The notes beneath the pieces are model-generated. The model made no database searches, had not been told where the DNA came from, and saw nothing but the letters and a program-made list of their open reading frames with translations. A program made the position numbers and the translations under genes. From an uncultured Sangeribacter sp. (lineage in GTDB: Bacteria; Bacteroidota; Bacteroidia; Bacteroidales; Muribaculaceae), in the NCBI GenBank assembly GCA_964456155.1, contig CAYVZJ010000001.1:8660-72659 (forward strand): a stretch of 64,000 nucleotides of DNA, written 5' to 3'. Positions 1 through 64,000 of the stretch are shown one piece after another (position 1 is the first letter of the stretch; every line of letters starts with the position of its first letter).

Positions 1-1
1 C

Positions 2-280
2 GACGAGCCGTTTGACTATGACCTTCTTCTTTTCTTCAGCCCGGCGGGTATCGACTCCCTGAAGAAGAATTTCCCGGACTTTGACCAGACTCGCGACCGT
101 AAATATATCGGCACTTTCGGTGCTCCGGCCGCTCAGGCAGTAGAGGCCGCCGGTCTGCGTCTTGACTTTGCTGCTCCGACGCCGGAGGCTCTCTCGATGC
201 CGGCTGCTCTGGATGCCTTCCTTACCAAGATGGAGGCAGAGCAAGAGTCGGAAGATGATTTAGGTCAGAAGTCAGAGTGA
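2..280 (+). CDS. 3' end of a uroporphyrinogen-III synthase-like (HemD family) gene, truncated by the window edge
   Basis: Open frame from the window edge to TGA at 278-280. It is absent from the ORF track because it has no start. The translation ...LLLFFSPAGIDSLKKNFPDF...IGTFGAPAAQAVEAAGLRLDFAAPTPEALSMPAAL resembles the C-terminal half of Bacteroidales HemD, from memory. Confidence 0.45.
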   Translation, partial: DEPFDYDLLLFFSPAGIDSLKKNFPDFDQTRDRKYIGTFGAPAAQAVEAAGLRLDFAAPTPEALSMPAALDAFLTKMEAEQESEDDLGQKSE

Positions 281-311
281 TGAGGTAAGAGGTTAAGAGG
301 GGTGTCAGATC

Positions 312-3300
312 ATGAAAAACGTAGATGAAAATCTTCTGAACAGGCTGTATCTGAAGGAGACGGCGTTTCAGAACCTCATGCAGAAGCGTATCTTCAATGT
401 GCTTCTGATAGCGACGCCATACGATGCCTTCATGATGGAGGAGGATGGCCGTGTAGACGAACAGATATATCTGGAGTATGTGTCGCTCAACCTCTCATCG
501 CCGCCACGCTTTACTAAGGTGGCGAATTATCAGGAGGCGCGCGAGGCTCTACGCGAGAAGAATTTCGATCTGATCATAGCGATGCCGGGCGTGGATATCT
601 CGGAGACATTTCAGGAGGCCCGGCAACTCGACACTCTCTATCCCGACATACCGTTTGTGGTGCTGACTCCCTTCTCGAAGGAGGTGCGCCGACGTATCGC
701 CAATGAAGATCTGCGTGGCGTAGACTATGTCTTCTCATGGCTCGGCAACGTAGACTTGATACTTGCCATCATCAAGCTTATGGAAGACCGCATGAATGCG
801 GACAATGATATCGAGGAGGTGGGTGTGCAATGCGTACTGCTGATTGAAGACTCGATACGCTTCTACTCGTCGATACTCCCTCATCTCTTCAAATACCTGC
901 TGCGTCAGTCTCAAATTTTTGCTACGGAGGCTCTCAACGGCCACGAGCAGATGCTTCGTATGCGTGGACGTCCGAAGGTGTTGCTGGCTCGCGACTACGA
1001 GGAGGCTTGTGCGCTGTTTGACCGTTACGGCAACAATATGCTGGGCATCATCAGCGATGTGCGTTTCCCGCGCGACGGCAAGAAGGATCCAGAGGCCGGC
1101 TTTGAGTTTGCCCGTTATGTAAGAGCGCGTGACCCATATATTCCCATAATCCTTGAGAGTCAGGAGAGTGACAATATCAACCGTGCGCAGAAGGAGGGAC
1201 TCGTATTTCTTGACAAGAACTCCAAGACGCTCCCTCAGGATCTGCGTAAGGCGGTAAGAAAATATTTCGGCTTTGAAGACCTTCTTCTCACCGATCCGAA
1301 GACGGGCGACGAGGTGATGAGGATTCATGACCTTAAAGAGCTTCAGAAACGGGTGTTTGATATCCCAGATGATGTGCTCTTTGATGCCTGTTCTACCAAT
1401 CAGGTGTCGCGATGGTTTTATTCGCGCGCACTCTTCCCGATAGCGGATGCCATACGCCAATACAGATTTACGCGAATGGAGGAGGCGGAGGCGGTAAAGC
1501 GCCTGATATTCGAATGCATCGTGAAATACAGGAGGATGAAAAACAGGGGTGTCGTGGCCATATTCCGAAAAGACCGTTTTGACCGATACAGTAATTTTGC
1601 GCGTATAGGTGAGGGCTCTTTGGGCGGTAAGGGTCGCGGTCTGGCCTTTATCGACCAGATTATCAAGCGGCATCCGGAGTGTGACGACTTTGAGGGAGTG
1701 CAGCTGACGATACCACGCACGGTGGTGCTCTGCACGGATATTTTCGATGAATTCATGGATACGAACAATCTGTATCCTCTTGCGCTGTCCGCCCGTCCCG
1801 ACTCTGAGATACTTGAGGCCTTCCTCAAGGCGAAGTTGCCGGAGTCGGTGCGCGACAGTTTTTCGGCTCTTTTCGACGTGGTAGACCGTCCTTTGGCCGT
1901 TCGCAGTTCGTCGCTGCTTGAAGACTCGCATTATCAGCCGTTTGCCGGTATTTATGCTACGTATATGGTGCCGATGTCGGAAGATAAGGAGGTGCGTATG
2001 CGTCAGCTCACGGATGCGGTGAAGGGTGTGTATGCGTCTGTCTTTTTTGCCGACTCCAAAGCCTATATGAATGCCACATCCAATGTGATCGACCAGGAGA
2101 AGATGGCCGTAATCCTTCAGGAGGTGGTGGGTGAAGACCATGACGGCAACTATTATCCGAGTTTTTCGGGTGTTGGCCGTTCGCTCAACTATTATCCGCT
2201 TAATGATGAGCTGGCGGAAGATGGTGTGGCAGAGGTGGCTGTGGGTCTTGGCAAGTATATAGTGGATGGCGGAATGGCGCTGCGGTTCTCCCCTCGTCAT
2301 CCGGGCAAAGTGCTTCAGACCTCCACTCTTGGAGCCGCCTTGCGCGACACTCAGACCTCGCTCTATGCCCTGCCGACGGCTCCGGAGGCCACGGGCACGT
2401 TTACCACTGATGACAGCTTCAATATCCGCAAACTGAACGTGACAGAGGCTGCCAAGACGGGAGCGTTGCGCTTTATGGTGTCGACGTATGATGCCAACGA
2501 CCGTATGATACGCGATACGGATGCAGGCCCGGGTCGTAAGGTAGTGACCTTTGCCAACGTGTTGAGTCACGGCGTCTTCCCGTTGGCTCATCTAATTGAC
2601 TTTATGCTCACTACGGGTCAGTATGAGATGGGACGTCCGGTGGAGATAGAATTTGCCGGCAATATCAATCCGAAGGCCATGAGTGACAAGAATAAGGGTA
2701 CGCTCTATTGGCTTCAGATACGTCCGATAGTTGACAAAAAAGAGATGCTTGATGACTCGCTTCTGGATGTAGAGGATAAGGATTTGATACTGCGTTCGGA
2801 GACAGCGTTGGGTCACGGATTGATGGACAACGTGCGCCATATCGTGTATGTTAAGCCGTCTACGTTTGACAGTCTTCGCAATGAGGCGACGGCGCAGGAG
2901 GTGGAGCGCGTCAACAAAGAGATGATAGAGCGTGGCGAGCCGTATATCCTGATAGGCCCGGGGCGCTGGGGGTCTTCTGACTCCGCGCTGGGCATACCGG
3001 TGAAGTGGCCTCAGATAGCGGGCGCTCGTCTGATTGTGGAGTCAGCGTTGCCGGGCTATAGGGTTGAGCCATCGCAGGGCACGCATTTTTTCCAGAATCT
3101 GACCTCGTTTGGCGTAGGCTATTTCACCGTAGATGGAGATGGCGGCAACGGCTATATAGACACGGAGTGGCTTGACCGGTGTCCGTCGGTGTATGAGACA
3201 GACACGCTGCGTATTGTAGAATTTGATGAGCCGTTGATGATAGCCATCAACGGAAGGAAATCGCGTGGCATCGTGGTGAAGCCGGGAGTATCTTCGGGTA

Positions 3301-3329
3301 GTGAAGCCGGGGAGGAGGGACTTGAATAG
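312..3329 (+). CDS. PEP/pyruvate-binding (PPDK_N-type) domain protein with N-terminal receiver-like domains
   Basis: 1005-aa ORF. Carries PEP-utilizer N-domain motifs GSLGGKGRGLAFI and RSSSLLEDS, plus CheY-like N-terminal segments (VLLIATPYD, VLLIEDSIRF). Confidence 0.85.
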   Translation: MKNVDENLLNRLYLKETAFQNLMQKRIFNVLLIATPYDAFMMEEDGRVDEQIYLEYVSLNLSSPPRFTKVANYQEAREALREKNFDLIIAMPGVDISETFQEARQLDTLYPDIPFVVLTPFSKEVRRRIANEDLRGVDYVFSWLGNVDLILAIIKLMEDRMNADNDIEEVGVQCVLLIEDSIRFYSSILPHLFKYLLRQSQIFATEALNGHEQMLRMRGRPKVLLARDYEEACALFDRYGNNMLGIISDVRFPRDGKKDPEAGFEFARYVRARDPYIPIILESQESDNINRAQKEGLVFLDKNSKTLPQDLRKAVRKYFGFEDLLLTDPKTGDEVMRIHDLKELQKRVFDIPDDVLFDACSTNQVSRWFYSRALFPIADAIRQYRFTRMEEAEAVKRLIFECIVKYRRMKNRGVVAIFRKDRFDRYSNFARIGEGSLGGKGRGLAFIDQIIKRHPECDDFEGVQLTIPRTVVLCTDIFDEFMDTNNLYPLALSARPDSEILEAFLKAKLPESVRDSFSALFDVVDRPLAVRSSSLLEDSHYQPFAGIYATYMVPMSEDKEVRMRQLTDAVKGVYASVFFADSKAYMNATSNVIDQEKMAVILQEVVGEDHDGNYYPSFSGVGRSLNYYPLNDELAEDGVAEVAVGLGKYIVDGGMALRFSPRHPGKVLQTSTLGAALRDTQTSLYALPTAPEATGTFTTDDSFNIRKLNVTEAAKTGALRFMVSTYDANDRMIRDTDAGPGRKVVTFANVLSHGVFPLAHLIDFMLTTGQYEMGRPVEIEFAGNINPKAMSDKNKGTLYWLQIRPIVDKKEMLDDSLLDVEDKDLILRSETALGHGLMDNVRHIVYVKPSTFDSLRNEATAQEVERVNKEMIERGEPYILIGPGRWGSSDSALGIPVKWPQIAGARLIVESALPGYRVEPSQGTHFFQNLTSFGVGYFTVDGDGGNGYIDTEWLDRCPSVYETDTLRIVEFDEPLMIAINGRKSRGIVVKPGVSSGSEAGEEGLE

Positions 3330-3900
3330 CGCTTGGCATATATGGCGACATCCCCGCCGCGCCGCCCGTGACATTGAGTCGCTGCAAGCGCAGGCTGATA
3401 GTCTTCGTGAGGAGATGAAAGGTCTGCAAGCGGAGGCAGCCGACCGTCAGGCGCAATATGAGGCTTTGGAAGAGAAAATGGCGGCGGAGCGTGCTGAGAA
3501 AGAGGAATTGACAGCGCTTGCAAATGAGCGCCTCCAACGCATTGAAGCATTGGAGGCGGAGTCGGCCGAATGGCAAAAGATAGAGGAGGAGATGAAAGAG
3601 ATGTACGCCCGTCTGGAGGAAGTGGAAGACCTGAAGCGCATGTATGAGCGCCGCATCAAAGGCCTGCGCATACGCCTTCGCGCAGCCGGCACCCCCGACG
3701 ACGACTACACCGAGCTAATCGACATGCAGTCGGACTCCCCACGCCCATCGCAACCTAATTCCCCCCACGCGACCTCTCCATCTCAAGAAAATTCCCATTC
3801 CGAAGAAACTACCGCAGAAGCACCCGTGAGTACCCCCGAAGAAAAATCCTCAGGAGAAGATGACACCCGCTGGCTCCGCACCCTCCCGCAAGATATGTAG
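3301..3900 (+). CDS. hypothetical coiled-coil protein with an acidic Ser/Pro-rich tail
   Basis: 199-aa ORF with a heptad-like E/A/L/K-rich stretch (LQAQADSLREEMKGLQAEAADRQAQYEALEEKMAAERAEKEEL). It overlaps the upstream gene by 29 nt, so the start is uncertain. Confidence 0.45.
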   Translation: MKPGRRDLNSAWHIWRHPRRAARDIESLQAQADSLREEMKGLQAEAADRQAQYEALEEKMAAERAEKEELTALANERLQRIEALEAESAEWQKIEEEMKEMYARLEEVEDLKRMYERRIKGLRIRLRAAGTPDDDYTELIDMQSDSPRPSQPNSPHATSPSQENSHSEETTAEAPVSTPEEKSSGEDDTRWLRTLPQDM

Positions 3901-3957
3901 CCCCTGCGCTTGATACAAGAGGGTAGATTATGTGTTGTATAATAAGAAGATGTATAT

Positions 3958-3965
3958 TATCTTTG
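3958..3965 (+). promoter_or_regulatory. Bacteroides-type -7 promoter box TATCTTTG upstream of the Panacea-domain gene
   Basis: Exact match to TAnnTTTG, 13 nt before the ATG at 3979. No clear -33 TTTG was seen. Confidence 0.35.
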
Positions 3966-3978
3966 CAAGTAAGAAAGG

Positions 3979-4578
3979 ATGAATATGAGTTTAGGAATAA
4001 GAGCCAACAGAATAAAGAACGGAGCATTACTGGCTTATATAGCCACTAAAGTTCCCGGTATAAATATGCGTAAACTGCTAAAAATTATCTATTTGATAGA
4101 TGAGCGGTTTGTATTGTTGCGTGGCTTTCCATTTACATGGCTTGATTATTATGTCTGGGGGAAAGGACCTGTAGCACCGGAGGTATATTCAATTAAAGAG
4201 AATGAGAATTACTTTTCTGATTTTGTAAAAGCAATTGAATCGGAAGATGGCAAGCTCCTCATCTTTCCCTTAATTACGGTGAATAATGACCCTGATAGTC
4301 CCTTCGGAGAATTAAGCGAATATGAATTGTCCGTAATTGATGAAGAACTGTTGAAATATGGTGATAAGACTGCAGATTGGCTGACAGATCAAACTCATTT
4401 GCCTGATGGTTTATGGACTAAAACGAAGTTGGAACACCATGTCCATTTTCAGGATGGTAAGTCAGATTGTCGAATAGATCTGAAAGATTTAATTAAGGCC
4501 AATGAGGAATTGTGTGAAGTATATGAGGATGCCGAATGGAATGTAGGTTTCAAGGCGCAACTAAATGGTCAAATGTAA
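3979..4578 (+). CDS. Panacea-domain (DUF4065 / SocA-like) putative antitoxin
   Basis: 199-aa ORF. The core KLLKIIYLIDERFVLLRGFPFTWLDYYVWGKGPVAPEVY matches the DUF4065/Panacea signature from memory. It overlaps the next ORF by 14 nt. Confidence 0.75.
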   Translation: MNMSLGIRANRIKNGALLAYIATKVPGINMRKLLKIIYLIDERFVLLRGFPFTWLDYYVWGKGPVAPEVYSIKENENYFSDFVKAIESEDGKLLIFPLITVNNDPDSPFGELSEYELSVIDEELLKYGDKTADWLTDQTHLPDGLWTKTKLEHHVHFQDGKSDCRIDLKDLIKANEELCEVYEDAEWNVGFKAQLNGQM

Positions 4579-5050
4579 AAATAGGAATATGTTTGAACCT
4601 GGCGAAGTGGTATATGCATTTGTGAAAAATATTCATCCTCCAAAGAATAAATATTTCGTAACGATATATAGAGATGATAATTTGAGAATTGTGACATGCT
4701 TCACGACCACCAAAAGTAGGGTTGGCATTCCATTTGATCAGTTGACGCATGGATATGTAAAGAAAGATAAGAGTATAGTAGGATATTTTTTTGATAAGGC
4801 GATAGAAATAGGTGTTGATTTGGAGGGATGTCCGTTTCATTTTCCGAGAAATTGTGTAATTCCATTCGATTATGGAATTCAAATCGGCACAAAAGAGCAA
4901 TTTTTAAAAAATGTTGAGGAAGAGAGAGTGGTCTGTAAGTTGCATCCAAAAGAGTATGAAAATTTAGTGTATGCAATGTATAGAAGTCCTCTCACAGATT
5001 CGAAATTCAAACCCTATCTCCAGAAAGTCTTAGAACGTCTCTGCTTATAA
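4565..5050 (+). CDS. hypothetical protein, candidate toxin partner of the Panacea-domain antitoxin
   Basis: 161-aa ORF translationally coupled to 3979-4578. An alternative ATG lies at 4589. No family was recognised. The N-terminus (FEPGEVVYAFV ... LRIVTCFTTTK) is weakly MazF/PemK-like. Confidence 0.55.
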   Translation: MVKCKNRNMFEPGEVVYAFVKNIHPPKNKYFVTIYRDDNLRIVTCFTTTKSRVGIPFDQLTHGYVKKDKSIVGYFFDKAIEIGVDLEGCPFHFPRNCVIPFDYGIQIGTKEQFLKNVEEERVVCKLHPKEYENLVYAMYRSPLTDSKFKPYLQKVLERLCL

Positions 5051-5319
5051 TAAATCCCTCCCTTTTCATCGAGGTCCGGACACTACAATATTGTATGTCA
5101 TATTCCCGGTATAATCTGATAAGGGCTCAATATGCTCATCTTTGTTTTAAGTTATTAATTGTTGCAATCAGTTTCCTCAAATATTTGATGTGAGATATTT
5201 GTAAAACATCATATTTCTACTTCAGTCGCATTTTAACAGACATCAAAACTCTATTACTTTGAAAAGTATCCTGAAATTACAAAAAATTAAGTTTTAACAT
5301 AAAAAAATCAAGTCTTAAA

Positions 5320-5381
5320 ACAAATTTTCTGTACATCACGTACAGAAAATTTGTTTTGTTGAGATATTATTATTAACTTTG
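5320..5381 (+). promoter_or_regulatory. perfect 15-bp inverted repeat followed by, and overlapping, a predicted promoter of the ATPase gene
   Basis: ACAAATTTTCTGTAC (5320-5334), loop atcac, GTACAGAAAATTTGT (5340-5354), then TTTGTT. A TTTG at 5350-5353 lies 20 nt upstream of TAACTTTG (5374-5381). The ATG is at 5401. Confidence 0.45.
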
Positions 5382-5400
5382 TGTCGTTTAAATAAACAAT

Positions 5401-6750
5401 ATGCTTCAAGATATCACCATATCCAACTTCTTCTCTATCCGAGAGCCATTGAAAGTCTCATTTGAGGCTTCCAAAGAAAAGCAATATGGTGAGGATTGGA
5501 TTATCCAAATTGGGAATATTCGTCTCTTGAAAGCAATTTTATTGTATGGTGCAAATGGGAGCGGGAAAACAAATATCCTATATGCTCTTAATTTTGTCAG
5601 GCACACAATTTTAAATATTCCTTCTGATGTTGATCAGGGTTTAAATTATATGCGCTTCGCACTTGACCCTAAGTGTAAGCAAGAAAATACCACATTTGAC
5701 ATACATTTCTTTATAGAAAATTCGAGATATAAGTACCGACTGATAGTTTCCCCGAAAAAAATTATAGAAGAGGAATTGAGGATTTTCCATAATGGAAATA
5801 ATAGTCGCTCGATTTACTCTAGGAAATTTAGTGCAGAAAAAGGGGTGAACATAGTGCGTTTTGGCACTTGGCTTCCACTTACTCCCAAAGAACGTAAGTC
5901 AATTGAAGAAGCAACAACCGCAAATATCTCAGTGCTCTCTGCGTATAGTACAAGAAATATTTCATGTGAGGAATTGACAAAAGTTCGGAACTATTTTAAG
6001 TATGAGTTCTTTAAACTTTATAGTGTAGATGGGGCAGATCAGGAAGTGGCAAAAGCCATAAAAGAAGACCCACATTTCAAAACAATACTAATTGATTTAC
6101 TGCAGACCTTCCATTCCAATATTGTAAATATTGAGGTTGAGGAGGAAAAGAGAAATATCCCAGAAGAAGCACTTGATATCTTATTAAAGATGCACCCCTC
6201 GGAATCGGAGCGTGAAGTTATTGCCAACCTCAAAACGCTTTCCAAGTGGACGAGTAAGTATGTCCACAGAACAGAAATAGGGGATTTTGCTTTGAGTGAT
6301 GATCTGCAGTCAGAAGGAACAAAAACCTTTATCAGACACCTTGCGCTTTTCTACAAAGCCATAAAAGGCAATTGGTTAGTTGCATTGGATGAGTTCGGTT
6401 CCGGGATGCAAGCGAAGACACAACATCTACTATTGGATTTCTTCTTGAAATTCTCACGCGGATCTCAATTGATTTTTGCAACGCAATCCTTAGGCTTTTT
6501 AGACTTTCCATCAATGCGTAGAGATGCTATTAAAATTGTATCAAAAATTCGAAATATTGGTAATACTCATCTTGACCCCGACACAGTTAAAGGTATTCAC
6601 AAAAATATTAAATTGAGAAGGGCATATAATAATGGCCGTTTTAAAACGATAGATCCTAATGAACCTGAAATTGACCTAAATGAAAGGGGGCATCAGTATA
6701 AATCTTTGATATTTGGTGAAGATTTAAACAGAAAGGAGGGGGAAATATGA
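5401..6750 (+). CDS. AAA_15/AAA_21-type (ABC-like) ATPase, standalone
   Basis: 449-aa ORF. Walker A LLYGANGSGKTN, signature-like SEGTK, Walker B LVALDEFGSGM. The usual switch His position reads FATQS. The C-terminal LRRAYNNGRF is typical of this family. Confidence 0.8.
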   Translation: MLQDITISNFFSIREPLKVSFEASKEKQYGEDWIIQIGNIRLLKAILLYGANGSGKTNILYALNFVRHTILNIPSDVDQGLNYMRFALDPKCKQENTTFDIHFFIENSRYKYRLIVSPKKIIEEELRIFHNGNNSRSIYSRKFSAEKGVNIVRFGTWLPLTPKERKSIEEATTANISVLSAYSTRNISCEELTKVRNYFKYEFFKLYSVDGADQEVAKAIKEDPHFKTILIDLLQTFHSNIVNIEVEEEKRNIPEEALDILLKMHPSESEREVIANLKTLSKWTSKYVHRTEIGDFALSDDLQSEGTKTFIRHLALFYKAIKGNWLVALDEFGSGMQAKTQHLLLDFFLKFSRGSQLIFATQSLGFLDFPSMRRDAIKIVSKIRNIGNTHLDPDTVKGIHKNIKLRRAYNNGRFKTIDPNEPEIDLNERGHQYKSLIFGEDLNRKEGEI

Positions 6751-6946
6751 AATAGAGAAATTGCAAAAAAGAAGCCTCACTCTTTGCCGAGAATGAGGCA
6801 TCATGAGAGTTAGTAAACCCTTTGTGTATTTTGGGGTATACGTGGTTTTCAAACGCAAAATTACGATTTTTTTTCGTAATAAGCAAGCGTCATACCCATT
6901 AATTTAGCAAAGGGAAAGTTAAAAAACGTTTAAAATTTAATTTTAA

Positions 6947-7795
6947 ATGCAAAAATTCCCTTATTATCAGAATGAGCAACCATCATTTTATGAGGGCTGG
7001 CATTCAAAAAATGATTCAAATCTGTTTAATTCGGTACAAATTGGACAATCACCGTTCTCCATGGGTTTATTCAATGCCAAAGAGAACTATCTTCAAGCAT
7101 GTACATCATCAGGTAAACTTTGTGAATTAATGAAACTCAGTCCTAAAGCTAGAGCTAAGGCTGAATACAACAATCTTCATCTTATTAAAGGTATGAACCT
7201 CACTCAACGTTATGGATTCCCCATTCTATCTCCATGCAAAGAGTGTCCAGATCTAAATTGCGTTCCGTATTCAAGTAGGAATGAGAGAGGAAAGCAAAAT
7301 CTAGGAGTCCATTTCTTTGAAGATGATTACAAATTCAACAATCCCATTTGGAATCGTTTAGATCAGACGACTTATAGTCTACGTAATCGACCATATTTGT
7401 TTGCCCCTGATCATAGTTTATATGTGGGACCTCTTTCAGCTTTAAACATTTCATCCATTTATAAATCTCGATTTGCAGGAGCATACTGGACCCTCTGCGG
7501 ATATTCTGTTATTCCGACTGCAAGCTGGGGTGATGTTGAATCCTTTGCCTATAGTTTTGATGGACTTCCTCTTAAAAGTGTGATAGCAGTCTGTGGAACC
7601 GGTATTTGTCACAACAATGGCGCACTTGAACTTTGGTACGCCGGCTTATGTGAATTGGAAATTAGACTTCAACCGATTTTAATAATCATTTATGGCGAAT
7701 ATCGAGAAATTCCCAATCTTAAGACGCCTGTAATATTTATTCCACCATATTCAAAAACAAAATTTCAAAAAATAGATTATGACGCACGAAAATAA
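6947..7795 (+). CDS. DUF4417 domain protein
   Basis: 282-aa ORF. VHFFEDDYKFNNPIWN ... FAPDHSLY ... YKSRFAGAYW ... VIPTASWGD ... FDGLPLKSVIAVCGTG matches the remembered DUF4417 pattern (HFYxDDxxFExxWNxP ... PDFSLY ... YRSR ... VIP ... W). Confidence 0.7.
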   Translation: MQKFPYYQNEQPSFYEGWHSKNDSNLFNSVQIGQSPFSMGLFNAKENYLQACTSSGKLCELMKLSPKARAKAEYNNLHLIKGMNLTQRYGFPILSPCKECPDLNCVPYSSRNERGKQNLGVHFFEDDYKFNNPIWNRLDQTTYSLRNRPYLFAPDHSLYVGPLSALNISSIYKSRFAGAYWTLCGYSVIPTASWGDVESFAYSFDGLPLKSVIAVCGTGICHNNGALELWYAGLCELEIRLQPILIIIYGEYREIPNLKTPVIFIPPYSKTKFQKIDYDARK

Positions 7796-8195
7796 ACTTT
7801 GGCCTCAAGATGAGAGACTTTTCTCTAAAATTGAGAAAGAACAAATTGCAGAATCTGAACACCACTTCTTCCAAGAGATGCGAAGAAAGATGTTAGACGA
7901 GAATGCCCCATGGCCTGAGACTTTAGTATGGGAGCACGATAACCCGGACCACTTGTATTTATTACGTCAGGGGTACGATGAGTTTATGCTTGGGAAAGGC
8001 ACGTCACGACAAGAATGGCAAGCCACAGAGATTCATACTATGAATCTTTCAGATGCGTTGGCAATCAATCTCAAAGAAGCAAAACTTCTTGATCGAGATA
8101 TAACCTTTTTACAATGGCTCAGGGAAAATGAATTCTCGTGTGTGAAATATAATCATCAGAATGACGGTAATGTAAATTTAGTTAAACATGGGTGA
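7779..8195 (+). CDS. hypothetical protein
   Basis: 138-aa ORF with an ATG start and a 17-nt overlap with the DUF4417 gene. No family was recognised. Confidence 0.5.
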   Translation: MTHENKLWPQDERLFSKIEKEQIAESEHHFFQEMRRKMLDENAPWPETLVWEHDNPDHLYLLRQGYDEFMLGKGTSRQEWQATEIHTMNLSDALAINLKEAKLLDRDITFLQWLRENEFSCVKYNHQNDGNVNLVKHG

Positions 8196-8622
8196 TCAAA
8201 GAGATTACGAGAGAGGGAAGAATGATTTCTACTCCTATTCATATGAAGCATTATCACCCAGAATTACCATGAATGGTGTTACTGGGAGAATGATTGAAAA
8301 GAAAGAAGCCTTTAAATCCAAACATGCTGATTTGCCGGCTTACGCTAAATCTTCTGATATGTATTTTGCGCCCGGACCAGATGGAAAAGCTTCTCAAGCA
8401 AAACTGTATCGTAAGGACAAGAAAATGGCACTTGATTTCGATTGGAATCATGCCCATACCAATCCAGATGGAACTCATTTCCCGAAAGGTACAATACACG
8501 TTCAAGAATATAAAGTCACTCTCATTAAGAATGGTAAGGGAAGATGGGTTGATAAATTCACACGTTTGAGTAAAAAAGCTCGTCGAATGACAGCATCAGA
8601 AATCGAAAAATACGGACCATAA
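8188..8622 (+). CDS. hypothetical His-rich protein
   Basis: 144-aa ORF overlapping the previous ORF by 8 nt. Carries the His-rich block DFDWNHAHTNPDGTHFPKGTIHVQEY. No family was assigned. Confidence 0.5.
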   Translation: MGDQRDYERGKNDFYSYSYEALSPRITMNGVTGRMIEKKEAFKSKHADLPAYAKSSDMYFAPGPDGKASQAKLYRKDKKMALDFDWNHAHTNPDGTHFPKGTIHVQEYKVTLIKNGKGRWVDKFTRLSKKARRMTASEIEKYGP

Positions 8623-8781
8623 ATACATTATTTCAACCCTGATGTTAAGTTTTGACTACTGTTACAAAAAAACTTTTAGCAAAAATTGTAATGAAAATGG
8701 ATGCTGAAGTAGTTGGAGCAAGATAGCAAAAATCAAATATGAAACTCCTCTGAGAAGCTGACACATTTAGTAAGTCCGGAC

Positions 8782-8833
8782 AATTAAATAGGCCCGATTT
8801 TGGCGAATTTGTCAAAATCGGGACTATTTAATT
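8782..8833. terminator. long interrupted palindrome (10+10 bp stem) at the right edge of the AT-rich island, 3' of the rubrerythrin remnant
   Basis: AATTAAATAG g CCCGATTTTG (8782-8802), loop gcgaatttgt, CAAAATCGGG a CTATTTAATT (8813-8833). It lies 21 nt beyond the stop of the minus-strand ORF ending at 8854. Confidence 0.45.
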
Positions 8834-8853
8834 ATAAGAGACTAACAGGAGGA

Positions 8854-9090
8854 TTAGTAGTTGTCGGGGTGGACTTCGAAATAGCTTTGGGGGTGGAAGC
8901 AGACGGGGCATACTTCGGGGGCTTCGGTGCCGATGGAGATGTGTCCGCAGTTGCGACATTCCCAGACGGTGATGCCGGCTTTGCGGAATACTTCATGGGC
9001 CTCGACGTTGCGCAGCAGTGCGCGATAGCGCTCTTCGTGATGCTTCTCGATGGCTGCCACGCCGCGGAATTGCTCGGCAAGCTCCTTTAT
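8854..9090 (-). pseudogene. rubrerythrin, 3' remnant only (C-terminal ferritin-like helix plus rubredoxin-like domain)
   Basis: The last ~78 codons read IKELAEQFRGVAAIEKHHEERYRALL ... WECRNCGHISIGTEAPEVCPVCFHPQSYFE, the typical rubrerythrin C-terminus. The ~115 N-terminal codons of a normal ~190-aa rubrerythrin are absent. The upstream part of the 110-aa ORF (to 9186) shows no homology. Confidence 0.6.
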
Positions 9091-9501
9091 GCAGGTTTGG
9101 AGGTGGAGTGGGGTGAGATTTGGTGGTGTAGAAAAAATATTGTAATTTTGTATCGTTCGGGGGATGCCGTTTTTTTTTCGGAGCAAATCCGAGGTCTTTT
9201 CAGATTTTTTTTCGGCATTCTTTCGAGCAACTTACGTATTCGCGTCGGACTTCTTCACATTTTTTTGAGACGAGGATACGTAAGCCTGAGTGTTTTGAAC
9301 AGCTGTTCCCTACTCGTGAGAGCACGGGAATAGAATTTAAAAAGCGTTATACTTTTTAAAGCTATTTAATGAGTGTGAATTTAAGACGGAGTGCCTCGCG
9401 AGAGGCCCTCCGTTTGATATATTACGGATTTTTTGTATCTTTACGATTGATAAAAAACAGAGAGCCCTTGCCACAAGATGGGGGTGGAAAGATATGCGAT
9501 T

Positions 9502-12309
9502 ATGAATAAAGAGAAACGTCTTTTTTTGCTTGATGCGTATGCGCTGATATTCCGCGCGTACTACGCTCTGATCAAGATGCCACGCATCACGAAGTCGGGG
9601 TTTAATACATCTGCTATATTCGGATTTGTCAACACTCTGGAGGAGGTGATACGCAAGGAGCATCCCTCTCATATAGCAGTATGTTTTGATCCTCAGGGCC
9701 CGACATTTCGCTCCGAAGCCTTCGCTGAATATAAGGGAGAGCGCGAGGCCACTCCGGAGGATATCAAGCAGTCGATACCCATTATCAAGGATATCATCCG
9801 CGCCTATCGTATACCCATCCTCGAGGTGGAGGGATATGAGGCCGACGATGTGATCGGCACAATGGCGCGCCGCAGTGAGGCTCGCGGTTTCACTACCTAT
9901 ATGATGACGCCTGACAAGGATTTCGGTCAGTTGGTAAGCCCGGAAATACTCCAATACAAGCCGGCTTATCGCGGTCAGGACTTCGAACTGCGCGGTGAGG
10001 AGGAGGTGTGTGCGCGATACGGCATAGAGCGCACGTCGCAGGTGATAGACCTCTTGGCGCTGATGGGAGATAAGATCGACAATATTCCCGGCTGTCCGGG
10101 AGTGGGTGAAAAGACCGCTGTCAAGCTGATACAGGAATATGGAGACGTAGAGCATCTGCTGGAGAATACAGACACTCTGAAGGGGGCGCTCCGCAAGAAG
10201 GTGGAGGATAACGCCGAGCAGATACGCTTCTCAAAATATCTGGCCACCATCCGCACAGACGTGCCGATAGATGCAGAGCCGGAGGATCTGAAATTTGTAG
10301 AGCCGGATAAAGAGAAGCTCTTCGAGATATTCCGTTCGCTTGAATTCAAGTCGCTGATAGACCGTGTGGGTCGTAGGCTCGAAGGTCTTGCGGGAGAAAA
10401 AAACGGCAAGACTACGCGCCCGACTGCTACCGTCACCCCCTCTCTCTTTGATTTTGCCGATGAGGATAATGGAGAGACCGGTGTCGCCAAACCGGCTGCT
10501 GTAGAGGTGACGGAGAATTTCCGGATGGTATCCACGCCGGAGGCCTTGGTCGAGATGCAGACCGCGATGGGAGATGCTCAGGAGTGTGGCATAATGATGC
10601 TCAGCGAGGGTGAGAATGACATGACGGCACGCTGGGCGGGCACTGCTGTGGCTTTGGGAGATGGCAGGGCATGGTATATCCCTACGGCATTTGATGAGGG
10701 ACGCGGTGCTCTGCTCGACCTGTTGGCGCGTCGGGATATCCGCAAGGTGTCATGCGCGTCGAAGCGCGACTATGTGATAGCCTCTCGTTACCGTACTGAC
10801 CATGCCGAAGCCGTAGTCAATTACTTTGATGTCTCGTTGGCTCATTATCTTCTGCAGCCCGACATGCGTCATGGCATCTCCGACCTGGCATCGGGCTATC
10901 TCGGCATGTCGCTCGGACCGGAGCCTGCGCTTAGTGTACGCGGTGTGCGCGCATCGCGAGGCAAAAACGCCGCTGCTGCGGAGACTCCGGCCGAGGAATT
11001 GATGCCCTGGGCGTGTCGCGCGGCCGTGGCTACCGTGCTTTTGGCCGAGCCATTGAGCGAAGAGGTGAAGAAGCAGGGCGAATGGTCGCTGCTTGAAGGT
11101 ATAGAGTTGCCACTGAGCCGTGTGCTCGCTGAGATGGAGATTACCGGCGTGTGTCTTGACGTGACGGCACTCAATGAAGCGGCCGACGTAATCCGCGAAC
11201 GACTTGCTGCGCTCGAAGGCGAGATTTTCGAACTTGCCGGGGAGGAATTTAACGTATCGTCGCCGTCGAAGGTGGGTGAGATACTCTTTGACAAATTGCA
11301 ACTTGATGTTAAGGCCAAAAAGACCAAGACCGGCCAATATTCCACCTCGGAGGATATCTTAGAGAAGGTGGCCCATAAGAATCCGATTGTCGGTAAGATA
11401 TTGGAATACCGACAGTTGAAGAAGCTTCTTACTACCTACCTTACGGCACTTCCGGAGTCGGTCAATCCGCTTACCGGGCGTGTGCATACGGTGTATAATC
11501 AGACGGTAACGGCCACGGGGCGCATCTCCTCATCAGCGCCCAATCTTCAGAACATACCGGTGCGCGAGAGTGTAGGGCGCGAGATACGCCGCGCATTTAT
11601 CGCATCTCCGGGTAATCTCTTTCTTTCCGCCGACTATTCGCAGATAGAACTCCGTCTTGTCTCGGACTTTGCGGGCGACGAGACGATGCTCAATGCCTTC
11701 CGACACGGTGAAGACATCCATGCCATCACCGCTGCGAAGATATATCATAAGGATAATCTTGAGGATGTGACGGCAGATGAGCGGCGCGCTGCCAAGACTG
11801 CCAATTTCGGTATTCTCTACGGCATATCTGCATTCGGCCTGGCATCCCGTCTCGGCATTCCGCGCAGTGAAGCCAAAGAATTGATAGATAATTATTTTGC
11901 GACGTTTCCGACGATACATAAATACATGTCTGACTCAGTGGAGCAGGCGCGCGAGACGGGCTATGCCATCACCAAGATGGGGCGTCGGCGCTATCTGCCG
12001 GATATCAACAGCAAGAATCCCGTAGTGAGAGGATATGCCGAGCGCAACGCCATCAATGCTCCCGTGCAGGGTTCGGCCGCTGACATTATCAAGAAAGCGA
12101 TGGTGGACATCTATCGCGAGATGCAGGAGAAAGGGCTTAAATCGAAGATGATCATGCAGGTGCACGACGAATTGAATTTCGATGTAGTGCCCGCAGAGCT
12201 GCCTGTGCTCCAGGAGATGGTGGAGCGCCTGATGTCCGCAGCCTACAGCGGACGCGTACACCTGACCGCCTCCGCCGGCGTCGCCCCCAACTGGCTCGAA
12301 GCCCACTAA
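9502..12309 (+). CDS. polA: DNA polymerase I
   Basis: 5'-nuclease N-terminus MNKEKRLFLLDAYALIFRAYYA. Pol motifs LSADYSQIELR, RRAAKTANFGILYG and QVHDEL. The start is placed at the internal ATG of ORF 9478-12309. Confidence 0.95.
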   Translation: MNKEKRLFLLDAYALIFRAYYALIKMPRITKSGFNTSAIFGFVNTLEEVIRKEHPSHIAVCFDPQGPTFRSEAFAEYKGEREATPEDIKQSIPIIKDIIRAYRIPILEVEGYEADDVIGTMARRSEARGFTTYMMTPDKDFGQLVSPEILQYKPAYRGQDFELRGEEEVCARYGIERTSQVIDLLALMGDKIDNIPGCPGVGEKTAVKLIQEYGDVEHLLENTDTLKGALRKKVEDNAEQIRFSKYLATIRTDVPIDAEPEDLKFVEPDKEKLFEIFRSLEFKSLIDRVGRRLEGLAGEKNGKTTRPTATVTPSLFDFADEDNGETGVAKPAAVEVTENFRMVSTPEALVEMQTAMGDAQECGIMMLSEGENDMTARWAGTAVALGDGRAWYIPTAFDEGRGALLDLLARRDIRKVSCASKRDYVIASRYRTDHAEAVVNYFDVSLAHYLLQPDMRHGISDLASGYLGMSLGPEPALSVRGVRASRGKNAAAAETPAEELMPWACRAAVATVLLAEPLSEEVKKQGEWSLLEGIELPLSRVLAEMEITGVCLDVTALNEAADVIRERLAALEGEIFELAGEEFNVSSPSKVGEILFDKLQLDVKAKKTKTGQYSTSEDILEKVAHKNPIVGKILEYRQLKKLLTTYLTALPESVNPLTGRVHTVYNQTVTATGRISSSAPNLQNIPVRESVGREIRRAFIASPGNLFLSADYSQIELRLVSDFAGDETMLNAFRHGEDIHAITAAKIYHKDNLEDVTADERRAAKTANFGILYGISAFGLASRLGIPRSEAKELIDNYFATFPTIHKYMSDSVEQARETGYAITKMGRRRYLPDINSKNPVVRGYAERNAINAPVQGSAADIIKKAMVDIYREMQEKGLKSKMIMQVHDELNFDVVPAELPVLQEMVERLMSAAYSGRVHLTASAGVAPNWLEAH

Positions 12310-12334
12310 ACCACGGTATGTATTCGGTTGGATT

Positions 12335-12359
12335 TTGAGGTCGCAATTTGCGACCTCAA
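12335..12359 (+). terminator. hairpin after polA
   Basis: TTGAGGTCGCAA t TTGCGACCTCAA palindrome, 26 nt after the polA stop. Confidence 0.5.
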
Positions 12360-12430
12360 GCGAGGAAGGTGTTACTACAAAGAAGGTTAGTATAAATATT
12401 TGAATATAAATTTACTGAAAATGATGTGAT

Positions 12431-13365
12431 ATGGAAGGAAATGAAAATTTAAATCATGAGTATGAATACAAGGGGATGTGCCTGAACGGTTTCTTCATGA
12501 TATTCTTCACATTTATCCTTGTGCCATGTCTGATAGCGGCTTGTCTGATATGCGGCGGTGAGGATAATCTATGGCTTTCAATAGGTGGCACGGTCATCCT
12601 TGCCGTTATATTCATCTTGGGATGCGTGGGCTATTTCGTGCAGGAGCCCAATGTGGCCCGCGTGATGATTTTCTTCGGAAAATACAAGGGCACGTGCAAG
12701 AAGGTGGGATATTACTGGGTAAACCCGTTTCTTGACCGCAAGAAGCTCTCCCTGCGTATCCGCAATATGGACATAGATCCTATTAAGGTGAATGATAAGA
12801 TAGGCAACCCGGTGCTGATCGGCATGGTGTTGGTGTGGCGCATCAAGGATACGTATAAGGTAGTATTCGATCTTGACTCTCAGAGTCTCGGAGCGCAGTC
12901 ATCAATTGATAATCACGCACTCTCCACGTTTGTGCGTATCCAGAGTGATGCGGCTCTAAGGGAGGTGACCGGTCATTTTGCCTACGATCAGACAGACAGC
13001 CGTCATCCCGAGGAGATGACCTTGCGCGACTCCGTCAGGATATCAGCGACCTTCTGGAGAAGAAGATCAACGAGCGTCTGGCGATGGCAGGCATAGAGGT
13101 GATTGAAGCGCGTATCAACTATCTGGCGTATGCGCCGGAGATTGCAGCCGTAATGCTTCGCCGTCAGCAGGCTACGGCCATCATTACAGCACGTGAAAAG
13201 ATAGTGGAGGGTGCAGTCTCAATGGTAGAAATGGCGCTCAAGACACTTGAACAGCGAGACGTAGTGCAGCTGACAGAAGGACAGAAAGCCGCCATGGTAG
13301 GCAATCTCTTAGCCGTGCTCTGCGCCGACGAACCCCTCACCCCAACCCTAAACGCCGCCGTCTAA
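12431..13365 (+). pseudogene. SPFH/band-7 domain membrane protein interrupted by a frameshift near 13035
   Basis: ORFs 12431-13096 and 13084-13365 are the two halves of one SPFH protein. In the second frame the text continues ...DISDLLEKKINERLAMAGIEVIEARINYLAYAPEIAAVMLRRQQA. Adding one C at GTC(C)AGG (about 13034-13038) restores TLRDSVQDISDLLEKK. Confidence 0.7.
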
Positions 13366-13381
13366 TCCCGGTCGCGTCTTA

Positions 13382-14479
13382 TCAGCGGAGCTTCAGACCA
13401 TATATGGCCGAGATTACCTTGATGTATCTTGGCCATGCCAGTATGGAGTCATACTTATCTGCTGAGGCCTCTCCCATGCGTGTCCGGAGGTCGGGGTCGC
13501 TGACGAGTTGGGTCATTTGGTCGGCGAGTGTGTCGGCGTCGCCGGGCTCTACGGGGAGGGCCTCCTTTCCGGGGGTGAGGTATTCTCTCTGCGCGCCGTT
13601 GAAGGTGGTGATCTGCGGGCGTCCGAACATCATGTATTCGATATTGGCCATTCCGGCGGCTTCCGGTATTTCGGAGGGTAAGACTCCGAAGTGGCAGTTG
13701 GCTATGAGGGTGGAAGGGTCGTCGATATTTCGGCTCCAGTCGATCATGTCGAGGACGTCTTCACGGAATGCGAGGTGGCGGAGTGTGTCCAGATAGTCGG
13801 TATCTCCGGTGCCGGCGATGCGCAGTCGGAGGCGCACTTGCTTACGGCGCTTGATGATGCCCAATGCCCGGATGATGGTTTCGATGCCCTTGCCCGGGCG
13901 TATGATGCCGTGATACATGGCGGTGATGGCTCCGCGCGAGGGCGCGGGGAGTCGCTCGGGAAGGTCGGGCCGACTGTTGAGCGCTACGAACAGCCGTCGG
14001 CTGTCAAAGGGGTATCTGCCGTCGGGCCAGGAGGATAGGAAAGTATCTTTGGTGAGTCGCGACACGAAGATGTGAGCATCGACGTTGCGGTAAATCAGAC
14101 GTCTGAGCCAGTTGTTCTTACCGGGCATAGCCTTGTGTCTTGTGGCTACGATTTTTACGTCCGGTCGCTTGGCGAGACGACGCGCGATGATGGCGGAGAG
14201 AGCGTCGATATAGCGGTGCACGTGTATTACCGTCTCCTTATCGGGAGCCTCGTCAAGGATTTTGCGCAGCGTCAGCGCAGAGAAGATGTCGGGATATTCT
14301 CGCAACGGGGCGTGTCGCAGCTTGATACCGTCTCTTCCGAACTGGTCGTCTATAGCCTTGGCATCGCGTGTGAGTGCGATAACCTCATTGCCGCTCCGGG
14401 CGAAGTGCCGGCAGATGTCAAGAGCGTATCTTTCCCTTCCTCCTATGCTTCCCGCGCCAATGATGTGTATCAGCCTCAT
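13382..14479 (-). CDS. glycosyltransferase family 4 (GT-B, group 1)
   Basis: 365-aa ORF. N-terminal IGGRERYALDI and C-terminal PSEIPEAAGMANIEYMMFGRP (EX7E-type region). Confidence 0.8.
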   Translation of the reverse strand: MRLIHIIGAGSIGGRERYALDICRHFARSGNEVIALTRDAKAIDDQFGRDGIKLRHAPLREYPDIFSALTLRKILDEAPDKETVIHVHRYIDALSAIIARRLAKRPDVKIVATRHKAMPGKNNWLRRLIYRNVDAHIFVSRLTKDTFLSSWPDGRYPFDSRRLFVALNSRPDLPERLPAPSRGAITAMYHGIIRPGKGIETIIRALGIIKRRKQVRLRLRIAGTGDTDYLDTLRHLAFREDVLDMIDWSRNIDDPSTLIANCHFGVLPSEIPEAAGMANIEYMMFGRPQITTFNGAQREYLTPGKEALPVEPGDADTLADQMTQLVSDPDLRTRMGEASADKYDSILAWPRYIKVISAIYGLKLR

Positions 14480-14489
14480 GCAGGGCTAC

Positions 14490-15668
14490 TTAATTTTTGA
14501 CTGCGAGCATCATTTTGATGTCGATGGAGGGGAGTCCGAGATAGCTTCCTATGAGCTTGTCGCAGAGTCGGCCACGATAGGTGACGATGCCGCTCTGTAC
14601 GCCGTCGGTAGACATCAGCATACCTTCAAATCCGTTTTTGATTATCATCTCCTGCATGAAGTTGACCAGGACATTGCTGAGAGCCATGGCGACGGTGCGC
14701 GGCACGGAGACGGAGGGATGAGAGTCTTTGAAATTGAGCAGGAAGGCAGTATCCTTCATGGCGCGGGTCAGCTTATTGGGGAAGGTGAAGGGTCGTGTGG
14801 TCTCACCGATGATGAGCACGTCGGCCGACTTGGCTTTATTGTATAGCACGCGCGGATGAACCGCGAGCGTGATTAGCGATGGGCCGCAGATGCGCTGTGA
14901 GTAAGCGAGGTCGGAGACGTCATTATTGATAAGGGTGACGATGGCTCCGGAAGCGATGGCCGCAGATGCAGCCGCATTGATAGTGGTGCCATGCCCGATG
15001 AGCAACACTTCGCAGGGATTGATACCGGCAACGCCGGCCAGCAATACGCCTTTTCCTCCACCGAGGAACGAGAGATGATCCTGAGCATACATGATAGCCG
15101 CCCTGCCGTCTATCTCGTTGATGATGTCAGCGAAGACGGGCTCATTATTGAGGCTATACATATTGTCGAGACAGCCGAGTGTGATTTCCTGGTCGAGCAG
15201 CGCCTTGATGGTGTCGGCTTTGAAAAGCTCGTCGCCCATCATGCAGAGCAGGGTGGCTCCCCGGCGCATCTTGGCTACGTCTGCGGCGTTGAGCGGCGCG
15301 AAACTTACCACTACGTCACATTTGAGCGACTCCTCGCGCGTGGCGACAGTGACGCCGTATTCAGCGTATGCCATGTCGGAGAAACTGATATCCACGCCGG
15401 CTCCGGCCTCCATGATGAGGGTGAGTCCGGAAGAGGTGAGCATGCCGCATGCCTCCGGGGTGAGCAGGAAGCGGGTCTCTTCGGTGTCGGCATAATTGGC
15501 CGGCAAGCCTATAGAGGTGCCACCATTCTTATTTTCAATATCACTCGGTTTGAGTTCTGTCTCCAGTATCTCGATAATTTTCTCGTCCATGGCGATGTTT
15601 ATTTCTGTTTCAATAGCAAATTTAACAAAATCTTTAGAAATTGAATCATCCGATGCCTTTTTTTTCAT
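14490..15668 (-). CDS. alanine dehydrogenase/PNT-family NAD(P)-binding protein
   Basis: Rossmann segment VLLIGHGTTINAAASAAIASGAIVTLI and overall AlaDH/PNT-like layout. The start is placed at MKKKASDD because ORF start 15698 would overlap the divergent gene. Confidence 0.6.
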   Translation of the reverse strand: MKKKASDDSISKDFVKFAIETEINIAMDEKIIEILETELKPSDIENKNGGTSIGLPANYADTEETRFLLTPEACGMLTSSGLTLIMEAGAGVDISFSDMAYAEYGVTVATREESLKCDVVVSFAPLNAADVAKMRRGATLLCMMGDELFKADTIKALLDQEITLGCLDNMYSLNNEPVFADIINEIDGRAAIMYAQDHLSFLGGGKGVLLAGVAGINPCEVLLIGHGTTINAAASAAIASGAIVTLINNDVSDLAYSQRICGPSLITLAVHPRVLYNKAKSADVLIIGETTRPFTFPNKLTRAMKDTAFLLNFKDSHPSVSVPRTVAMALSNVLVNFMQEMIIKNGFEGMLMSTDGVQSGIVTYRGRLCDKLIGSYLGLPSIDIKMMLAVKN

Positions 15669-15680
15669 TACTTTTGTGGA

Positions 15681-18600
15681 ATGGGATCTAAAGTGCAAGC
15701 AATACTGGTGGAAAAATCGTATGAAGGAATGGCGCGACAGTCAAAGATGTGGCGCCGGCTTGCATCATGGCTTGCCTTTGCGTTGGCGCTGCTCGTGTAT
15801 TGTCTCACTCTCGAGCCGGGCGCGTCGTATTGGGATTGCCCCGAATATGTAGTGACGGCGTGGCGTCTTGAGCCGGGTCATCCCCCGGGCAATCCTTTGT
15901 GGACGCTGACTGCCAGAATGTTTACGATACTCGGCGTAACTGCGGAGAATGCCGCCGTTGCCGTTAATCTCTCCTCTGCTCTCTTTATGGCCGGGGGTGT
16001 GGGGATACTTGCCTCGACGCTTTTCTACACACTGCGTCTCACGCTGTTGCGCCGCCGCAACCTTCTCAATCTTCGCCTTACCGCACTCTTCAGTCTATGC
16101 GGAGCCCTCTGTTTCGGTTGGGCCGACTCCCCGTGGTATTCTGCTGTGGAGGCGGAGGTATACGCCATGTCTCTCTTTCTCACGGCCCTGAGTGTGCGTC
16201 TGATGATAGTCTGGGCTCTTATGCGTGATAGGCTAAAGGCTCGGCGATATCTTCTTCTTGTGGTGTATCTTACCGGCCTCTCATTGGGTGTGCATCAGCT
16301 CAATCTGCTTGTGCTGCCGGTGCTTGTGCTGATATGGTATTTCCGGCGTAATGCCCGCAGGACAGCATGGCGCACGGCTCTTTGGCTCCTCATCTCATTC
16401 GGCTTCGTGGGCGCGATACTATTAGTGATGATGCCGGGCGTGATGTGGCTATGCGGAGAATGTGAGTGGCTGTGTGTCAATCATCTGCACATGCCTTATC
16501 ATAGCGGTGTGATAATCTGCATGGCTCTTCTATCGGTAATCTCTCTCTCGCTTCCTATAGCGTTCCGTGGCACACGCTTACAGACTCGTTCATGGGTGCC
16601 TGTGCTTCTTCTTACCGGTTATTCGGTGTTTTTTATTCTTTTGATAAGGGGAGCTGCCAACCCTCCGATGAATGAGGGTGCACCCTCCGATATCTACTCC
16701 TTAGCCTCGTATCTTGACCGCGACCAATATGGCAAAGTGCCGTTATTCTACGGCAGGACGCCTTACAGCAGGCCTCTGCGAATAGAAGCTATCGACTCAT
16801 TGGGAAATCCGTCTTATAATCGTTATGCCACTCGCAAACTGAAGGACCGTATCGCGCGGACAACGTCGGAAGAGGGTTATCCCTGCTATGTGAAATATGG
16901 CGAGCGGATAGAATATATCTATCCCCCGGAACTTAATATGGTGCTTCCACGCCTTGTGAGCAGCAATCCCGACGATATGGCCGCCTATGGTGATTGGGCG
17001 GGTATGACGCCGGAGACTATGGAAAGCGTGGAGGTGAGTTATGCGCTTGACAGCCTGGGCAACGCGGTGGGTAAGTTACAGCCGGACGGCACCCGAGTAA
17101 AGGAGCGCGCGTATAGGCCGACGTATCTGCAGCAGTTGCAATATCTTACATGCTATCAGATAGGGTATATGTATCTGAGATATCTGTTGTGGAACTTCAG
17201 CGGGCGTCAGAATGACCGTTTTGCAGTCGGTGAGGTGGAGCACGGCAACTTCCTCACGGGCTTTGCTCCGATAGATGACGCTATGCTCGGCCCGCAATCG
17301 TTGATGCCCGAGGAGATAGGGCATGGCAATGCCGGGCATAACGTATATTTCATGATACCTCTGCTGTTAGGGATAGCAGGTATTTTCTGTCTGAGTGGCG
17401 GCAAAGGAAGGGATGGCCGGATAAAGTCGCGTGTGAACTTCCTGATATTCATACTTTTCTTTATGACAGGGCTGGCCATCGTGCTTTATATCAACCAGAG
17501 TCCTCGCGAGCCGCGTGAGCGCGACTATTCCTATCTCGGTTCGCTCTGGGCTTACGCGCTATGGATAGGAGCCGGTATGGCCGGAATGTGGAGCGGTAGC
17601 CGACGTATCCACCGGCGACTTTGGAGGAAAATTGCCGGGTGGAGCACAATTGTCATCGCTGTGGCGACACCCCTGTGGATGCTCTATCAGAATTATGATG
17701 ACCATGATCGTAACGGTCGGAAGGCTGTGGAGGCTTACGCCGGCAATCTGTTGCGTTCACTTGAGCAGGATGCCATTATCTTTGTAAACGGCGACAATCA
17801 TACCTTCCCTCTCTGGTATATGCAGGAGGTGATGGGTGTAAGACGCGATGTGACAGTGATAAACATGGCATATCTCACCACCCCGTGGTATCAGATACAG
17901 ATGATGCGCCCCGGCGAGCAATCGCGTCCGGTTGCTACGCAAGCCCGTCCGGAGGATATCGCTTACGGGGCCTTCTCTCACGTCTATTTCCGTCAGCCTG
18001 TGGCGGTCGACACGCTGAAGGCCAAGGATGGAGTAAGGGCATTGAAAGAGATGTATGGAGCCGGAGCGAAATATCCGTCACTTCCGGCCGTGATGAAGAT
18101 TACCTCTGCAGCGGGCGACTCTATATTAGTGGCTGCTTCAGCTGTGAGTGGCGGCAAGGGTTCGATAGATGCCGCATCGCTCATGATGCTTGATATCGTA
18201 GCGACCAACGCCTCATCGGCTCACCCCCGTCCGATATATTGGCATGACCTGCTTCCCCAATCATCATACGCCGGAATGTATCCGTATACGGTCAGGGAGA
18301 TGCAGACCCGCAAATTTGCTTTTCATCCTGACACGCTGAATGATATGCTGCAGGCTTCCGGATTTGTCATGGAGAGCGGAGGCGCAGACCGTAAAGGCTT
18401 TTATGCCGATGCCACTACGGGGACGATGATTTCTCGTCAGCGTATGGGAATGGTGAGAATGGCTGCAAGATTGCTGAGAGCAGGCGAAGCGGAGGCAGCG
18501 CTCCGGCTGGCCCGGGAGTCGCAGCGACTCTTCCCGCCGGAAGTGTGGGAATATCAGATAATATATGATTCTGACTCGACACATCATGAGGGCTTTGAGC

Positions 18601-18788
18601 TTTCGGAAGTAATATTACGTGCCGGCCGGGAACTGGGCGATACTGCAGCCGTGAAGGAGGGAGAGCGGCTGCGCGACCGTGAGGCGGCGCGCTATGCCGA
18701 GTGGTATCGCTATCGGGAGGCGCTTCCGAAGAGACTGCGAAATGTCATGACGTCAAAAAATCTTCGCAAAGCGCGCTACGGACGTTAG
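15681..18788 (+). CDS. DUF2723 domain membrane protein (GT-C-like, TMEM260-type)
   Basis: Hallmark YWDCPEYVVTAWRLEPGHPPGNPLW followed by many TM helices and a long C-terminal domain. The start is uncertain (ATG alternatives at 15729 and 15750). Confidence 0.8.
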   Translation: MGSKVQAILVEKSYEGMARQSKMWRRLASWLAFALALLVYCLTLEPGASYWDCPEYVVTAWRLEPGHPPGNPLWTLTARMFTILGVTAENAAVAVNLSSALFMAGGVGILASTLFYTLRLTLLRRRNLLNLRLTALFSLCGALCFGWADSPWYSAVEAEVYAMSLFLTALSVRLMIVWALMRDRLKARRYLLLVVYLTGLSLGVHQLNLLVLPVLVLIWYFRRNARRTAWRTALWLLISFGFVGAILLVMMPGVMWLCGECEWLCVNHLHMPYHSGVIICMALLSVISLSLPIAFRGTRLQTRSWVPVLLLTGYSVFFILLIRGAANPPMNEGAPSDIYSLASYLDRDQYGKVPLFYGRTPYSRPLRIEAIDSLGNPSYNRYATRKLKDRIARTTSEEGYPCYVKYGERIEYIYPPELNMVLPRLVSSNPDDMAAYGDWAGMTPETMESVEVSYALDSLGNAVGKLQPDGTRVKERAYRPTYLQQLQYLTCYQIGYMYLRYLLWNFSGRQNDRFAVGEVEHGNFLTGFAPIDDAMLGPQSLMPEEIGHGNAGHNVYFMIPLLLGIAGIFCLSGGKGRDGRIKSRVNFLIFILFFMTGLAIVLYINQSPREPRERDYSYLGSLWAYALWIGAGMAGMWSGSRRIHRRLWRKIAGWSTIVIAVATPLWMLYQNYDDHDRNGRKAVEAYAGNLLRSLEQDAIIFVNGDNHTFPLWYMQEVMGVRRDVTVINMAYLTTPWYQIQMMRPGEQSRPVATQARPEDIAYGAFSHVYFRQPVAVDTLKAKDGVRALKEMYGAGAKYPSLPAVMKITSAAGDSILVAASAVSGGKGSIDAASLMMLDIVATNASSAHPRPIYWHDLLPQSSYAGMYPYTVREMQTRKFAFHPDTLNDMLQASGFVMESGGADRKGFYADATTGTMISRQRMGMVRMAARLLRAGEAEAALRLARESQRLFPPEVWEYQIIYDSDSTHHEGFELSEVILRAGRELGDTAAVKEGERLRDREAARYAEWYRYREALPKRLRNVMTSKNLRKARYGR

Positions 18789-18840
18789 ACGGAAGAGTGT
18801 GTGGGGGATGGGAAATTAAAATCTATAAAACAATTCTGAG

Positions 18841-19374
18841 ATGACAATATTTCTTACGGGCTATATGGCTTCGGGTAAAACGACGTTGGGCAGGGCGCTG
18901 GCGCGTGCTACGGGTATGCCTTTTTACGATCTGGACTTCTGCATAGAGCAGCGTTTCAGGCGTAAGGTGAGCGAGATATTTGCTGAGAAAGGAGAGGCGG
19001 AATTTCGCCGGATGGAGTCGATGATGCTTCGCGAAGTGGGAGAACTGGAGGATGTTATCATATCTTGTGGAGGAGGCACGCCGTGTCATAATGATAACAT
19101 GGCGTATATGAACAGCCGTGGTGTGACGCTATTTCTTGAGGCGCCGGTGGAGGTGATAGTTCGCCGTCTGCTGCAAGGCGGCTCAAAACGCCCTATTACG
19201 GCGAAATATAGCGCGGAGGAGTTGCCGGCGTTTGTGACCGGTCATCTTGAAGAGCGCCGTCCGTATTATGAAGCGGCACAGAGACGCGTGGATTGCTCGG
19301 ATTTAGAGTCGCGTCAGGCTATAGATACCGCTGTCAGCCGACTTGCTGCGGAGTTGGGGTTAAAGTGTTCATAG
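18841..19374 (+). CDS. aroK: shikimate kinase
   Basis: 177 aa. Walker A IFLTGYMASGKTTLGRALA and the core ISCGGGTP. Confidence 0.9.
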   Translation: MTIFLTGYMASGKTTLGRALARATGMPFYDLDFCIEQRFRRKVSEIFAEKGEAEFRRMESMMLREVGELEDVIISCGGGTPCHNDNMAYMNSRGVTLFLEAPVEVIVRRLLQGGSKRPITAKYSAEELPAFVTGHLEERRPYYEAAQRRVDCSDLESRQAIDTAVSRLAAELGLKCS

Positions 19375-21030
19375 GATATCAGGAGGAAGAGCGTAATATT
19401 TGCCGGGCGCGACGGGGTCGTTTTGCATCGGGATGTTGATGTTGGGAAATCGTTCTCCCGGTGCGAGGTCAGCCGGCATATCTATTATGCCATACACGCC
19501 TTTATAGAAGAATTTCTGCCGATAGTATATACTGCCGTCAGCCCCGCGGAAGGCATAGACGCGAGAAGGGAGTTGGCTGCGGTATGCGTTATTATATCTA
19601 CTGTCCGGCAGAGCGGGATATGAGATAGTGGCAGTACGGGCATTTACTTTGATTTTTTGTTGGCTCAATGTGTCGGCCGGAGAAAGACCGGATAGCGAGC
19701 GTGGTAGGATTGTGAGCGGCTTCATTTCCTCTCCGGAATAGGTACGCTCTATGAGATATCTGTTCCAGCCGTCGTATTGTCCTTGCCATCCCCAGGCTCT
19801 TCCGAGCAGATAATAGGGAGCTTGAGAGGGAGTGAGGAGGTCGGCAAAGACGACACCGTCGGGGCTATTGCGGTATTGCGTTATGATATCCCGGCATTGC
19901 TCGTTGAGGCGATGCTGATATCTCGCCATAGAGAAGCAAGCCGGGATTATGTAAATGGCTACGATTGCAGCGATATCGGTACTGAAAAGAGAGTATCGGC
20001 GGGTGTTCCGTCGCGTAGGGTTGAGGGCATTGATGAGTCCGCAGAGGGCTATCCATGCAGAGATTTGTGCAAACCATCCGGTGCGTCCATACGAACCGCT
20101 ATATGCGCATACGGCGACGCCGAGGATAGCCGAGACTGCGAATATAATCCACGGGGAGTGAGAGAGTTGGCGGAGGGTATCGCGCTTGGAGACGGCAAAA
20201 ATTATCAGAGCGATGATGAAGATGCCTGCCATCCAGACACTCGTAAGGAGCATATACCACAGACTCTCATCGGGCACGTTATGTCCGGCGGCGCGACGCA
20301 GTATGCCCGGGCTCAGCATAGAGAATGCAGCGCCGAGGATAAAGGCAGCGAGTATCCACAGATTGATGCGGGGGAGCGGTATGTCGCGGCGATTTAGCCA
20401 GAGATAGGTCACGAGTCCTGCGCTCAGCGGTATGCCGGCGGCTTCATGCCATTGTCCGGCTATGAATGCGGGGAGCATCCATAAGAGTGCGACTTTACGA
20501 CGCATTGGTATGCAGATTATGAGCCATAGGGCGGCCAGGGAGAGTGTGGCTCCCCATACATAATTATTCTGCATGATGAAGAGATTGAAGTTGTCCCACC
20601 AGGGCATGCCCCAAAAGAGAAAGGCGAGTGAGAGCGCGGCTGTAATCAATCCGCCACGGAGTCTTCTTACCCACGCCCACACCATCAGATACATGCCGGC
20701 CATCATTACGCCGATAAGAGAGATGTGTACCCATCGCGGGAGGATGGCATAGAAGATGACGGTGGTGAGTTCTCCCATTCGTCCGTTGACGGAAAGCCAG
20801 CTCCCGACCATGTGTGTAGGAAATCGCAGCCAGGCAGGATGGTGGGTATTCACCCATTGGAGCGATGAGGTCATGTAGTTGAGGTCATCATGCAGCATCG
20901 GGCGGTCAGCCAGCATATAGCAGTATGCAGCAGCGATGGCGAAGATAGCCAGCATCAGGGCCACTGCGCCGGTGATGTATATGGCTGTATTTGAGACGTG
21001 GGAGGTATGAGTATCAGCGGTTTTACTCAT
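19369..21030 (-). CDS. polytopic membrane protein of unknown function (possibly a glycosyltransferase-like GT-C fold)
   Basis: Many hydrophobic helices. The start is set at MSKTADTH (ATG at 21030-21028), which overlaps the rnhB stop by 8 nt. The longer ORF to 21189 would run through rnhB. Confidence 0.6.
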   Translation of the reverse strand: MSKTADTHTSHVSNTAIYITGAVALMLAIFAIAAAYCYMLADRPMLHDDLNYMTSSLQWVNTHHPAWLRFPTHMVGSWLSVNGRMGELTTVIFYAILPRWVHISLIGVMMAGMYLMVWAWVRRLRGGLITAALSLAFLFWGMPWWDNFNLFIMQNNYVWGATLSLAALWLIICIPMRRKVALLWMLPAFIAGQWHEAAGIPLSAGLVTYLWLNRRDIPLPRINLWILAAFILGAAFSMLSPGILRRAAGHNVPDESLWYMLLTSVWMAGIFIIALIIFAVSKRDTLRQLSHSPWIIFAVSAILGVAVCAYSGSYGRTGWFAQISAWIALCGLINALNPTRRNTRRYSLFSTDIAAIVAIYIIPACFSMARYQHRLNEQCRDIITQYRNSPDGVVFADLLTPSQAPYYLLGRAWGWQGQYDGWNRYLIERTYSGEEMKPLTILPRSLSGLSPADTLSQQKIKVNARTATISYPALPDSRYNNAYRSQLPSRVYAFRGADGSIYYRQKFFYKGVYGIIDMPADLAPGERFPNINIPMQNDPVAPGKYYALPPDIL

Positions 21031-21631
21031 TGGTGATGTATGGTTGGCATGGTTTGTATGACCGTCTGTGGTGAGGCGAGAGACCGAGACGGGCGAGTGC
21101 GTCGCGGTGTTCGGCCGTGGGATATCCCATGTTTTTAGCCCAGCCGTATCCCGGGAATAAACTGTCAAGTCGGCGCATCTCTTCATCACGGTAAGTCTTG
21201 GCGAGTACTGAAGCGGCAGCGATGCTCATGTATTTGGCATCACCCTTCACGACGGTGGTGTGCGGGATGTCGCGGAAAGGCTTGAAGCGGTTGCCGTCTA
21301 CGATGATATGCTCTATCTTCTGTTTGTAATTATCAATAAGCATTTTCAGGGCGCGGTGCATGGCGAGGATTGAGGCGTTGAGGATATTGATCTCATCAAT
21401 ATCCTGCGGTGAGACAAAAGCGACGGCCGAAGCGACGGCTTCTTGCTCGATTATGGGGCGTAGAAGATTGCGTTTCTGTTCGGAGAGTTGCTTGCTGTCA
21501 TTGAGCATATCGCAGGAGAAGTCGGGTGGCAGGATAACGGCGGCTGCCACTACCGGTCCGCAGAGACATCCACGTCCTGCCTCGTCGCATCCGGCTTCAA
21601 TTACTCCTTCTTTGAGATGATGAATTAGCAT
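21023..21631 (-). CDS. rnhB: ribonuclease HII
   Basis: 202 aa. Carries GCDEAGRGCLCGPVVAAAVIL and DSKQLS motifs. Confidence 0.9.
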   Translation of the reverse strand: MLIHHLKEGVIEAGCDEAGRGCLCGPVVAAAVILPPDFSCDMLNDSKQLSEQKRNLLRPIIEQEAVASAVAFVSPQDIDEINILNASILAMHRALKMLIDNYKQKIEHIIVDGNRFKPFRDIPHTTVVKGDAKYMSIAAASVLAKTYRDEEMRRLDSLFPGYGWAKNMGYPTAEHRDALARLGLSPHHRRSYKPCQPYITNE

Positions 21632-21751
21632 GGTGTGGTATATTCATATTGTCCCCACTTGGGAAACACACTATTTCTTTTATACTAAAGTTCTCTCACT
21701 TGCCATCTGCAAATATAACGAACTTTAAGGAATAATCGTATAAGCTCCAAT

Positions 21752-22657
21752 TTAAGAATTCTCATTAACAATCCATCGCCCGGCTTTGGTTGAACCCTCG
21801 CGAGTAAGCCTCCCATCCGCTTTCAGTTTCTCCAATACTTTCCGAATGCCGTCTCTTGTCGTTCCAAGTTTAGATGCGACCTCAGATGTAGTTAATGTCG
21901 GATTCTCTCGCAGAATATTCAGGATTTTATCTTGTGTACTTATTCTGTTTTCTTGTGTACTTTCTTGTGTACCATTGGCGGTTTCTTGTGTACTTTCATC
22001 TCCTTCTTGTGTATTACCGCTATTTTTTATGGTACTTTCTATCGTACCTGAACCCCCGTATGACGGGCGTTTGAAGGTGACGTAGACGAAGCCTCCGTCC
22101 CAACGCCATGATGGATCTTCTAACCCTTGCTCGCGGCAGGCTTCGATGATGCGATGGATACCGCTACCCCAACTTTCCAGAAAAGTTGAGCGGTAGAGAG
22201 CCTGTGCCATATTGCGATTATATGGGTAGGACTCGTGTGAATCTTTTATGTTTTCTATCGGAATCTGTGGCGGGAAAACTCCAGGATTCGCAATTTCCAC
22301 TCGGTCATCATATACAGCAATACTGATTGTAAGATTTTGTTTCTCCCATTGGCGATGACACAGAGCATTGATAAGGGCTTCTCTCAATGCGCGCACCGGA
22401 ACTATATGTTTGATATGGTATGCCGGCTCAATACCCGCCAACGCTTGTGAAATCTCACGTTTCGTATCATCTGTCACCTGCTGCCCGACAATCTTCAGCG
22501 ACTTAGGCGTAACACCGAAAATCAGCCAGCCACCATCAGTATTCAGAAACGCACACGCCGCGTGCATACCGTCCTTCAACTCGCCGGTACTCTTCTTCAG
22601 CTCCAAAGTCCTCGACTCCCCCGCCGCAATCAAAGCCTTTATATCGTCAATCGTCAT
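21752..22657 (-). CDS. AlbA_2 (Schlafen-like) N-terminal fragment fused to a HATPase_c_4/RecG-like C-terminal region and wHTH; internally shortened
   Basis: 301 aa. ESRTLELKKSTGELKDG ... NTDGGWLIFGV is followed almost directly by ALINALCHRQW. The C-terminal wHTH is ILNILRENPTLTTSEVASKLG. Confidence 0.65.
   Translation of the reverse strand: MTIDDIKALIAAGESRTLELKKSTGELKDGMHAACAFLNTDGGWLIFGVTPKSLKIVGQQVTDDTKREISQALAGIEPAYHIKHIVPVRALREALINALCHRQWEKQNLTISIAVYDDRVEIANPGVFPPQIPIENIKDSHESYPYNRNMAQALYRSTFLESWGSGIHRIIEACREQGLEDPSWRWDGGFVYVTFKRPSYGGSGTIESTIKNSGNTQEGDESTQETANGTQESTQENRISTQDKILNILRENPTLTTSEVASKLGTTRDGIRKVLEKLKADGRLTREGSTKAGRWIVNENS
22485..22657. repeat. 173-bp direct repeat, copy A (partner at 24376-24548)
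   Basis: Hand alignment gives 10 mismatches in 173 nt (about 94 percent identity). Both copies end at the ATG of an AlbA_2-type reading frame. Confidence 0.85.
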
Positions 22658-24360
22658 AGTTTCTCAGTATTAAACAATGATTCTCCATTCGAGGTGAGTC
22701 GATAGGCTTGTTTCGCACTTTTGGGTTTATCCGGGATAGTCATTTCTATGTATTCCAACTCTATCAGAGGTGTAATTATTTTTCTTTTGAGGTCTTTTGT
22801 GGAAGTATAATCAAGCCTAAGAGCAAGTGCATTGGCAGAAAGACTACTGTCATGTAACAAACATAGCAGGTCAATTGTGGCGGATATCATTCCAAGAGCA
22901 TTATCTTTAGCTCGAGGACTATTCCATACTTGGACAAAAAGTTGTTCAAGTATTTGTCCAAGTTGAACTTTATCGGCAATAACAGATTGATTAATATCTT
23001 CTTGAACTTGGACAGCATCTTGTCCAAGTATTTGTCCAAGTCTATCCCCGATATAATTTTCAACACCATTCGCACCACTGACACCTTCACTTGAAAAACC
23101 ATCTCTACAAGGGATTGTCATGAGGAAATAAGTTCTGTCATCATCAGTGTCTATGGTTGCGGGTGATGAACCATTATCTTTTAGTGCTTTTTGGATTGTG
23201 GGAATACCGGTAGCTCGTCCTTCAGTCAAGTCCAACTCTTTTAGAAAATCACCGAGTCTGCGGTTGCGGTATCTTCGAGCTTTCAGTTTCTTTGCTTCCT
23301 TTATTGACTCTGCGCTTATCGAACGGTCCGGACCGGCATAACTGAGAATGTCTATATGCGTGGGCTCAATTGTAATTTCAACCGGTTCACGCTCTTGATA
23401 ATCGCGATGATAAAGCGCGTTTACAACTGCTTCTTCAAATGCTTGATAAGGATAATTATATGTTTTGTCCGACTTCTCAGTGTCGTTTGGTTTTGCAATT
23501 CGTTTTTTGATAACGTTCGTTCGGAGATAGGATAGAGTCTCCCGGATCATTTTGGGGATGGGTCCCACAATTTTTGGTGCTTCAATCATTACGTCGGGAT
23601 TCTCAATGCTTCCCTCCGGAAAAATCACAATATCAACTTGGGTGACGGGAAAGAATCTCTCGGGCTGCTCGCAAAACATCATTACGGCTACATTCTTTAT
23701 TTGTCGGTTCTCTGTTGGACCAGTCAGCAAGTCCATCTCATCAAGAATCTCAACAAGAGGTCTACTCATGAAATTATCCGCTAACTTGCTTTTAACAGTC
23801 TTCAGATGCTCATAAACCAACAGTGCTGAAATGTCTTCTATAGTAGCCGATGGATTGCCTCTGTCATCAAAAGGGACGCGGTTAGCTAACTCCCGCACTT
23901 GGTCGAGAATCTCGCCTTTTGCTTCGATTGTTGACGATTTGCTTCGGATGTAGAATTTAGGTACTGATTTTTTTGCCACAACACTTTCCATTACAGAATA
24001 TGGGCGATTGTTTCCTGCTGGAGCCCAAATTACAAGAATGGTCTTTCCGTCCACTGTTTCAGGAGAAACCTTAGTCATGTAGGCAGGGGAAATCTTGGCA
24101 TCATAACCTACCATCTCTTTCATTATGTCATCAATCTCAGCGAGATCCAACCCCTTAACCGGACGCTTCGCCACTCCGTTTTCCTCTTCAACGCCTACAA
24201 GTATATAACCACCTCCAATATTCTCCAAATCAGTGGCAAAAGCGCAGATAGTATGATAAATCTTGTCAGGATTCCACCCGGCCTTGAATTCTATCCGGGT
24301 TGATTCCACCTTGCGCTTGTTAAGCAAATCCTCTATGTTGATTGGTAGTGCCATAATCAA
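22654..24360 (-). CDS. AlbA_2 (Schlafen-like) DNA-binding domain plus HATPase_c_4 domain protein (often annotated as a RecG-like regulator)
   Basis: 568 aa. ESTRIEFKAGW ... ENIGGGYILVGV, then VVNALYHRDY ... GRATGIPTI. It has 4-nt overlaps with both neighbours. Confidence 0.75.
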   Translation of the reverse strand: MIMALPINIEDLLNKRKVESTRIEFKAGWNPDKIYHTICAFATDLENIGGGYILVGVEEENGVAKRPVKGLDLAEIDDIMKEMVGYDAKISPAYMTKVSPETVDGKTILVIWAPAGNNRPYSVMESVVAKKSVPKFYIRSKSSTIEAKGEILDQVRELANRVPFDDRGNPSATIEDISALLVYEHLKTVKSKLADNFMSRPLVEILDEMDLLTGPTENRQIKNVAVMMFCEQPERFFPVTQVDIVIFPEGSIENPDVMIEAPKIVGPIPKMIRETLSYLRTNVIKKRIAKPNDTEKSDKTYNYPYQAFEEAVVNALYHRDYQEREPVEITIEPTHIDILSYAGPDRSISAESIKEAKKLKARRYRNRRLGDFLKELDLTEGRATGIPTIQKALKDNGSSPATIDTDDDRTYFLMTIPCRDGFSSEGVSGANGVENYIGDRLGQILGQDAVQVQEDINQSVIADKVQLGQILEQLFVQVWNSPRAKDNALGMISATIDLLCLLHDSSLSANALALRLDYTSTKDLKRKIITPLIELEYIEMTIPDKPKSAKQAYRLTSNGESLFNTEKL

Positions 24361-24548
24361 TTTAAATTTTTTTGTCCGACAATCTTCAGCGACTTCGGCG
24401 TAACACCAAAAATCAGCCAGCCACCATCAGTATTCAGAAACGCACACGCCGCAGGCATACCGTCCTTCAGCTCGCCGGTACTCTTCTTCAGCTCCAAAGT
24501 TCTCGACTCCCCCGCCGCAATCAATACCTTTATATCGTCGATAGTCAT
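24357..24548 (-). pseudogene. 63-codon duplicate of the 5' end of gene 21752-22657
   Basis: MTIDDIKVLIAAGESRTLELKKSTGELKDGMPAACAFLNTDGGWLIFGVTPKSLKIVGQ is near-identical to residues 1-58 of the 301-aa protein, then diverges and stops. Confidence 0.6.
24376..24548. repeat. 173-bp direct repeat, copy B (partner at 22485-22657)
   Basis: Same alignment as copy A. Confidence 0.85.
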
Positions 24549-24775
24549 ATCTTATTCTTGAATAAACTAGTACTTATATAACATAGTCAAGGCGGTATAC
24601 CATCCTATAAGCGACCGTTGTTGTCGCGACCTAAAGTTTAGCCTTCTCAGTCACCTCGTAGAATGTTATATGCTTGAACTCTACAAATATAGTTTCGTTA
24701 GGTCAAGTAGCCTATTCTTTTCGAGTTGTCCCGCTTACGTTCGGACCACAATTACCCGACAGGGGGGCGGGCGGG

Positions 24776-25753
24776 CTATACATTGCGGGCTATAATAAAC
24801 TCGAAGAGGTCTGCGAAGGCCTCACGCCATGTGTTGTCGGGGTATTCGGCGAGAATAATGCTGCCTTCCGTCTGCATGCGGCGCATGGTGTCGTAGGCGT
24901 ATTCTATGCCCCCGTTATCCTTGGCAAAGCGAATTAAGTCGTTGATTTCTGTCTCATCAAGGTCTCCTCGGCGCAATATCTCTTTGTATTTATCGGCAAG
25001 CGTTCGGTCAGGCGCATTGTTGAGCGCATATAGCAGGGGGAGTGTTACCTTTCCTTCGCGCAGGTCATTGCCGGTAGGTTTGCCGATAGCGGGATTGTCG
25101 TAGTAGTCAAAGATATCATCCTTGATCTGGAAGCAGAGTCCGAGAAGTTCCGCATATCTTGTAAGGGGCTCTATTTCATCTTCAGTGGCTCCGGCAGTGA
25201 CGGCTCCCATGCGGACGCAGTTGATAAATAGGGAGGCGGTCTTCTTGCGTATCATTGATAGGTAAGACTCCTCGTCAAATTTGTGTTCGCGGACGTTGCA
25301 TATTTGGTCTACCTCGCCGATGGAGAGTTCTTTGCCAAGGGCGGAGAGTGCTGAAATGACCTGAAGATGTCCGGTGGCGATGCCGGCAGCAAGGGCATTG
25401 CTGACGAAGAAGTCGCCGACGAGAACTGCGATATGATTGCCCTCGACGGCATTTATGGTGGGGAGGCTACGCCGGAGCGTCGTGTCGTCGACCACGTCAT
25501 CATGTATCAGCGAAGCGTTATGTAGCATTTCGAGGGCTGCGCCGGCATGCAGGGTGGACTCGTTGACGTCACCGAAGAATTTGGCGCTCAGTATGACGAG
25601 CATGGGCCGGATCTGCTTTCCTTTGGTGAGGAGATAATTGCTTACTATCCTATCCATAAGCGGATTAGATGTGTGTAGCGTATCACGGATGATAGCGTTC
25701 ATCCGTTCAAGTTCAGGCGCCAGCCGCTGATGTATGGACGAGAAAGTCTGCAT
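24776..25753 (-). CDS. ispB: polyprenyl diphosphate synthase (octaprenyl-type)
   Basis: DDxxD motifs LIHDDVVDD and QIKDDIFD. The start is placed at MQTFSSIHQRL (ATG at 25753-25751). The upstream extension of the ORF is low-complexity. Confidence 0.85.
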   Translation of the reverse strand: MQTFSSIHQRLAPELERMNAIIRDTLHTSNPLMDRIVSNYLLTKGKQIRPMLVILSAKFFGDVNESTLHAGAALEMLHNASLIHDDVVDDTTLRRSLPTINAVEGNHIAVLVGDFFVSNALAAGIATGHLQVISALSALGKELSIGEVDQICNVREHKFDEESYLSMIRKKTASLFINCVRMGAVTAGATEDEIEPLTRYAELLGLCFQIKDDIFDYYDNPAIGKPTGNDLREGKVTLPLLYALNNAPDRTLADKYKEILRRGDLDETEINDLIRFAKDNGGIEYAYDTMRRMQTEGSIILAEYPDNTWREAFADLFEFIIARNV

Positions 25754-25865
25754 TTGACAACAAAAGTAGCAAAAAATGAGAAATCTCCCAAATTTACACC
25801 CTTTCAATTTGGCCTTATTCCGGTAAATCCCCGTTTCAAAAAAGGGAACTGCCCGTAATGTCATA

Positions 25866-25994
25866 TTACTGAGCAGCTCCCTTGAGTTCGGTATGGATGT
25901 AAGAGGAGGGGAAGAGTCCCTGTCCGGAGACATCAGGGGCAGTGAAAAGTGCCATAAATACGCTTGCTGCGATAATTGCTGTTTTTCGATTCAT
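25866..25994 (-). CDS. possible 42-aa signal-peptide-bearing small protein
   Basis: MNRKTAIIAASVFMALFTAPDVSGQ... follows the duplicated 54-bp promoter-like module. There is no homology support. Confidence 0.25.
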   Translation of the reverse strand: MNRKTAIIAASVFMALFTAPDVSGQGLFPSSYIHTELKGAAQ

Positions 25995-26070
25995 AATGCG
26001 AGCGATGTTAAATTTGAGTGATAATTGCTCAAATATAGCGAGGATTATCAACTTAGGCAATATGCCGCTT

Positions 26071-26124
26071 TACCCCCCCCATTTTTAACATAAATTAACA
26101 TAATTTAACTATGTAATTGTGTAA
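26071..26124. repeat. 54-bp intergenic module with a C8 tract, copy 1 (copy 2 at 29573-29627)
   Basis: TACCCCCCCCATTTTTAACATAAATTAACATAATTTAACTATGTAATTGTGTAA. Copy 2 differs by one extra T and one G-to-A change. Confidence 0.85.
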
Positions 26125-26255
26125 GAAAAAATTGGGGTTTTCTACTGCTAAAAAAGAATTCTTTAAAAGAATTACTTAATTTTGCACTTGCCAATTGACT
26201 CGGCAGAATGATTCTGTATCAAAATGTTTAGATGAGTAAGCAAAAATAGAATTCT

Positions 26256-27398
26256 ATGACCCAATATAATATACCTATATTACCCCTTCCGTTTGATTTG
26301 GAAACGAAAGCGGTGTTGAAACAACTCAACAATGCAAACCGTGCATTGGCAGAATTGAAAGGTGTTGCCTTGACAATTCCGAATGAGAATATTCTTGTAA
26401 GCACATTAACCTTGCAGGAGGCAAAGGATAGTTCGGAAGTTGAAAACATTGTCACTACCCAGGATGACCTCTACCAAGGAGCAGCGACCTCTCTTTCTGA
26501 ATATGCTATAAATGCTGCCACTAAGGAGGTGTTGAATTATAGGGAAGCGCTGCAATATGGTTTTCATCTCGTAAAGGATAAAGATGTGCTAACATCATCT
26601 GTGATAAAGGAAATTCAAAAGATGCTTGAGCATAATTCTGCCGGATTCCGAAGTGTACCCGGTACATCACTAAAACGTTCTGATGGGAAAACTGTCTATA
26701 CTCCACCGCAGGATAAGCAAACGATTCTAAGTTTAATGGATAATCTTGAAGTTTTCATCAATGATGATAGGGCTTGCGAGCTTGATCCCCTTATTAAGTT
26801 GGCAATTATCCATCATCAGTTTGAGAGTATACATCCTTTTTATGATGGAAACGGACGAACCGGGAGAATTATTTGTGTGCTGTATCTAGTGCTGACAGGA
26901 CTCCTTGATCTTCCAATCCTGTATATTAGCCGATACATCACCCACAATAAAGGTGAATATTATAGGCTCATTCAAGCTATCCGCGATAAAAACGAGGATA
27001 ACGCGGCAGAGTGGGAAGCGTGGGTTTTATTTATGCTCAAAGGAATAGAAGAGACTGCAATCGAGACGACACGATTAGTAAAAGGCATTTCAAAGTTGAT
27101 GGCTGAATTTAAATCAGTCCTTAGGCCGAAGTTCGGCAAACAATATCGCCATGAGTTGTTAAATAATTTATTTTTTCACCCATATACCAAAGTGGAGTTT
27201 ATAGTAAACGAACTAATGGTCAGTCGTGTAACTGCCAACCGTTACTTGAACTCCTTATTAGAAACCGGACTGGTGGAGAGGGTAAAGTTAGGCAAAGCAT
27301 ACTACTATATGAATATTCCTTTGATTAACCTCTTTAGGAACGTTTCTGAAGAGACTCATGGTGACTCCTTCATATCTATTGAGTCGGTATCACAATAA
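26256..27398 (+). CDS. Fic family protein, class II (N-terminal inhibitory helix), with C-terminal wHTH
   Basis: Fic motif HPFYDGNGRTGR. An SxxxEN inhibitory motif sits in AKDSSEVENIV. A TAATTTTG -7 box lies at 26177-26184. Confidence 0.9.
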   Translation: MTQYNIPILPLPFDLETKAVLKQLNNANRALAELKGVALTIPNENILVSTLTLQEAKDSSEVENIVTTQDDLYQGAATSLSEYAINAATKEVLNYREALQYGFHLVKDKDVLTSSVIKEIQKMLEHNSAGFRSVPGTSLKRSDGKTVYTPPQDKQTILSLMDNLEVFINDDRACELDPLIKLAIIHHQFESIHPFYDGNGRTGRIICVLYLVLTGLLDLPILYISRYITHNKGEYYRLIQAIRDKNEDNAAEWEAWVLFMLKGIEETAIETTRLVKGISKLMAEFKSVLRPKFGKQYRHELLNNLFFHPYTKVEFIVNELMVSRVTANRYLNSLLETGLVERVKLGKAYYYMNIPLINLFRNVSEETHGDSFISIESVSQ

Positions 27399-27417
27399 CG
27401 TTGCACAGCAGAATCAA

Positions 27418-27501
27418 TTTGCTGTTCACAAAATCCCAATTTGTGAACAGCATGACAAGTTTGCTGTTCACAAAATCCAAATTTGTGAACAGCAAACTCT
27501 G
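27418..27501. repeat. two tandem 42-bp units, each containing a 13-bp-stem palindrome TGCTGTTCACAAA/TTTGTGAACAGCA
   Basis: Unit 1 is 27418-27459 (arms 27420-27432 and 27440-27452). Unit 2 is 27460-27501 (arms 27462-27474 and 27482-27494). The array starts 20 nt after the fic stop. Confidence 0.85.
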
Positions 27502-27520
27502 ATATGGAGTCTAATGTCAA

Positions 27521-27555
27521 ACAGAGGGTGTGCCGGCGTTCGGCACACCCTCTGT
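27521..27555. terminator. 15-bp-stem GC-rich hairpin between convergent genes (family member; see 43201-43233)
   Basis: ACAGAGGGTGTGCCG gcgtt CGGCACACCCTCTGT followed by TTGGGTTT. Confidence 0.7.
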
Positions 27556-27585
27556 TTGGGTTTATGTATGTCGGGGAGGGAGGGG

Positions 27586-28581
27586 TCAGTTGAAGAGGTT
27601 GAAGAGGATGGGGCAGTTGTTCATCCAGTCCATCGTGTATACCATCTGATCTACCATCTCATGGGTGAAATCACCTTCAATTATGGCGTCTACTATTACG
27701 GTTTTGCCATCCTTTTTTAGGGAGGGACGACGGCCAAACTGCTGCTCTAATTGATCCATCTGCTCCTGGTATTGCATGTAATACAGTTCTGCCCAATCTT
27801 TGCTGGGGAGCGTGATGCTCGTGCGGTACATGGTGCAATATCCCTGAGCATCATATTTGGTGTCGATGACGTAGGTCATATCGAGTCCACGGAGATTTGA
27901 GCATTTGTATGTACCATTCTCGTATGTGCCGAAGAGCACTCTGTCGGGAGCCTTATATGAATATCCTTCCCAATATTCCATGACAGCCTCGAGTTCCTCC
28001 TGTGTGAGTCCCTTGATGTTAGGTAAGGCGACATAGAGGTTTCTCCCTTCCTGCTGTACGGGGATAACTAGCTTCAATGACGAGCGTGTGCTATTGGTGA
28101 ATTTGAAATGAGCAAAATCATTTGTCAGGAAATTAAACACTTTCGGACACAGACCACGACGCGGCTTGGAATAATAATACTCATCCTGATCGTAATAATC
28201 ATAATCATCATCGTCGTCAAATCCGAAATCTTCATCTTCCGCCCAGCTGCCGTTCTTAAGCATATTGGCCAGCTTGCGAGCCTGAGCAGAGTTGGGCATC
28301 ACTACATTATATACACCATTTTCACATACACCATTTTGCATTTTAAATGAAAAATATCCGACGGGTTCGTCTGAATCCGCGTCTTCATCCGGAGTATATG
28401 TAAGGATACCGTTGGTAGCATTGCCTGACCATCCCTCTTCAGGAATTTTAGAACTTACGAGATCCTTAATTTCTGAATTGTTGGAATCGTTGTCATCATC
28501 ATCACCGCTGTGACAGGATGCGAGTGAAAGGGAAGCCAATGCCGTGAGGGCGAAGCAAATAAATGAATGTAGTTTCTTCAT
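27586..28581 (-). CDS. lipoprotein of unknown function with poly-acidic tracts
   Basis: Lipobox LSLASCHSGDDDDND, and later the tract DDDDDYDYYDQDEYYY. 331 aa. Confidence 0.7.
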   Translation of the reverse strand: MKKLHSFICFALTALASLSLASCHSGDDDDNDSNNSEIKDLVSSKIPEEGWSGNATNGILTYTPDEDADSDEPVGYFSFKMQNGVCENGVYNVVMPNSAQARKLANMLKNGSWAEDEDFGFDDDDDYDYYDQDEYYYSKPRRGLCPKVFNFLTNDFAHFKFTNSTRSSLKLVIPVQQEGRNLYVALPNIKGLTQEELEAVMEYWEGYSYKAPDRVLFGTYENGTYKCSNLRGLDMTYVIDTKYDAQGYCTMYRTSITLPSKDWAELYYMQYQEQMDQLEQQFGRRPSLKKDGKTVIVDAIIEGDFTHEMVDQMVYTMDWMNNCPILFNLFN

Positions 28582-28617
28582 ATCAAAATAATTTAAAATT
28601 TCTAAAAACCGTTCTAT

Positions 28618-29466
28618 TTAAAATCCTACACCTATTGATAGGATGATCATGTTGTTGTCGAATTTATAACTTTCGTGGTCGCTTTCGTAGTCCTCGTCCC
28701 ATTTATCCATCAGCGAGTCCATCAGGCCTTTGTATTTGGCCGTGGAGCCTTTCCACCCTACTCCGAAGACGAGTCTTTTCCATTGTATCTCCAATCCTGC
28801 GGCACACCATAGGGCGAAGGCATTATGCATTTCCGTGTCTCCGTCTTCGGATACAAGATATGAAGCGTATGAGGGCGTGACGTGAAAATACGGGCGGAAA
28901 CGAAGGGCTGCCAAATTTCTATTAGAAGAGCCGAAGAAAGGCGCGAAAGTTGCTGTCGGACCTACCGCCAACCCGGCTGTCAGATAGTGATGTCCCAATT
29001 CAGGCACTTCTCCGTCATCATGTGAGCCGAAGTTGAGGCCATTGAAAAGATTACCGCCGTAATTTATATAGTCGAATTCGACTGCGATGTCAAGTCCGAA
29101 TCTCAGGAAGCCGGCGATCGGTCGGCGGTGAAGGAAGATATTGAATTCCTGCTGGAAGTCGATACCCCATTTGCTTGTTATCTCACCGCCTAAGCGTGAC
29201 TTGCGGTCAAGAGTGGAGAAAATAAAGCCCAATTTGGTACGCTTGTTGTATTTCCATATTTCGCTTTGATTGTCGATTGCAGGATTATTCTCAGCGGGGC
29301 TGTCATACTCAGCAGGAGCTGTAGTTTCATTCTCCGTATAGTACTGATGATGGGAGTCAGTCATCGCGATCGAGTCTGTCTGTGATGATGTGGCTGCGTT
29401 TACGTGGAGTGCTGCGGATGCAAGTAAAGAAAGCGTTGCCATGCAGCAGTGGAAAGATCGTTTCAT
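28618..29466 (-). CDS. outer-membrane beta-barrel-like protein of unknown function
   Basis: Signal peptide MKRSFHCCMATLSLLASAALHVNA, alternating amphipathic strands, and a C-terminal ...LSIGVGF. Confidence 0.65.
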   Translation of the reverse strand: MKRSFHCCMATLSLLASAALHVNAATSSQTDSIAMTDSHHQYYTENETTAPAEYDSPAENNPAIDNQSEIWKYNKRTKLGFIFSTLDRKSRLGGEITSKWGIDFQQEFNIFLHRRPIAGFLRFGLDIAVEFDYINYGGNLFNGLNFGSHDDGEVPELGHHYLTAGLAVGPTATFAPFFGSSNRNLAALRFRPYFHVTPSYASYLVSEDGDTEMHNAFALWCAAGLEIQWKRLVFGVGWKGSTAKYKGLMDSLMDKWDEDYESDHESYKFDNNMIILSIGVGF

Positions 29467-29572
29467 TCTTATTGGAGTTATTGATAATTGACTCGTCCGG
29501 TCGCAATCAAGTGCCTTCCGGATTCAAATTATAAAGTTAACGATTATAATCAACATAGGTAGTGCTTCTGTC

Positions 29573-29627
29573 TACCCCCCCCATTTTTAACATAAATTAA
29601 CATAATTTTAACTATATAATTGTGTAA
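29573..29627. repeat. 54-bp intergenic module with a C8 tract, copy 2
   Basis: See copy 1 at 26071-26124. This copy lies 107 nt upstream (on the minus strand) of the start of gene 28618-29466. Confidence 0.85.
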
Positions 29628-29680
29628 ACTGCTTACAAAAGAATAGGAATGATAGCCCCGGTCAAAGGCATAATATGGGG

Positions 29681-29717
29681 GGGAGGGGTCAGTTGAAGAG
29701 GTTGAAGAGGGATGGGG
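29681..29717. repeat. about 36-bp remnant identical to the 3' end of lipoprotein gene 27586-28581 (copy at 27578-27613)
   Basis: GGGAGGGGTCAGTTGAAGAGGTTGAAGAGG(G)ATGGGG. At 27578-27613 the reverse complement encodes ...PILFNLFN-stop. Here it has no associated ORF. Confidence 0.75.
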
Positions 29718-29724
29718 GGGATAA

Positions 29725-29761
29725 AAAATTGTGCCGTAATGTGATATTACGACACAATTTT
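29725..29761 (-). terminator. hairpin 3' of the giant LRR gene
   Basis: AAAATTGTGCCGTAAT gtgat ATTACGACACAATTTT. The stem is 16 bp with one mismatch, 27 nt after the stop at 29788. Confidence 0.55.
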
Positions 29762-29787
29762 GCTAAAATGATGTGTATTTCGGGGTC

Positions 29788-32700
29788 TTATTCCACGAGA
29801 ATCTTTATGGCACTGCCTTCTACCGAGATTATATATATGCCCTTGTGTAGCGAGAGGGTCTCGGTGTCAGATCCGGCGGTGAAGCTTCTTATCACTTTGC
29901 CGTCTTCAGAACAGATGATGACCTTCTTTCCGGCGGCGTTGGCAATCATCACACCTTCGGCTGTCGAGGAGACAGAGAAGTCGGGATTGCTGACAGAGCC
30001 AACGTGATTGGTAATCCATCCGTTTCTTGTATCGAGTGCGAAGCTCTGCGATGCTTTATCGGAAGCGTAGGCGGCTGATATTTCAATATCACGTGCAGAG
30101 ACGTTGTCACCACCTACCATTACATTGAACAGGGGTTCAGATGAAACAGCGAACACCGAGTTATTGAGGTCGTAGATCACCACTCTGATCGTGCGGTCGT
30201 CGATACGTCGTGTTCTGAATGTATGTCCGGCGGCGCGGCGTCCGGCCGTGACGTCCTTGAGCGTAAAGCCAGCCGGCACGGTGATATCAGCCTGAAGAGC
30301 TACATATTCCACACTGTTGTCGAGTGAGACAGGGAATGTGGCGATACCGCGTGAGACAGCGGGTGTGAGTCCGATCACGAGTGCATCGCCCGGATTGTCG
30401 GCGGATGCCTTGCGGGGAGCATGATGCGCTGATGATTGCTGTGCAGGGGCATTAAGAATGATCTTCACGGCCGCGGATGCATCGGATACCGAGATGTCAT
30501 CATCCTTGTTGACGTCTGCGCCCGTGTAATAGAATCTGTTCCATTCCGTCTCACTGTCGAAGTCGGTACGGTTGGTCTGCCACCAGTTGATCAGCACTCC
30601 GGGATTTTGAATAGCGTAGTTGGCGATGTTGACGGCGTCCGAGATATCCAGACGTCCGTCCCAGTTGGCGTCGGCCAGCTGAGGATATACATCAAGGTCG
30701 CAATCATGATAGTAGTGTTGGTCAGTCTCAACCTTAATGTGGGTCGGTCCGACAGCATTGATATGTACGGTGCCGTCATGAGCCGGATCCGGAGTGGCCA
30801 CCACATTATTGAATGCTTTCCATGTCATGATCTGTCCATCCAGAGGCATAATGGAGGCAAAAGTGAATGTGCTTCCCGGAACGTATACCGGCATTTCGGC
30901 TCTTGTGGGCTGTGTGACGCTGATGCCCGGCTCAATTCTGTGTGCGTGCACATTCCAGAGATCCCTGTATGCGTCAAGACACTTTGCCTGAACGAATATC
31001 TTGCAGTGGGGCTCTGTCAGATTACCTTCTCCCAGCATTTTCGGGATTTTCTCCGTATATACCTTGATGGTGGAAAGCACCTCGCAATCATCAAAGGCAT
31101 TCTCGCCGATCTCCTGCAGTGACTTGGGCAGTGAAGCAATCTGCAGTTTCTGGCAATAATACATCGCCTCTCTACCGATTTTCTCCACGCCTTCAGGAAT
31201 GTTGATGGTCTCGAGCTCGATGCAATTTTTCAGTGCATAGTCATCGATAAGGCGCAGTTTCCAGTTTTCAGAGCGTTCGAAAGCACGTAGATGGCGGCAG
31301 TCCATCAATGATCCCATACACAATTCCTGTATATTGTCGTGCATACGTATCGAGTAGAGTCCGCGGCAATCTTTCAGTACCTCGGGGTTGAGGCGGGTGA
31401 CAAGTGGCGGCACTTCAAAGAAGGTCAATGAATAGCAGTTGGCAAAAGCGCGTTCTCCCATGTTGGTGATAGACTGGGGCAGGTTGATCTCAGGGAGGTT
31501 CTTGCATCCGGAGAATGCCTCCTGTCCGATGTCGTACACACTTTCGGGTATATGGATGCCTACGAGTGTGAGGTCATCTTCGAAAGCGTCGTTGCCGATT
31601 CTTATCACTTTGTATGATAGACCGTAATACGGGCTTTCTTCATCTATATTCTTCACATATTCAGGCACGATATAAGATATGGTATCCGTAGCCTGCACGG
31701 CCGGCCCGGCCACTTCGCAGTATGGGACGGGCTTATTGCTGAGCACCCTGAAACGAAGGCCGTTCTTTTCCTCGAGCACCCTCTCGAGATGCACGAGGGT
31801 ATCGTCTTTGGCTTCGATTTTATAGAAAAGCGCCCAGGGTGTTTTCCCTTTTATATCCTCGAGGAGAGCATTCGGAGCCTTTACAACCGACTTCTTGCTG
31901 GAATACACCCTGGATGAGAACATACCCTCGTCAAAGGATTCCGGTTGCGCCGCAAGATATGTCACATTGAAAGCGCTGTCGCATTCCGCGAACATGCGGC
32001 TACCCTTTGTTAATGATTCGGAAATGGATATCTCCATCACGTCCTTGCATCCATAAAAGGCTCCGTCTCCGATAGTCGTGATGCCCTCGGGGAGATCAAT
32101 CCTGGTAAATTTAGCACACCCGTTGAAAGCCCTGTCGGGAATCGTCGTCATTGAGGCGGGGAAATTGATGGAGGGCAATTGCGTGCATCCGCTGAATGCG
32201 CCCTCTTCGAGCGAAGTCAGTGCCTCCGGCAAAGACACCGGTTGCGCGACGTTTTCATCCATCTGCCATACTATGGGATAATTCTCAAGCTGGCCGATAG
32301 TGTATCCGGATAAGGTGAATTCCCCTTCCCGGACGCAGTTGAGATTGTTGTTAAAACAATCCTTGAAGGCGTATGCACCGATGGAGGAGACGGCATTACC
32401 CATCTTTACTTCCATAAGGTATGTGCATCCGTCAAAAGCATGAGCGCCTATGGTAGTGAGCCTTTCCCCTAATGAGAGGGATGAAAGTCCGAAATTATAG
32501 AAGTGGAAGATGCTGGAATAGCTATGTTTGTGCTCGGCGTAAAACTTATTGGAATTGGTAGTACATCCATAAAAGGCATAATCGCCTATTGATTCTACGT
32601 TATCGGGAATATCTACAGAAAGGTTGAAATGCTCTTCCGGCTTAGTGTCGAATTGTGCTCCGGAAAAACATTTGTAGAATGTGTAGGGACTTATCTTTTT

Positions 32701-35700
32701 CAGGTTGGCTGGAAGTTTCAATGCCATTACCTTACTGCAATCCATGAAGGCGGAGTCTCCGATTTCCTCAATGGAGTCGGGGAGGTCAAGGAATGTAATC
32801 GGTGTGGATCTGAAGGCGCTCTGTCCGATAGTCTTCAACTTTTTGGGGAAAACTACGGATGAGAGATTCTGACAGTTTTCGAAAGCGTGGTCACCTATTG
32901 ACCTGAGTGTGGAAGGAAGTATGATATCGGTAATTCCCGGGAAATTAGCGAAAGCATAGGGTTCCAGAGTTCCTATGGCTGCCGATACGAGTTCATCAGA
33001 GGATAATTTAAGCTCCTCACAGTCGTTGAAAGCGAATGCTCCGATGCTTCCCGGCTCACCATCCCATGTATCTTCATCCACGGGCTCTACATCCCATAGT
33101 ATCCCACTGAGAAGTTTACACCCGTTGAATGCATATTCCCCAATCGAGACTGCAGGATTTTCAAAAACGATGGAGCGGAGTCCCGTCTCGCTGTCCCAAG
33201 AAGCGTAGTGAGTTAACTGATAGCAATTCTCGAAAGCGTGGGCACCGATACTTTTTACTGTTGACGGAATGACGACCTCTTCGAGTTTGATGCAGTTGGA
33301 GAAGGCATAGTCTCCGATAGCGGTACATTCTTCAGGAATTTCCACATCCACGATACCCGAGGGGGCGCGAAGCAGTGTTGTGCCTCCTTTATCCGTTAGA
33401 AATACATCCCCGTAGGAGTCATATCTCTTATTATCGATTACCAATATCGCCTCCATATTGTAGCATCCGGCAAACCAGTTGTCATTGATATCCTGATCAA
33501 AGTCGGAATTGATAATGACTTCCATAATACCGGTGCATCCGGCATATACAAAGTCTCCCATCTTGACATTGAAAAGTTCGGCATACGGCAGCGAGATACA
33601 GTTCTCAAAGGCTCGTGAGCCAATCTCTTCAAGTGATTCCGGGAACTCCACATATCCCAGCATGCCACATTCAGCGAATGCTCCTTCGTGTATTCTGGTC
33701 ACTCCTTCCGGGATGATGGCTTCCATGATATTGGGGAGCGCCGAAATAATCTCTGTTCCGTCTTCATTGTAGAACATTCCATCTTCTGCCAATCCTGATT
33801 CCTCGTCGTAGAGCTCGCTGAAATCTTCGAGATTATAGCATCCGGCGAAGGTTGTCCTGGCCGTTGAGTCTACATGTGAAAGTCCTTCTACCGAATAGAG
33901 TTCCGTACAGTAGGCGAATGCGTATTCGGGTAATTGCGTGATGCGGGCACCCAGAGAGGCGGATGGAAGATCCGTGCATCCCTGGAAGGCTCCGATTCCT
34001 ATTGTAGTGAGTGATTCAGGCAGTATAAGGTCTGCTGCTTCATAAGAATTAGACGAATCGTCTTCCGGACAACTCATGCAGTTAAGGAAGGCGTAGTCGC
34101 CGATTTCTTCCACTGAACTTCCAAACTCGATCTGTCCGAGGTGGCGGCAGCCATCGAAAGCATGTGCGCCGATTGACCGGACTTTGTCACCTATCTTGAC
34201 ATTAAGCAGACCGGTTAAAAATTTATGACCGCCGTCAACTCGCATATAACCATGTTCGAAACATTGTGCGAAAGCATAATCCCCGATGCTTTCAACACTT
34301 CCGGGAATGGTCAATGATTCAATGGACCGGCAACCGTAGAAAGCGTAATCACCGATTGAAGTTATCCTCTCCGGAAGTGCGCTGATGTCAATCCTTTCGC
34401 ATCCGTAGAAGGTGTAGGGATTCACTCTCTCCAGATTGGACGGCAAATCTATGTTCTTCAAATATATGCACATATAGAAAGCGGAATCTCCGATTTCAGT
34501 CACACTCCCCGGGATATTAATTGCGGTCAGGGCCGAACAATTCTTGAACAAGCCGCTGCTGATGGCGGACAGATGATCCGGAAGTTCGATCTCCTTGAGA
34601 TTGGTGCAATTCCTGAATGCTTCCGATCCTATCTTTCCCGCGGATCCGCTGATGAAGACCTTTTCGAGTTGCGGATTGTCGGCAAAAGCGTTAATTCCTA
34701 TGTCTGTACGATCGCTATGTAGCGTCACAGTGTTGGTATGCCATCTCTTCAATAAGTTATCGCATCTTATCTTGTAGTCCTCATCAAAGTTCTCTGGATT
34801 TGTAAAGTTCCAGCTATGCCACCAGTCGTCTTCGTTGTTGAATAAGGATCTGGGATAAAACCAGTTCAGGTCATCGAAATATATTCTTCCCGTATCCGCA
34901 ATCGGTGTGTTTGCGGACTCTCTCTTGAAGCAGTTGGAGAAGGCTCCCTCGCCGATGCTCTCTATTGATGAAGGGATATCGAGCCTCATCAGGTTGCAGT
35001 TGGCGAATGCATAATCCCCGATGCGTCCTTTCGGTGATGTGTCGGAGGGAGTATACTTGAGTCCATCGTAGTTGAGGTCTCCGCCTATGGTGATAAGTTC
35101 GAGAAACTTGCAGCCGGCGAAGGCGTAGTCGTCTATCACACATGACGGATTAGGTATCTTTACCTTACAGAGGCCGTAGCTGAGATGGTTGATTTCAAAA
35201 CAGCAGCCTTCGAATGCGTGCTTGCCGATATATTCCACTGAGGCCGGCAGCAACAGATAATCGTCCAGGCCGGTCAATCTTGCACCGTATCCGTACACGG
35301 GATAATCGACATTCCTGAGGAAATTTCTCACCGTCAGCGGCCACTGGTCTCCCTCCTTATAATATCCGGTGGTGAGGTTATGACAATTCTTGAAGGCAAA
35401 ATTGCCGATATGTTTCAGGTTTTCGGAAAATCTGATGAATCCGATATTGTGAAGCACCTTGTTGTCACACATATTGAAGGCGTAATCCTCTATTCGTGTG
35501 ATTGAGTCGCCCATTATGACTGACCGGATTTTCGGGCAGTCGTCGAAAGCCATCTTGCCGATTGCCGTCACTGTATATTCTATGCCGGTATCGGGGTCAA
35601 CCGCCGTGTCAGGTATCAGGATGTCCTCCAGTTCGAGATAAGCCGGGTCGAAGACCACCTCCGCTGTCTTATCCGCCTCGGAAGTGATATGATAGACGAG

Positions 35701-35901
35701 AGTGAGCGGCTTTTCAAGATACATCACCCTCCATCCTTCTGTATCTGATTCCTTAAGGTCATATACAGAATACTGGTAGCCTAAATTATAAGGCAGCTTA
35801 TCTTTCTCCGGATATGAATAGGAGAATTTGCCATCGGTTGCCGCCCACGCCGGAATGGTCAGGCAAACGAGTCCTAATATGCTTGTTAATAATCGTTTCA
35901 T
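29788..35901 (-). CDS. giant BspA-like leucine-rich-repeat surface protein with dockerin-like repeats and a T9SS C-terminal sorting domain
   Basis: 2037 aa with a signal peptide. The IGDYAF / IG.xAFxxC LRR_5-type units recur many times. Dockerin-like repeats DANWDGRLDISDA and DVNKDDDISVSDA are encoded at about 30440-30690. The C-terminal KGIYIISVEGSAIKILVE is typical of a Por/T9SS CTD. Confidence 0.85.
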   Translation of the reverse strand: MKRLLTSILGLVCLTIPAWAATDGKFSYSYPEKDKLPYNLGYQYSVYDLKESDTEGWRVMYLEKPLTLVYHITSEADKTAEVVFDPAYLELEDILIPDTAVDPDTGIEYTVTAIGKMAFDDCPKIRSVIMGDSITRIEDYAFNMCDNKVLHNIGFIRFSENLKHIGNFAFKNCHNLTTGYYKEGDQWPLTVRNFLRNVDYPVYGYGARLTGLDDYLLLPASVEYIGKHAFEGCCFEINHLSYGLCKVKIPNPSCVIDDYAFAGCKFLELITIGGDLNYDGLKYTPSDTSPKGRIGDYAFANCNLMRLDIPSSIESIGEGAFSNCFKRESANTPIADTGRIYFDDLNWFYPRSLFNNEDDWWHSWNFTNPENFDEDYKIRCDNLLKRWHTNTVTLHSDRTDIGINAFADNPQLEKVFISGSAGKIGSEAFRNCTNLKEIELPDHLSAISSGLFKNCSALTAINIPGSVTEIGDSAFYMCIYLKNIDLPSNLERVNPYTFYGCERIDISALPERITSIGDYAFYGCRSIESLTIPGSVESIGDYAFAQCFEHGYMRVDGGHKFLTGLLNVKIGDKVRSIGAHAFDGCRHLGQIEFGSSVEEIGDYAFLNCMSCPEDDSSNSYEAADLILPESLTTIGIGAFQGCTDLPSASLGARITQLPEYAFAYCTELYSVEGLSHVDSTARTTFAGCYNLEDFSELYDEESGLAEDGMFYNEDGTEIISALPNIMEAIIPEGVTRIHEGAFAECGMLGYVEFPESLEEIGSRAFENCISLPYAELFNVKMGDFVYAGCTGIMEVIINSDFDQDINDNWFAGCYNMEAILVIDNKRYDSYGDVFLTDKGGTTLLRAPSGIVDVEIPEECTAIGDYAFSNCIKLEEVVIPSTVKSIGAHAFENCYQLTHYASWDSETGLRSIVFENPAVSIGEYAFNGCKLLSGILWDVEPVDEDTWDGEPGSIGAFAFNDCEELKLSSDELVSAAIGTLEPYAFANFPGITDIILPSTLRSIGDHAFENCQNLSSVVFPKKLKTIGQSAFRSTPITFLDLPDSIEEIGDSAFMDCSKVMALKLPANLKKISPYTFYKCFSGAQFDTKPEEHFNLSVDIPDNVESIGDYAFYGCTTNSNKFYAEHKHSYSSIFHFYNFGLSSLSLGERLTTIGAHAFDGCTYLMEVKMGNAVSSIGAYAFKDCFNNNLNCVREGEFTLSGYTIGQLENYPIVWQMDENVAQPVSLPEALTSLEEGAFSGCTQLPSINFPASMTTIPDRAFNGCAKFTRIDLPEGITTIGDGAFYGCKDVMEISISESLTKGSRMFAECDSAFNVTYLAAQPESFDEGMFSSRVYSSKKSVVKAPNALLEDIKGKTPWALFYKIEAKDDTLVHLERVLEEKNGLRFRVLSNKPVPYCEVAGPAVQATDTISYIVPEYVKNIDEESPYYGLSYKVIRIGNDAFEDDLTLVGIHIPESVYDIGQEAFSGCKNLPEINLPQSITNMGERAFANCYSLTFFEVPPLVTRLNPEVLKDCRGLYSIRMHDNIQELCMGSLMDCRHLRAFERSENWKLRLIDDYALKNCIELETINIPEGVEKIGREAMYYCQKLQIASLPKSLQEIGENAFDDCEVLSTIKVYTEKIPKMLGEGNLTEPHCKIFVQAKCLDAYRDLWNVHAHRIEPGISVTQPTRAEMPVYVPGSTFTFASIMPLDGQIMTWKAFNNVVATPDPAHDGTVHINAVGPTHIKVETDQHYYHDCDLDVYPQLADANWDGRLDISDAVNIANYAIQNPGVLINWWQTNRTDFDSETEWNRFYYTGADVNKDDDISVSDASAAVKIILNAPAQQSSAHHAPRKASADNPGDALVIGLTPAVSRGIATFPVSLDNSVEYVALQADITVPAGFTLKDVTAGRRAAGHTFRTRRIDDRTIRVVIYDLNNSVFAVSSEPLFNVMVGGDNVSARDIEISAAYASDKASQSFALDTRNGWITNHVGSVSNPDFSVSSTAEGVMIANAAGKKVIICSEDGKVIRSFTAGSDTETLSLHKGIYIISVEGSAIKILVE

Positions 35902-36170
35902 AACTTTATATTATGTCTTTCGTTTTGTTTTTGAAGTAATTTGGTTTCTGATGCAGTAGTTCCGTCGTATGTTATGCCGGAGGGTATAATATGTCAATAA
36001 CGGAAAAATAAACGGAAAGATATAAACTCTATTGTTTCCAGCCAAATACCCTGTAATTAAATTTGAATAATTTAACAAAGTTTAACATTTTATATTATCA
36101 CTGGGTAACTATTCAGCGGACACATAAGGTCTGTCGCCCCTAAAAAAGAGGTGAGTTTATAAAGAATATT

Positions 36171-36201
36171 TTTGTTGAAAAAGAAAAGATTGTTATATTT
36201 G
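36171..36201 (+). promoter_or_regulatory. predicted Bacteroides-type promoter (-33 TTTG, -7 TATATTTG) of the exported-protein operon
   Basis: TTTG at 36171-36174, 19 nt of spacing, then TATATTTG at 36194-36201. This implies a transcription start near 36208, about 360 nt before the first ATG. Confidence 0.5.
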
Positions 36202-36423
36202 CATTGCAGACTTGAAAAGTGGAAGCCTCATATAATAGTGAGGAAAAAGCGGGAGGGTCGGCGGACATATTAAAATGCGTTTACTGACGCGCTTTCTTGG
36301 CCTATAGAAATCTGGTAAATTTCATTCGTAACCAAGATAGTGGCAACGGTAGATGCCGGTAGATATGTGAATATCCATCTCAGTCGGCGCGTGAGCGCAG
36401 TCTGAGATATGATATAGCATTTC

Positions 36424-36525
36424 TGCGTGAGGCTTCTGCACGTTGCTCATTCTGTTACGAAGGGCATACCAGAGCCTCTATAGGCAGAATGAGCAATAGT
36501 AATGGCTCTCACGCATTTCTTTTTT
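36424..36525 (+). terminator. nested stem-loop plus U-tract inside the 5' leader (candidate attenuator or sRNA terminator)
   Basis: Outer helix TGCGTGAG (36424-36431) pairs with CTCACGCA (36508-36515). Inner helix TTGCTCATTCTG (36443-36454) pairs with CAGAATGAGCAA (36485-36496). The structure is followed by TTTCTTTTTT (36516-36525). Confidence 0.5.
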
Positions 36526-36569
36526 ATAAATGTTTCTTCCAAGTGAGCCGGTGAAACCTAACCAGCATT

Positions 36570-37040
36570 ATGAAACAAATATTATTTTTACTGGCAACCG
36601 TTTTTCTATGTGTGGCTGAGGCGTTTGGCGTAAGTGTGCCGGAATACGAACTGGAAGGAGCGGGCACCGGCGCTCAAGGTACGTATCTGCTGAAAGTTTC
36701 AGTATTGACTAAAAATAAAAATATAAATAATTCAGAGTTAGGGAAGGCTGCGGTGCATGGAGTTTTATTCCGCGGTTTCTCCAATAAGGATATGCGTCAA
36801 CATCAAAAGCCTCTCGCAGGTAGTAGCGCAGTGGAGGCGTCTCATCCCGAGTTTTTTGATGAATTCTTCAGTGACAATGGTGCGTATAAAAATTATGTAG
36901 AAAGCGTAGCCGGATCTCGAAGCGTCATAAAAGCCGGGAAGATGTATAAGGTAAGCGGCAATATAGTGGTCAATAAAGAGCAACTCCGGAAAGACCTTGA
37001 GCAGGCAGGCGTAATAAAAGGTTTTAATTCAATATTCTGA
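36570..37040 (+). CDS. secreted protein, unknown family (paralog of 37830-38315)
   Basis: Signal peptide MKQILFLLATVFLCVAEAFG. Shares blocks with the paralog: AAVHGVLFRGF vs NAVRAVLFRGI, FFDEFFSDNGAYKNY vs YFNKFFADGGAFEEY, and LRKDLEQAGVI vs LKDRMINDGII. Confidence 0.7.
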   Translation: MKQILFLLATVFLCVAEAFGVSVPEYELEGAGTGAQGTYLLKVSVLTKNKNINNSELGKAAVHGVLFRGFSNKDMRQHQKPLAGSSAVEASHPEFFDEFFSDNGAYKNYVESVAGSRSVIKAGKMYKVSGNIVVNKEQLRKDLEQAGVIKGFNSIF

Positions 37041-37041
37041 T

Positions 37042-37752
37042 ATGAAAAAGATTTTAATTTCGCTGTGTCTGTGTATTTTCAGTGTTGGTTTTTCTTACGC
37101 AGAGTATGGATATGTTACGCTTAACAATGGTAGTGTAATAGAGGGTCAGATAAGAGAAACGGAAACAGAGGTAAAAATTACAACTTCTAATGGGAAGGAA
37201 TACTGTTATCCGAAAATAGAAGTTTTAAAAATTTCCGATGAGGCGACTCCTACTCCCACAGTAGGAAAGAATCCCTCTTTGGTAGATTATATGGACTTTG
37301 ACCGTGGCTTTTGGATTCGTGCTAACTTCAATGCCTCGATGTCTATATTTGTTTCCCATAAATGCACACCGCTCTTTGATGTCACCGTAGCCGGTGGGTA
37401 TAGATTTAATCAATTTCTGAAGGTTGGTATCGGTTTGGGTGCCCGCGTCTATGTGATGAATGATGATATCCGAACGCGAACGAGTATGTGGGCGATGCCT
37501 TTATTTGCAACGATTGAGGGCAATATTATAAATGATGACAATCGTACTGTAACCCCATATTATTCATTTGATATCGGAGGCACTATGCCGGATGGATTTA
37601 TGATGCGTCCGACAGTAGGTTTGCGTATAGGACAATCTCGCTCTGCTTTTTTGGTTGGTCTCACCTATACCGGTCAGGTATTGAAATATAAATACAGCAT
37701 GACAAACCGCTTTATCTCTTGTTTAGGCGTATCCTTAGGATACGAGTATTGA
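37042..37752 (+). CDS. small outer-membrane beta-barrel protein (porin-family-like)
   Basis: Signal peptide, alternating hydrophobic strands, and a C-terminal GVSLGYEY aromatic end. It starts 1 nt after the previous stop. Confidence 0.65.
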   Translation: MKKILISLCLCIFSVGFSYAEYGYVTLNNGSVIEGQIRETETEVKITTSNGKEYCYPKIEVLKISDEATPTPTVGKNPSLVDYMDFDRGFWIRANFNASMSIFVSHKCTPLFDVTVAGGYRFNQFLKVGIGLGARVYVMNDDIRTRTSMWAMPLFATIEGNIINDDNRTVTPYYSFDIGGTMPDGFMMRPTVGLRIGQSRSAFLVGLTYTGQVLKYKYSMTNRFISCLGVSLGYEY

Positions 37753-37829
37753 TGCCTTACGTGACACGTGATAGACCACAAAGTCCTAACAGTAAATTAA
37801 AAACTACAATAATAAATAATTGATATACA

Positions 37830-38315
37830 ATGAAATATGTATCACTATTGACATTGATGGTATGTTTGGTTCTTGTCGGATGTAAGACTCCTACAAAGGT
37901 AGACAGTACTTATGCGAGAGTAAATTTTGAGGTGGAGTGTCTCGGCACTGATTTGGATGGCACGCAGACATTACGCAGTTTCGGCAAAGGGAAAAATAAA
38001 GCACAAGCAATGGAAACAGCTCGTAAAAACGCTGTCCGAGCTGTTCTTTTTCGTGGTATTCAAGCCGGCACCTCTGAATGTTCATCCCGTCCTATTGTAA
38101 ATACAGTTAATGCAGAGGAGAAATATGAATCATATTTCAATAAATTCTTTGCTGATGGGGGGGCGTTTGAAGAATATTCTTCATTAATAGACGAAAAGCG
38201 AACATCGCGCATCAAGAGTTCGGATAAGGCTGTGGAGAATTGGGGCGTTATAGTGCGTGTAGACCGTGCAGGCCTTAAAGACAGAATGATCAATGACGGT
38301 ATAATAAATCCATAA
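37830..38315 (+). CDS. lipoprotein, unknown family (paralog of 36570-37040)
   Basis: Lipobox LVLVGCKTP. Paralogy blocks as listed for 36570-37040. Confidence 0.7.
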   Translation: MKYVSLLTLMVCLVLVGCKTPTKVDSTYARVNFEVECLGTDLDGTQTLRSFGKGKNKAQAMETARKNAVRAVLFRGIQAGTSECSSRPIVNTVNAEEKYESYFNKFFADGGAFEEYSSLIDEKRTSRIKSSDKAVENWGVIVRVDRAGLKDRMINDGIINP

Positions 38316-38370
38316 TTTATAGGGATTAAAATCATTGCAAATATAATTCAAAATAGAAAGAGAACTCCTC

Positions 38371-39330
38371 ATGAGACGATATTTAAAATTTATACTATTT
38401 GCCATATCAATATGTATGGGATTAAACGGATATGGGCAGGCGAAAAAGCCTACGTTGATGTTTGTTCCCGCCGACACATGGTGTCATGCCAATGGATATA
38501 TGATAAATGTGTCTAATCAAGGCCGTGATTCTTCTATTCCTGACTATGAGAAAGCCTTGCGTGAAGATATGGATATTGCCAATGTGCTTGTAAAGTTGGG
38601 TGAATTGATGTCAGAACGCGGTTTTGATGTTAAGGATATGTCATCGATAATTAAAACGATTAATCAGAATAGCGCAGAGGATGAAATGACCACCAGTCGT
38701 TCGTCAGGCGCGACATTATCAGAGACTCCTCTTGACCGTCTATATAATAGAGCAAAGGCAGATGTGGTAGTAGAAGTGGGTTACAAGCTTAACAACATTG
38801 GCCCAAAAAGTTCTGTGACATTCACCTTAAAAGGTCTTGATGCTTATAGTAATAAGCAGGTAGCTGCTGCGCAAGGCACAGGCCCGGCCTCCTTTACAGC
38901 GGAGGTGCCGGTGCTTCTGGAAGAAGCAGTTTTGGAACAGATGGATAATTTCATGGCTCAATTGATGGATCATTTTATGGATATGATTGATAACGGGCGT
39001 GAAATCATCTTAACCGTACGCATTTTTGATAACGGCTCAGGGCTGAGTATGGAGGATGAATATGGCGGTGAAGAGTTGACGGACATCATTGATTCATGGG
39101 TTAATGCCAATACCGTTAAACACAGATATAATCTTAGTGATGCCACGGAGACAACCTTGCATTTTGAGCAAGTAAGAATACCGGTATATAAGGAGAATGG
39201 TCAGGCTATGGATGCGCGGGCTTTCTCAAACCAATTGCGTAAATACCTGTCGAAAGCGCCTTACAATATAACATGTAAAATTTTGACTAAAGGTCTGGGT
39301 CGAGCAGATGTAGTCCTTGGTGAGAAATAA
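38371..39330 (+). CDS. secreted protein of unknown function
   Basis: 319 aa with a signal peptide ending GYGQA, then KKPTLMFVPADTWCHANGYM. Possibly a Bacteroidota-specific DUF family, which I cannot verify. Confidence 0.65.
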   Translation: MRRYLKFILFAISICMGLNGYGQAKKPTLMFVPADTWCHANGYMINVSNQGRDSSIPDYEKALREDMDIANVLVKLGELMSERGFDVKDMSSIIKTINQNSAEDEMTTSRSSGATLSETPLDRLYNRAKADVVVEVGYKLNNIGPKSSVTFTLKGLDAYSNKQVAAAQGTGPASFTAEVPVLLEEAVLEQMDNFMAQLMDHFMDMIDNGREIILTVRIFDNGSGLSMEDEYGGEELTDIIDSWVNANTVKHRYNLSDATETTLHFEQVRIPVYKENGQAMDARAFSNQLRKYLSKAPYNITCKILTKGLGRADVVLGEK

Positions 39331-39341
39331 ATAATTCTATA

Positions 39342-40274
39342 ATGAAAAGGAGAAGTATAATATTGCTGACCGCATTGGCTACCGTCTTTATCTGCCGTAG
39401 TGTTAATTGTGATCTTCATATTCAAGTTATTAAACCTACAGCGGAGATGTGTGGTGGCGATGCAGGAGTCGCAACACAGTTAGCTAACAGACTTGTCAGG
39501 GTCTTAACGATGGATGGGGTCACAGCAGATGACAGTTACGGTCAGCTATACGTTACGGGTCGTTTTGATGACAGCTACAGAGAGACAGTAGCCGGGCCGC
39601 CTGTGAGTACCGTAGTCCATACCACTCTGACTCTAATGATGGCAGATATGTTCGGTAATAAAGTTTTTGATACTGAAAGTTTTGAATTGCGCGGTGTTGG
39701 AACAAGTGTTCAGAGGGCATATTTAAATGCCTTATCTCAGGTAAATGCCAATAATTCTGCCTTACGCAGTTTTGTAAATCGAGCTCAGAATAAAGTGATA
39801 TCCTATTTTGATGCCAACTATAAGACTCTTCTCAGTAAGGCGGCCTCAGCTGCCTCGCGTCATGATTATGAGCAAGCTTTATATTTCGCCGGTTTGATTC
39901 CGGAATGTTCGCGTGGATATTCGGAGGCGGAAAGAATGCTGACCAAATATTGGCAGGGATACATTGACTTAGAGGGCACTAAGTTATTGAATCAGGCAAA
40001 GAGTGCTTTTGCCGTTTCGCCAAATGAGACCGGTGCAGTTGAAGCGTATGGATTTATAAATTCAATTGATCCCTCATCTTCTGCTTACGGAGCGGCAATG
40101 AAATTTGCAGAAGAGGTAAGGAAGCAGACTAAAGCCGAGTATGATTTCGAGGTTCATAAAAAGTATGAAGATGAGATAGGTATAAGACGCAGCAAGATAG
40201 ACGCCGCTCGTCAGATTGGAGTCGCCTATGGTAAGGGTCAGAAATCAACAACTACAAATATACTTTGGAAATAG
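39342..40274 (+). CDS. secreted protein of unknown function with a helical C-terminal half
   Basis: 310 aa with an N-terminal hydrophobic signal. Carries the block RGVGTSVQRAYLNALSQV. The C-terminus is Ala/Glu/Lys-rich and helical. Confidence 0.6.
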   Translation: MKRRSIILLTALATVFICRSVNCDLHIQVIKPTAEMCGGDAGVATQLANRLVRVLTMDGVTADDSYGQLYVTGRFDDSYRETVAGPPVSTVVHTTLTLMMADMFGNKVFDTESFELRGVGTSVQRAYLNALSQVNANNSALRSFVNRAQNKVISYFDANYKTLLSKAASAASRHDYEQALYFAGLIPECSRGYSEAERMLTKYWQGYIDLEGTKLLNQAKSAFAVSPNETGAVEAYGFINSIDPSSSAYGAAMKFAEEVRKQTKAEYDFEVHKKYEDEIGIRRSKIDAARQIGVAYGKGQKSTTTNILWK

Positions 40275-40278
40275 AAAC

Positions 40279-41928
40279 ATGAATTATTTAACATTGAAAC
40301 GATTTGCGATAGTGGTATGTATGACCTCTGTGTCGCTTTTATCCGGCTACTCACAGACCTTAAATGTAGTGCAGGAAAAGGATAAATTCGGATATGCCGA
40401 TGAGTCAGGAAAGATAGTGATAAAACCGAATTATAAGGTAGCCTATCCTTTTGAGAATGGAAAAGCAAAGGTTCAGAAAGGTGATAAATGGGGTTATATT
40501 GATACTGCAGGCAAACCCGTAGTAAAAATTGAATATGACAATATCGAAGATTTTAAAAATGGGATTGCTTTAGTCAAGAAAGGGAAAAATTATGGCTACA
40601 TCCGCGAAGATGGCAGCATTTACATTTCGCCTGACTTTAATTATATCGGAAGCATTAACGAAGATGGGTACGTATGGGTGGCTAAAGGAAAAACATTAGA
40701 TGCCGCATTAAAAGGACTTTATAAGGAGGACAAACTCATCATACCTGTTAAATACCAATCTTTGGGCTTTTATTTCCCCACCGATTCGATAGATTATACC
40801 TCAGGGGCACCAATAAATTTTGTGGATGCCTTTCCTGCCAATCATGAGATTAAATCAAATCTTAGCAAGCTGACTACTTCAAAGCATCCTTATATCTGGG
40901 CTATGAGTTTTTATAAGACTGCTATTTTTGATGAAGATGGCAAACAATTGATTAAACCGACCGCCGGCAATTTAGGTATGCCTAAAGATGGGTATACCTT
41001 AAATAAAGTCTATGCGAGGAAAGGAAAGAATATATCGACAAAAAGCAATTTTATCAGTGCTGATGGTAAAAATTCAAAACTCCTCAAAAAAGACGTAGAG
41101 CAACCTATAAATGAGGAAACTCCGCTATATTTGTGTGAGCCGTTTGAAAATGGCCTTGCCCTCTGTGCTACTGGTAAAGCCAGCTATCTTATCAATACGT
41201 CAGGAAATATAGTTGCCAATAATTTTGAATCTCTTAAACGAGTGTCCGGTCAGGGATATATTACCAAAGTAAATGGTAAATCCGGCATTTTAGATCTTTC
41301 CGGCAAAGAGAATGTAGCGCCGCTCTATTCGGATATTCAGGTCGCCTCAATTCCAGACCGGGTATATGGTGCACTTAACGAAAATGGATACTGGGGTTAT
41401 ATTTCCTTGAATGGTGAGGAAATCATACCCTTCAAATATTCGGGCGCCGGTCCGTTTGTAGGGGGCAAGGCATACGTACAAGATGGTGATTATTTCGGTG
41501 TTATTGATACCAAAGGGAATTACGTGGTACGCAATCAATGGGCCGGTATCATTCCCCCCGAAGATCCGGCATGCGACTATATATGGGTATTAGGCCCTAC
41601 ATCACAAAAGTGGACACCTCACAAGATATCCTCTGATAAGCAGGCTTTTGCTCTCGAAGTGGACGATGCATCAAAATTTGACAGCGCAGGTCGCTCTTAC
41701 ATTGTAATGGACGGTCATATCGGAGCTGTTTCAACTGATGGTACTTTTATTTTACCGGTGATGTTTACCTCGCCGGAAGTAGCAGTATTGGCTATGCGTT
41801 ATATAGATGAAAACGGCAAGCCTAAAATGGAGCAGATTGATGCATATAGATTTAACATCTACAATCATCCGAATTTGAAAAATTATCGTCTATACCAGAC
41901 AATAGAATCAGAAATGTGGGATTATTAA
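40279..41928 (+). CDS. WG-repeat (KWG-type) containing secreted protein
   Basis: Repeated units such as DKFGYADESGKIVIKPNY, GDKWGYIDTAGKPVV, GKNYGYIREDGSIYISPDF, NGYWGYISLNGEEIIPFKY and GDYFGVIDTKGNYVV. The start is placed at MNYLTLKRFAIVV, after the previous stop. Confidence 0.75.
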   Translation: MNYLTLKRFAIVVCMTSVSLLSGYSQTLNVVQEKDKFGYADESGKIVIKPNYKVAYPFENGKAKVQKGDKWGYIDTAGKPVVKIEYDNIEDFKNGIALVKKGKNYGYIREDGSIYISPDFNYIGSINEDGYVWVAKGKTLDAALKGLYKEDKLIIPVKYQSLGFYFPTDSIDYTSGAPINFVDAFPANHEIKSNLSKLTTSKHPYIWAMSFYKTAIFDEDGKQLIKPTAGNLGMPKDGYTLNKVYARKGKNISTKSNFISADGKNSKLLKKDVEQPINEETPLYLCEPFENGLALCATGKASYLINTSGNIVANNFESLKRVSGQGYITKVNGKSGILDLSGKENVAPLYSDIQVASIPDRVYGALNENGYWGYISLNGEEIIPFKYSGAGPFVGGKAYVQDGDYFGVIDTKGNYVVRNQWAGIIPPEDPACDYIWVLGPTSQKWTPHKISSDKQAFALEVDDASKFDSAGRSYIVMDGHIGAVSTDGTFILPVMFTSPEVAVLAMRYIDENGKPKMEQIDAYRFNIYNHPNLKNYRLYQTIESEMWDY

Positions 41929-41946
41929 TTCAATCAAGTAGCAATT

Positions 41947-43164
41947 ATGAAATTAAATAAAATCATTTTATTATCACTTTTATGCGCCACTGTAGCAGGT
42001 GCGAAAGCCGATAAACCTAAAGAGATATCCGATACGCAGTATAGAAGAAGCTCAATTTGCAGTTTTCTTGTATCCCGTACCGACCAATCGCGTTATCCTC
42101 AGATACAAGAAAAGTTTCTTGAAATTCCGACTCCTGACCAATATAATAATCATGATTTGAGTGTGCGTGTCATAAATGTAGATAAAAAGGGCGCATACAA
42201 GGATAGCATTGCAGAATGGCTCGATCGTCATCAAATTGCCAGTCGATTGGTGGGTCGTTGGTTTGACAGAAATGTCTTGACGGGAGAGTGTTCGCTTGAT
42301 TTGGTAAAGGAGCGAGGTCTTTATAATGCAAGCGAGTTGGATCGTGAGTTGGCTAAACAATCACCACGAGGCATGGCCATGCTTGCGGATGCGGGAGAAG
42401 ATTTAATTGGCAATACATTCGTATTGGTTCATGAAGCCCATTACATAGATAACGCCAACCGCAGTAAAAATGTAGGCACCGGATTACGAATATTTGGTGC
42501 GGTGGCTGGAGCATTCCTCGGCTCAGGAGTAGGTGATTTGTTTGACAGTATGGCTTCTTTGGCTGAAACGTTTAAAGGCTTTCGTGTAAAATTCCATACG
42601 AGTCTTTATCAGTTGGTATGGGATGATGAGGCTTCCGGCACATTCTACAAGACGCACTTTGCATCCAAGCCGGATGATCCCAACGGGAAACGTTTTGAGA
42701 ATGAGCGTAGCAAATACAAATTGCAGTATATAGGAGAGGTGGAATCAAGCGGTTCGCAAAATTCCTTCCTTGGTATAAGTGAAGAGCATCCCGATATTAT
42801 GATTCGTAAGGCGTGTCAACGTGCTATTGATGATAATGTCGCAGACTTGCAGAAAGCTTTTGATGTATTCCGAGTAAAGTCTCCTATTGTAGCAGTAAAT
42901 GGTAATGAAGTCCTTGTGCCCATAGGCTTGAAAGAGGGTTTGAATGAAAATTCAGAATACGAGGTGCTCGAGCCGCAGGAAAAAGATGGTAAAATTGTTT
43001 ACAAAAAAATAGGAACGATAGCTCCGGTAAAAGGCAAAATATGGGATAACAGATATATGGCGCTTGAAGAAGGTGCCTATGGAGCTGATTTCAATGCCAC
43101 TACGTTTGCAGTTAAATCGGGCTCTACTCCTTACGAGGGTCTATTGGTGCGTCAGCTTAAATAA
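41947..43164 (+). CDS. secreted protein of unknown function
   Basis: 405 aa with signal peptide MKLNKIILLSLLCATVAGAKA. No family was recognised. Confidence 0.6.
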   Translation: MKLNKIILLSLLCATVAGAKADKPKEISDTQYRRSSICSFLVSRTDQSRYPQIQEKFLEIPTPDQYNNHDLSVRVINVDKKGAYKDSIAEWLDRHQIASRLVGRWFDRNVLTGECSLDLVKERGLYNASELDRELAKQSPRGMAMLADAGEDLIGNTFVLVHEAHYIDNANRSKNVGTGLRIFGAVAGAFLGSGVGDLFDSMASLAETFKGFRVKFHTSLYQLVWDDEASGTFYKTHFASKPDDPNGKRFENERSKYKLQYIGEVESSGSQNSFLGISEEHPDIMIRKACQRAIDDNVADLQKAFDVFRVKSPIVAVNGNEVLVPIGLKEGLNENSEYEVLEPQEKDGKIVYKKIGTIAPVKGKIWDNRYMALEEGAYGADFNATTFAVKSGSTPYEGLLVRQLK

Positions 43165-43200
43165 TACCGAAAGGACAATACTATATTTTAAGGAAAGAGG

Positions 43201-43233
43201 CAGAGGGTGTACCGGCGGTCGGTACACCCTCTG
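43201..43233. terminator. 14-bp-stem GC-rich hairpin between convergent genes, sequence relative of 27521-27555
   Basis: CAGAGGGTGTACCG gcggt CGGTACACCCTCTG. It differs from the 27.5-kb copy by a compensatory G:C to A:T change in the stem. Confidence 0.7.
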
Positions 43234-43244
43234 TGTCGCTATAT

Positions 43245-44390
43245 TTATTTATTGTAAGAGGTGCTATCGGTTATGTCGTAACGGGTCAATGCTTTGCAAC
43301 CGGAACGTAATTCTTCAATAATTTCCAGGCATCGGTCTTCTGACAGTTTGATTTTCCTGCCTACAGCGATGAAATCATTGAGTCGGGGATGGCCGGTTCC
43401 GTTGACGGAGGTGGCGTGTTCTCCATTATATCCTTCGGTACTGAGTGTTAGATCGTAAGCAGGAGCAAGTCTCCACTTCCATGAATTCGTCTCTTCATCT
43501 CTGATTACATAAAAGCTGAAATTTTTGCAATGATCATCCTTATTATCCGTCAGATAATTGAATATCATTCGTCGATACATTTGTTCAACATCTTCAGTTC
43601 TTTGGGTGATGAAACCGGTAAGAGCGAGCAGGTTAGAATAATCCATAAACGGCTCGCGTAGAGAGATGCCCAGCAATCCTCCTGCAGTAGCGGTATGTAT
43701 CCTATTTCCGTTCTGATCTATGTCAAATCTTCTGGATGCGAAATAACGGTCATTGATAAGCCGGAAGTCGGGCACGGTAATGCCACACTTTCGAGCCACT
43801 GTATTATAATGGGCTTCCTGTACGTCAATATCTTTTGGGTCATAAGTATGCCGGAACTTTACAAGCCAGTGCCCTTCGCTATCAGAGAATACGGCTTTGG
43901 GTCTTGCACCGCCGCTATTGCCACTATTGTATAACAACCAACCGGCATCTTTATCTTGATGCTCTTTCAAAACTTCAAGGGCAATCTGCTGAAGCCGATC
44001 AAAATCCGTTAATGTTTCCTCATATTTGAGATAATTTGAGGGAGAATATGTCAACGCACCCATCCCATTGTCGCCTACCAATGCGAGACGATCTAAGGAT
44101 GTAAGACCCCCATCGTTTATGCCAATAGAGGCCAATGCTTTATGGAGTAGATACCGGCCGTATCCGTCGGGGAGACTATCCTCAAATATGCCGAAATTAC
44201 CATTAAAAGGATGCGCTTTCGCAATGAATAGGCCGGGTTTCAAGGGTAGTTCAAGCGGAGAGATGCTAAATCCCTCGGCAAGCCAAGATTTGTCATACTC
44301 AAATGCGTTGAGTCGATTGTCAGGCGTAAGGGTAAGCTTGCCTACCGGTCTTTCATGAAAGGACACTTGAAGTGTATCAATTTTTTTCAT
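43245..44390 (-). CDS. hipA: HipA-family kinase toxin (type II TA)
   Basis: 381 aa. N-terminal coupling domain (VGKLTLTPDNRLNAFEYDKSWL), catalytic loop DDHCKNFSF, and LAPAYDL. Confidence 0.85.
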   Translation of the reverse strand: MKKIDTLQVSFHERPVGKLTLTPDNRLNAFEYDKSWLAEGFSISPLELPLKPGLFIAKAHPFNGNFGIFEDSLPDGYGRYLLHKALASIGINDGGLTSLDRLALVGDNGMGALTYSPSNYLKYEETLTDFDRLQQIALEVLKEHQDKDAGWLLYNSGNSGGARPKAVFSDSEGHWLVKFRHTYDPKDIDVQEAHYNTVARKCGITVPDFRLINDRYFASRRFDIDQNGNRIHTATAGGLLGISLREPFMDYSNLLALTGFITQRTEDVEQMYRRMIFNYLTDNKDDHCKNFSFYVIRDEETNSWKWRLAPAYDLTLSTEGYNGEHATSVNGTGHPRLNDFIAVGRKIKLSEDRCLEIIEELRSGCKALTRYDITDSTSYNK

Positions 44391-44758
44391 TTGGTGTTGC
44401 GTGATGTCGGGGTGGTGGGGTAGGCTCTTTTATCGTGGCTTTTTTTTCGTATGAGCTGCAGCTCTTCCATCGTGTCAAACTTGGGAGCGGAAAAGAGGGC
44501 TTTTACTTCCGAAGTATAACCGAGTGCGACAGCTAATTTGATAAGCGACTCAAAAGCAATGAGACCCTTCTGCTCAAAGCGCGCCAAAGTGGATAAGGGG
44601 ACTCCCGACATTTCCGAAATACGTTGTCTGGTAAGATTTTTCTCTACTCTGCGCTTGCGGAAATTCTCAGCAACCTCCATCATGATATCCTCGGGATTAT
44701 CAAGAGTAAAATTGTCTAATATTGACAATATATTATTACTATTGGCTTGAAATGGCAT
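44387..44758 (-). CDS. XRE/HipB-like HTH antitoxin
   Basis: HTH region NLTRQRISEMSGVPLSTLARFEQ. A 4-nt ATGA overlap with hipA. The start is placed at ATG 44758 (MPFQ...) because the track start at 44809 is a TTG lying inside a promoter-like element. Confidence 0.7.
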   Translation of the reverse strand: MPFQANSNNILSILDNFTLDNPEDIMMEVAENFRKRRVEKNLTRQRISEMSGVPLSTLARFEQKGLIAFESLIKLAVALGYTSEVKALFSAPKFDTMEELQLIRKKSHDKRAYPTTPTSRNTK

Positions 44759-44778
44759 AATACTGCTAATATATTGTG

Positions 44779-44810
44779 TAAATTTAGCAATTATTTCTGA
44801 TAATGCCAAA
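44779..44810 (-). promoter_or_regulatory. predicted promoter of the hipBA-like operon
   Basis: On the minus strand: TTTG (44810-44807), 20 nt of spacing, TAAATTTA (44786-44779, one mismatch to TAnnTTTG), then 20 nt to the ATG at 44758. Confidence 0.35.
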
Positions 44811-44820
44811 GGATTGGAGT

Positions 44821-45393
44821 CTAATTGGCGCCTCCGTAGGGGGTCATGTGATAGCCGAGGGCGTTCAGCTGCATGGCCATACCGACGAGGTATAGCTGAT
44901 GCAGGGCTGCGATGTAGCAGCCGAAGGCCGTCTGCGTGCCCGGCTCTACATGCTCATGGCGCAGAAGACTATCTACGCGTGAGGCACATTCAGCCACGAG
45001 TTCGGTAACCTTCTCTGCCGCCTCATCCTTGTATCCGAGGATATCCTCCACTACTGTCTCATCGAGCATATCATAGCCCTTGCGGTCGCGGATAGCCTCA
45101 TAGAGTCCCGTTTCCTTAGAGTATTTCTCCCAGTCTGTGTCCCAGTAGAAAGCCATAGCCATACCGACAAACATCATCCATCCCAGTGACACTACCGGAT
45201 ACTGTTGAAATTCGCGAGCGCCGTCGGGCAGATATGCACGTGCTATCTCAGGCCATCTCTCTTCGACATCCGGACACTCCGGCACGTGCGCATCGAGGGC
45301 ACCTTTGTCTTGCAGAAATTTTACAAGGTCTTCACGCACCTTTTTCTCAAACTCATCCACTAATTTCTTATCACCTATATTTTCCATAATCAT
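44821..45393 (-). CDS. hypothetical conserved protein
   Basis: 190-aa ORF with backbone-like composition. No family was recognised. Confidence 0.55.
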   Translation of the reverse strand: MIMENIGDKKLVDEFEKKVREDLVKFLQDKGALDAHVPECPDVEERWPEIARAYLPDGAREFQQYPVVSLGWMMFVGMAMAFYWDTDWEKYSKETGLYEAIRDRKGYDMLDETVVEDILGYKDEAAEKVTELVAECASRVDSLLRHEHVEPGTQTAFGCYIAALHQLYLVGMAMQLNALGYHMTPYGGAN

Positions 45394-45492
45394 AAGTCAT
45401 TTATTATGGTAACAATCGGGCGAGCCGATAGTTTTTTTATCAGTTTTTGAGATTTAGTTTGCGGGAGTGAGAATTATTATTTAAATTTGTCG

Positions 45493-45672
45493 GTGATATG
45501 GTTGGCGCAAGCCATTAAAAGGGAACCGGGTGCGAATCCCGGACAGTCCCGCTGCGGTAAGTCTCTAAAACAGACCCTCCCCACGACACTGTCACTGATG
45601 TGTCCGGCCACTGCCTCATTTACGAGGTGGGAAGGCGGAGAGAGGTTGAGACAAGTCCGAAGACCTGCCTTA
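45493..45672 (+). promoter_or_regulatory. cobalamin (B12) riboswitch
   Basis: AAAAGGGAACCGGGTGCGAATCCCGG core, B12-box GCCACTG at 45607-45613, GGGAAGGCGG, and the 3' end AGTCCGAAGACCTGCC. It sits directly upstream of a TonB-dependent receptor. Confidence 0.9.
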
Positions 45673-45717
45673 TCATATATAGTTTTGTAGTACACGGGTT
45701 AATAGGCAACAAAACAC

Positions 45718-47757
45718 ATGAGAAGTAGGAAAGGAAAATATCCTGTTTTGTTGCTCGTAGCCATGATGGCGTCGGGCAATTTTTATTGTGAGGGTGTGGA
45801 GGTAAGCCACGTCCGCAGTGAGTTGGTTGACACGGCTACGGTCAAGGCCACAGTGCTCAATGAGGTTGAGGTGGTGAGCCGCGCTGAAGACAGAGCGGTG
45901 ACCTCGGTGATGCCCTTGCAGATAATGACTCAGGTAGAGATAGAGCGTCTGGGCATCACGGATATCGCCGACGCCCTGCGTCGCTTTTCGGGCGTCAATA
46001 TACGAGATTACGGCGGCCTGGGAGGTGTCAAGACCGTATCTGTCCGCAACATGGGCGCCTCCCACACGGCGGTGAGTTATGACGGTATCCCCGTAGATAA
46101 CATCGAAGGGGGACAGGTGGATATCGGTCGCTTTTCGCTCAATAATCTGTCACGACTGACGCTTGCCGTAGGCCAGGAGAATGACCTGTTGCAGTGTGCA
46201 AGGCTATACACATCGGCTGCTACGGTGGGTATCTCTACCCGTCGACCTGAGTTTCGTGACGGGCGCCGCTTCAGTCTGGAGGCAAAAGTGAATACCGGCT
46301 CATGGGGATATGTGTCTCCTTATTTGAAATGGTCGCAGAGGGTGAGTGAGAAGGTGAGTTTTTCGATTGACGGTGATTATACTCATTCCAACGGTGACTA
46401 TCCATTCAGCATAGCCAACGGCACGGCGACAGTCAAGGAGCGTCGCTCTAATTCACGAATTGATAACGGCCATTGTGAAGGAAATATATATCTCAACTTC
46501 TCGCCCTCTCATCAGCTGGACGTAAAGGGCTATTTCTATGCCTCTCAGCGGGGAGTGCCGGGAGCAGTGACGCTTTACAATCCCGTCTCTACGGAGACAT
46601 TGAAGTCACGTGAAGCCTTCGTGCAGATGAAATATAAAGCCACGCTGTCATCCCGCTGGCGTCTGCAGGTGATGGGTAAATATGCCAATGGCTGGACGCG
46701 CGAGCGCGAGACGGGTGTGCAATATGCCGGAGGGCTATGGCAAGCAGACTATACGCAGAATGAAGGCTATCTCTCCGCCTCTGCGACGTATACGCCCATA
46801 TGGAGACTGACGCTGGGCGTAGCCCAGGATGTAATGTACAACACCCTCTCATACACCCGGGAAGAGTGCCCGTTCCCCTCGCGTATTGCCTCCTTTACAG
46901 CCTTGTCCGCTCGCTTCAACGGCGGCAGATATGAGGTGACGGCCAACCTTACCGGCGTAGCGACTTCAGAGCATGTGAGAAGCGGAAATGCGCCGGATGC
47001 GTTCAAGTGTCTGAATCCATCGCTGGGGGCTACCTGGCAACCACTTGAGACAGTGGAATGGCGTCTGCGTGCATTGTATAAGAAGACTGACCGTCTCCCC
47101 ACTTTCAACGACCTATATTACGACCGTCTCGGCGTGAGGACATTGCGCCCCGAGCGTGCCGACGAATTCAATTTAGGCACCACATGGATGGGTGTCTTCA
47201 ACGGCGTGCTGGATTATTGCTCTGTCACCTTAGACGGCTATTTTAATAAGGTAAACGACAAGATAGTAGCGATGCCCTCCACTCACAACTGGCGCATGAT
47301 GAATTATGGCAAAGTATGGATGTATGGTATGGATATCAATGCATTCTTGTCATTTCCACTTACTCACCGTATGCACCTCAACCTTTCAGGCGCTTACAGC
47401 TTGCAGCAGACCTCCGACCGCACCAATCCATCCTCCTCAAATTATAAGGCCGAGTTGCCCTACTCTCCCCGTCACTCGGGCAATCTCGCGCTGACCTTCA
47501 CTTCACCCTGGATTGAGGCGGGATATTCGCTCGTAGGAGTGGGGAGATGCTATTATATGGCTCAAAACACGCCGGCCAACGTCTTGCACGGATATGTAGA
47601 GCAATCCATATCCTTAGGCCATGAGTTCTCGCTGAAGACCTGCCGGCTGAGCGTGCGCGGAGAGATACTTAATCTCGGAGATGCGCGATATGAAGTGATC
47701 AAATACTATCCTATGCCGGGCAGGTCATTTCGCATATCGCTCAATTTCAGTCTGTGA
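45718..47757 (+). CDS. btuB: TonB-dependent receptor, B12-type
   Basis: 679 aa. Plug-domain motifs (ITDIADALRRFSGVNIRDYGG) and a riboswitch-controlled context with B12 ABC genes. Confidence 0.85.
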   Translation: MRSRKGKYPVLLLVAMMASGNFYCEGVEVSHVRSELVDTATVKATVLNEVEVVSRAEDRAVTSVMPLQIMTQVEIERLGITDIADALRRFSGVNIRDYGGLGGVKTVSVRNMGASHTAVSYDGIPVDNIEGGQVDIGRFSLNNLSRLTLAVGQENDLLQCARLYTSAATVGISTRRPEFRDGRRFSLEAKVNTGSWGYVSPYLKWSQRVSEKVSFSIDGDYTHSNGDYPFSIANGTATVKERRSNSRIDNGHCEGNIYLNFSPSHQLDVKGYFYASQRGVPGAVTLYNPVSTETLKSREAFVQMKYKATLSSRWRLQVMGKYANGWTRERETGVQYAGGLWQADYTQNEGYLSASATYTPIWRLTLGVAQDVMYNTLSYTREECPFPSRIASFTALSARFNGGRYEVTANLTGVATSEHVRSGNAPDAFKCLNPSLGATWQPLETVEWRLRALYKKTDRLPTFNDLYYDRLGVRTLRPERADEFNLGTTWMGVFNGVLDYCSVTLDGYFNKVNDKIVAMPSTHNWRMMNYGKVWMYGMDINAFLSFPLTHRMHLNLSGAYSLQQTSDRTNPSSSNYKAELPYSPRHSGNLALTFTSPWIEAGYSLVGVGRCYYMAQNTPANVLHGYVEQSISLGHEFSLKTCRLSVRGEILNLGDARYEVIKYYPMPGRSFRISLNFSL

Positions 47758-47803
47758 GGTATAAATTCGATAATCAGGCAAAATAAAAAAGTTAATTTAA
47801 AAT

Positions 47804-48937
47804 ATGATAAAAATGAAAACATTTAGAATTTCGGCAGCCCTTCTGACGATGGCTGTAATGGCAGGCTTTACTTCTTGTAGCAATGATGACGGCCCGGACA
47901 ACGGTGATGAGGTAAAGGTAAAAGGGGGAGCATTCGTGCTCAACCAGGGTTCTTATCAGATGAATAATGCCGGCATGGCTTATTTTAAGTTTGATAAAGA
48001 TGGCGCAGAGATAGTCAACGACCTCTTCTTCGACGTCAACGACTTTAAACTCGGCGACAATGCCACGGCCATAGCCCGTCACAAAGGTAAAATATTTATA
48101 TCCATGACCGGCTCCAACTGTATCTATAAGCTCAATGAGAAAGGAAAAGTAGAGGCTCAGGCGCTCTTCCATAGCGATCCGGATCTGCAAGGAGGCGTAA
48201 GATATATGGCTTTTGAGGGCGACTATCTCTATGCCTCCTTCTATGGCGGCGTGGTGGTGAAGATTTCTGTCAAGGATATGCAGGTGGTGGCCAAGCTGCA
48301 GACCGGCGGCGGCAATCTGGAAGGTATAGCCGAATGTGACGGGAAACTTTATGTGGCCGACTCCTACAGTTATGTCTATGACAGTGCTACCGGTCAGACA
48401 TCCACTGTGTATGGCGATAAGGTCTATGTGATTGACACCAAGACCTTCACAGTGTCAGGTTCGATTCCCGTGGCGCTCAATCCCAATAAACTCATTGAGG
48501 AAGATGATAAACTTTTCCTTCTCTCATGGGGCAATTACGCCGATAAAGGCTATTCTTTCCAGATGATCGAGCCTGAGAATGGCAATAAAGTGACAGAACT
48601 CGGTGTGGCTACCGATATGGGTGCCGGAGATGACAAGATATACTTAGTCAACTCAGTGACCGACTGGAATACCTGGCAGACCACCAACACATGGACAAGT
48701 TATGATATAAAAGCCGGGCGGATGAATACAGCATCGTTTATGGCTGATGCTCCGGCTTCTTTGGCTTCCGACCATATCTCTATGATAGCCGTGGATGATG
48801 ATACTGACGACATCTATATCGGCACTACTCAATATACTCTTGGCAACGGCCACGTGTATCGCTTTGACAAGCACGGTAATTTCAAGGACGACTTTGACTG
48901 CGGTGGTCAGAATCCCGTCGGAATGATATTCCTTTAA
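47804..48937 (+). CDS. surface lipoprotein with a beta-propeller-like repeat (BtuG-like / YncE-like)
   Basis: Lipobox AGFTSCSNDD. Its position immediately after btuB in a B12 locus matches the known Bacteroides BtuG arrangement. The assignment rests on context. Confidence 0.6.
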   Translation: MIKMKTFRISAALLTMAVMAGFTSCSNDDGPDNGDEVKVKGGAFVLNQGSYQMNNAGMAYFKFDKDGAEIVNDLFFDVNDFKLGDNATAIARHKGKIFISMTGSNCIYKLNEKGKVEAQALFHSDPDLQGGVRYMAFEGDYLYASFYGGVVVKISVKDMQVVAKLQTGGGNLEGIAECDGKLYVADSYSYVYDSATGQTSTVYGDKVYVIDTKTFTVSGSIPVALNPNKLIEEDDKLFLLSWGNYADKGYSFQMIEPENGNKVTELGVATDMGAGDDKIYLVNSVTDWNTWQTTNTWTSYDIKAGRMNTASFMADAPASLASDHISMIAVDDDTDDIYIGTTQYTLGNGHVYRFDKHGNFKDDFDCGGQNPVGMIFL

Positions 48938-48963
48938 GAGTCAGGCATTAGGAAAATAAAAAT

Positions 48964-50106
48964 ATGAATTGGTGTTACAGATTGACGTGCGCACTGTTGT
49001 GTCTGCTCCTGCTTTCTTGCGGGGGCGGACACCACGGTGCCCCCGATGAGAAGGAAATCCCGATGGAGTATGCCTCCTTCCTGCGAATGTATGAAGGTGA
49101 GGGGTACACGCGCGTGACAATCACCAATCCGTGGGATACTACTCAACTCTTGCACTCGTATCTTTTGGTGCCCGACTCCTTGCCTCTCCCGGAGGTCTCT
49201 TCTGATGCCACCGTGATACGTACACCAATCAGACGGAGTGTGGTATTCTCATCGGTGCACAGCAGTCTGCTGGACGAACTGGGCTCATTGGAGAGTGTGG
49301 CCGGAGTCTGTGATGCCGGTTATCTCAACAACGAAGCTCTGAAGAAGCGGCTGAGGGAGGGAAAGGTGACAGACTGTGGCAGCTCGATGTCGGCGGATAT
49401 GGAGCGTATCGTGTCGGTAAATCCGGATGTGCTTATGCTCTCCCCTTATCAGGATCCCGCTCCGTATGCCAAACTCAAGGAGTTGGGCGTACCGGTGGTG
49501 GAGTGTGCCGACTATATGGAGACGGCACCGCTTGCCCGGGCAGAATGGATTAAATTCTATGCCGCTCTGGCAGGTAAGCAGAAAGAGGGAGAGCAAATGT
49601 TTGCCGCCACGCGTGATGAGTACAACCGGCTGAAGAATCTGGCCGGCGGTGTTAAGACTCGTCCTGAAATTCTCACAGAGCTCAAGCAGGGAGAGTCGTG
49701 GCTACTTCCGGCGCGGCGGTCTACAACCGGAATCTTTATAGAGGATGCCGGCGGCAGACTCCCTGAAATCTGCGAAGGAGGCGAGGGTGGAAGTGTGGCA
49801 TATTCTCCGGAGAAAGTGCTTATGGCGGCCGGCGATGCTGATATATGGATGGTAAGATACTACCGCGCGCGGCCGATGACTTACGAAGATATTGAGACTC
49901 AAGGAGCCATCTATCGCAACTTTGACGCCTTCCGTGGCCGGCGGATATATGGCTGCAATACAGCTCAGAAGCAATATTACGAAGAGGTGCCCTTTCATCC
50001 TCACTGGCTCTTGGCCGACATGATATCCTTCTTTCATCCCGAACTTGGTGTCACTCCATATCCCGGCAAATCCTATTATACCCCCATATCTGCTGATGCT
50101 AAATGA
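48964..50106 (+). CDS. ABC transporter periplasmic substrate-binding protein (BtuF/FecB-type)
   Basis: 380 aa with an N-terminal lipoprotein-like signal (LLLLSCGGG). Cluster-8 binding-protein layout, and a 4-nt overlap with the permease gene. Confidence 0.75.
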   Translation: MNWCYRLTCALLCLLLLSCGGGHHGAPDEKEIPMEYASFLRMYEGEGYTRVTITNPWDTTQLLHSYLLVPDSLPLPEVSSDATVIRTPIRRSVVFSSVHSSLLDELGSLESVAGVCDAGYLNNEALKKRLREGKVTDCGSSMSADMERIVSVNPDVLMLSPYQDPAPYAKLKELGVPVVECADYMETAPLARAEWIKFYAALAGKQKEGEQMFAATRDEYNRLKNLAGGVKTRPEILTELKQGESWLLPARRSTTGIFIEDAGGRLPEICEGGEGGSVAYSPEKVLMAAGDADIWMVRYYRARPMTYEDIETQGAIYRNFDAFRGRRIYGCNTAQKQYYEEVPFHPHWLLADMISFFHPELGVTPYPGKSYYTPISADAK

Positions 50107-51143
50107 ATAAAATGAAACTCACCGTCAGCCGAAAACCGTGCCGCGCGCTCTCATTTCTTTTATTGGGCGTGCTGACATTGCTGCTCTTTGCGGCCAATAT
50201 TATAATAGGCTCTGTCAATATCCCCTTTGCGAAGGTGATGGCGGTGTTTTCAGGCTCGTCCGCGGCGGAGGCTACCGTGCGCTTCATCATACTCGACAGC
50301 CGTCTGCCGGCGGCAGTCACCGCGCTTTTAGGTGGAGCCTCTTTGTCGGTCTGCGGATTGATGATGCAGTCGGCATTCCGCAATCCTCTGGCCGGTCCGT
50401 CAGTGTTGGGTGTCAATTCAGGCGCGAGTCTCGGTGTGGCGCTGGTGATGCTGCTCTGGGGAGGCACCTTCCGGGGTACGGCTATGGGCATAGGCGGAAT
50501 ATCGGCAGTCATGGCCGGTGCTTTTGCCGGCGCGATGATTGTGATGGCTCTCATTATTTTGCTCTCCAATATCTTACGCAACCCTGTGACGCTGATTATT
50601 GCCGGAATGATGATAGGCTATTTAGTATCTTCGGCCATAACGCTGCTTAACTTCAACGCCACGTCTCAGGGTATACAAAACTATGTGATGTGGGGGATGG
50701 GTAGTTTCGGGGGTCAGACACGTGCCACCCTGACACCATTTGCGATCTTGACCTCTGGCGGCCTGTTCTTTTCCCTGATGCTCGTCAAGCCGCTTGATTT
50801 ACTTCTGTTAGGCGACAGGTATGCGCGCAATTTAGGCTTGAACTTAGTCGTGACGCGCAATCTTCTATTGGTGGCCACCGGCTTGCTGAGTGCGGTGACT
50901 ACGGCATATTGCGGTCCGGTATCCTTTTTGGGACTTGCCGTGCCACATATCACCCGACTTCTCTTTCCGACTGATATCCATCGCCTGCTGATGCCGGCCT
51001 GCATATTGATGGGTGGGGTAGTGGCCTTGCTGTGTAATCTTCTTTGTGTATTGCCGGCGAGCGGTGTCCTGCCTTTGAATGCCGTCACCCCGCTGATAGG
51101 GGCTCCGGTGATAATATGGGTAATTCTTAAAGCTCGCGCATGA
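50103..51143 (+). CDS. FecCD-family ABC permease (BtuC-like)
   Basis: 346 aa and polytopic. Typical FecCD segments: GSVNIP, RLPAAVTALLGGASLSVCGLMMQSAFRNPLAGPSVLG. Confidence 0.85.
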   Translation: MNKMKLTVSRKPCRALSFLLLGVLTLLLFAANIIIGSVNIPFAKVMAVFSGSSAAEATVRFIILDSRLPAAVTALLGGASLSVCGLMMQSAFRNPLAGPSVLGVNSGASLGVALVMLLWGGTFRGTAMGIGGISAVMAGAFAGAMIVMALIILLSNILRNPVTLIIAGMMIGYLVSSAITLLNFNATSQGIQNYVMWGMGSFGGQTRATLTPFAILTSGGLFFSLMLVKPLDLLLLGDRYARNLGLNLVVTRNLLLVATGLLSAVTTAYCGPVSFLGLAVPHITRLLFPTDIHRLLMPACILMGGVVALLCNLLCVLPASGVLPLNAVTPLIGAPVIIWVILKARA

Positions 51144-51958
51144 TGAGGGATAGAGACAAGATACTTCTGGAGAAAGCCGCCGGGGAGACGACACTAAAGC
51201 TGCATGATGTGACCACAGGCTATCGCTCTCGCGGCCATATCGTCGAGGTAGGGCGACATTATACCGCTACGCTTCCGTGGGGAAGTCTTACCTGCCTGTT
51301 GGGTGTCAACGGGTCTGGCAAGTCTACGCTGTTGCGTTCCCTCTCCAAATCTCAGAAAATTCTCTCCGGCAGTATTACCATTGGCGGGAGAGACATCGCG
51401 GATATTCCGGATGCAGAGGTTGGCAAACTGATAGGCATAGTGCTGACAGATAAGGCCGGGTCGGCCAATATGCGGGTAAGCGAGTTGGTGGCTCTGGGTC
51501 GTGCGCCTTACAGCAACTTCTGGGGACGGGTGACAGCGGCAGACCGTCAGATAGCGGATGAGGCGATGGAATGTATCGGCATCACGTCGCTTAGAGACAG
51601 ATATGTAGGTTCGCTGAGTGACGGCGAGCGGCAGAAGGTGATGATTGCAAAGACACTCGCTCAGCAGACGCCCGTAATACTTCTTGATGAGCCGGCGGCC
51701 TTCCTTGACTATCCGAGCCGTCTCGAACTGATGATGCTTATGCGCAGACTGGCGCATGACAACGGCAAGACGATACTTCTTTCCACTCATGACATCCCCC
51801 TTGCCATGCAACTGTCCGACCATCTATGGCTCGTAGACAGCAATCGCCGCCTGCAGACCGGCACGCCCGATTCCCTCGGAGAAAGCGGCGCAATAGGCGC
51901 AGCCTTCGACCGCGACGGCGTAACCTACGACCACGCCACCCGCACCTTCCGCATCTGA
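51140..51958 (+). CDS. ABC transporter ATP-binding protein (BtuD/FecE-like)
   Basis: Walker A GVNGSGKSTLL, signature LSDGERQKV, Walker B VILLDEP. Confidence 0.85.
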   Translation: MMRDRDKILLEKAAGETTLKLHDVTTGYRSRGHIVEVGRHYTATLPWGSLTCLLGVNGSGKSTLLRSLSKSQKILSGSITIGGRDIADIPDAEVGKLIGIVLTDKAGSANMRVSELVALGRAPYSNFWGRVTAADRQIADEAMECIGITSLRDRYVGSLSDGERQKVMIAKTLAQQTPVILLDEPAAFLDYPSRLELMMLMRRLAHDNGKTILLSTHDIPLAMQLSDHLWLVDSNRRLQTGTPDSLGESGAIGAAFDRDGVTYDHATRTFRI

Positions 51959-51986
51959 AAACTTTGGATCCATCATCCATTCAATT

Positions 51987-52091
51987 GAACTGGTTGCATT
52001 AGGCCCCGAACTGGTTGCATTAGGCCCCGAACTGGTTGCATTAGGCCCCGAACTGGTTGCATTAGACCCCGAACTGGTTGCATTAGTCTCT
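51987..52091. repeat. five head-to-tail copies of a 21-bp unit GAACTGGTTGCATTAGGCCCC
   Basis: Units start at 51987, 52008, 52029, 52050 (one substitution) and 52071 (degenerate 3' end). There are no spacers between them. Confidence 0.9.
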
Positions 52092-52150
52092 ATAGTAATC
52101 AGAACTTGCATCTTGTGTATCAAGTTTCATACTTACCGCCATAATAACTA

Positions 52151-52181
52151 TTTGTTTTATCAGATATTTTGTTTAAATTTG
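52151..52181 (+). promoter_or_regulatory. predicted promoter of mntA-hepT
   Basis: TTTG at 52151-52154, 19 nt of spacing, then TAAATTTG at 52174-52181. The ATG is at 52220. Confidence 0.45.
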
Positions 52182-52219
52182 CTCAATAGAAGATTTCCGG
52201 GATAATTAATTTTTTGAAA

Positions 52220-52522
52220 ATGCACCTGATTAACGAGAATATACAGAAGATAATCGCTTTATGCCGTAAGTATAAGGTGAAGAATCTTTATGTGTTCGGA
52301 TCTGTGTTGACAAATAAATTTAATGATAAGAGTGACATTGACTTTCTGCTTAGTTTCACTCCTGAGATAGATTATAATAATTACTCCGATAATTATTTCA
52401 ATTTATGGGAGGCAATGAAGGATTTATTAGGAAGAGAAGTAGATTTAGTGGATGAAAAAACACTGAGGAATCCGGTTTTTATCAAAGAAATAGATTCCAC
52501 CAAACAGTTAATATATGGATAA
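52220..52522 (+). CDS. mntA: MNT-type nucleotidyltransferase antitoxin (type VII TA)
   Basis: GSx10DxD motif in LYVFGSVLTNKFNDKSDIDFLL. An 8-nt overlap with the next gene. The track start at 52214 is a TTG. Confidence 0.8.
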   Translation: MHLINENIQKIIALCRKYKVKNLYVFGSVLTNKFNDKSDIDFLLSFTPEIDYNNYSDNYFNLWEAMKDLLGREVDLVDEKTLRNPVFIKEIDSTKQLIYG

Positions 52523-52853
52523 ATCCATCAGCAAGTATCTGATTGATATACAACAAGCAATTGAAGATATCGACCTTTTTACTTCCCAAAGACCAAGAGA
52601 ATTCTCTGTATTTTGTGAAGACTTAATGTTTAGAAGTGCTATAGAAAGAAAAATAGCTATAATTGGAGAAGCCATGACGAAAATTCTTCAAATTGAACCG
52701 GCAATTCCCATATCAAACGCTAAAAAGATTAAGGGAACAAGAAATTACATAATACACGCTTATGACACTCTAAGCCCTGAAATGTTATGGGGTATTGTAA
52801 TTAATGATTTGGAAATCTTACGAAATGAAGTGGCAACTTTGTTACACTCGTGA
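52515..52853 (+). CDS. hepT: HepT (DUF86) RNase toxin
   Basis: Rx4HxY motif in GTRNYIIHAYDTL. 112 aa. Confidence 0.8.
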   Translation: MDKSISKYLIDIQQAIEDIDLFTSQRPREFSVFCEDLMFRSAIERKIAIIGEAMTKILQIEPAIPISNAKKIKGTRNYIIHAYDTLSPEMLWGIVINDLEILRNEVATLLHS

Positions 52854-52881
52854 AATTGTAATTATTTGGCATATTTAAGAT

Positions 52882-53937
52882 ATGAGACATATAAGAATTT
52901 CGGAAGATATTGATTTGATACATAGGCGGTTGCCTTTCTTTCTTGCTCTTGAGGAGTGGGTGGCTCGGCGTATGCCGGCCGGCGACTATTTCTTTTCGTG
53001 GCAGGTGTCACCTACGGTGATATGCGGTCGCAATCAGGAGATAGACAAGGAGGTAAACCTCGAATATTGCCGTGCGAACGGTATAGATGTAGTGCGCCGG
53101 CGGAGTGGCGGCGGCAGCGTGTTTGCTGACCGCGACAACTTTATGTTTTCCTACATCACAAGTGGCGATGACGTGCAAGGAGAGTTTGCGCGTTACACGG
53201 GGCTGATAGCCACCGCATTACAGCAACTCGGCATTCCGGCAGAGGCCTCCGGCCGTAATGACATTACCATCAGTGGCCGTAAAGTGGCCGGTAATGCCTT
53301 CTATCATTTGCCCGGACGCTGCATAGCCCACGGCACAATGCTATATCGCTTCGATGCCGCCCATCTGGCCAACGCCCTAACTCCCTCAAAGGCAAAAATG
53401 GAGTCGAAAGGCGTGAAATCAGTGCCGATGCGTGTCACGTGTCTGAGCCAGGAGGGCATTAAGTTATCCCCCTCGGAGTTTGAAAAATATATTATAGAAA
53501 GCATCACCGACGGTGAGCCATACGTGCTGACTCAAAGCGATGTGGAGGAGGTAGAGCAGATAGAGCAGGGTTATTACGATCCCTCTTTTCTGCGGATAGG
53601 AGACACCGCAAGGACCCAGAGCGAGCCGTCTGCCGATAAAGGTCGCCACGTCAGCCGCCAGTGCCGTATTTCAGGGCTGGGAGAGTTTTGCGTGGATTAC
53701 GCGATTACTCCCGAGGATGAAAGAATAAGCAATCTTCGTCTTTCCGGCGACTTTTTTATGTCCGGTGATGTAGAGAGTGAGATATGTCAGCGCATGGAGG
53801 GGGTCAACGCCTCTGCAGAAGCCATATCCGAAGCGGTCAAGGATATACCGGTGTCAGAATTGATACCCGGCATGACACCCGAGATGTTGACAGCCTTAAT
53901 CTCCGGGAGTGAGTTTCCCAATGATAATGTAAGATGA
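52882..53937 (+). CDS. lplA: lipoate-protein ligase A
   Basis: RRRSGGGSVFAD and ISGRKVAGNAFYH motifs. 351 aa. Confidence 0.85.
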   Translation: MRHIRISEDIDLIHRRLPFFLALEEWVARRMPAGDYFFSWQVSPTVICGRNQEIDKEVNLEYCRANGIDVVRRRSGGGSVFADRDNFMFSYITSGDDVQGEFARYTGLIATALQQLGIPAEASGRNDITISGRKVAGNAFYHLPGRCIAHGTMLYRFDAAHLANALTPSKAKMESKGVKSVPMRVTCLSQEGIKLSPSEFEKYIIESITDGEPYVLTQSDVEEVEQIEQGYYDPSFLRIGDTARTQSEPSADKGRHVSRQCRISGLGEFCVDYAITPEDERISNLRLSGDFFMSGDVESEICQRMEGVNASAEAISEAVKDIPVSELIPGMTPEMLTALISGSEFPNDNVR

Positions 53938-55130
53938 AAGAATCCATCCAGATACCCGCTGAAGTGATGCAGGTAAAGCAGCGCTTCTCGATAATAGGCA
54001 ATTCTCCGGCGCTCATCAATGCCATAGAGCGCGCCATCAAGGTAGCCTCCGTAGACTTGTCTGTGCTTGTTTCCGGCGAGTCCGGCTCCGGCAAGGAGTT
54101 TTTCCCGCGCATCATCCATTCATGCGGGTCGCGCAAACATAAGAAATATATAGCGGTCAACTGTGGCGCAATCCCCGAAGGTACGATAGACAGCGAGTTG
54201 TTTGGCCATGAGAAGGGTGCCTTTACCGGCGCTATCTCCACGCGCAAAGGGTATTTTGAAGAGGCTGACGGCGGTACGATATTTCTTGACGAGGTGGCGG
54301 AACTTCCGCTCACCACTCAGGCTCGCCTGCTCCGTGTCCTTGAGACCGGCGAATTTCTGAAGGTCGGTTCTTCGGAAGTGCAGAAGACAAACGTGCGCAT
54401 CGTCGCCGCCACAAATGTTGACTTGCTGAAGGCCGTGGCACGCGGACGTTTCAGAGAAGACCTCTATTACCGTCTGTCTACGATACAGATACACGTGCCC
54501 TCGCTGCACGACCGTGGCGATGACGTGCTCCTTCTGGCGCGCAAATTTGCCGCCGATTTTTCCGAGAAGTATATGACGGCGCCCATATCCTTTTCTGAGG
54601 AGGCACGTCGGGCAATGCTCGTTTACCGTTGGCCGGGCAACGTGCGTCAGCTAAAGAATGTAGTGGAGCAGCTTGCCCTCTTCGACGCCGGCCGGGAGAT
54701 AGAGAGGTCAACGCTTATAGACCTCCTGCCGCTCGCATCGTCCGCAACCGGCCGCGAGCTTCCCTCATCCACCGGACATACTTACGAGCAAGACCGCGAA
54801 CTGCTGTGGCATACACTCTTTTCACTAAAAGGAGAGATATCAGCCCTGAAGGCTCAGTTGGGGCTCGCCGGGGAAACTCAGGATACCACGCCGTTAGGGA
54901 AGGCCTTGCTGCCGTCAGCCAAAGATTTGATAGCCACATCCGAGGGAGGAATGCATATTATCCCGGAGCAACTCACTTCGCGTAGCGCCACACTTGAAGA
55001 TGCCGAAAAGCACGCCGTCGAGGAGGCACTGCGTCGCAATGACGGCGACAAGAAGCGGGCCGCCGAGCAACTCAATATCTCTCTGCGCACCCTTTACCGT
55101 AAAATCCGCGAATATGGCATTGAGAATTGA
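53934..55130 (+). CDS. sigma-54-dependent Fis-family transcriptional activator without a receiver domain
   Basis: GESGSGKE Walker A, ELFGHEKGAFTGA, and the C-terminal HTH AAEQLNISLRTLYRKIREYGI. Confidence 0.85.
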   Translation: MKESIQIPAEVMQVKQRFSIIGNSPALINAIERAIKVASVDLSVLVSGESGSGKEFFPRIIHSCGSRKHKKYIAVNCGAIPEGTIDSELFGHEKGAFTGAISTRKGYFEEADGGTIFLDEVAELPLTTQARLLRVLETGEFLKVGSSEVQKTNVRIVAATNVDLLKAVARGRFREDLYYRLSTIQIHVPSLHDRGDDVLLLARKFAADFSEKYMTAPISFSEEARRAMLVYRWPGNVRQLKNVVEQLALFDAGREIERSTLIDLLPLASSATGRELPSSTGHTYEQDRELLWHTLFSLKGEISALKAQLGLAGETQDTTPLGKALLPSAKDLIATSEGGMHIIPEQLTSRSATLEDAEKHAVEEALRRNDGDKKRAAEQLNISLRTLYRKIREYGIEN

Positions 55131-55131
55131 T

Positions 55132-55656
55132 ATGAACCATAGATGCTGTAATAAGATTGTACTGTTTGCCGCGTTGCTGCTTACTGCGTGCCTGGGCGGA
55201 TGCGTGCCGTCGTTTAAGTTCAACGGTTCGGCACTCAACTATGACTTGTATAAGACGATAGACATCACTGACTTTCCGATACGCGCAGCCTTGGTGTATC
55301 CCCCTTTGCAGACAGCATTTGAAAATCAACTGCTCAACACGGTGACCCGCCAGACGCGCCTGCAAGAGATAGACGGCAATGCCGACCTGGAGATGTCAGG
55401 AGAGATTACCGGCTATGCCCTCACTCCGCAGGCTGTGGGCGAGAATGCGTATGCCACAGAGACGCGCCTTACCATCACAGTGCATGTAAAATATACAGAT
55501 AATATCAATCCCGCCAATAGCGTAGACCAGACCTTCTCCGCATACAGACAATTTTCGTCTGACCTTCTACTGATAGACGTGCAGGATGAATTGTGTCAGC
55601 AGATATCGGAAGAACTGGTAGACTTAATCTTTAACGCCACTCTCGGCAACTGGTGA
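55132..55656 (+). CDS. lptE: LptE-like lipoprotein
   Basis: Lipobox LLTACLGGC. Size and position between the sigma-54 activator and secG are typical of Bacteroidota. The start is placed at the ATG after the upstream stop. Confidence 0.55.
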   Translation: MNHRCCNKIVLFAALLLTACLGGCVPSFKFNGSALNYDLYKTIDITDFPIRAALVYPPLQTAFENQLLNTVTRQTRLQEIDGNADLEMSGEITGYALTPQAVGENAYATETRLTITVHVKYTDNINPANSVDQTFSAYRQFSSDLLLIDVQDELCQQISEELVDLIFNATLGNW

Positions 55657-55657
55657 T

Positions 55658-56275
55658 ATGAATATAGAAACTCTCACATATGAGGAGGCCCGAGCGCTTC
55701 AGGAAGCCTATCCCTCCTTTACATACGCGGCATTGTGTATGTATCGCTCCACGACCGACGAGGCAGAACGCGAGCGCCTTCGTCTGCGCCTGTCGGCGTC
55801 AATAGGGAGCGTTGACGACCTTCGCGAATTGCTCGGAGCCGACTCCGAATCGCTCGTAGACTTCTATCAGGATGCAGTGCCCTCAACGCCTTCTACGGAT
55901 GACACCATCTCCGCCTTTATCGATAAATTTACCCCCGGTGGCGCTCCCGTATCGGACTATCTTGCCTCGTTAGAGACACTTGAGCCGGCGGATAGCCAAG
56001 AGCCGGGAGACGGCGCAGAACTGCCGGAAGCGGTAGAGCAGACAGAGCCGGCGGAAAGCCAAGAGCCCGAGCGTCAACCCGAGCGTCAGACGGAGTCGGA
56101 AAGCACAGCCCTTACAGAGAGTTTTGCTCGAATATTGATAAAAAATCGCAATTATAAGAAGGCGTTGGAGATAATTAGCGAATTAAATTTGAAAAATAGC
56201 GAAAAAAGTATTTACTTTGCAGACCAAATACGATTTTTAAAAAAGCTGATAGCAATAGAGTCAGCCGGCAAGTAG
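55658..56275 (+). CDS. hypothetical protein with an acidic linker and helical C-terminus
   Basis: 205-aa ORF tightly packed between lptE-like and secG. Confidence 0.55.
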   Translation: MNIETLTYEEARALQEAYPSFTYAALCMYRSTTDEAERERLRLRLSASIGSVDDLRELLGADSESLVDFYQDAVPSTPSTDDTISAFIDKFTPGGAPVSDYLASLETLEPADSQEPGDGAELPEAVEQTEPAESQEPERQPERQTESESTALTESFARILIKNRNYKKALEIISELNLKNSEKSIYFADQIRFLKKLIAIESAGK

Positions 56276-56329
56276 GACTCCGTGGGGTCATACCTGTCGA
56301 ATATTGGTGTAATAAAATAATAAAAAGAT

Positions 56330-56644
56330 ATGTACGTATTTTTAAGTATTCTCATCGTGCTCGCATGCGTATTGCTGATATGCGTAGTGCTCATCCAGAA
56401 GTCTAAGGGCGGAGGCCTTGCTTCTGATTATTCAGGTGGCAACCAGTATCTCGGTTATCGTAAGACAACCGATTTCATAGAAAAGGCTACATGGGGTCTT
56501 GCTATCTTTATTTGTGTGGTAGCGATTCTTTCATCCTTTGCCATCAAGACTCCGATCAATCGTTCGTCAATAAGCGATGCTCCGGCTCAGCAGACCACGA
56601 CGGCTCCGGCTCCCACAGCTACACCGTCAGCGCCCGCTAAGTAA
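56330..56644 (+). CDS. secG: preprotein translocase subunit SecG
   Basis: Two TM helices. LIQKSKGGGLAS motif. Confidence 0.85.
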   Translation: MYVFLSILIVLACVLLICVVLIQKSKGGGLASDYSGGNQYLGYRKTTDFIEKATWGLAIFICVVAILSSFAIKTPINRSSISDAPAQQTTTAPAPTATPSAPAK

Positions 56645-56665
56645 TCGCAGATAGCGAAAGAGATA

Positions 56666-56702
56666 AAAAGTGTGTCCGAAACTCTGTTTCGGACACACTT
56701 TT
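56666..56702. terminator. 17-bp-stem bidirectional terminator between secG and miaB
   Basis: AAAAGTGTGTCCGAAAC tct GTTTCGGACACACTTTT. Confidence 0.8.
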
Positions 56703-56788
56703 TTATGGATGTATGACTTCTTTATATCCGGGCACTACGTGCCCGGTTATTGAAATTTTGCCTCTCCGAGGCACGGGTCTGCTTTAAG

Positions 56789-58159
56789 TTATATGAGATG
56801 GCCGCGGAGGGTGGCGGAGGTGGCGTCGGTCACCTTTACGCGTACAAACTCTCCCGGGCGCGACTCACCTCGCGGGAAGACTACTACCTTATTCTGCGAG
56901 GTACGTCCGAAAAATTCGTCGGCACTCTTTTTGGAGCGACCCTCCACAAGCACATCAAACTCCTTGCCCACATCATTAAGATTGGATTGAAGTGACAATT
57001 CATTCTGCAGGGCAATCATGCGGTTGAGGCGCTCTATCTTCACTTCCTCCGGCACATTATCGGGGAGATGCTTTGACGCAAACGTGCCCGGACGCTCCGA
57101 ATACTTGAACATGAAAGCCGAGTCAAACCCCACCTCACGCATCAGTGAAAGCGTCTGCAGGAAATCTTCCTCCGACTCATTATGAAATCCGGTGAACATA
57201 TCAGTAGTGATGCCGGCTCCGGGGAGAATCTCCCTTATAGCCTTGATGCGGTCGAGATACCATTGGCGGGTATACTTGCGGTTCATATTCTTGAGCACGG
57301 AGTCCGAGCCGCTTTGCACGGGCAGATGTATATGCCGGGCGATGTTGGGCCGGGCAGCCATGGTGCGGAGCGTGTCGTCGCTCATATCCTTAGGATGAGA
57401 GGTGGTGAAGCGTATTCTCATATCCGGTGCCGCATCGGCCACGAGTGTGAGTAGCGCCGGGAAGTCGGTCACAGAGCCGTCTTCATCGGTGTGATGATAG
57501 CTGTCCACGTTCTGACCTAATAGCGTCACCTCCTTGAAGCCGCGGGCGCGCAGGTCGGCCAATTCATGGAGTATGCTCTCCGGATGTCGGGAGCGCTCAC
57601 GGCCGCGAGTATAAGGTACTATGCAATAGGAGCAGAAATTATTGCACCCCCTCATGATGGAGATAAATCCGCTGATGCCGTTGCTGCCGATGCGTCGGGG
57701 CATGACATCGCGGTAAGTCTCCGTGGTGGAGAGCACGGTATTGACCGCCTTCTCACCTTGCTCGGCCGCTCCCACGAGATTGGGGATATCGAGATACGCG
57801 TCCGGACCGGCCACAATGTCTACGTCATAATCCCTGACGAGCTGCTCCTTGAGTCTTTCGGCCATACATCCTATTACGCCGAGCAGCATTTTACGCCCGG
57901 ATTTGCGACGGAAAGCATTCCAATGGTTGAGTCGGGCGAAGATACGTTGCTCAGCGTTATCGCGTATGGAGCACGTATTGAGCAGCACCGCATCAGCCTC
58001 ATCATCACTCTCGGTGAGGTCATATCCGGCGAGCTGCATCATGGAGGCTACCACTTCCGAATCGGCCACATTCATCTGGCACCCGTAGGTCTCAATGCGC
58101 ACTTTTTTGGAAAAAGTGCAATTTTTATCGTTTTCGGTTGAAAAAAACATGTCATTCAT
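56789..58159 (-). CDS. miaB: tRNA-i6A37 methylthiotransferase
   Basis: ETYGCQMNVADSE, radical SAM cluster motif CNNFCSYC, and a TRAM-like C-terminus. Confidence 0.9.
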   Translation of the reverse strand: MNDMFFSTENDKNCTFSKKVRIETYGCQMNVADSEVVASMMQLAGYDLTESDDEADAVLLNTCSIRDNAEQRIFARLNHWNAFRRKSGRKMLLGVIGCMAERLKEQLVRDYDVDIVAGPDAYLDIPNLVGAAEQGEKAVNTVLSTTETYRDVMPRRIGSNGISGFISIMRGCNNFCSYCIVPYTRGRERSRHPESILHELADLRARGFKEVTLLGQNVDSYHHTDEDGSVTDFPALLTLVADAAPDMRIRFTTSHPKDMSDDTLRTMAARPNIARHIHLPVQSGSDSVLKNMNRKYTRQWYLDRIKAIREILPGAGITTDMFTGFHNESEEDFLQTLSLMREVGFDSAFMFKYSERPGTFASKHLPDNVPEEVKIERLNRMIALQNELSLQSNLNDVGKEFDVLVEGRSKKSADEFFGRTSQNKVVVFPRGESRPGEFVRVKVTDATSATLRGHLI

Positions 58160-58222
58160 AAGAATAAAATCAGATAATATGATTACTTTTGCAAAAATAC
58201 CATTAAAATCTAAACGTTACAA

Positions 58223-59725
58223 ATGAGTATCCCTTTTATTACAGCAGAAGAAGCTGCCAGTTATATTAAAAATGGCGATAATGTGGGATTTTCCGGCTTC
58301 ACAGCGTCCGGAACCCCGAAGGTTGTAACAGTCGCGCTTGCCAAACGTGCACGTGAACTCCATGAAAAAGGCGAACCTTTCAAGATCAACCTGTTTACCG
58401 GCGCCTCTACCAACGATCATGTTGACGGTGAGTTGGCGCGTGCAGATGCCATAGCCATCCGCACGCCGTATCAGAGTCATCCTGACGCACGCAAATTGTG
58501 CAACAAAGGCGGGATGCACTATTTTGATACCCACCTCAGCCATGTGTCGCAGGATTTGCGTTACGGTTTCTTCGGCGACATAGATGTCGCAGTGATTGAA
58601 GTTACGGAGATGTCACCCAACGGTGAGTTCATCCTCGGTGCCGGTCTCGGTATGACCCCCACGCTTGCCATGATGGCAAAGAAGGTCATCATCGAGTATA
58701 GCAGTTATTACAAGACCTCCTTCCGCGGCTTCCACGACAACTATGTGCCTCTTGATCCCCCTCACCGTCGTGAAATTCCCATCTATAAGCCCAGCGACCG
58801 TATCGGCTCCACAGTCATCAAGATTGACCCGGAGAAGATTATCGGCATCGTGCCCTCCAATGCTTCGGAGAGCATCAAGCCCTTTACCGCAGCCGATGAG
58901 GTGACTGAGCGTATCGGAGCCAACGTGTGTCATTTCCTCGCGCAGCAGCTGCGTGAAGGCAAGATGCCCAAGGAATTCCTTCCCATCCAGAGCGGCGTGG
59001 GCAATGTAGCCAATGCCGTGCTTTACGGCCTGGGTGAAAATCCGGATATTCCGCAGTTTGAGATGTACACGGAGGTGATACAGGATGCCGTAATGGCTCT
59101 TATGGAAGAGGGCAAATGTAAATTCGCTTCTACCTGCGCCCTGACATTCTCAGATGACGCCATGATGCGCTTTATGGATAATATCGACTTCTTCCGTGAC
59201 AAGATTCTGATGCGTCCCGGTGAGATCTCCAATCATCCGGAGGTGGTGCGCCGTCTCGGCCTGATTGCCATGAATACCGCTCTTGAGGCGGATATATATG
59301 GTAACGTCAACTCCACTCACGTATTAGGCAACAAGATGATGAACGGTATCGGTGGCTCGGCCGACTTCAGCCGCAATGCATACCTCTCTATCTTCAGCTG
59401 TCCGTCTATCCAGAAGGATGGCAAGATTTCTGCAATCGTGCCGATGGTGAGTCACGTGGACCACAGCGAACACTCCGTCAAGGTGCTTGTCACCGAGCAG
59501 GGCGTAGCCGACCTTCGCGGCAAGGATCCGCGTCAGCGCGCCGAGATTATTATCGAGAATTGTGCTCATCCGATGTATAGAGAGATTCTCTGGGATTATC
59601 TCAAAATTGCCGAAAAGAACGGTGGTCATACACCTCACGACCTCAGTGCAAGCTTTGCGCTTCACAGAGCGCTCATGGAGCGTGGCGACATGCTTCAGGC
59701 CGACTTCGGTGCCTGCGTAAAATAA
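58223..59725 (+). CDS. acetyl-CoA hydrolase/transferase family protein (succinate CoA-transferase-like)
   Basis: 500 aa. N-terminus ITAEEAASYIKNGDNVGFSGFTASGTPK, and later GIGGSADF. Confidence 0.8.
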   Translation: MSIPFITAEEAASYIKNGDNVGFSGFTASGTPKVVTVALAKRARELHEKGEPFKINLFTGASTNDHVDGELARADAIAIRTPYQSHPDARKLCNKGGMHYFDTHLSHVSQDLRYGFFGDIDVAVIEVTEMSPNGEFILGAGLGMTPTLAMMAKKVIIEYSSYYKTSFRGFHDNYVPLDPPHRREIPIYKPSDRIGSTVIKIDPEKIIGIVPSNASESIKPFTAADEVTERIGANVCHFLAQQLREGKMPKEFLPIQSGVGNVANAVLYGLGENPDIPQFEMYTEVIQDAVMALMEEGKCKFASTCALTFSDDAMMRFMDNIDFFRDKILMRPGEISNHPEVVRRLGLIAMNTALEADIYGNVNSTHVLGNKMMNGIGGSADFSRNAYLSIFSCPSIQKDGKISAIVPMVSHVDHSEHSVKVLVTEQGVADLRGKDPRQRAEIIIENCAHPMYREILWDYLKIAEKNGGHTPHDLSASFALHRALMERGDMLQADFGACVK

Positions 59726-59756
59726 TGCTTGAGTAAAAATTATCATATAAGCTTTA

Positions 59757-59793
59757 AAAGGCTGCTCCGCACTCTCAATTCGGAGCAGCCTTT
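59757..59793 (+). terminator. rho-independent terminator after the CoA-transferase gene
   Basis: AAAGGCTGCTCCG ... CGGAGCAGCCTTT followed by ATTTTTG. Confidence 0.75.
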
Positions 59794-60127
59794 ATTTTTG
59801 TGAAAATCTATAGCAACTCGATACGGCAGGAATTTATGCACCCAGGCAGTAACTGCGTCTGCTGAAATGGCCTCTAATTTGCCAACTTAGACTTTTAATT
59901 TGCACTTTAGACTTTTAGGGGTGTAAAATAGTTTGTATATTATTGAAATACAATGTATTATAAAATGCGTTTTTAGACTTTTAAATTTGCACTTATGTGG
60001 GTTTGCGTATTATCTTTGCACAAAAATTTTAACTATAAAACACGCTTGATTATAAAAAAAGTAAAAAGTAACATCCTAATATACAAACATCATGACACCT
60101 TTCCTAATTATGAGAGGTTGACGCATA

Positions 60128-61690
60128 TTATGGTCGTTCGATGATGGGCGGTGTGAGTCGTGCCGTGTCGGTATTGAAATTGGCTGCTATGAGGTAGATC
60201 TGCTTGCCGCTTTCGGCCTCTGACAGCCAGTATTTCTTTTCGCGGATCTGCTCCATTGCGGCCTCGGAGGTGGAGTCTATCTTGAATTCAAAGATGTAGA
60301 TATATCTGTCGGTCTCCACACGCAGGTCAATGCGTCCGTCGGAGGTACGCACCTCCGTCTGACAGAAATATCCCATAAGAGTAAATAGCAGGTATATCAC
60401 ATTCTGAAAATGTGATTCTGACGCACCCTTCTCACTGTAAGGCACTGAGGCTACAAGGCTCTCCATCTTGCGCATGAACGTCTGAGGCTCGCCATCGCGG
60501 ACAGCCACCACGAAATCAGTGACGGCAAAACCCCTTGCCGAAGAAGTTATAGGGATGTATTTCTTCATCAGAAACTTTAGAAATCCCTGCTTTACCTCTT
60601 TGTTGGGATAATCAAGAGTATACCGGTCAAGATCTCGGTCATAATCCTTTATGGTGAGATATCCTGTCTGATAGAAAGCAGGCAGCGGATTTTCACTCAA
60701 GAGTCCCGCTGATTCGAGTTCTGACCTGTCAATGTATGAGGGAGAAATCTCTCTAAAATCGAGAAAATCATTTTCAAGCAGACGCACAAGATATGTTGGT
60801 GTGCCACTATCAAACCAGAAATCACTGATATCTGATTTTGCAAAAGCATTCACCAGACTGAAGGGATTATAAATATCCGGACAATTTTTGCAGAAATGGT
60901 ATCCATCATAATTTATTTTCAGTCGTTCCCGCGCCTCCACTACTGAAACATCCAGACATTGTGCCAATTTCTCAATGCCGGCTTTGAAGTATTGGTCCAC
61001 CTCTTCCGAAGTAATTCCGCAGATGGCAGAAAATTTCTGTTCAAAGGATATATCGCGGAGATTATTGAGGTCGGAGAAGATGGAGACTTTTGAAAAACGG
61101 GCCACCCCGGTGAGCATGGCCATCTCGATGTAAGGGTCCATCGTCTTGAGGTTGGCGTAGAAGGCCTTCAGCTGTGAGCGGTAGATATCGGCTAATTCCG
61201 GCCTGTAGATAGTGTTCAGCAGCGGCTTGTCATACTCGTCGACAAGTATCACCACCTTCTTGCCGGTTATCTCGTAAGCCCTACGGATGATGTAAGCAAA
61301 CCGTTCCTCCGGACTCCCTTCTTTGCGCTCATCGCCATAGAGCTCTTCCCATAATAAGAGATTAGTATGGAGATGCTCCGCTAATGATTTTTCATCCTTG
61401 TATTCCTTATTGTTGAGGTCAAGATGCAACACCGGATGAGGCTCCCAATCATCAGTAAGAGAGTCGAGAGCAAGCCCTTTGAAGAGATCGCGGCGCCCAA
61501 GATAGTATGCTTCGATAGTAGAGAGCAGCAGACTTTTGCCGAAACGGCGCGGACGCGACAGGAAATAGTATTTACCTTGCATCAATTCATAGACAAATGC
61601 AGTCTTATCCACATACGTATATCCACCTTCCCGAATTTCCTTGAAACTCTGGACACCCACGGGATATTTGATAATCTTCTTCTGCTCCAT
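60128..61690 (-). CDS. AAA-ATPase-like (DUF1703-type) N-domain plus PD-(D/E)XK nuclease C-domain protein
   Basis: YPVGVQSFKEIREGGYTYVDKTAF ... RPRRFGKSLL, with the C-terminal GRIDLRVETDRYIYIFEFKID. Confidence 0.8.
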   Translation of the reverse strand: MEQKKIIKYPVGVQSFKEIREGGYTYVDKTAFVYELMQGKYYFLSRPRRFGKSLLLSTIEAYYLGRRDLFKGLALDSLTDDWEPHPVLHLDLNNKEYKDEKSLAEHLHTNLLLWEELYGDERKEGSPEERFAYIIRRAYEITGKKVVILVDEYDKPLLNTIYRPELADIYRSQLKAFYANLKTMDPYIEMAMLTGVARFSKVSIFSDLNNLRDISFEQKFSAICGITSEEVDQYFKAGIEKLAQCLDVSVVEARERLKINYDGYHFCKNCPDIYNPFSLVNAFAKSDISDFWFDSGTPTYLVRLLENDFLDFREISPSYIDRSELESAGLLSENPLPAFYQTGYLTIKDYDRDLDRYTLDYPNKEVKQGFLKFLMKKYIPITSSARGFAVTDFVVAVRDGEPQTFMRKMESLVASVPYSEKGASESHFQNVIYLLFTLMGYFCQTEVRTSDGRIDLRVETDRYIYIFEFKIDSTSEAAMEQIREKKYWLSEAESGKQIYLIAANFNTDTARLTPPIIERP

Positions 61691-62007
61691 AACGCAAATG
61701 TAATAATAATCTCAGAGATTTACAAATCTGTCCATTTGCTCACCTTCTTTCTGTGTCTATTATTCTGCGTGCCAAGCGGCCACTTTCCAATAGGGGGATA
61801 ATTGGAGCGTTAAGAATTTTTTGTTGAAAAAATTCTTAGATTCAGGGATGGTTTTGTGGGGCAAAATCAGGGTGATTTTGAGTAAAATTCGGGTGTGACC
61901 GAAGTGTCGTTAGATGATTTTGGACAGTCGTTAGATAAGAGGGTTAAAATAATTTGGTAAAACATTAACAATCAAATAGATGACATTTTAAAATATTAGA
62001 TAATTAA

Positions 62008-62040
62008 TTTGGATGTTAGACGGTATTTTTGCTAACTTTG
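62008..62040 (+). promoter_or_regulatory. predicted promoter upstream of the small secreted-protein gene
   Basis: TTTG at 62008-62011, 21 nt of spacing, then TAACTTTG at 62033-62040. The ATG is at 62074. Confidence 0.4.
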
Positions 62041-62073
62041 CAAGTGAAATATTAATACAAATCCATCTAAAAA

Positions 62074-62439
62074 ATGAAGAAAATTATCTTAATTTTTTTG
62101 CTCGGTTTACTGTTGTTTCCAGCAATAAGTTTGCAAGCAGACACCACCTCTATTACGATTTTAATTAAAAAGAAAGGTGGGAGTGGAACCGGCTCAATAG
62201 GTCGCGGTCCTGTGATGGGGCTACCAGTCGTTATCACTCTAAACGATGACACCGGTGAACTGACCGTAGCTGCTCCTGAAAATGTGAATGGATGTGTTTA
62301 TGTGTATAGTGTGGACGGAATACAGGAAGCCTACTCTCCTGTGCTCAATGCAACGTTCACTCTTCCACAGACCGATGACATCCACATCATTTCGCTGCAA
62401 GGTAGCAACTGGTTTGGCGAAGCAAAGGTGGTATACTAA
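62074..62439 (+). CDS. small secreted protein of unknown function
   Basis: 121 aa with signal peptide MKKIILIFLLGLLLFPAISLQA. Confidence 0.6.
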   Translation: MKKIILIFLLGLLLFPAISLQADTTSITILIKKKGGSGTGSIGRGPVMGLPVVITLNDDTGELTVAAPENVNGCVYVYSVDGIQEAYSPVLNATFTLPQTDDIHIISLQGSNWFGEAKVVY

Positions 62440-62553
62440 TCACTTTATTACTAAACTGACATTTTAACTAAAATATAAATGGGTAATATTGCCCGAATCT
62501 TTAAATTTTTATAAAATGAATAAATTACTTAAAATTAAGGAGTTTATAACTCC

Positions 62554-62823
62554 TTGCCTGCTGATGTTGTAAACGAGAGTGGTAAGTTCACAACATTATC
62601 TGTCGGTGGTACGATAGAAAATTCGAGCAACGCAGGAAATTGTATGAATCCCGGTGATTGTGACTATTCCACAAATGATGGTGCATGTACCAACATGAGC
62701 CAATGTTATTTTTCCCGAAACGGATCAGATGGCAGTGGTAATTCGTGCAGAAATCCGACACGGCCTTCCAATCCAAATATATGTGGCGGTTCGAACATTG
62801 GTGGAATAACCGAGTGTCACTAA
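62554..62823 (+). CDS. Cys-rich RiPP precursor peptide candidate (GG-type leader, Asn/Gly/Ser/Cys-rich core)
   Basis: 89 codons. The leader-like part ends LSVGG. The core carries 7 Cys in an N/G/S/D/T-rich context (GNC, GDC, GAC, SQC, NSC, NIC, TEC). It lies 56 nt upstream of a radical SAM/SPASM gene. The in-frame start is only a TTG, and an ATG-initiated MNKLLKIKEFITP lies in another frame at 62516. Confidence 0.6.
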   Translation: MPADVVNESGKFTTLSVGGTIENSSNAGNCMNPGDCDYSTNDGACTNMSQCYFSRNGSDGSGNSCRNPTRPSNPNICGGSNIGGITECH

Positions 62824-62879
62824 AAGTAATCCTCACTAATTATGAGATGGGGGGAAACAAACAATGAGAACCTAAATCA

Positions 62880-64000
62880 ATGAAACTAAGCCGATATACA
62901 AGCATTTTGCCAATTGGGGAGAATACAAAGCTAATCTTTAGTGCCAGCACCCAGACATTTCATATATTGAAAGATTTAAATTGTGAGATTAATTACGATA
63001 ATCTTTTGCAATGGGCACAAGGCGATGAAGCTATTAGACAAGAATTGATAACATCAAAAGTGCTGATTGATGATGATGTAGACGAAGTCAAATGGTTAAA
63101 GGATAAGATTTTTAAAATTGACAATGATTCTTCATTATTTCAACTCAATATAAATCCCACACTTGATTGTAATTTCAGATGTTGGTATTGTTACGAAAAT
63201 CATCAGAAAGAGTCTCGTATGTCGGAACAGACTATTGAAAGTGTGATTCGTTTTGTTGAGAATACATTCAATCGGCTGACAGAACTCAAAGAATTTAATT
63301 TAGGTTTCTTTGGAGGCGAACCGCTATTGTGCTTTGATACAGTGGTCAAACCTTTAATACATAAATTGGGATTACTATGTAAGCAACATGATGTTTCTTT
63401 GGCAGTTAATTTTACATCAAACGGTAATTTAATAACAGAAGAAATAATTAAGTTTCTTAGAGGCTACAGAACGTCATTCCAAATTACTTTGGATGGAGAT
63501 ATGGAACATCATGACAAGACCCGGTTTTCAAAAGGTGGCGAAGGAAGTTTTTTAAAAATAATAGAAAACATCAAATTGCTTGTCTCCAATAGGATTTCTG
63601 TCATTGTCCGAATTAATTATACAAGACAGAATGCTGTCAGTATACAAAATATAACCAAATATTTCAGTGAACTTAATCCTGATTTAAGGGATTATATGGT
63701 ATTTGATTTCCACCGAGTATGGCAAGAGCGTGACAATCACCTTGACCAGACCGATGAAATAATTGGTGAAATCAAGAGTCAATTCCGCACAGAGGGTTTT
63801 AAGGTATCGGCTTTTATTTACCGAGATTTTACTCAATCATGCTATGGTGATAAAACAAATCATGTTCTTATAAATTATAACGGAGAAGTATTCGGTTGTA
63901 CTGCGCGGGATTTTATTTCTGCCAATAGAATTGGCATGCTCCATGCTACCGGTGAGATTGAATATGATCAGCCGGTATATGGAGATCGAGCAACAGCCAA
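62880..64000 (+). CDS. radical SAM/SPASM peptide maturase, 3' end beyond the window
   Basis: Open frame from ATG 62880 to the window edge, so it is not in the ORF track. CX3CX2C cluster CNFRCWYC, GGEPLL, and SPASM-type CX13GX4C in SCYGDKTNHVLINYNGEVFGC. Confidence 0.85.
   Translation, partial: MKLSRYTSILPIGENTKLIFSASTQTFHILKDLNCEINYDNLLQWAQGDEAIRQELITSKVLIDDDVDEVKWLKDKIFKIDNDSSLFQLNINPTLDCNFRCWYCYENHQKESRMSEQTIESVIRFVENTFNRLTELKEFNLGFFGGEPLLCFDTVVKPLIHKLGLLCKQHDVSLAVNFTSNGNLITEEIIKFLRGYRTSFQITLDGDMEHHDKTRFSKGGEGSFLKIIENIKLLVSNRISVIVRINYTRQNAVSIQNITKYFSELNPDLRDYMVFDFHRVWQERDNHLDQTDEIIGEIKSQFRTEGFKVSAFIYRDFTQSCYGDKTNHVLINYNGEVFGCTARDFISANRIGMLHATGEIEYDQPVYGDRATA

Follow-up and report, generated by a model that had tools for sequence, protein, structure and literature searches.

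Cysteine-rich peptides modified by radical SAM enzymes are well studied in Firmicutes; to our knowledge, almost none have been characterized in Bacteroidota, which are dominant in gut communities. Several described systems offer points of comparison. CteB, the maturase of the ranthipeptide thermocellin (PDB 5WGG), combines an N-terminal RRE with a seven-cysteine SPASM domain and acts on a cysteine-rich substrate encoded adjacent to it, and PapB belongs to the freyrasin system, a ranthipeptide with Cys-X3-Asp β-thioethers. In streptococci, the radical SAM enzyme NxxcB joins the sulfur of Cys to the β-carbon of an upstream Asn (PMC11002830); this Firmicutes system is linked to quorum sensing and makes a single cross-link. 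Curated models describe the CefB "Cys-every-fifth" maturases (NF038107) and the TIGR04463 family and, in Bacteroidales, the GG-Bacteroidales class, with its maturase (TIGR04148), precursor (TIGR04149), and pseudo-rSAM partner (TIGR04150). Genome mining has also yielded the Bacteroidales rSAM-only RiPP clusters BGC1 and BGC2, which contain a radical SAM enzyme, a C39-peptidase ABC exporter (PCAT), an outer membrane barrel (OMP), a TPR protein, and precursors with a GG motif (PMC10352776).

The window analyzed here, a 64,000-nucleotide stretch of DNA from an uncultured Sangeribacter sp., ends inside a locus in which the original prediction recognized a radical SAM/SPASM RiPP maturase and a cysteine-rich precursor with a double-glycine leader. 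That core identification held: three ORFs were verified in the sequence at 62074 to 62439, 62554 to 62823, and from 62880 onward, the last one carrying the motifs CX3CX2C (DCNFRCWYC) and CX13GX4C and continuing beyond the window edge, and the top NCBIfam matches of its product were all RiPP maturases, at 150 to 176 bits. Our combined results make it likely that the region from 62008 to 64000 is the front of a four-gene cassette encoding a secreted β-sandwich protein, a precursor peptide, a radical SAM/SPASM maturase, and a TonB-receptor-like barrel and, jointly with this, that the window copy is a reduced, recently disabled, mosaic version of that cassette and probably nonproductive. The locus belongs to a large RiPP family of Bacteroidota that lacks a curated model and is experimentally uncharacterized; our literature search found no experimental work on this precursor/maturase family.

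The maturase gene (62880 to 64000, plus strand) is present in the window with the first 373 of its 429 codons, which cover an RRE-like N-terminal domain, the core with its CX3CX2C motif, and the first part of the SPASM domain; the full protein (P0001) has 429 amino acids. The core motif, at residues 96 to 104, is invariant in 23 homologs, and the radical SAM domain matches PF04055 with an E value of 1.3e-13. Seven SPASM cysteines are also invariant across the 23 homologs: C321 and C340, spaced as C321-X13-G-X4-C340, lie in the window, and C380, C383, C389, C393, and C407 lie in the full protein. An AF2 model (pLDDT, 88.5) places three strands and three helices in residues 1 to 81, and this N-terminal domain, which lies inside a full-length fold match to CteB, is predicted to be RRE-like. 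Taken together, the sequence comparisons support the assignment of the enzyme as a radical SAM/SPASM RiPP maturase.

CteB, a thioether-forming enzyme, is the nearest solved structure (sequence E value, 3e-16; fold E value, 4e-17; TM, 0.69), and the fold match covers the full length of the enzyme, including the RRE; however, the two proteins share only 19% identity, and the substrate of the window family is far longer than thermocellin, has another leader, and occurs in a Gram-negative host together with an OMP and PCAT. The SCIFF maturase model TIGR03974, which is related to CteB, scored 81 bits against a cutoff of 425, and no match to a precursor model was obtained for the SCIFF precursor pattern (six-Cys-in-45). 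For all 23 family members tested, CefB and TIGR04463 were the highest-scoring curated models, with matches to the maturase that were full length, N-terminal domain included. The full maturase scored 176 bits with CefB, 150 with TIGR04463 (cutoff, 525), 142 with the geopeptide model, 140 with Clo7bot, and 125 with PapB (NF047865; E value, 4e-36; cutoff, 340); the CefB cutoff of 600 was reached neither by the full protein nor by the window fragment (156 bits), the best E value among the 23 members being 9.5e-53. Cysteines recur at a regular spacing of 5 in the CefB system, whereas those of the window family are mostly 5 to 9 residues apart.

Both the family and the PapB system have repetitive cores in which Cys and a polar, acceptor-type residue are set a constant distance apart. 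The family Asn at position -4 mirrors the C-x3-D of that system, but it is Asn rather than Asp and lies upstream of the Cys, and we regard it as a candidate acceptor only. Compared by description, the NxxC spacing is N-x2-C, versus N-x3-C in the family (motif N-x-G-x-C). The GG-Bacteroidales class shares with the family a Bacteroidales host, a radical SAM maturase, a Gly-Gly leader, and a variable cysteine-rich core. Membership in that class, which had been proposed for this locus, did not stand: the maturase reached 54 to 56 bits against the TIGR04148 cutoff of 300, the precursor (89- and 102-amino-acid forms and five relatives) matched no NCBIfam family at an E value of ≤1, and no candidate for a pseudo-rSAM partner stood out among the recurrent neighbor families. 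BGC1 and BGC2, which were predicted bioinformatically only, were compared with the window family by description; the accessible text and supplements of PMC10352776 contain no sequence matching the window family and, as far as they go, describe no OMP-precursor pairing, secreted-protein partner, or N-x-G-x-C-x-N core.

Homologs of the maturase number 4,810 at an E value of ≤1e-20, and 540 stretches were confirmed in species-representative genomes across Bacteroidota. PCAT is encoded in 71 of 81 related loci, a TonB-receptor-like OMP in 70, and both together in 62. Each locus has one rSAM-family gene (82 members in 81 loci), and no second rSAM-like or other enzyme partner appeared among the recurrent neighbor families of the 81 loci. 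Cysteine-rich, precursor-like ORFs adjoin the maturase gene in at least 64 of 80 loci, with 90 matches there and 17 elsewhere. Because these peptides are homologous in leader and core, the pairing of precursor and maturase is not a chance one; nonconservation of the small ORF next to homologous maturases, which would have spoken against the original prediction, was thus not what we observed. The precursors share the leader M..K..RI..FIESL…S.LL…GG, with F10 invariant and I7 conserved to at least 90%, and their cores are rich in N-x-G-x-C-x-N. Around 197 core cysteines, Asn occupies position -4 in 45% and position +2 in 52% of cases, and Gly occupies position -2 in 36%, against backgrounds of 16% for Asn and 12% for Gly. 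OMP paralogs with 55 to 82% identity accompany multiplied precursors, with maturase and PCAT each remaining single.

At its 5' end, the window cassette begins with a putative promoter motif, TTTG-N21-TAACTTTG, at 62008 to 62040 on the plus strand, 34 nucleotides 5' of the first gene. The pattern TTTG-N19-21-TANNTTTG, which we take to be the Bacteroidetes -33/-7 promoter consensus, has 10 matches in the window versus 0.47 expected; a sigma-70 promoter scan was set aside as not applicable to Bacteroidetes, and the TTG/TAnnTTTG pattern was used instead. The first gene, ssp (62074 to 62439, plus strand), encodes a small secreted protein of 121 amino acids with a signal peptide and a predicted Ig-like β-sandwich, modeled as all-β by AF2 (pLDDT, 74.6). 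Its connection with the locus had been left open, and we now count it in: homologs of 119 to 121 amino acids lie directly 5' of the precursor gene in loci L094, L100, and L101, and ten further loci encode homologous small secreted proteins (hhalign probability, 95.4; E value, 1.8e-8). The ssp family comprises 200 representative clusters, nearly all of 105 to 125 amino acids. No Pfam or NCBIfam model matched the protein, and a fold search against the PDB gave no significant match (best E value, 0.035); a likeness to type IX secretion C-terminal domains (TM on target, 0.62 to 0.70) came from this nonsignificant fold match and was not relied on. As judged by homology, ssp is a conserved, recurrent front member of the cassette.

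The precursor gene is where the window copy departs from its family. The 89-codon ORF that had been proposed as the precursor gene (62554 to 62823, plus strand) does encode the end of a leader (...TTLSVGG) and a 70-residue core that is rich in N, G, S, D, T, and P and contains seven cysteines, five of them with Asn at position -4, and the Gly-Gly is conserved in the leader alignment; its TTG start, however, is not the start of the family gene. The family-typical ATG lies at 62517, where the reading MNKLLKIKEFI... opens in a different frame and meets a stop after 18 codons (62517 to 62573, plus strand; MNKLLKIKEFITPCLLML*), so that the conserved leader N terminus is not in frame with what follows. 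Comparison of copies located a one-T deletion between 62547 and 62548. Four of 13 independent, otherwise near-identical copies carry the extra T (TTTATTAAC versus TTTATAAC in the window) and encode a 102-amino-acid precursor from the ATG; in alignment, the leader of this intact allele (MNKLLKIKEFINSLPADVV...) matches that of the family, and the precursors of the closest relatives, of 102 and 89 to 98 amino acids, also start at ATG and have the same leader. Within the leader-coding part, the deletion separates the ATG, I7, and F10 from the core, stripping the two most conserved leader residues from the core-encoding ORF. It is the sole difference between L009 and L013 over 8.1 kb, and because the intact allele differs by that one base only, we consider the deletion recent rather than an evolved start. 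The length of the precursor, described as unusual in the original prediction, is ordinary for a family of 85 to 130 amino acids with 5 to 10 core cysteines. Neither the precursor nor a 51-amino-acid ORF matched anything in Pfam or NCBIfam, and a word-indexed protein search with the 102-amino-acid precursor returned only the query itself; its relatives were traced by genomic context.

Downstream, the fourth cassette gene, encoding the barrel, sits just beyond the window end. We call the barrel TonB-receptor-like because of a PF14905 match and a weak PF00593 match (OMP-B subfamily), together with an N terminus that appears plug-like by eye; PDB sequence searches with the single sequence and with an 18-sequence profile gave no match. 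The exporter that had been expected past 64000 is absent from the extension, where genes for a C25 peptidase and an LRR protein come after the barrel gene, and tblastn detected neither PCAT nor the TPR-HTH regulator that is usual in the family in the 64-kb window and the 8.1-kb downstream extension. The C25-peptidase/LRR/small-membrane-protein module behind the barrel is found elsewhere directly behind a regulator-ssp pair, and in L102 and L103 the regulator-ssp-C25-LRR-44aa module occurs without any rSAM genes. The missing exporter and regulator and the joining of the barrel to this module are what make the copy look reduced and mosaic. A role of the C25 peptidase as leader protease of this RiPP was rejected as a family feature because the peptidase is found in none of the 80 other loci and has a module of its own, with the LRR protein and the small membrane protein, behind a regulator-ssp pair.

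Several observations run against a disabled copy and would fit a fully functional locus, which we consider possible but unlikely, in which the real substrate would be the 89-amino-acid TTG product, whose leader comprises 19 residues and ends in LSVGG, and PCAT, encoded elsewhere in the genome, would supply export and leader cleavage. The ORF is open from TTG 62554, and such a start, or PCAT and regulator supplied in trans, is compatible with the sequence; the maturase and barrel are both intact, with 100% conservation across 12 contigs; the cassette has a promoter motif in front of it; and a complete paralogous cluster with PCAT (L094 to L097; 55% identical) is present in the same samples. The frameshift allele is also the commoner one (9 of 13 copies), a surprising majority for a plainly deleterious change unless the cell can do without the peptide or the peptide carries a cost. 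However, I7 and F10, the only leader positions close to invariance, are missing from the TTG product, and the approximately 30 relatives examined all begin at ATG with the leader motif. TTG starts are rare in Bacteroidetes, the 18-codon ORF beginning at ATG 62517 persists and overlaps the TTG, and the existence of an intact allele one base apart over 8.1 kb points to a recent deletion.

The same one-base difference might instead be an on/off switch that toggles peptide production within a clonal population. A perfect 8-bp inverted repeat (AAGGAGTT-TAT-AACTCCTT, 62537 to 62555) has the deletion site in its loop, the indel alone distinguishes L009 from L013 over 8.1 kb, and runs from a single study series include both alleles. 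We nevertheless find a switch improbable: TT versus T is unlike the repeat tracts known for high-rate slippage, the hairpin is not kept in the closest homolog (L099), and each contig carries a single allele. A reading of the radical SAM enzyme as something other than a peptide maturase, for example, an anaerobic sulfatase maturase (anSME) or cofactor enzyme next to a chance ORF, is effectively refuted, although the SPASM fold is common to anSME and gives a fold match there too (E value, about 4e-14), by anSME models that score 56 to 80 bits (65 to 80 for TIGR03942/NF010321) against cutoffs of 349 to 441 and rank below more than 10 RiPP maturase models, by the N-terminal RRE-like domain that aligns with CteB, by the lack of a sulfatase among the locus genes, and by the precursor, PCAT, and OMP as conserved neighbors.

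We therefore retain the reading of a recently disabled copy and describe the proposed mechanism for complete members of the family. The RRE-like domain of the maturase would bind the conserved leader I-x-x-F-I-x-S-L, and the radical SAM core and seven-cysteine SPASM domain would link the core cysteines as thioethers, probably to side-chain carbons of the Asn at position -4 or +2, as CteB, PapB, and NxxcB suggest by analogy. The C39-peptidase ABC exporter would then cut after Gly-Gly and export the peptide, a step proposed because PCAT co-occurs in 71 of the 81 loci. The barrel is duplicated together with the precursors and therefore probably handles the peptide at the outer membrane, with export, re-uptake, and immunity as options. 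A membrane-anchored TPR-HTH protein is the likely regulator.

We speculate, tentatively, that every modified peptide pairs with one barrel as that barrel's dedicated ligand and is taken up or gated at the outer membrane, where it could act as a signal, carry a nutrient or metal, or mark self versus nonself, and that the TPR-HTH protein and ssp form a sensing front end that can be reused. On this view, each additional precursor core would come with one additional barrel gene, while maturase and exporter stay single. If this were true, the family would represent a new functional RiPP class whose peptide is not simply released as a bacteriocin, and the same front end would also drive the unrelated C25-protease/LRR module.

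For work with this locus, a caution is that the window copy would pass as a complete RiPP cluster by eye or with rule-based tools despite its frameshifted precursor and missing exporter; for expression, the intact 102-amino-acid allele is the form to take. More broadly, the locus points to a family that is without a curated model and whose members, in the thousands, occur in gut Muribaculaceae, Bacteroides, Prevotella, Flavobacterium, and Chryseobacterium. Its recognizable leader provides a handle for mining, its cores offer a candidate Cys-Asn thioether motif, and it has an unusual obligatory partner in an outer membrane barrel that co-duplicates with the peptide.

The RiPP locus of the original prediction is real in that its three plus-strand ORFs and enzyme motifs are present in the sequence: a 121-aa ORF whose product has a signal peptide (62074-62439), an 89-codon precursor ORF with a TTG start (62554-62823) that reads MPADVVNESGKFTTLSVGG and then a 70-residue core with seven Cys, and a radical SAM gene cut off by the window edge after 373 codons (62880-64000), with DCNFRCWYC and C-X13-G-X4-C. 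A pattern match placed a Bacteroidetes-type promoter motif, TTTG-N21-TAACTTTG, at 62008-62040. The pattern TTTG-N19-21-TAnnTTTG, which we take to be the Bacteroidetes promoter consensus, occurs 10 times in the whole window against 0.47 expected (5350, 9119, 25792, 36171, 45458, 52151, 58223, 59986, 61726, and 62008); the excess is consistent with a window of Bacteroidales origin, and the ten sites are candidate transcription starts for several genes.

The predicted enzyme class was right, since every strong NCBIfam match of the 429-aa full-length maturase was a RiPP radical SAM/SPASM maturase: CefB (NF038107; 176 bits, cut-off 600), TIGR04463 (150 bits, cut-off 525), the geopeptide maturase (142 bits, cut-off 400), the Clo7bot maturase (140 bits, cut-off 600), and the PapB family (125 bits, cut-off 340). 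An anaerobic sulfatase maturase, the identity that would have spoken against a RiPP enzyme, scored below these models (TIGR03942; 80 bits, cut-off 349), and the proposed membership in the GG-Bacteroidales family was not borne out (TIGR04148; 54 bits, cut-off 300). None of 23 family members reached a curated NCBIfam cut-off. The seven SPASM Cys are invariant in the homologue alignment. CteB was the best solved structure both by sequence (E 3e-16) and by fold (Foldseek E 4e-17, TM 0.69; AF2 model, pLDDT 88.5), and the fold match takes in a predicted N-terminal domain of three strands and three helices. The equivalent domain of CteB, likened here by predicted fold, is its leader-recognition element, and the maturase domain may likewise bind the leader.

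The precursor gene itself is most likely a recent loss-of-function allele. Its leader end and seven-Cys core stand as predicted; the gene is not intact, as its ATG start is frameshifted. The ATG at 62517 opens MNKLLKIKEFITPCLLML and a stop, in another frame than the 89-codon ORF. When the window and twelve other copies from public assemblies were aligned (n = 13), 4 copies carried TTTATTAAC, giving a 102-aa ATG-start protein (MNKLLKIKEFINSLPADVVNESGKFTTLSVGG...), and 9, the window among them, carried TTTATAAC; this one base is the sole difference between two 8.1-kb contigs with opposite alleles. Precursors of the closest relatives have the ATG start and the same leader, for example MSKNNEISRFIASLGQDSSNESMDAIVLSVGG... 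(102 aa), whose neighbouring maturase is 61% identical. Across 24 aligned leaders (consensus M..K..RI..FIESL...S.LL...GG.N.G.C), F10 never varies and I7 is kept in at least 90%; a TTG start would drop both. A perfect 8-bp inverted repeat (AAGGAGTT/AACTCCTT, 62537-62555) sits within the leader coding sequence, and the frameshifting T deletion falls in its loop. The repeat may favour indels; as the closest homologue does not conserve it, it is probably a coincidence of codons.

The small secreted protein, whose place in the locus had been left open, belongs to the cassette, judging by its relatives: in the closest loci, the precursor is immediately preceded by homologues of 119 to 121 aa, and ten further loci have homologous small secreted proteins at this position (hhalign probability 95.4, E 1.8e-8). 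The family comprises 200 representative clusters, nearly all of 105 to 125 aa; a Pfam search found no model for it, and a structural search with its predicted Ig-like beta-sandwich gave no significant match. All short-read contigs end at 62437-62440 because a 33-nt exact repeat at its stop codon is common to the window locus and a paralogous cluster.

We read the region past 64000 from contigs identical to the window (8.1 kb). The C39-peptidase exporter expected there is missing; instead, the rest of the maturase is followed by a 700-aa barrel, a 777-aa C25 peptidase (best NCBIfam match PorU, 105 bits, cut-off 420), a 384-aa BspA-type LRR protein, and a 51-aa membrane ORF. Neither the exporter nor a TPR-HTH regulator is found in the 64-kb window or these 8.1 kb. 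Two loci reached from the secreted protein family (L102, 1-6261; L103, 269-6996) contain a TPR-membrane-HTH regulator, the secreted protein, a strong terminator, a C25 peptidase, a BspA-type LRR protein, and a 44-aa membrane protein, with no precursor, maturase, or barrel. In Muribaculaceae, the regulator-secreted protein pair is thus found ahead of two or more distinct cargo modules. Since the C25, LRR, and small proteins of these loci are homologous to those behind the window cassette, the window locus is, on gene content, a mosaic of the secreted protein-precursor-maturase-barrel cassette, minus the exporter, joined to a C25/LRR module. In a tblastn search, the downstream LRR protein also matched several BspA-type LRR coding stretches at 31060-34596 (minus strand, 20-37% identity).

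At each end of the mosaic lies a copy of the 3' flank of an AAA-ATPase/PD-(D/E)XK gene (60128-61690, minus strand), one at 60054-60133 and the other ending the downstream contigs (L009 7851-8120, equivalent to ~70.3-70.6 kb). Identity over the last 35 nt is 97%, and ~190 additional bases lie between. Direct repeats therefore bracket a ~10.4-kb unit of the AAA-ATPase gene, RiPP cassette, C25, LRR, and small ORF; the downstream repeat probably belongs to a second copy of this multi-copy gene. Contigs from two NCBI metagenome assemblies (L001 and L002) are 91.5% identical to window 60870-63069; from the equivalent of 63069 their maturase ORF stops after 63-64 codons and gives way to unrelated sequence, on which lies a minus-strand gene fragment resembling a DNA methyltransferase. 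On this alignment, the break is a second, independent natural disruption of the RiPP locus. The exporter of the paralogous complete cluster is two ORFs (87 and 638 aa) in an NCBI metagenome contig (L094 11888-14074) and one of 728 aa in Logan contigs (L095 3986-6172); the split may reflect either a further frameshift polymorphism or faulty assembly.

G+C is 0.33-0.44 across the RiPP region against 0.478 at window positions 1-60000. Low values (0.29-0.44) cover the 3' part of the regulator, secreted protein, precursor, maturase, and barrel (L094 ~6000-12000, L098 ~9000-13965, window 61700-64000), and the flanks have 0.5-0.57, as does the L094 exporter (0.54). This contrast points to a four-gene cassette that is exchanged, or evolves, separately from the exporter.

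Maturase homologues number 4810 at E<=1e-20. Species-representative genomes were scanned and 540 stretches confirmed; 80 loci were kept, spanning Muribaculaceae, other Bacteroidales, Prevotella, Flavobacterium, Chryseobacterium, Mucilaginibacter, and Chitinophaga. The precursor ORF is conserved beside homologous maturases: at least 64 of the 80 loci have Cys-rich precursor-like ORFs no more than 4.5 kb away on the maturase strand, with 90 matches there and 17 in all other positions on the two strands. Clustering of all ORFs of these loci and the window's own (n = 81) placed a C39-peptidase ABC exporter in 71, an outer-membrane barrel (PF14905) in 70, both together in 62, and a TPR protein bearing a membrane helix and an HTH in 16. 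The two barrel subfamilies are homologous across 620 columns (hhalign E 6e-32). For the 197 core Cys in 32 Bacteroidales-type precursors, position -4 is Asn in 45% and +2 in 52% (background, 16%), and -2 is Gly in 36% (background, 12%); in the window core, 5 of 7 Cys are preceded by Asn at -4. The Cys would be cross-linked as thioethers, with the conserved Asn as candidate acceptors by analogy with CteB, PapB, and NxxcB, which makes a Cys-Asn link (PMC11002830). The exporter would cut after Gly-Gly.

Radical SAM-only clusters that include PCAT, OMP, and TPR genes have been listed, uncharacterised, by genome mining of Bacteroidales (PMC10352776), and our literature search found no experimental study of this maturase/precursor family. 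In multi-precursor clusters, barrel genes are multiplied alongside the precursors (55-82% identity among paralogues), still with one maturase and one exporter. Five loci (L014, L029, L030, L033, and L041) have three barrel paralogues (44-82% identical) alternating with two or three precursors of near-identical leaders and diverged cores, again with one maturase and one exporter each. The barrel may have a role specific to its peptide, be it export, re-import, or protection. The interest of the locus lies mainly in such family-level features and less in the disabled window copy.
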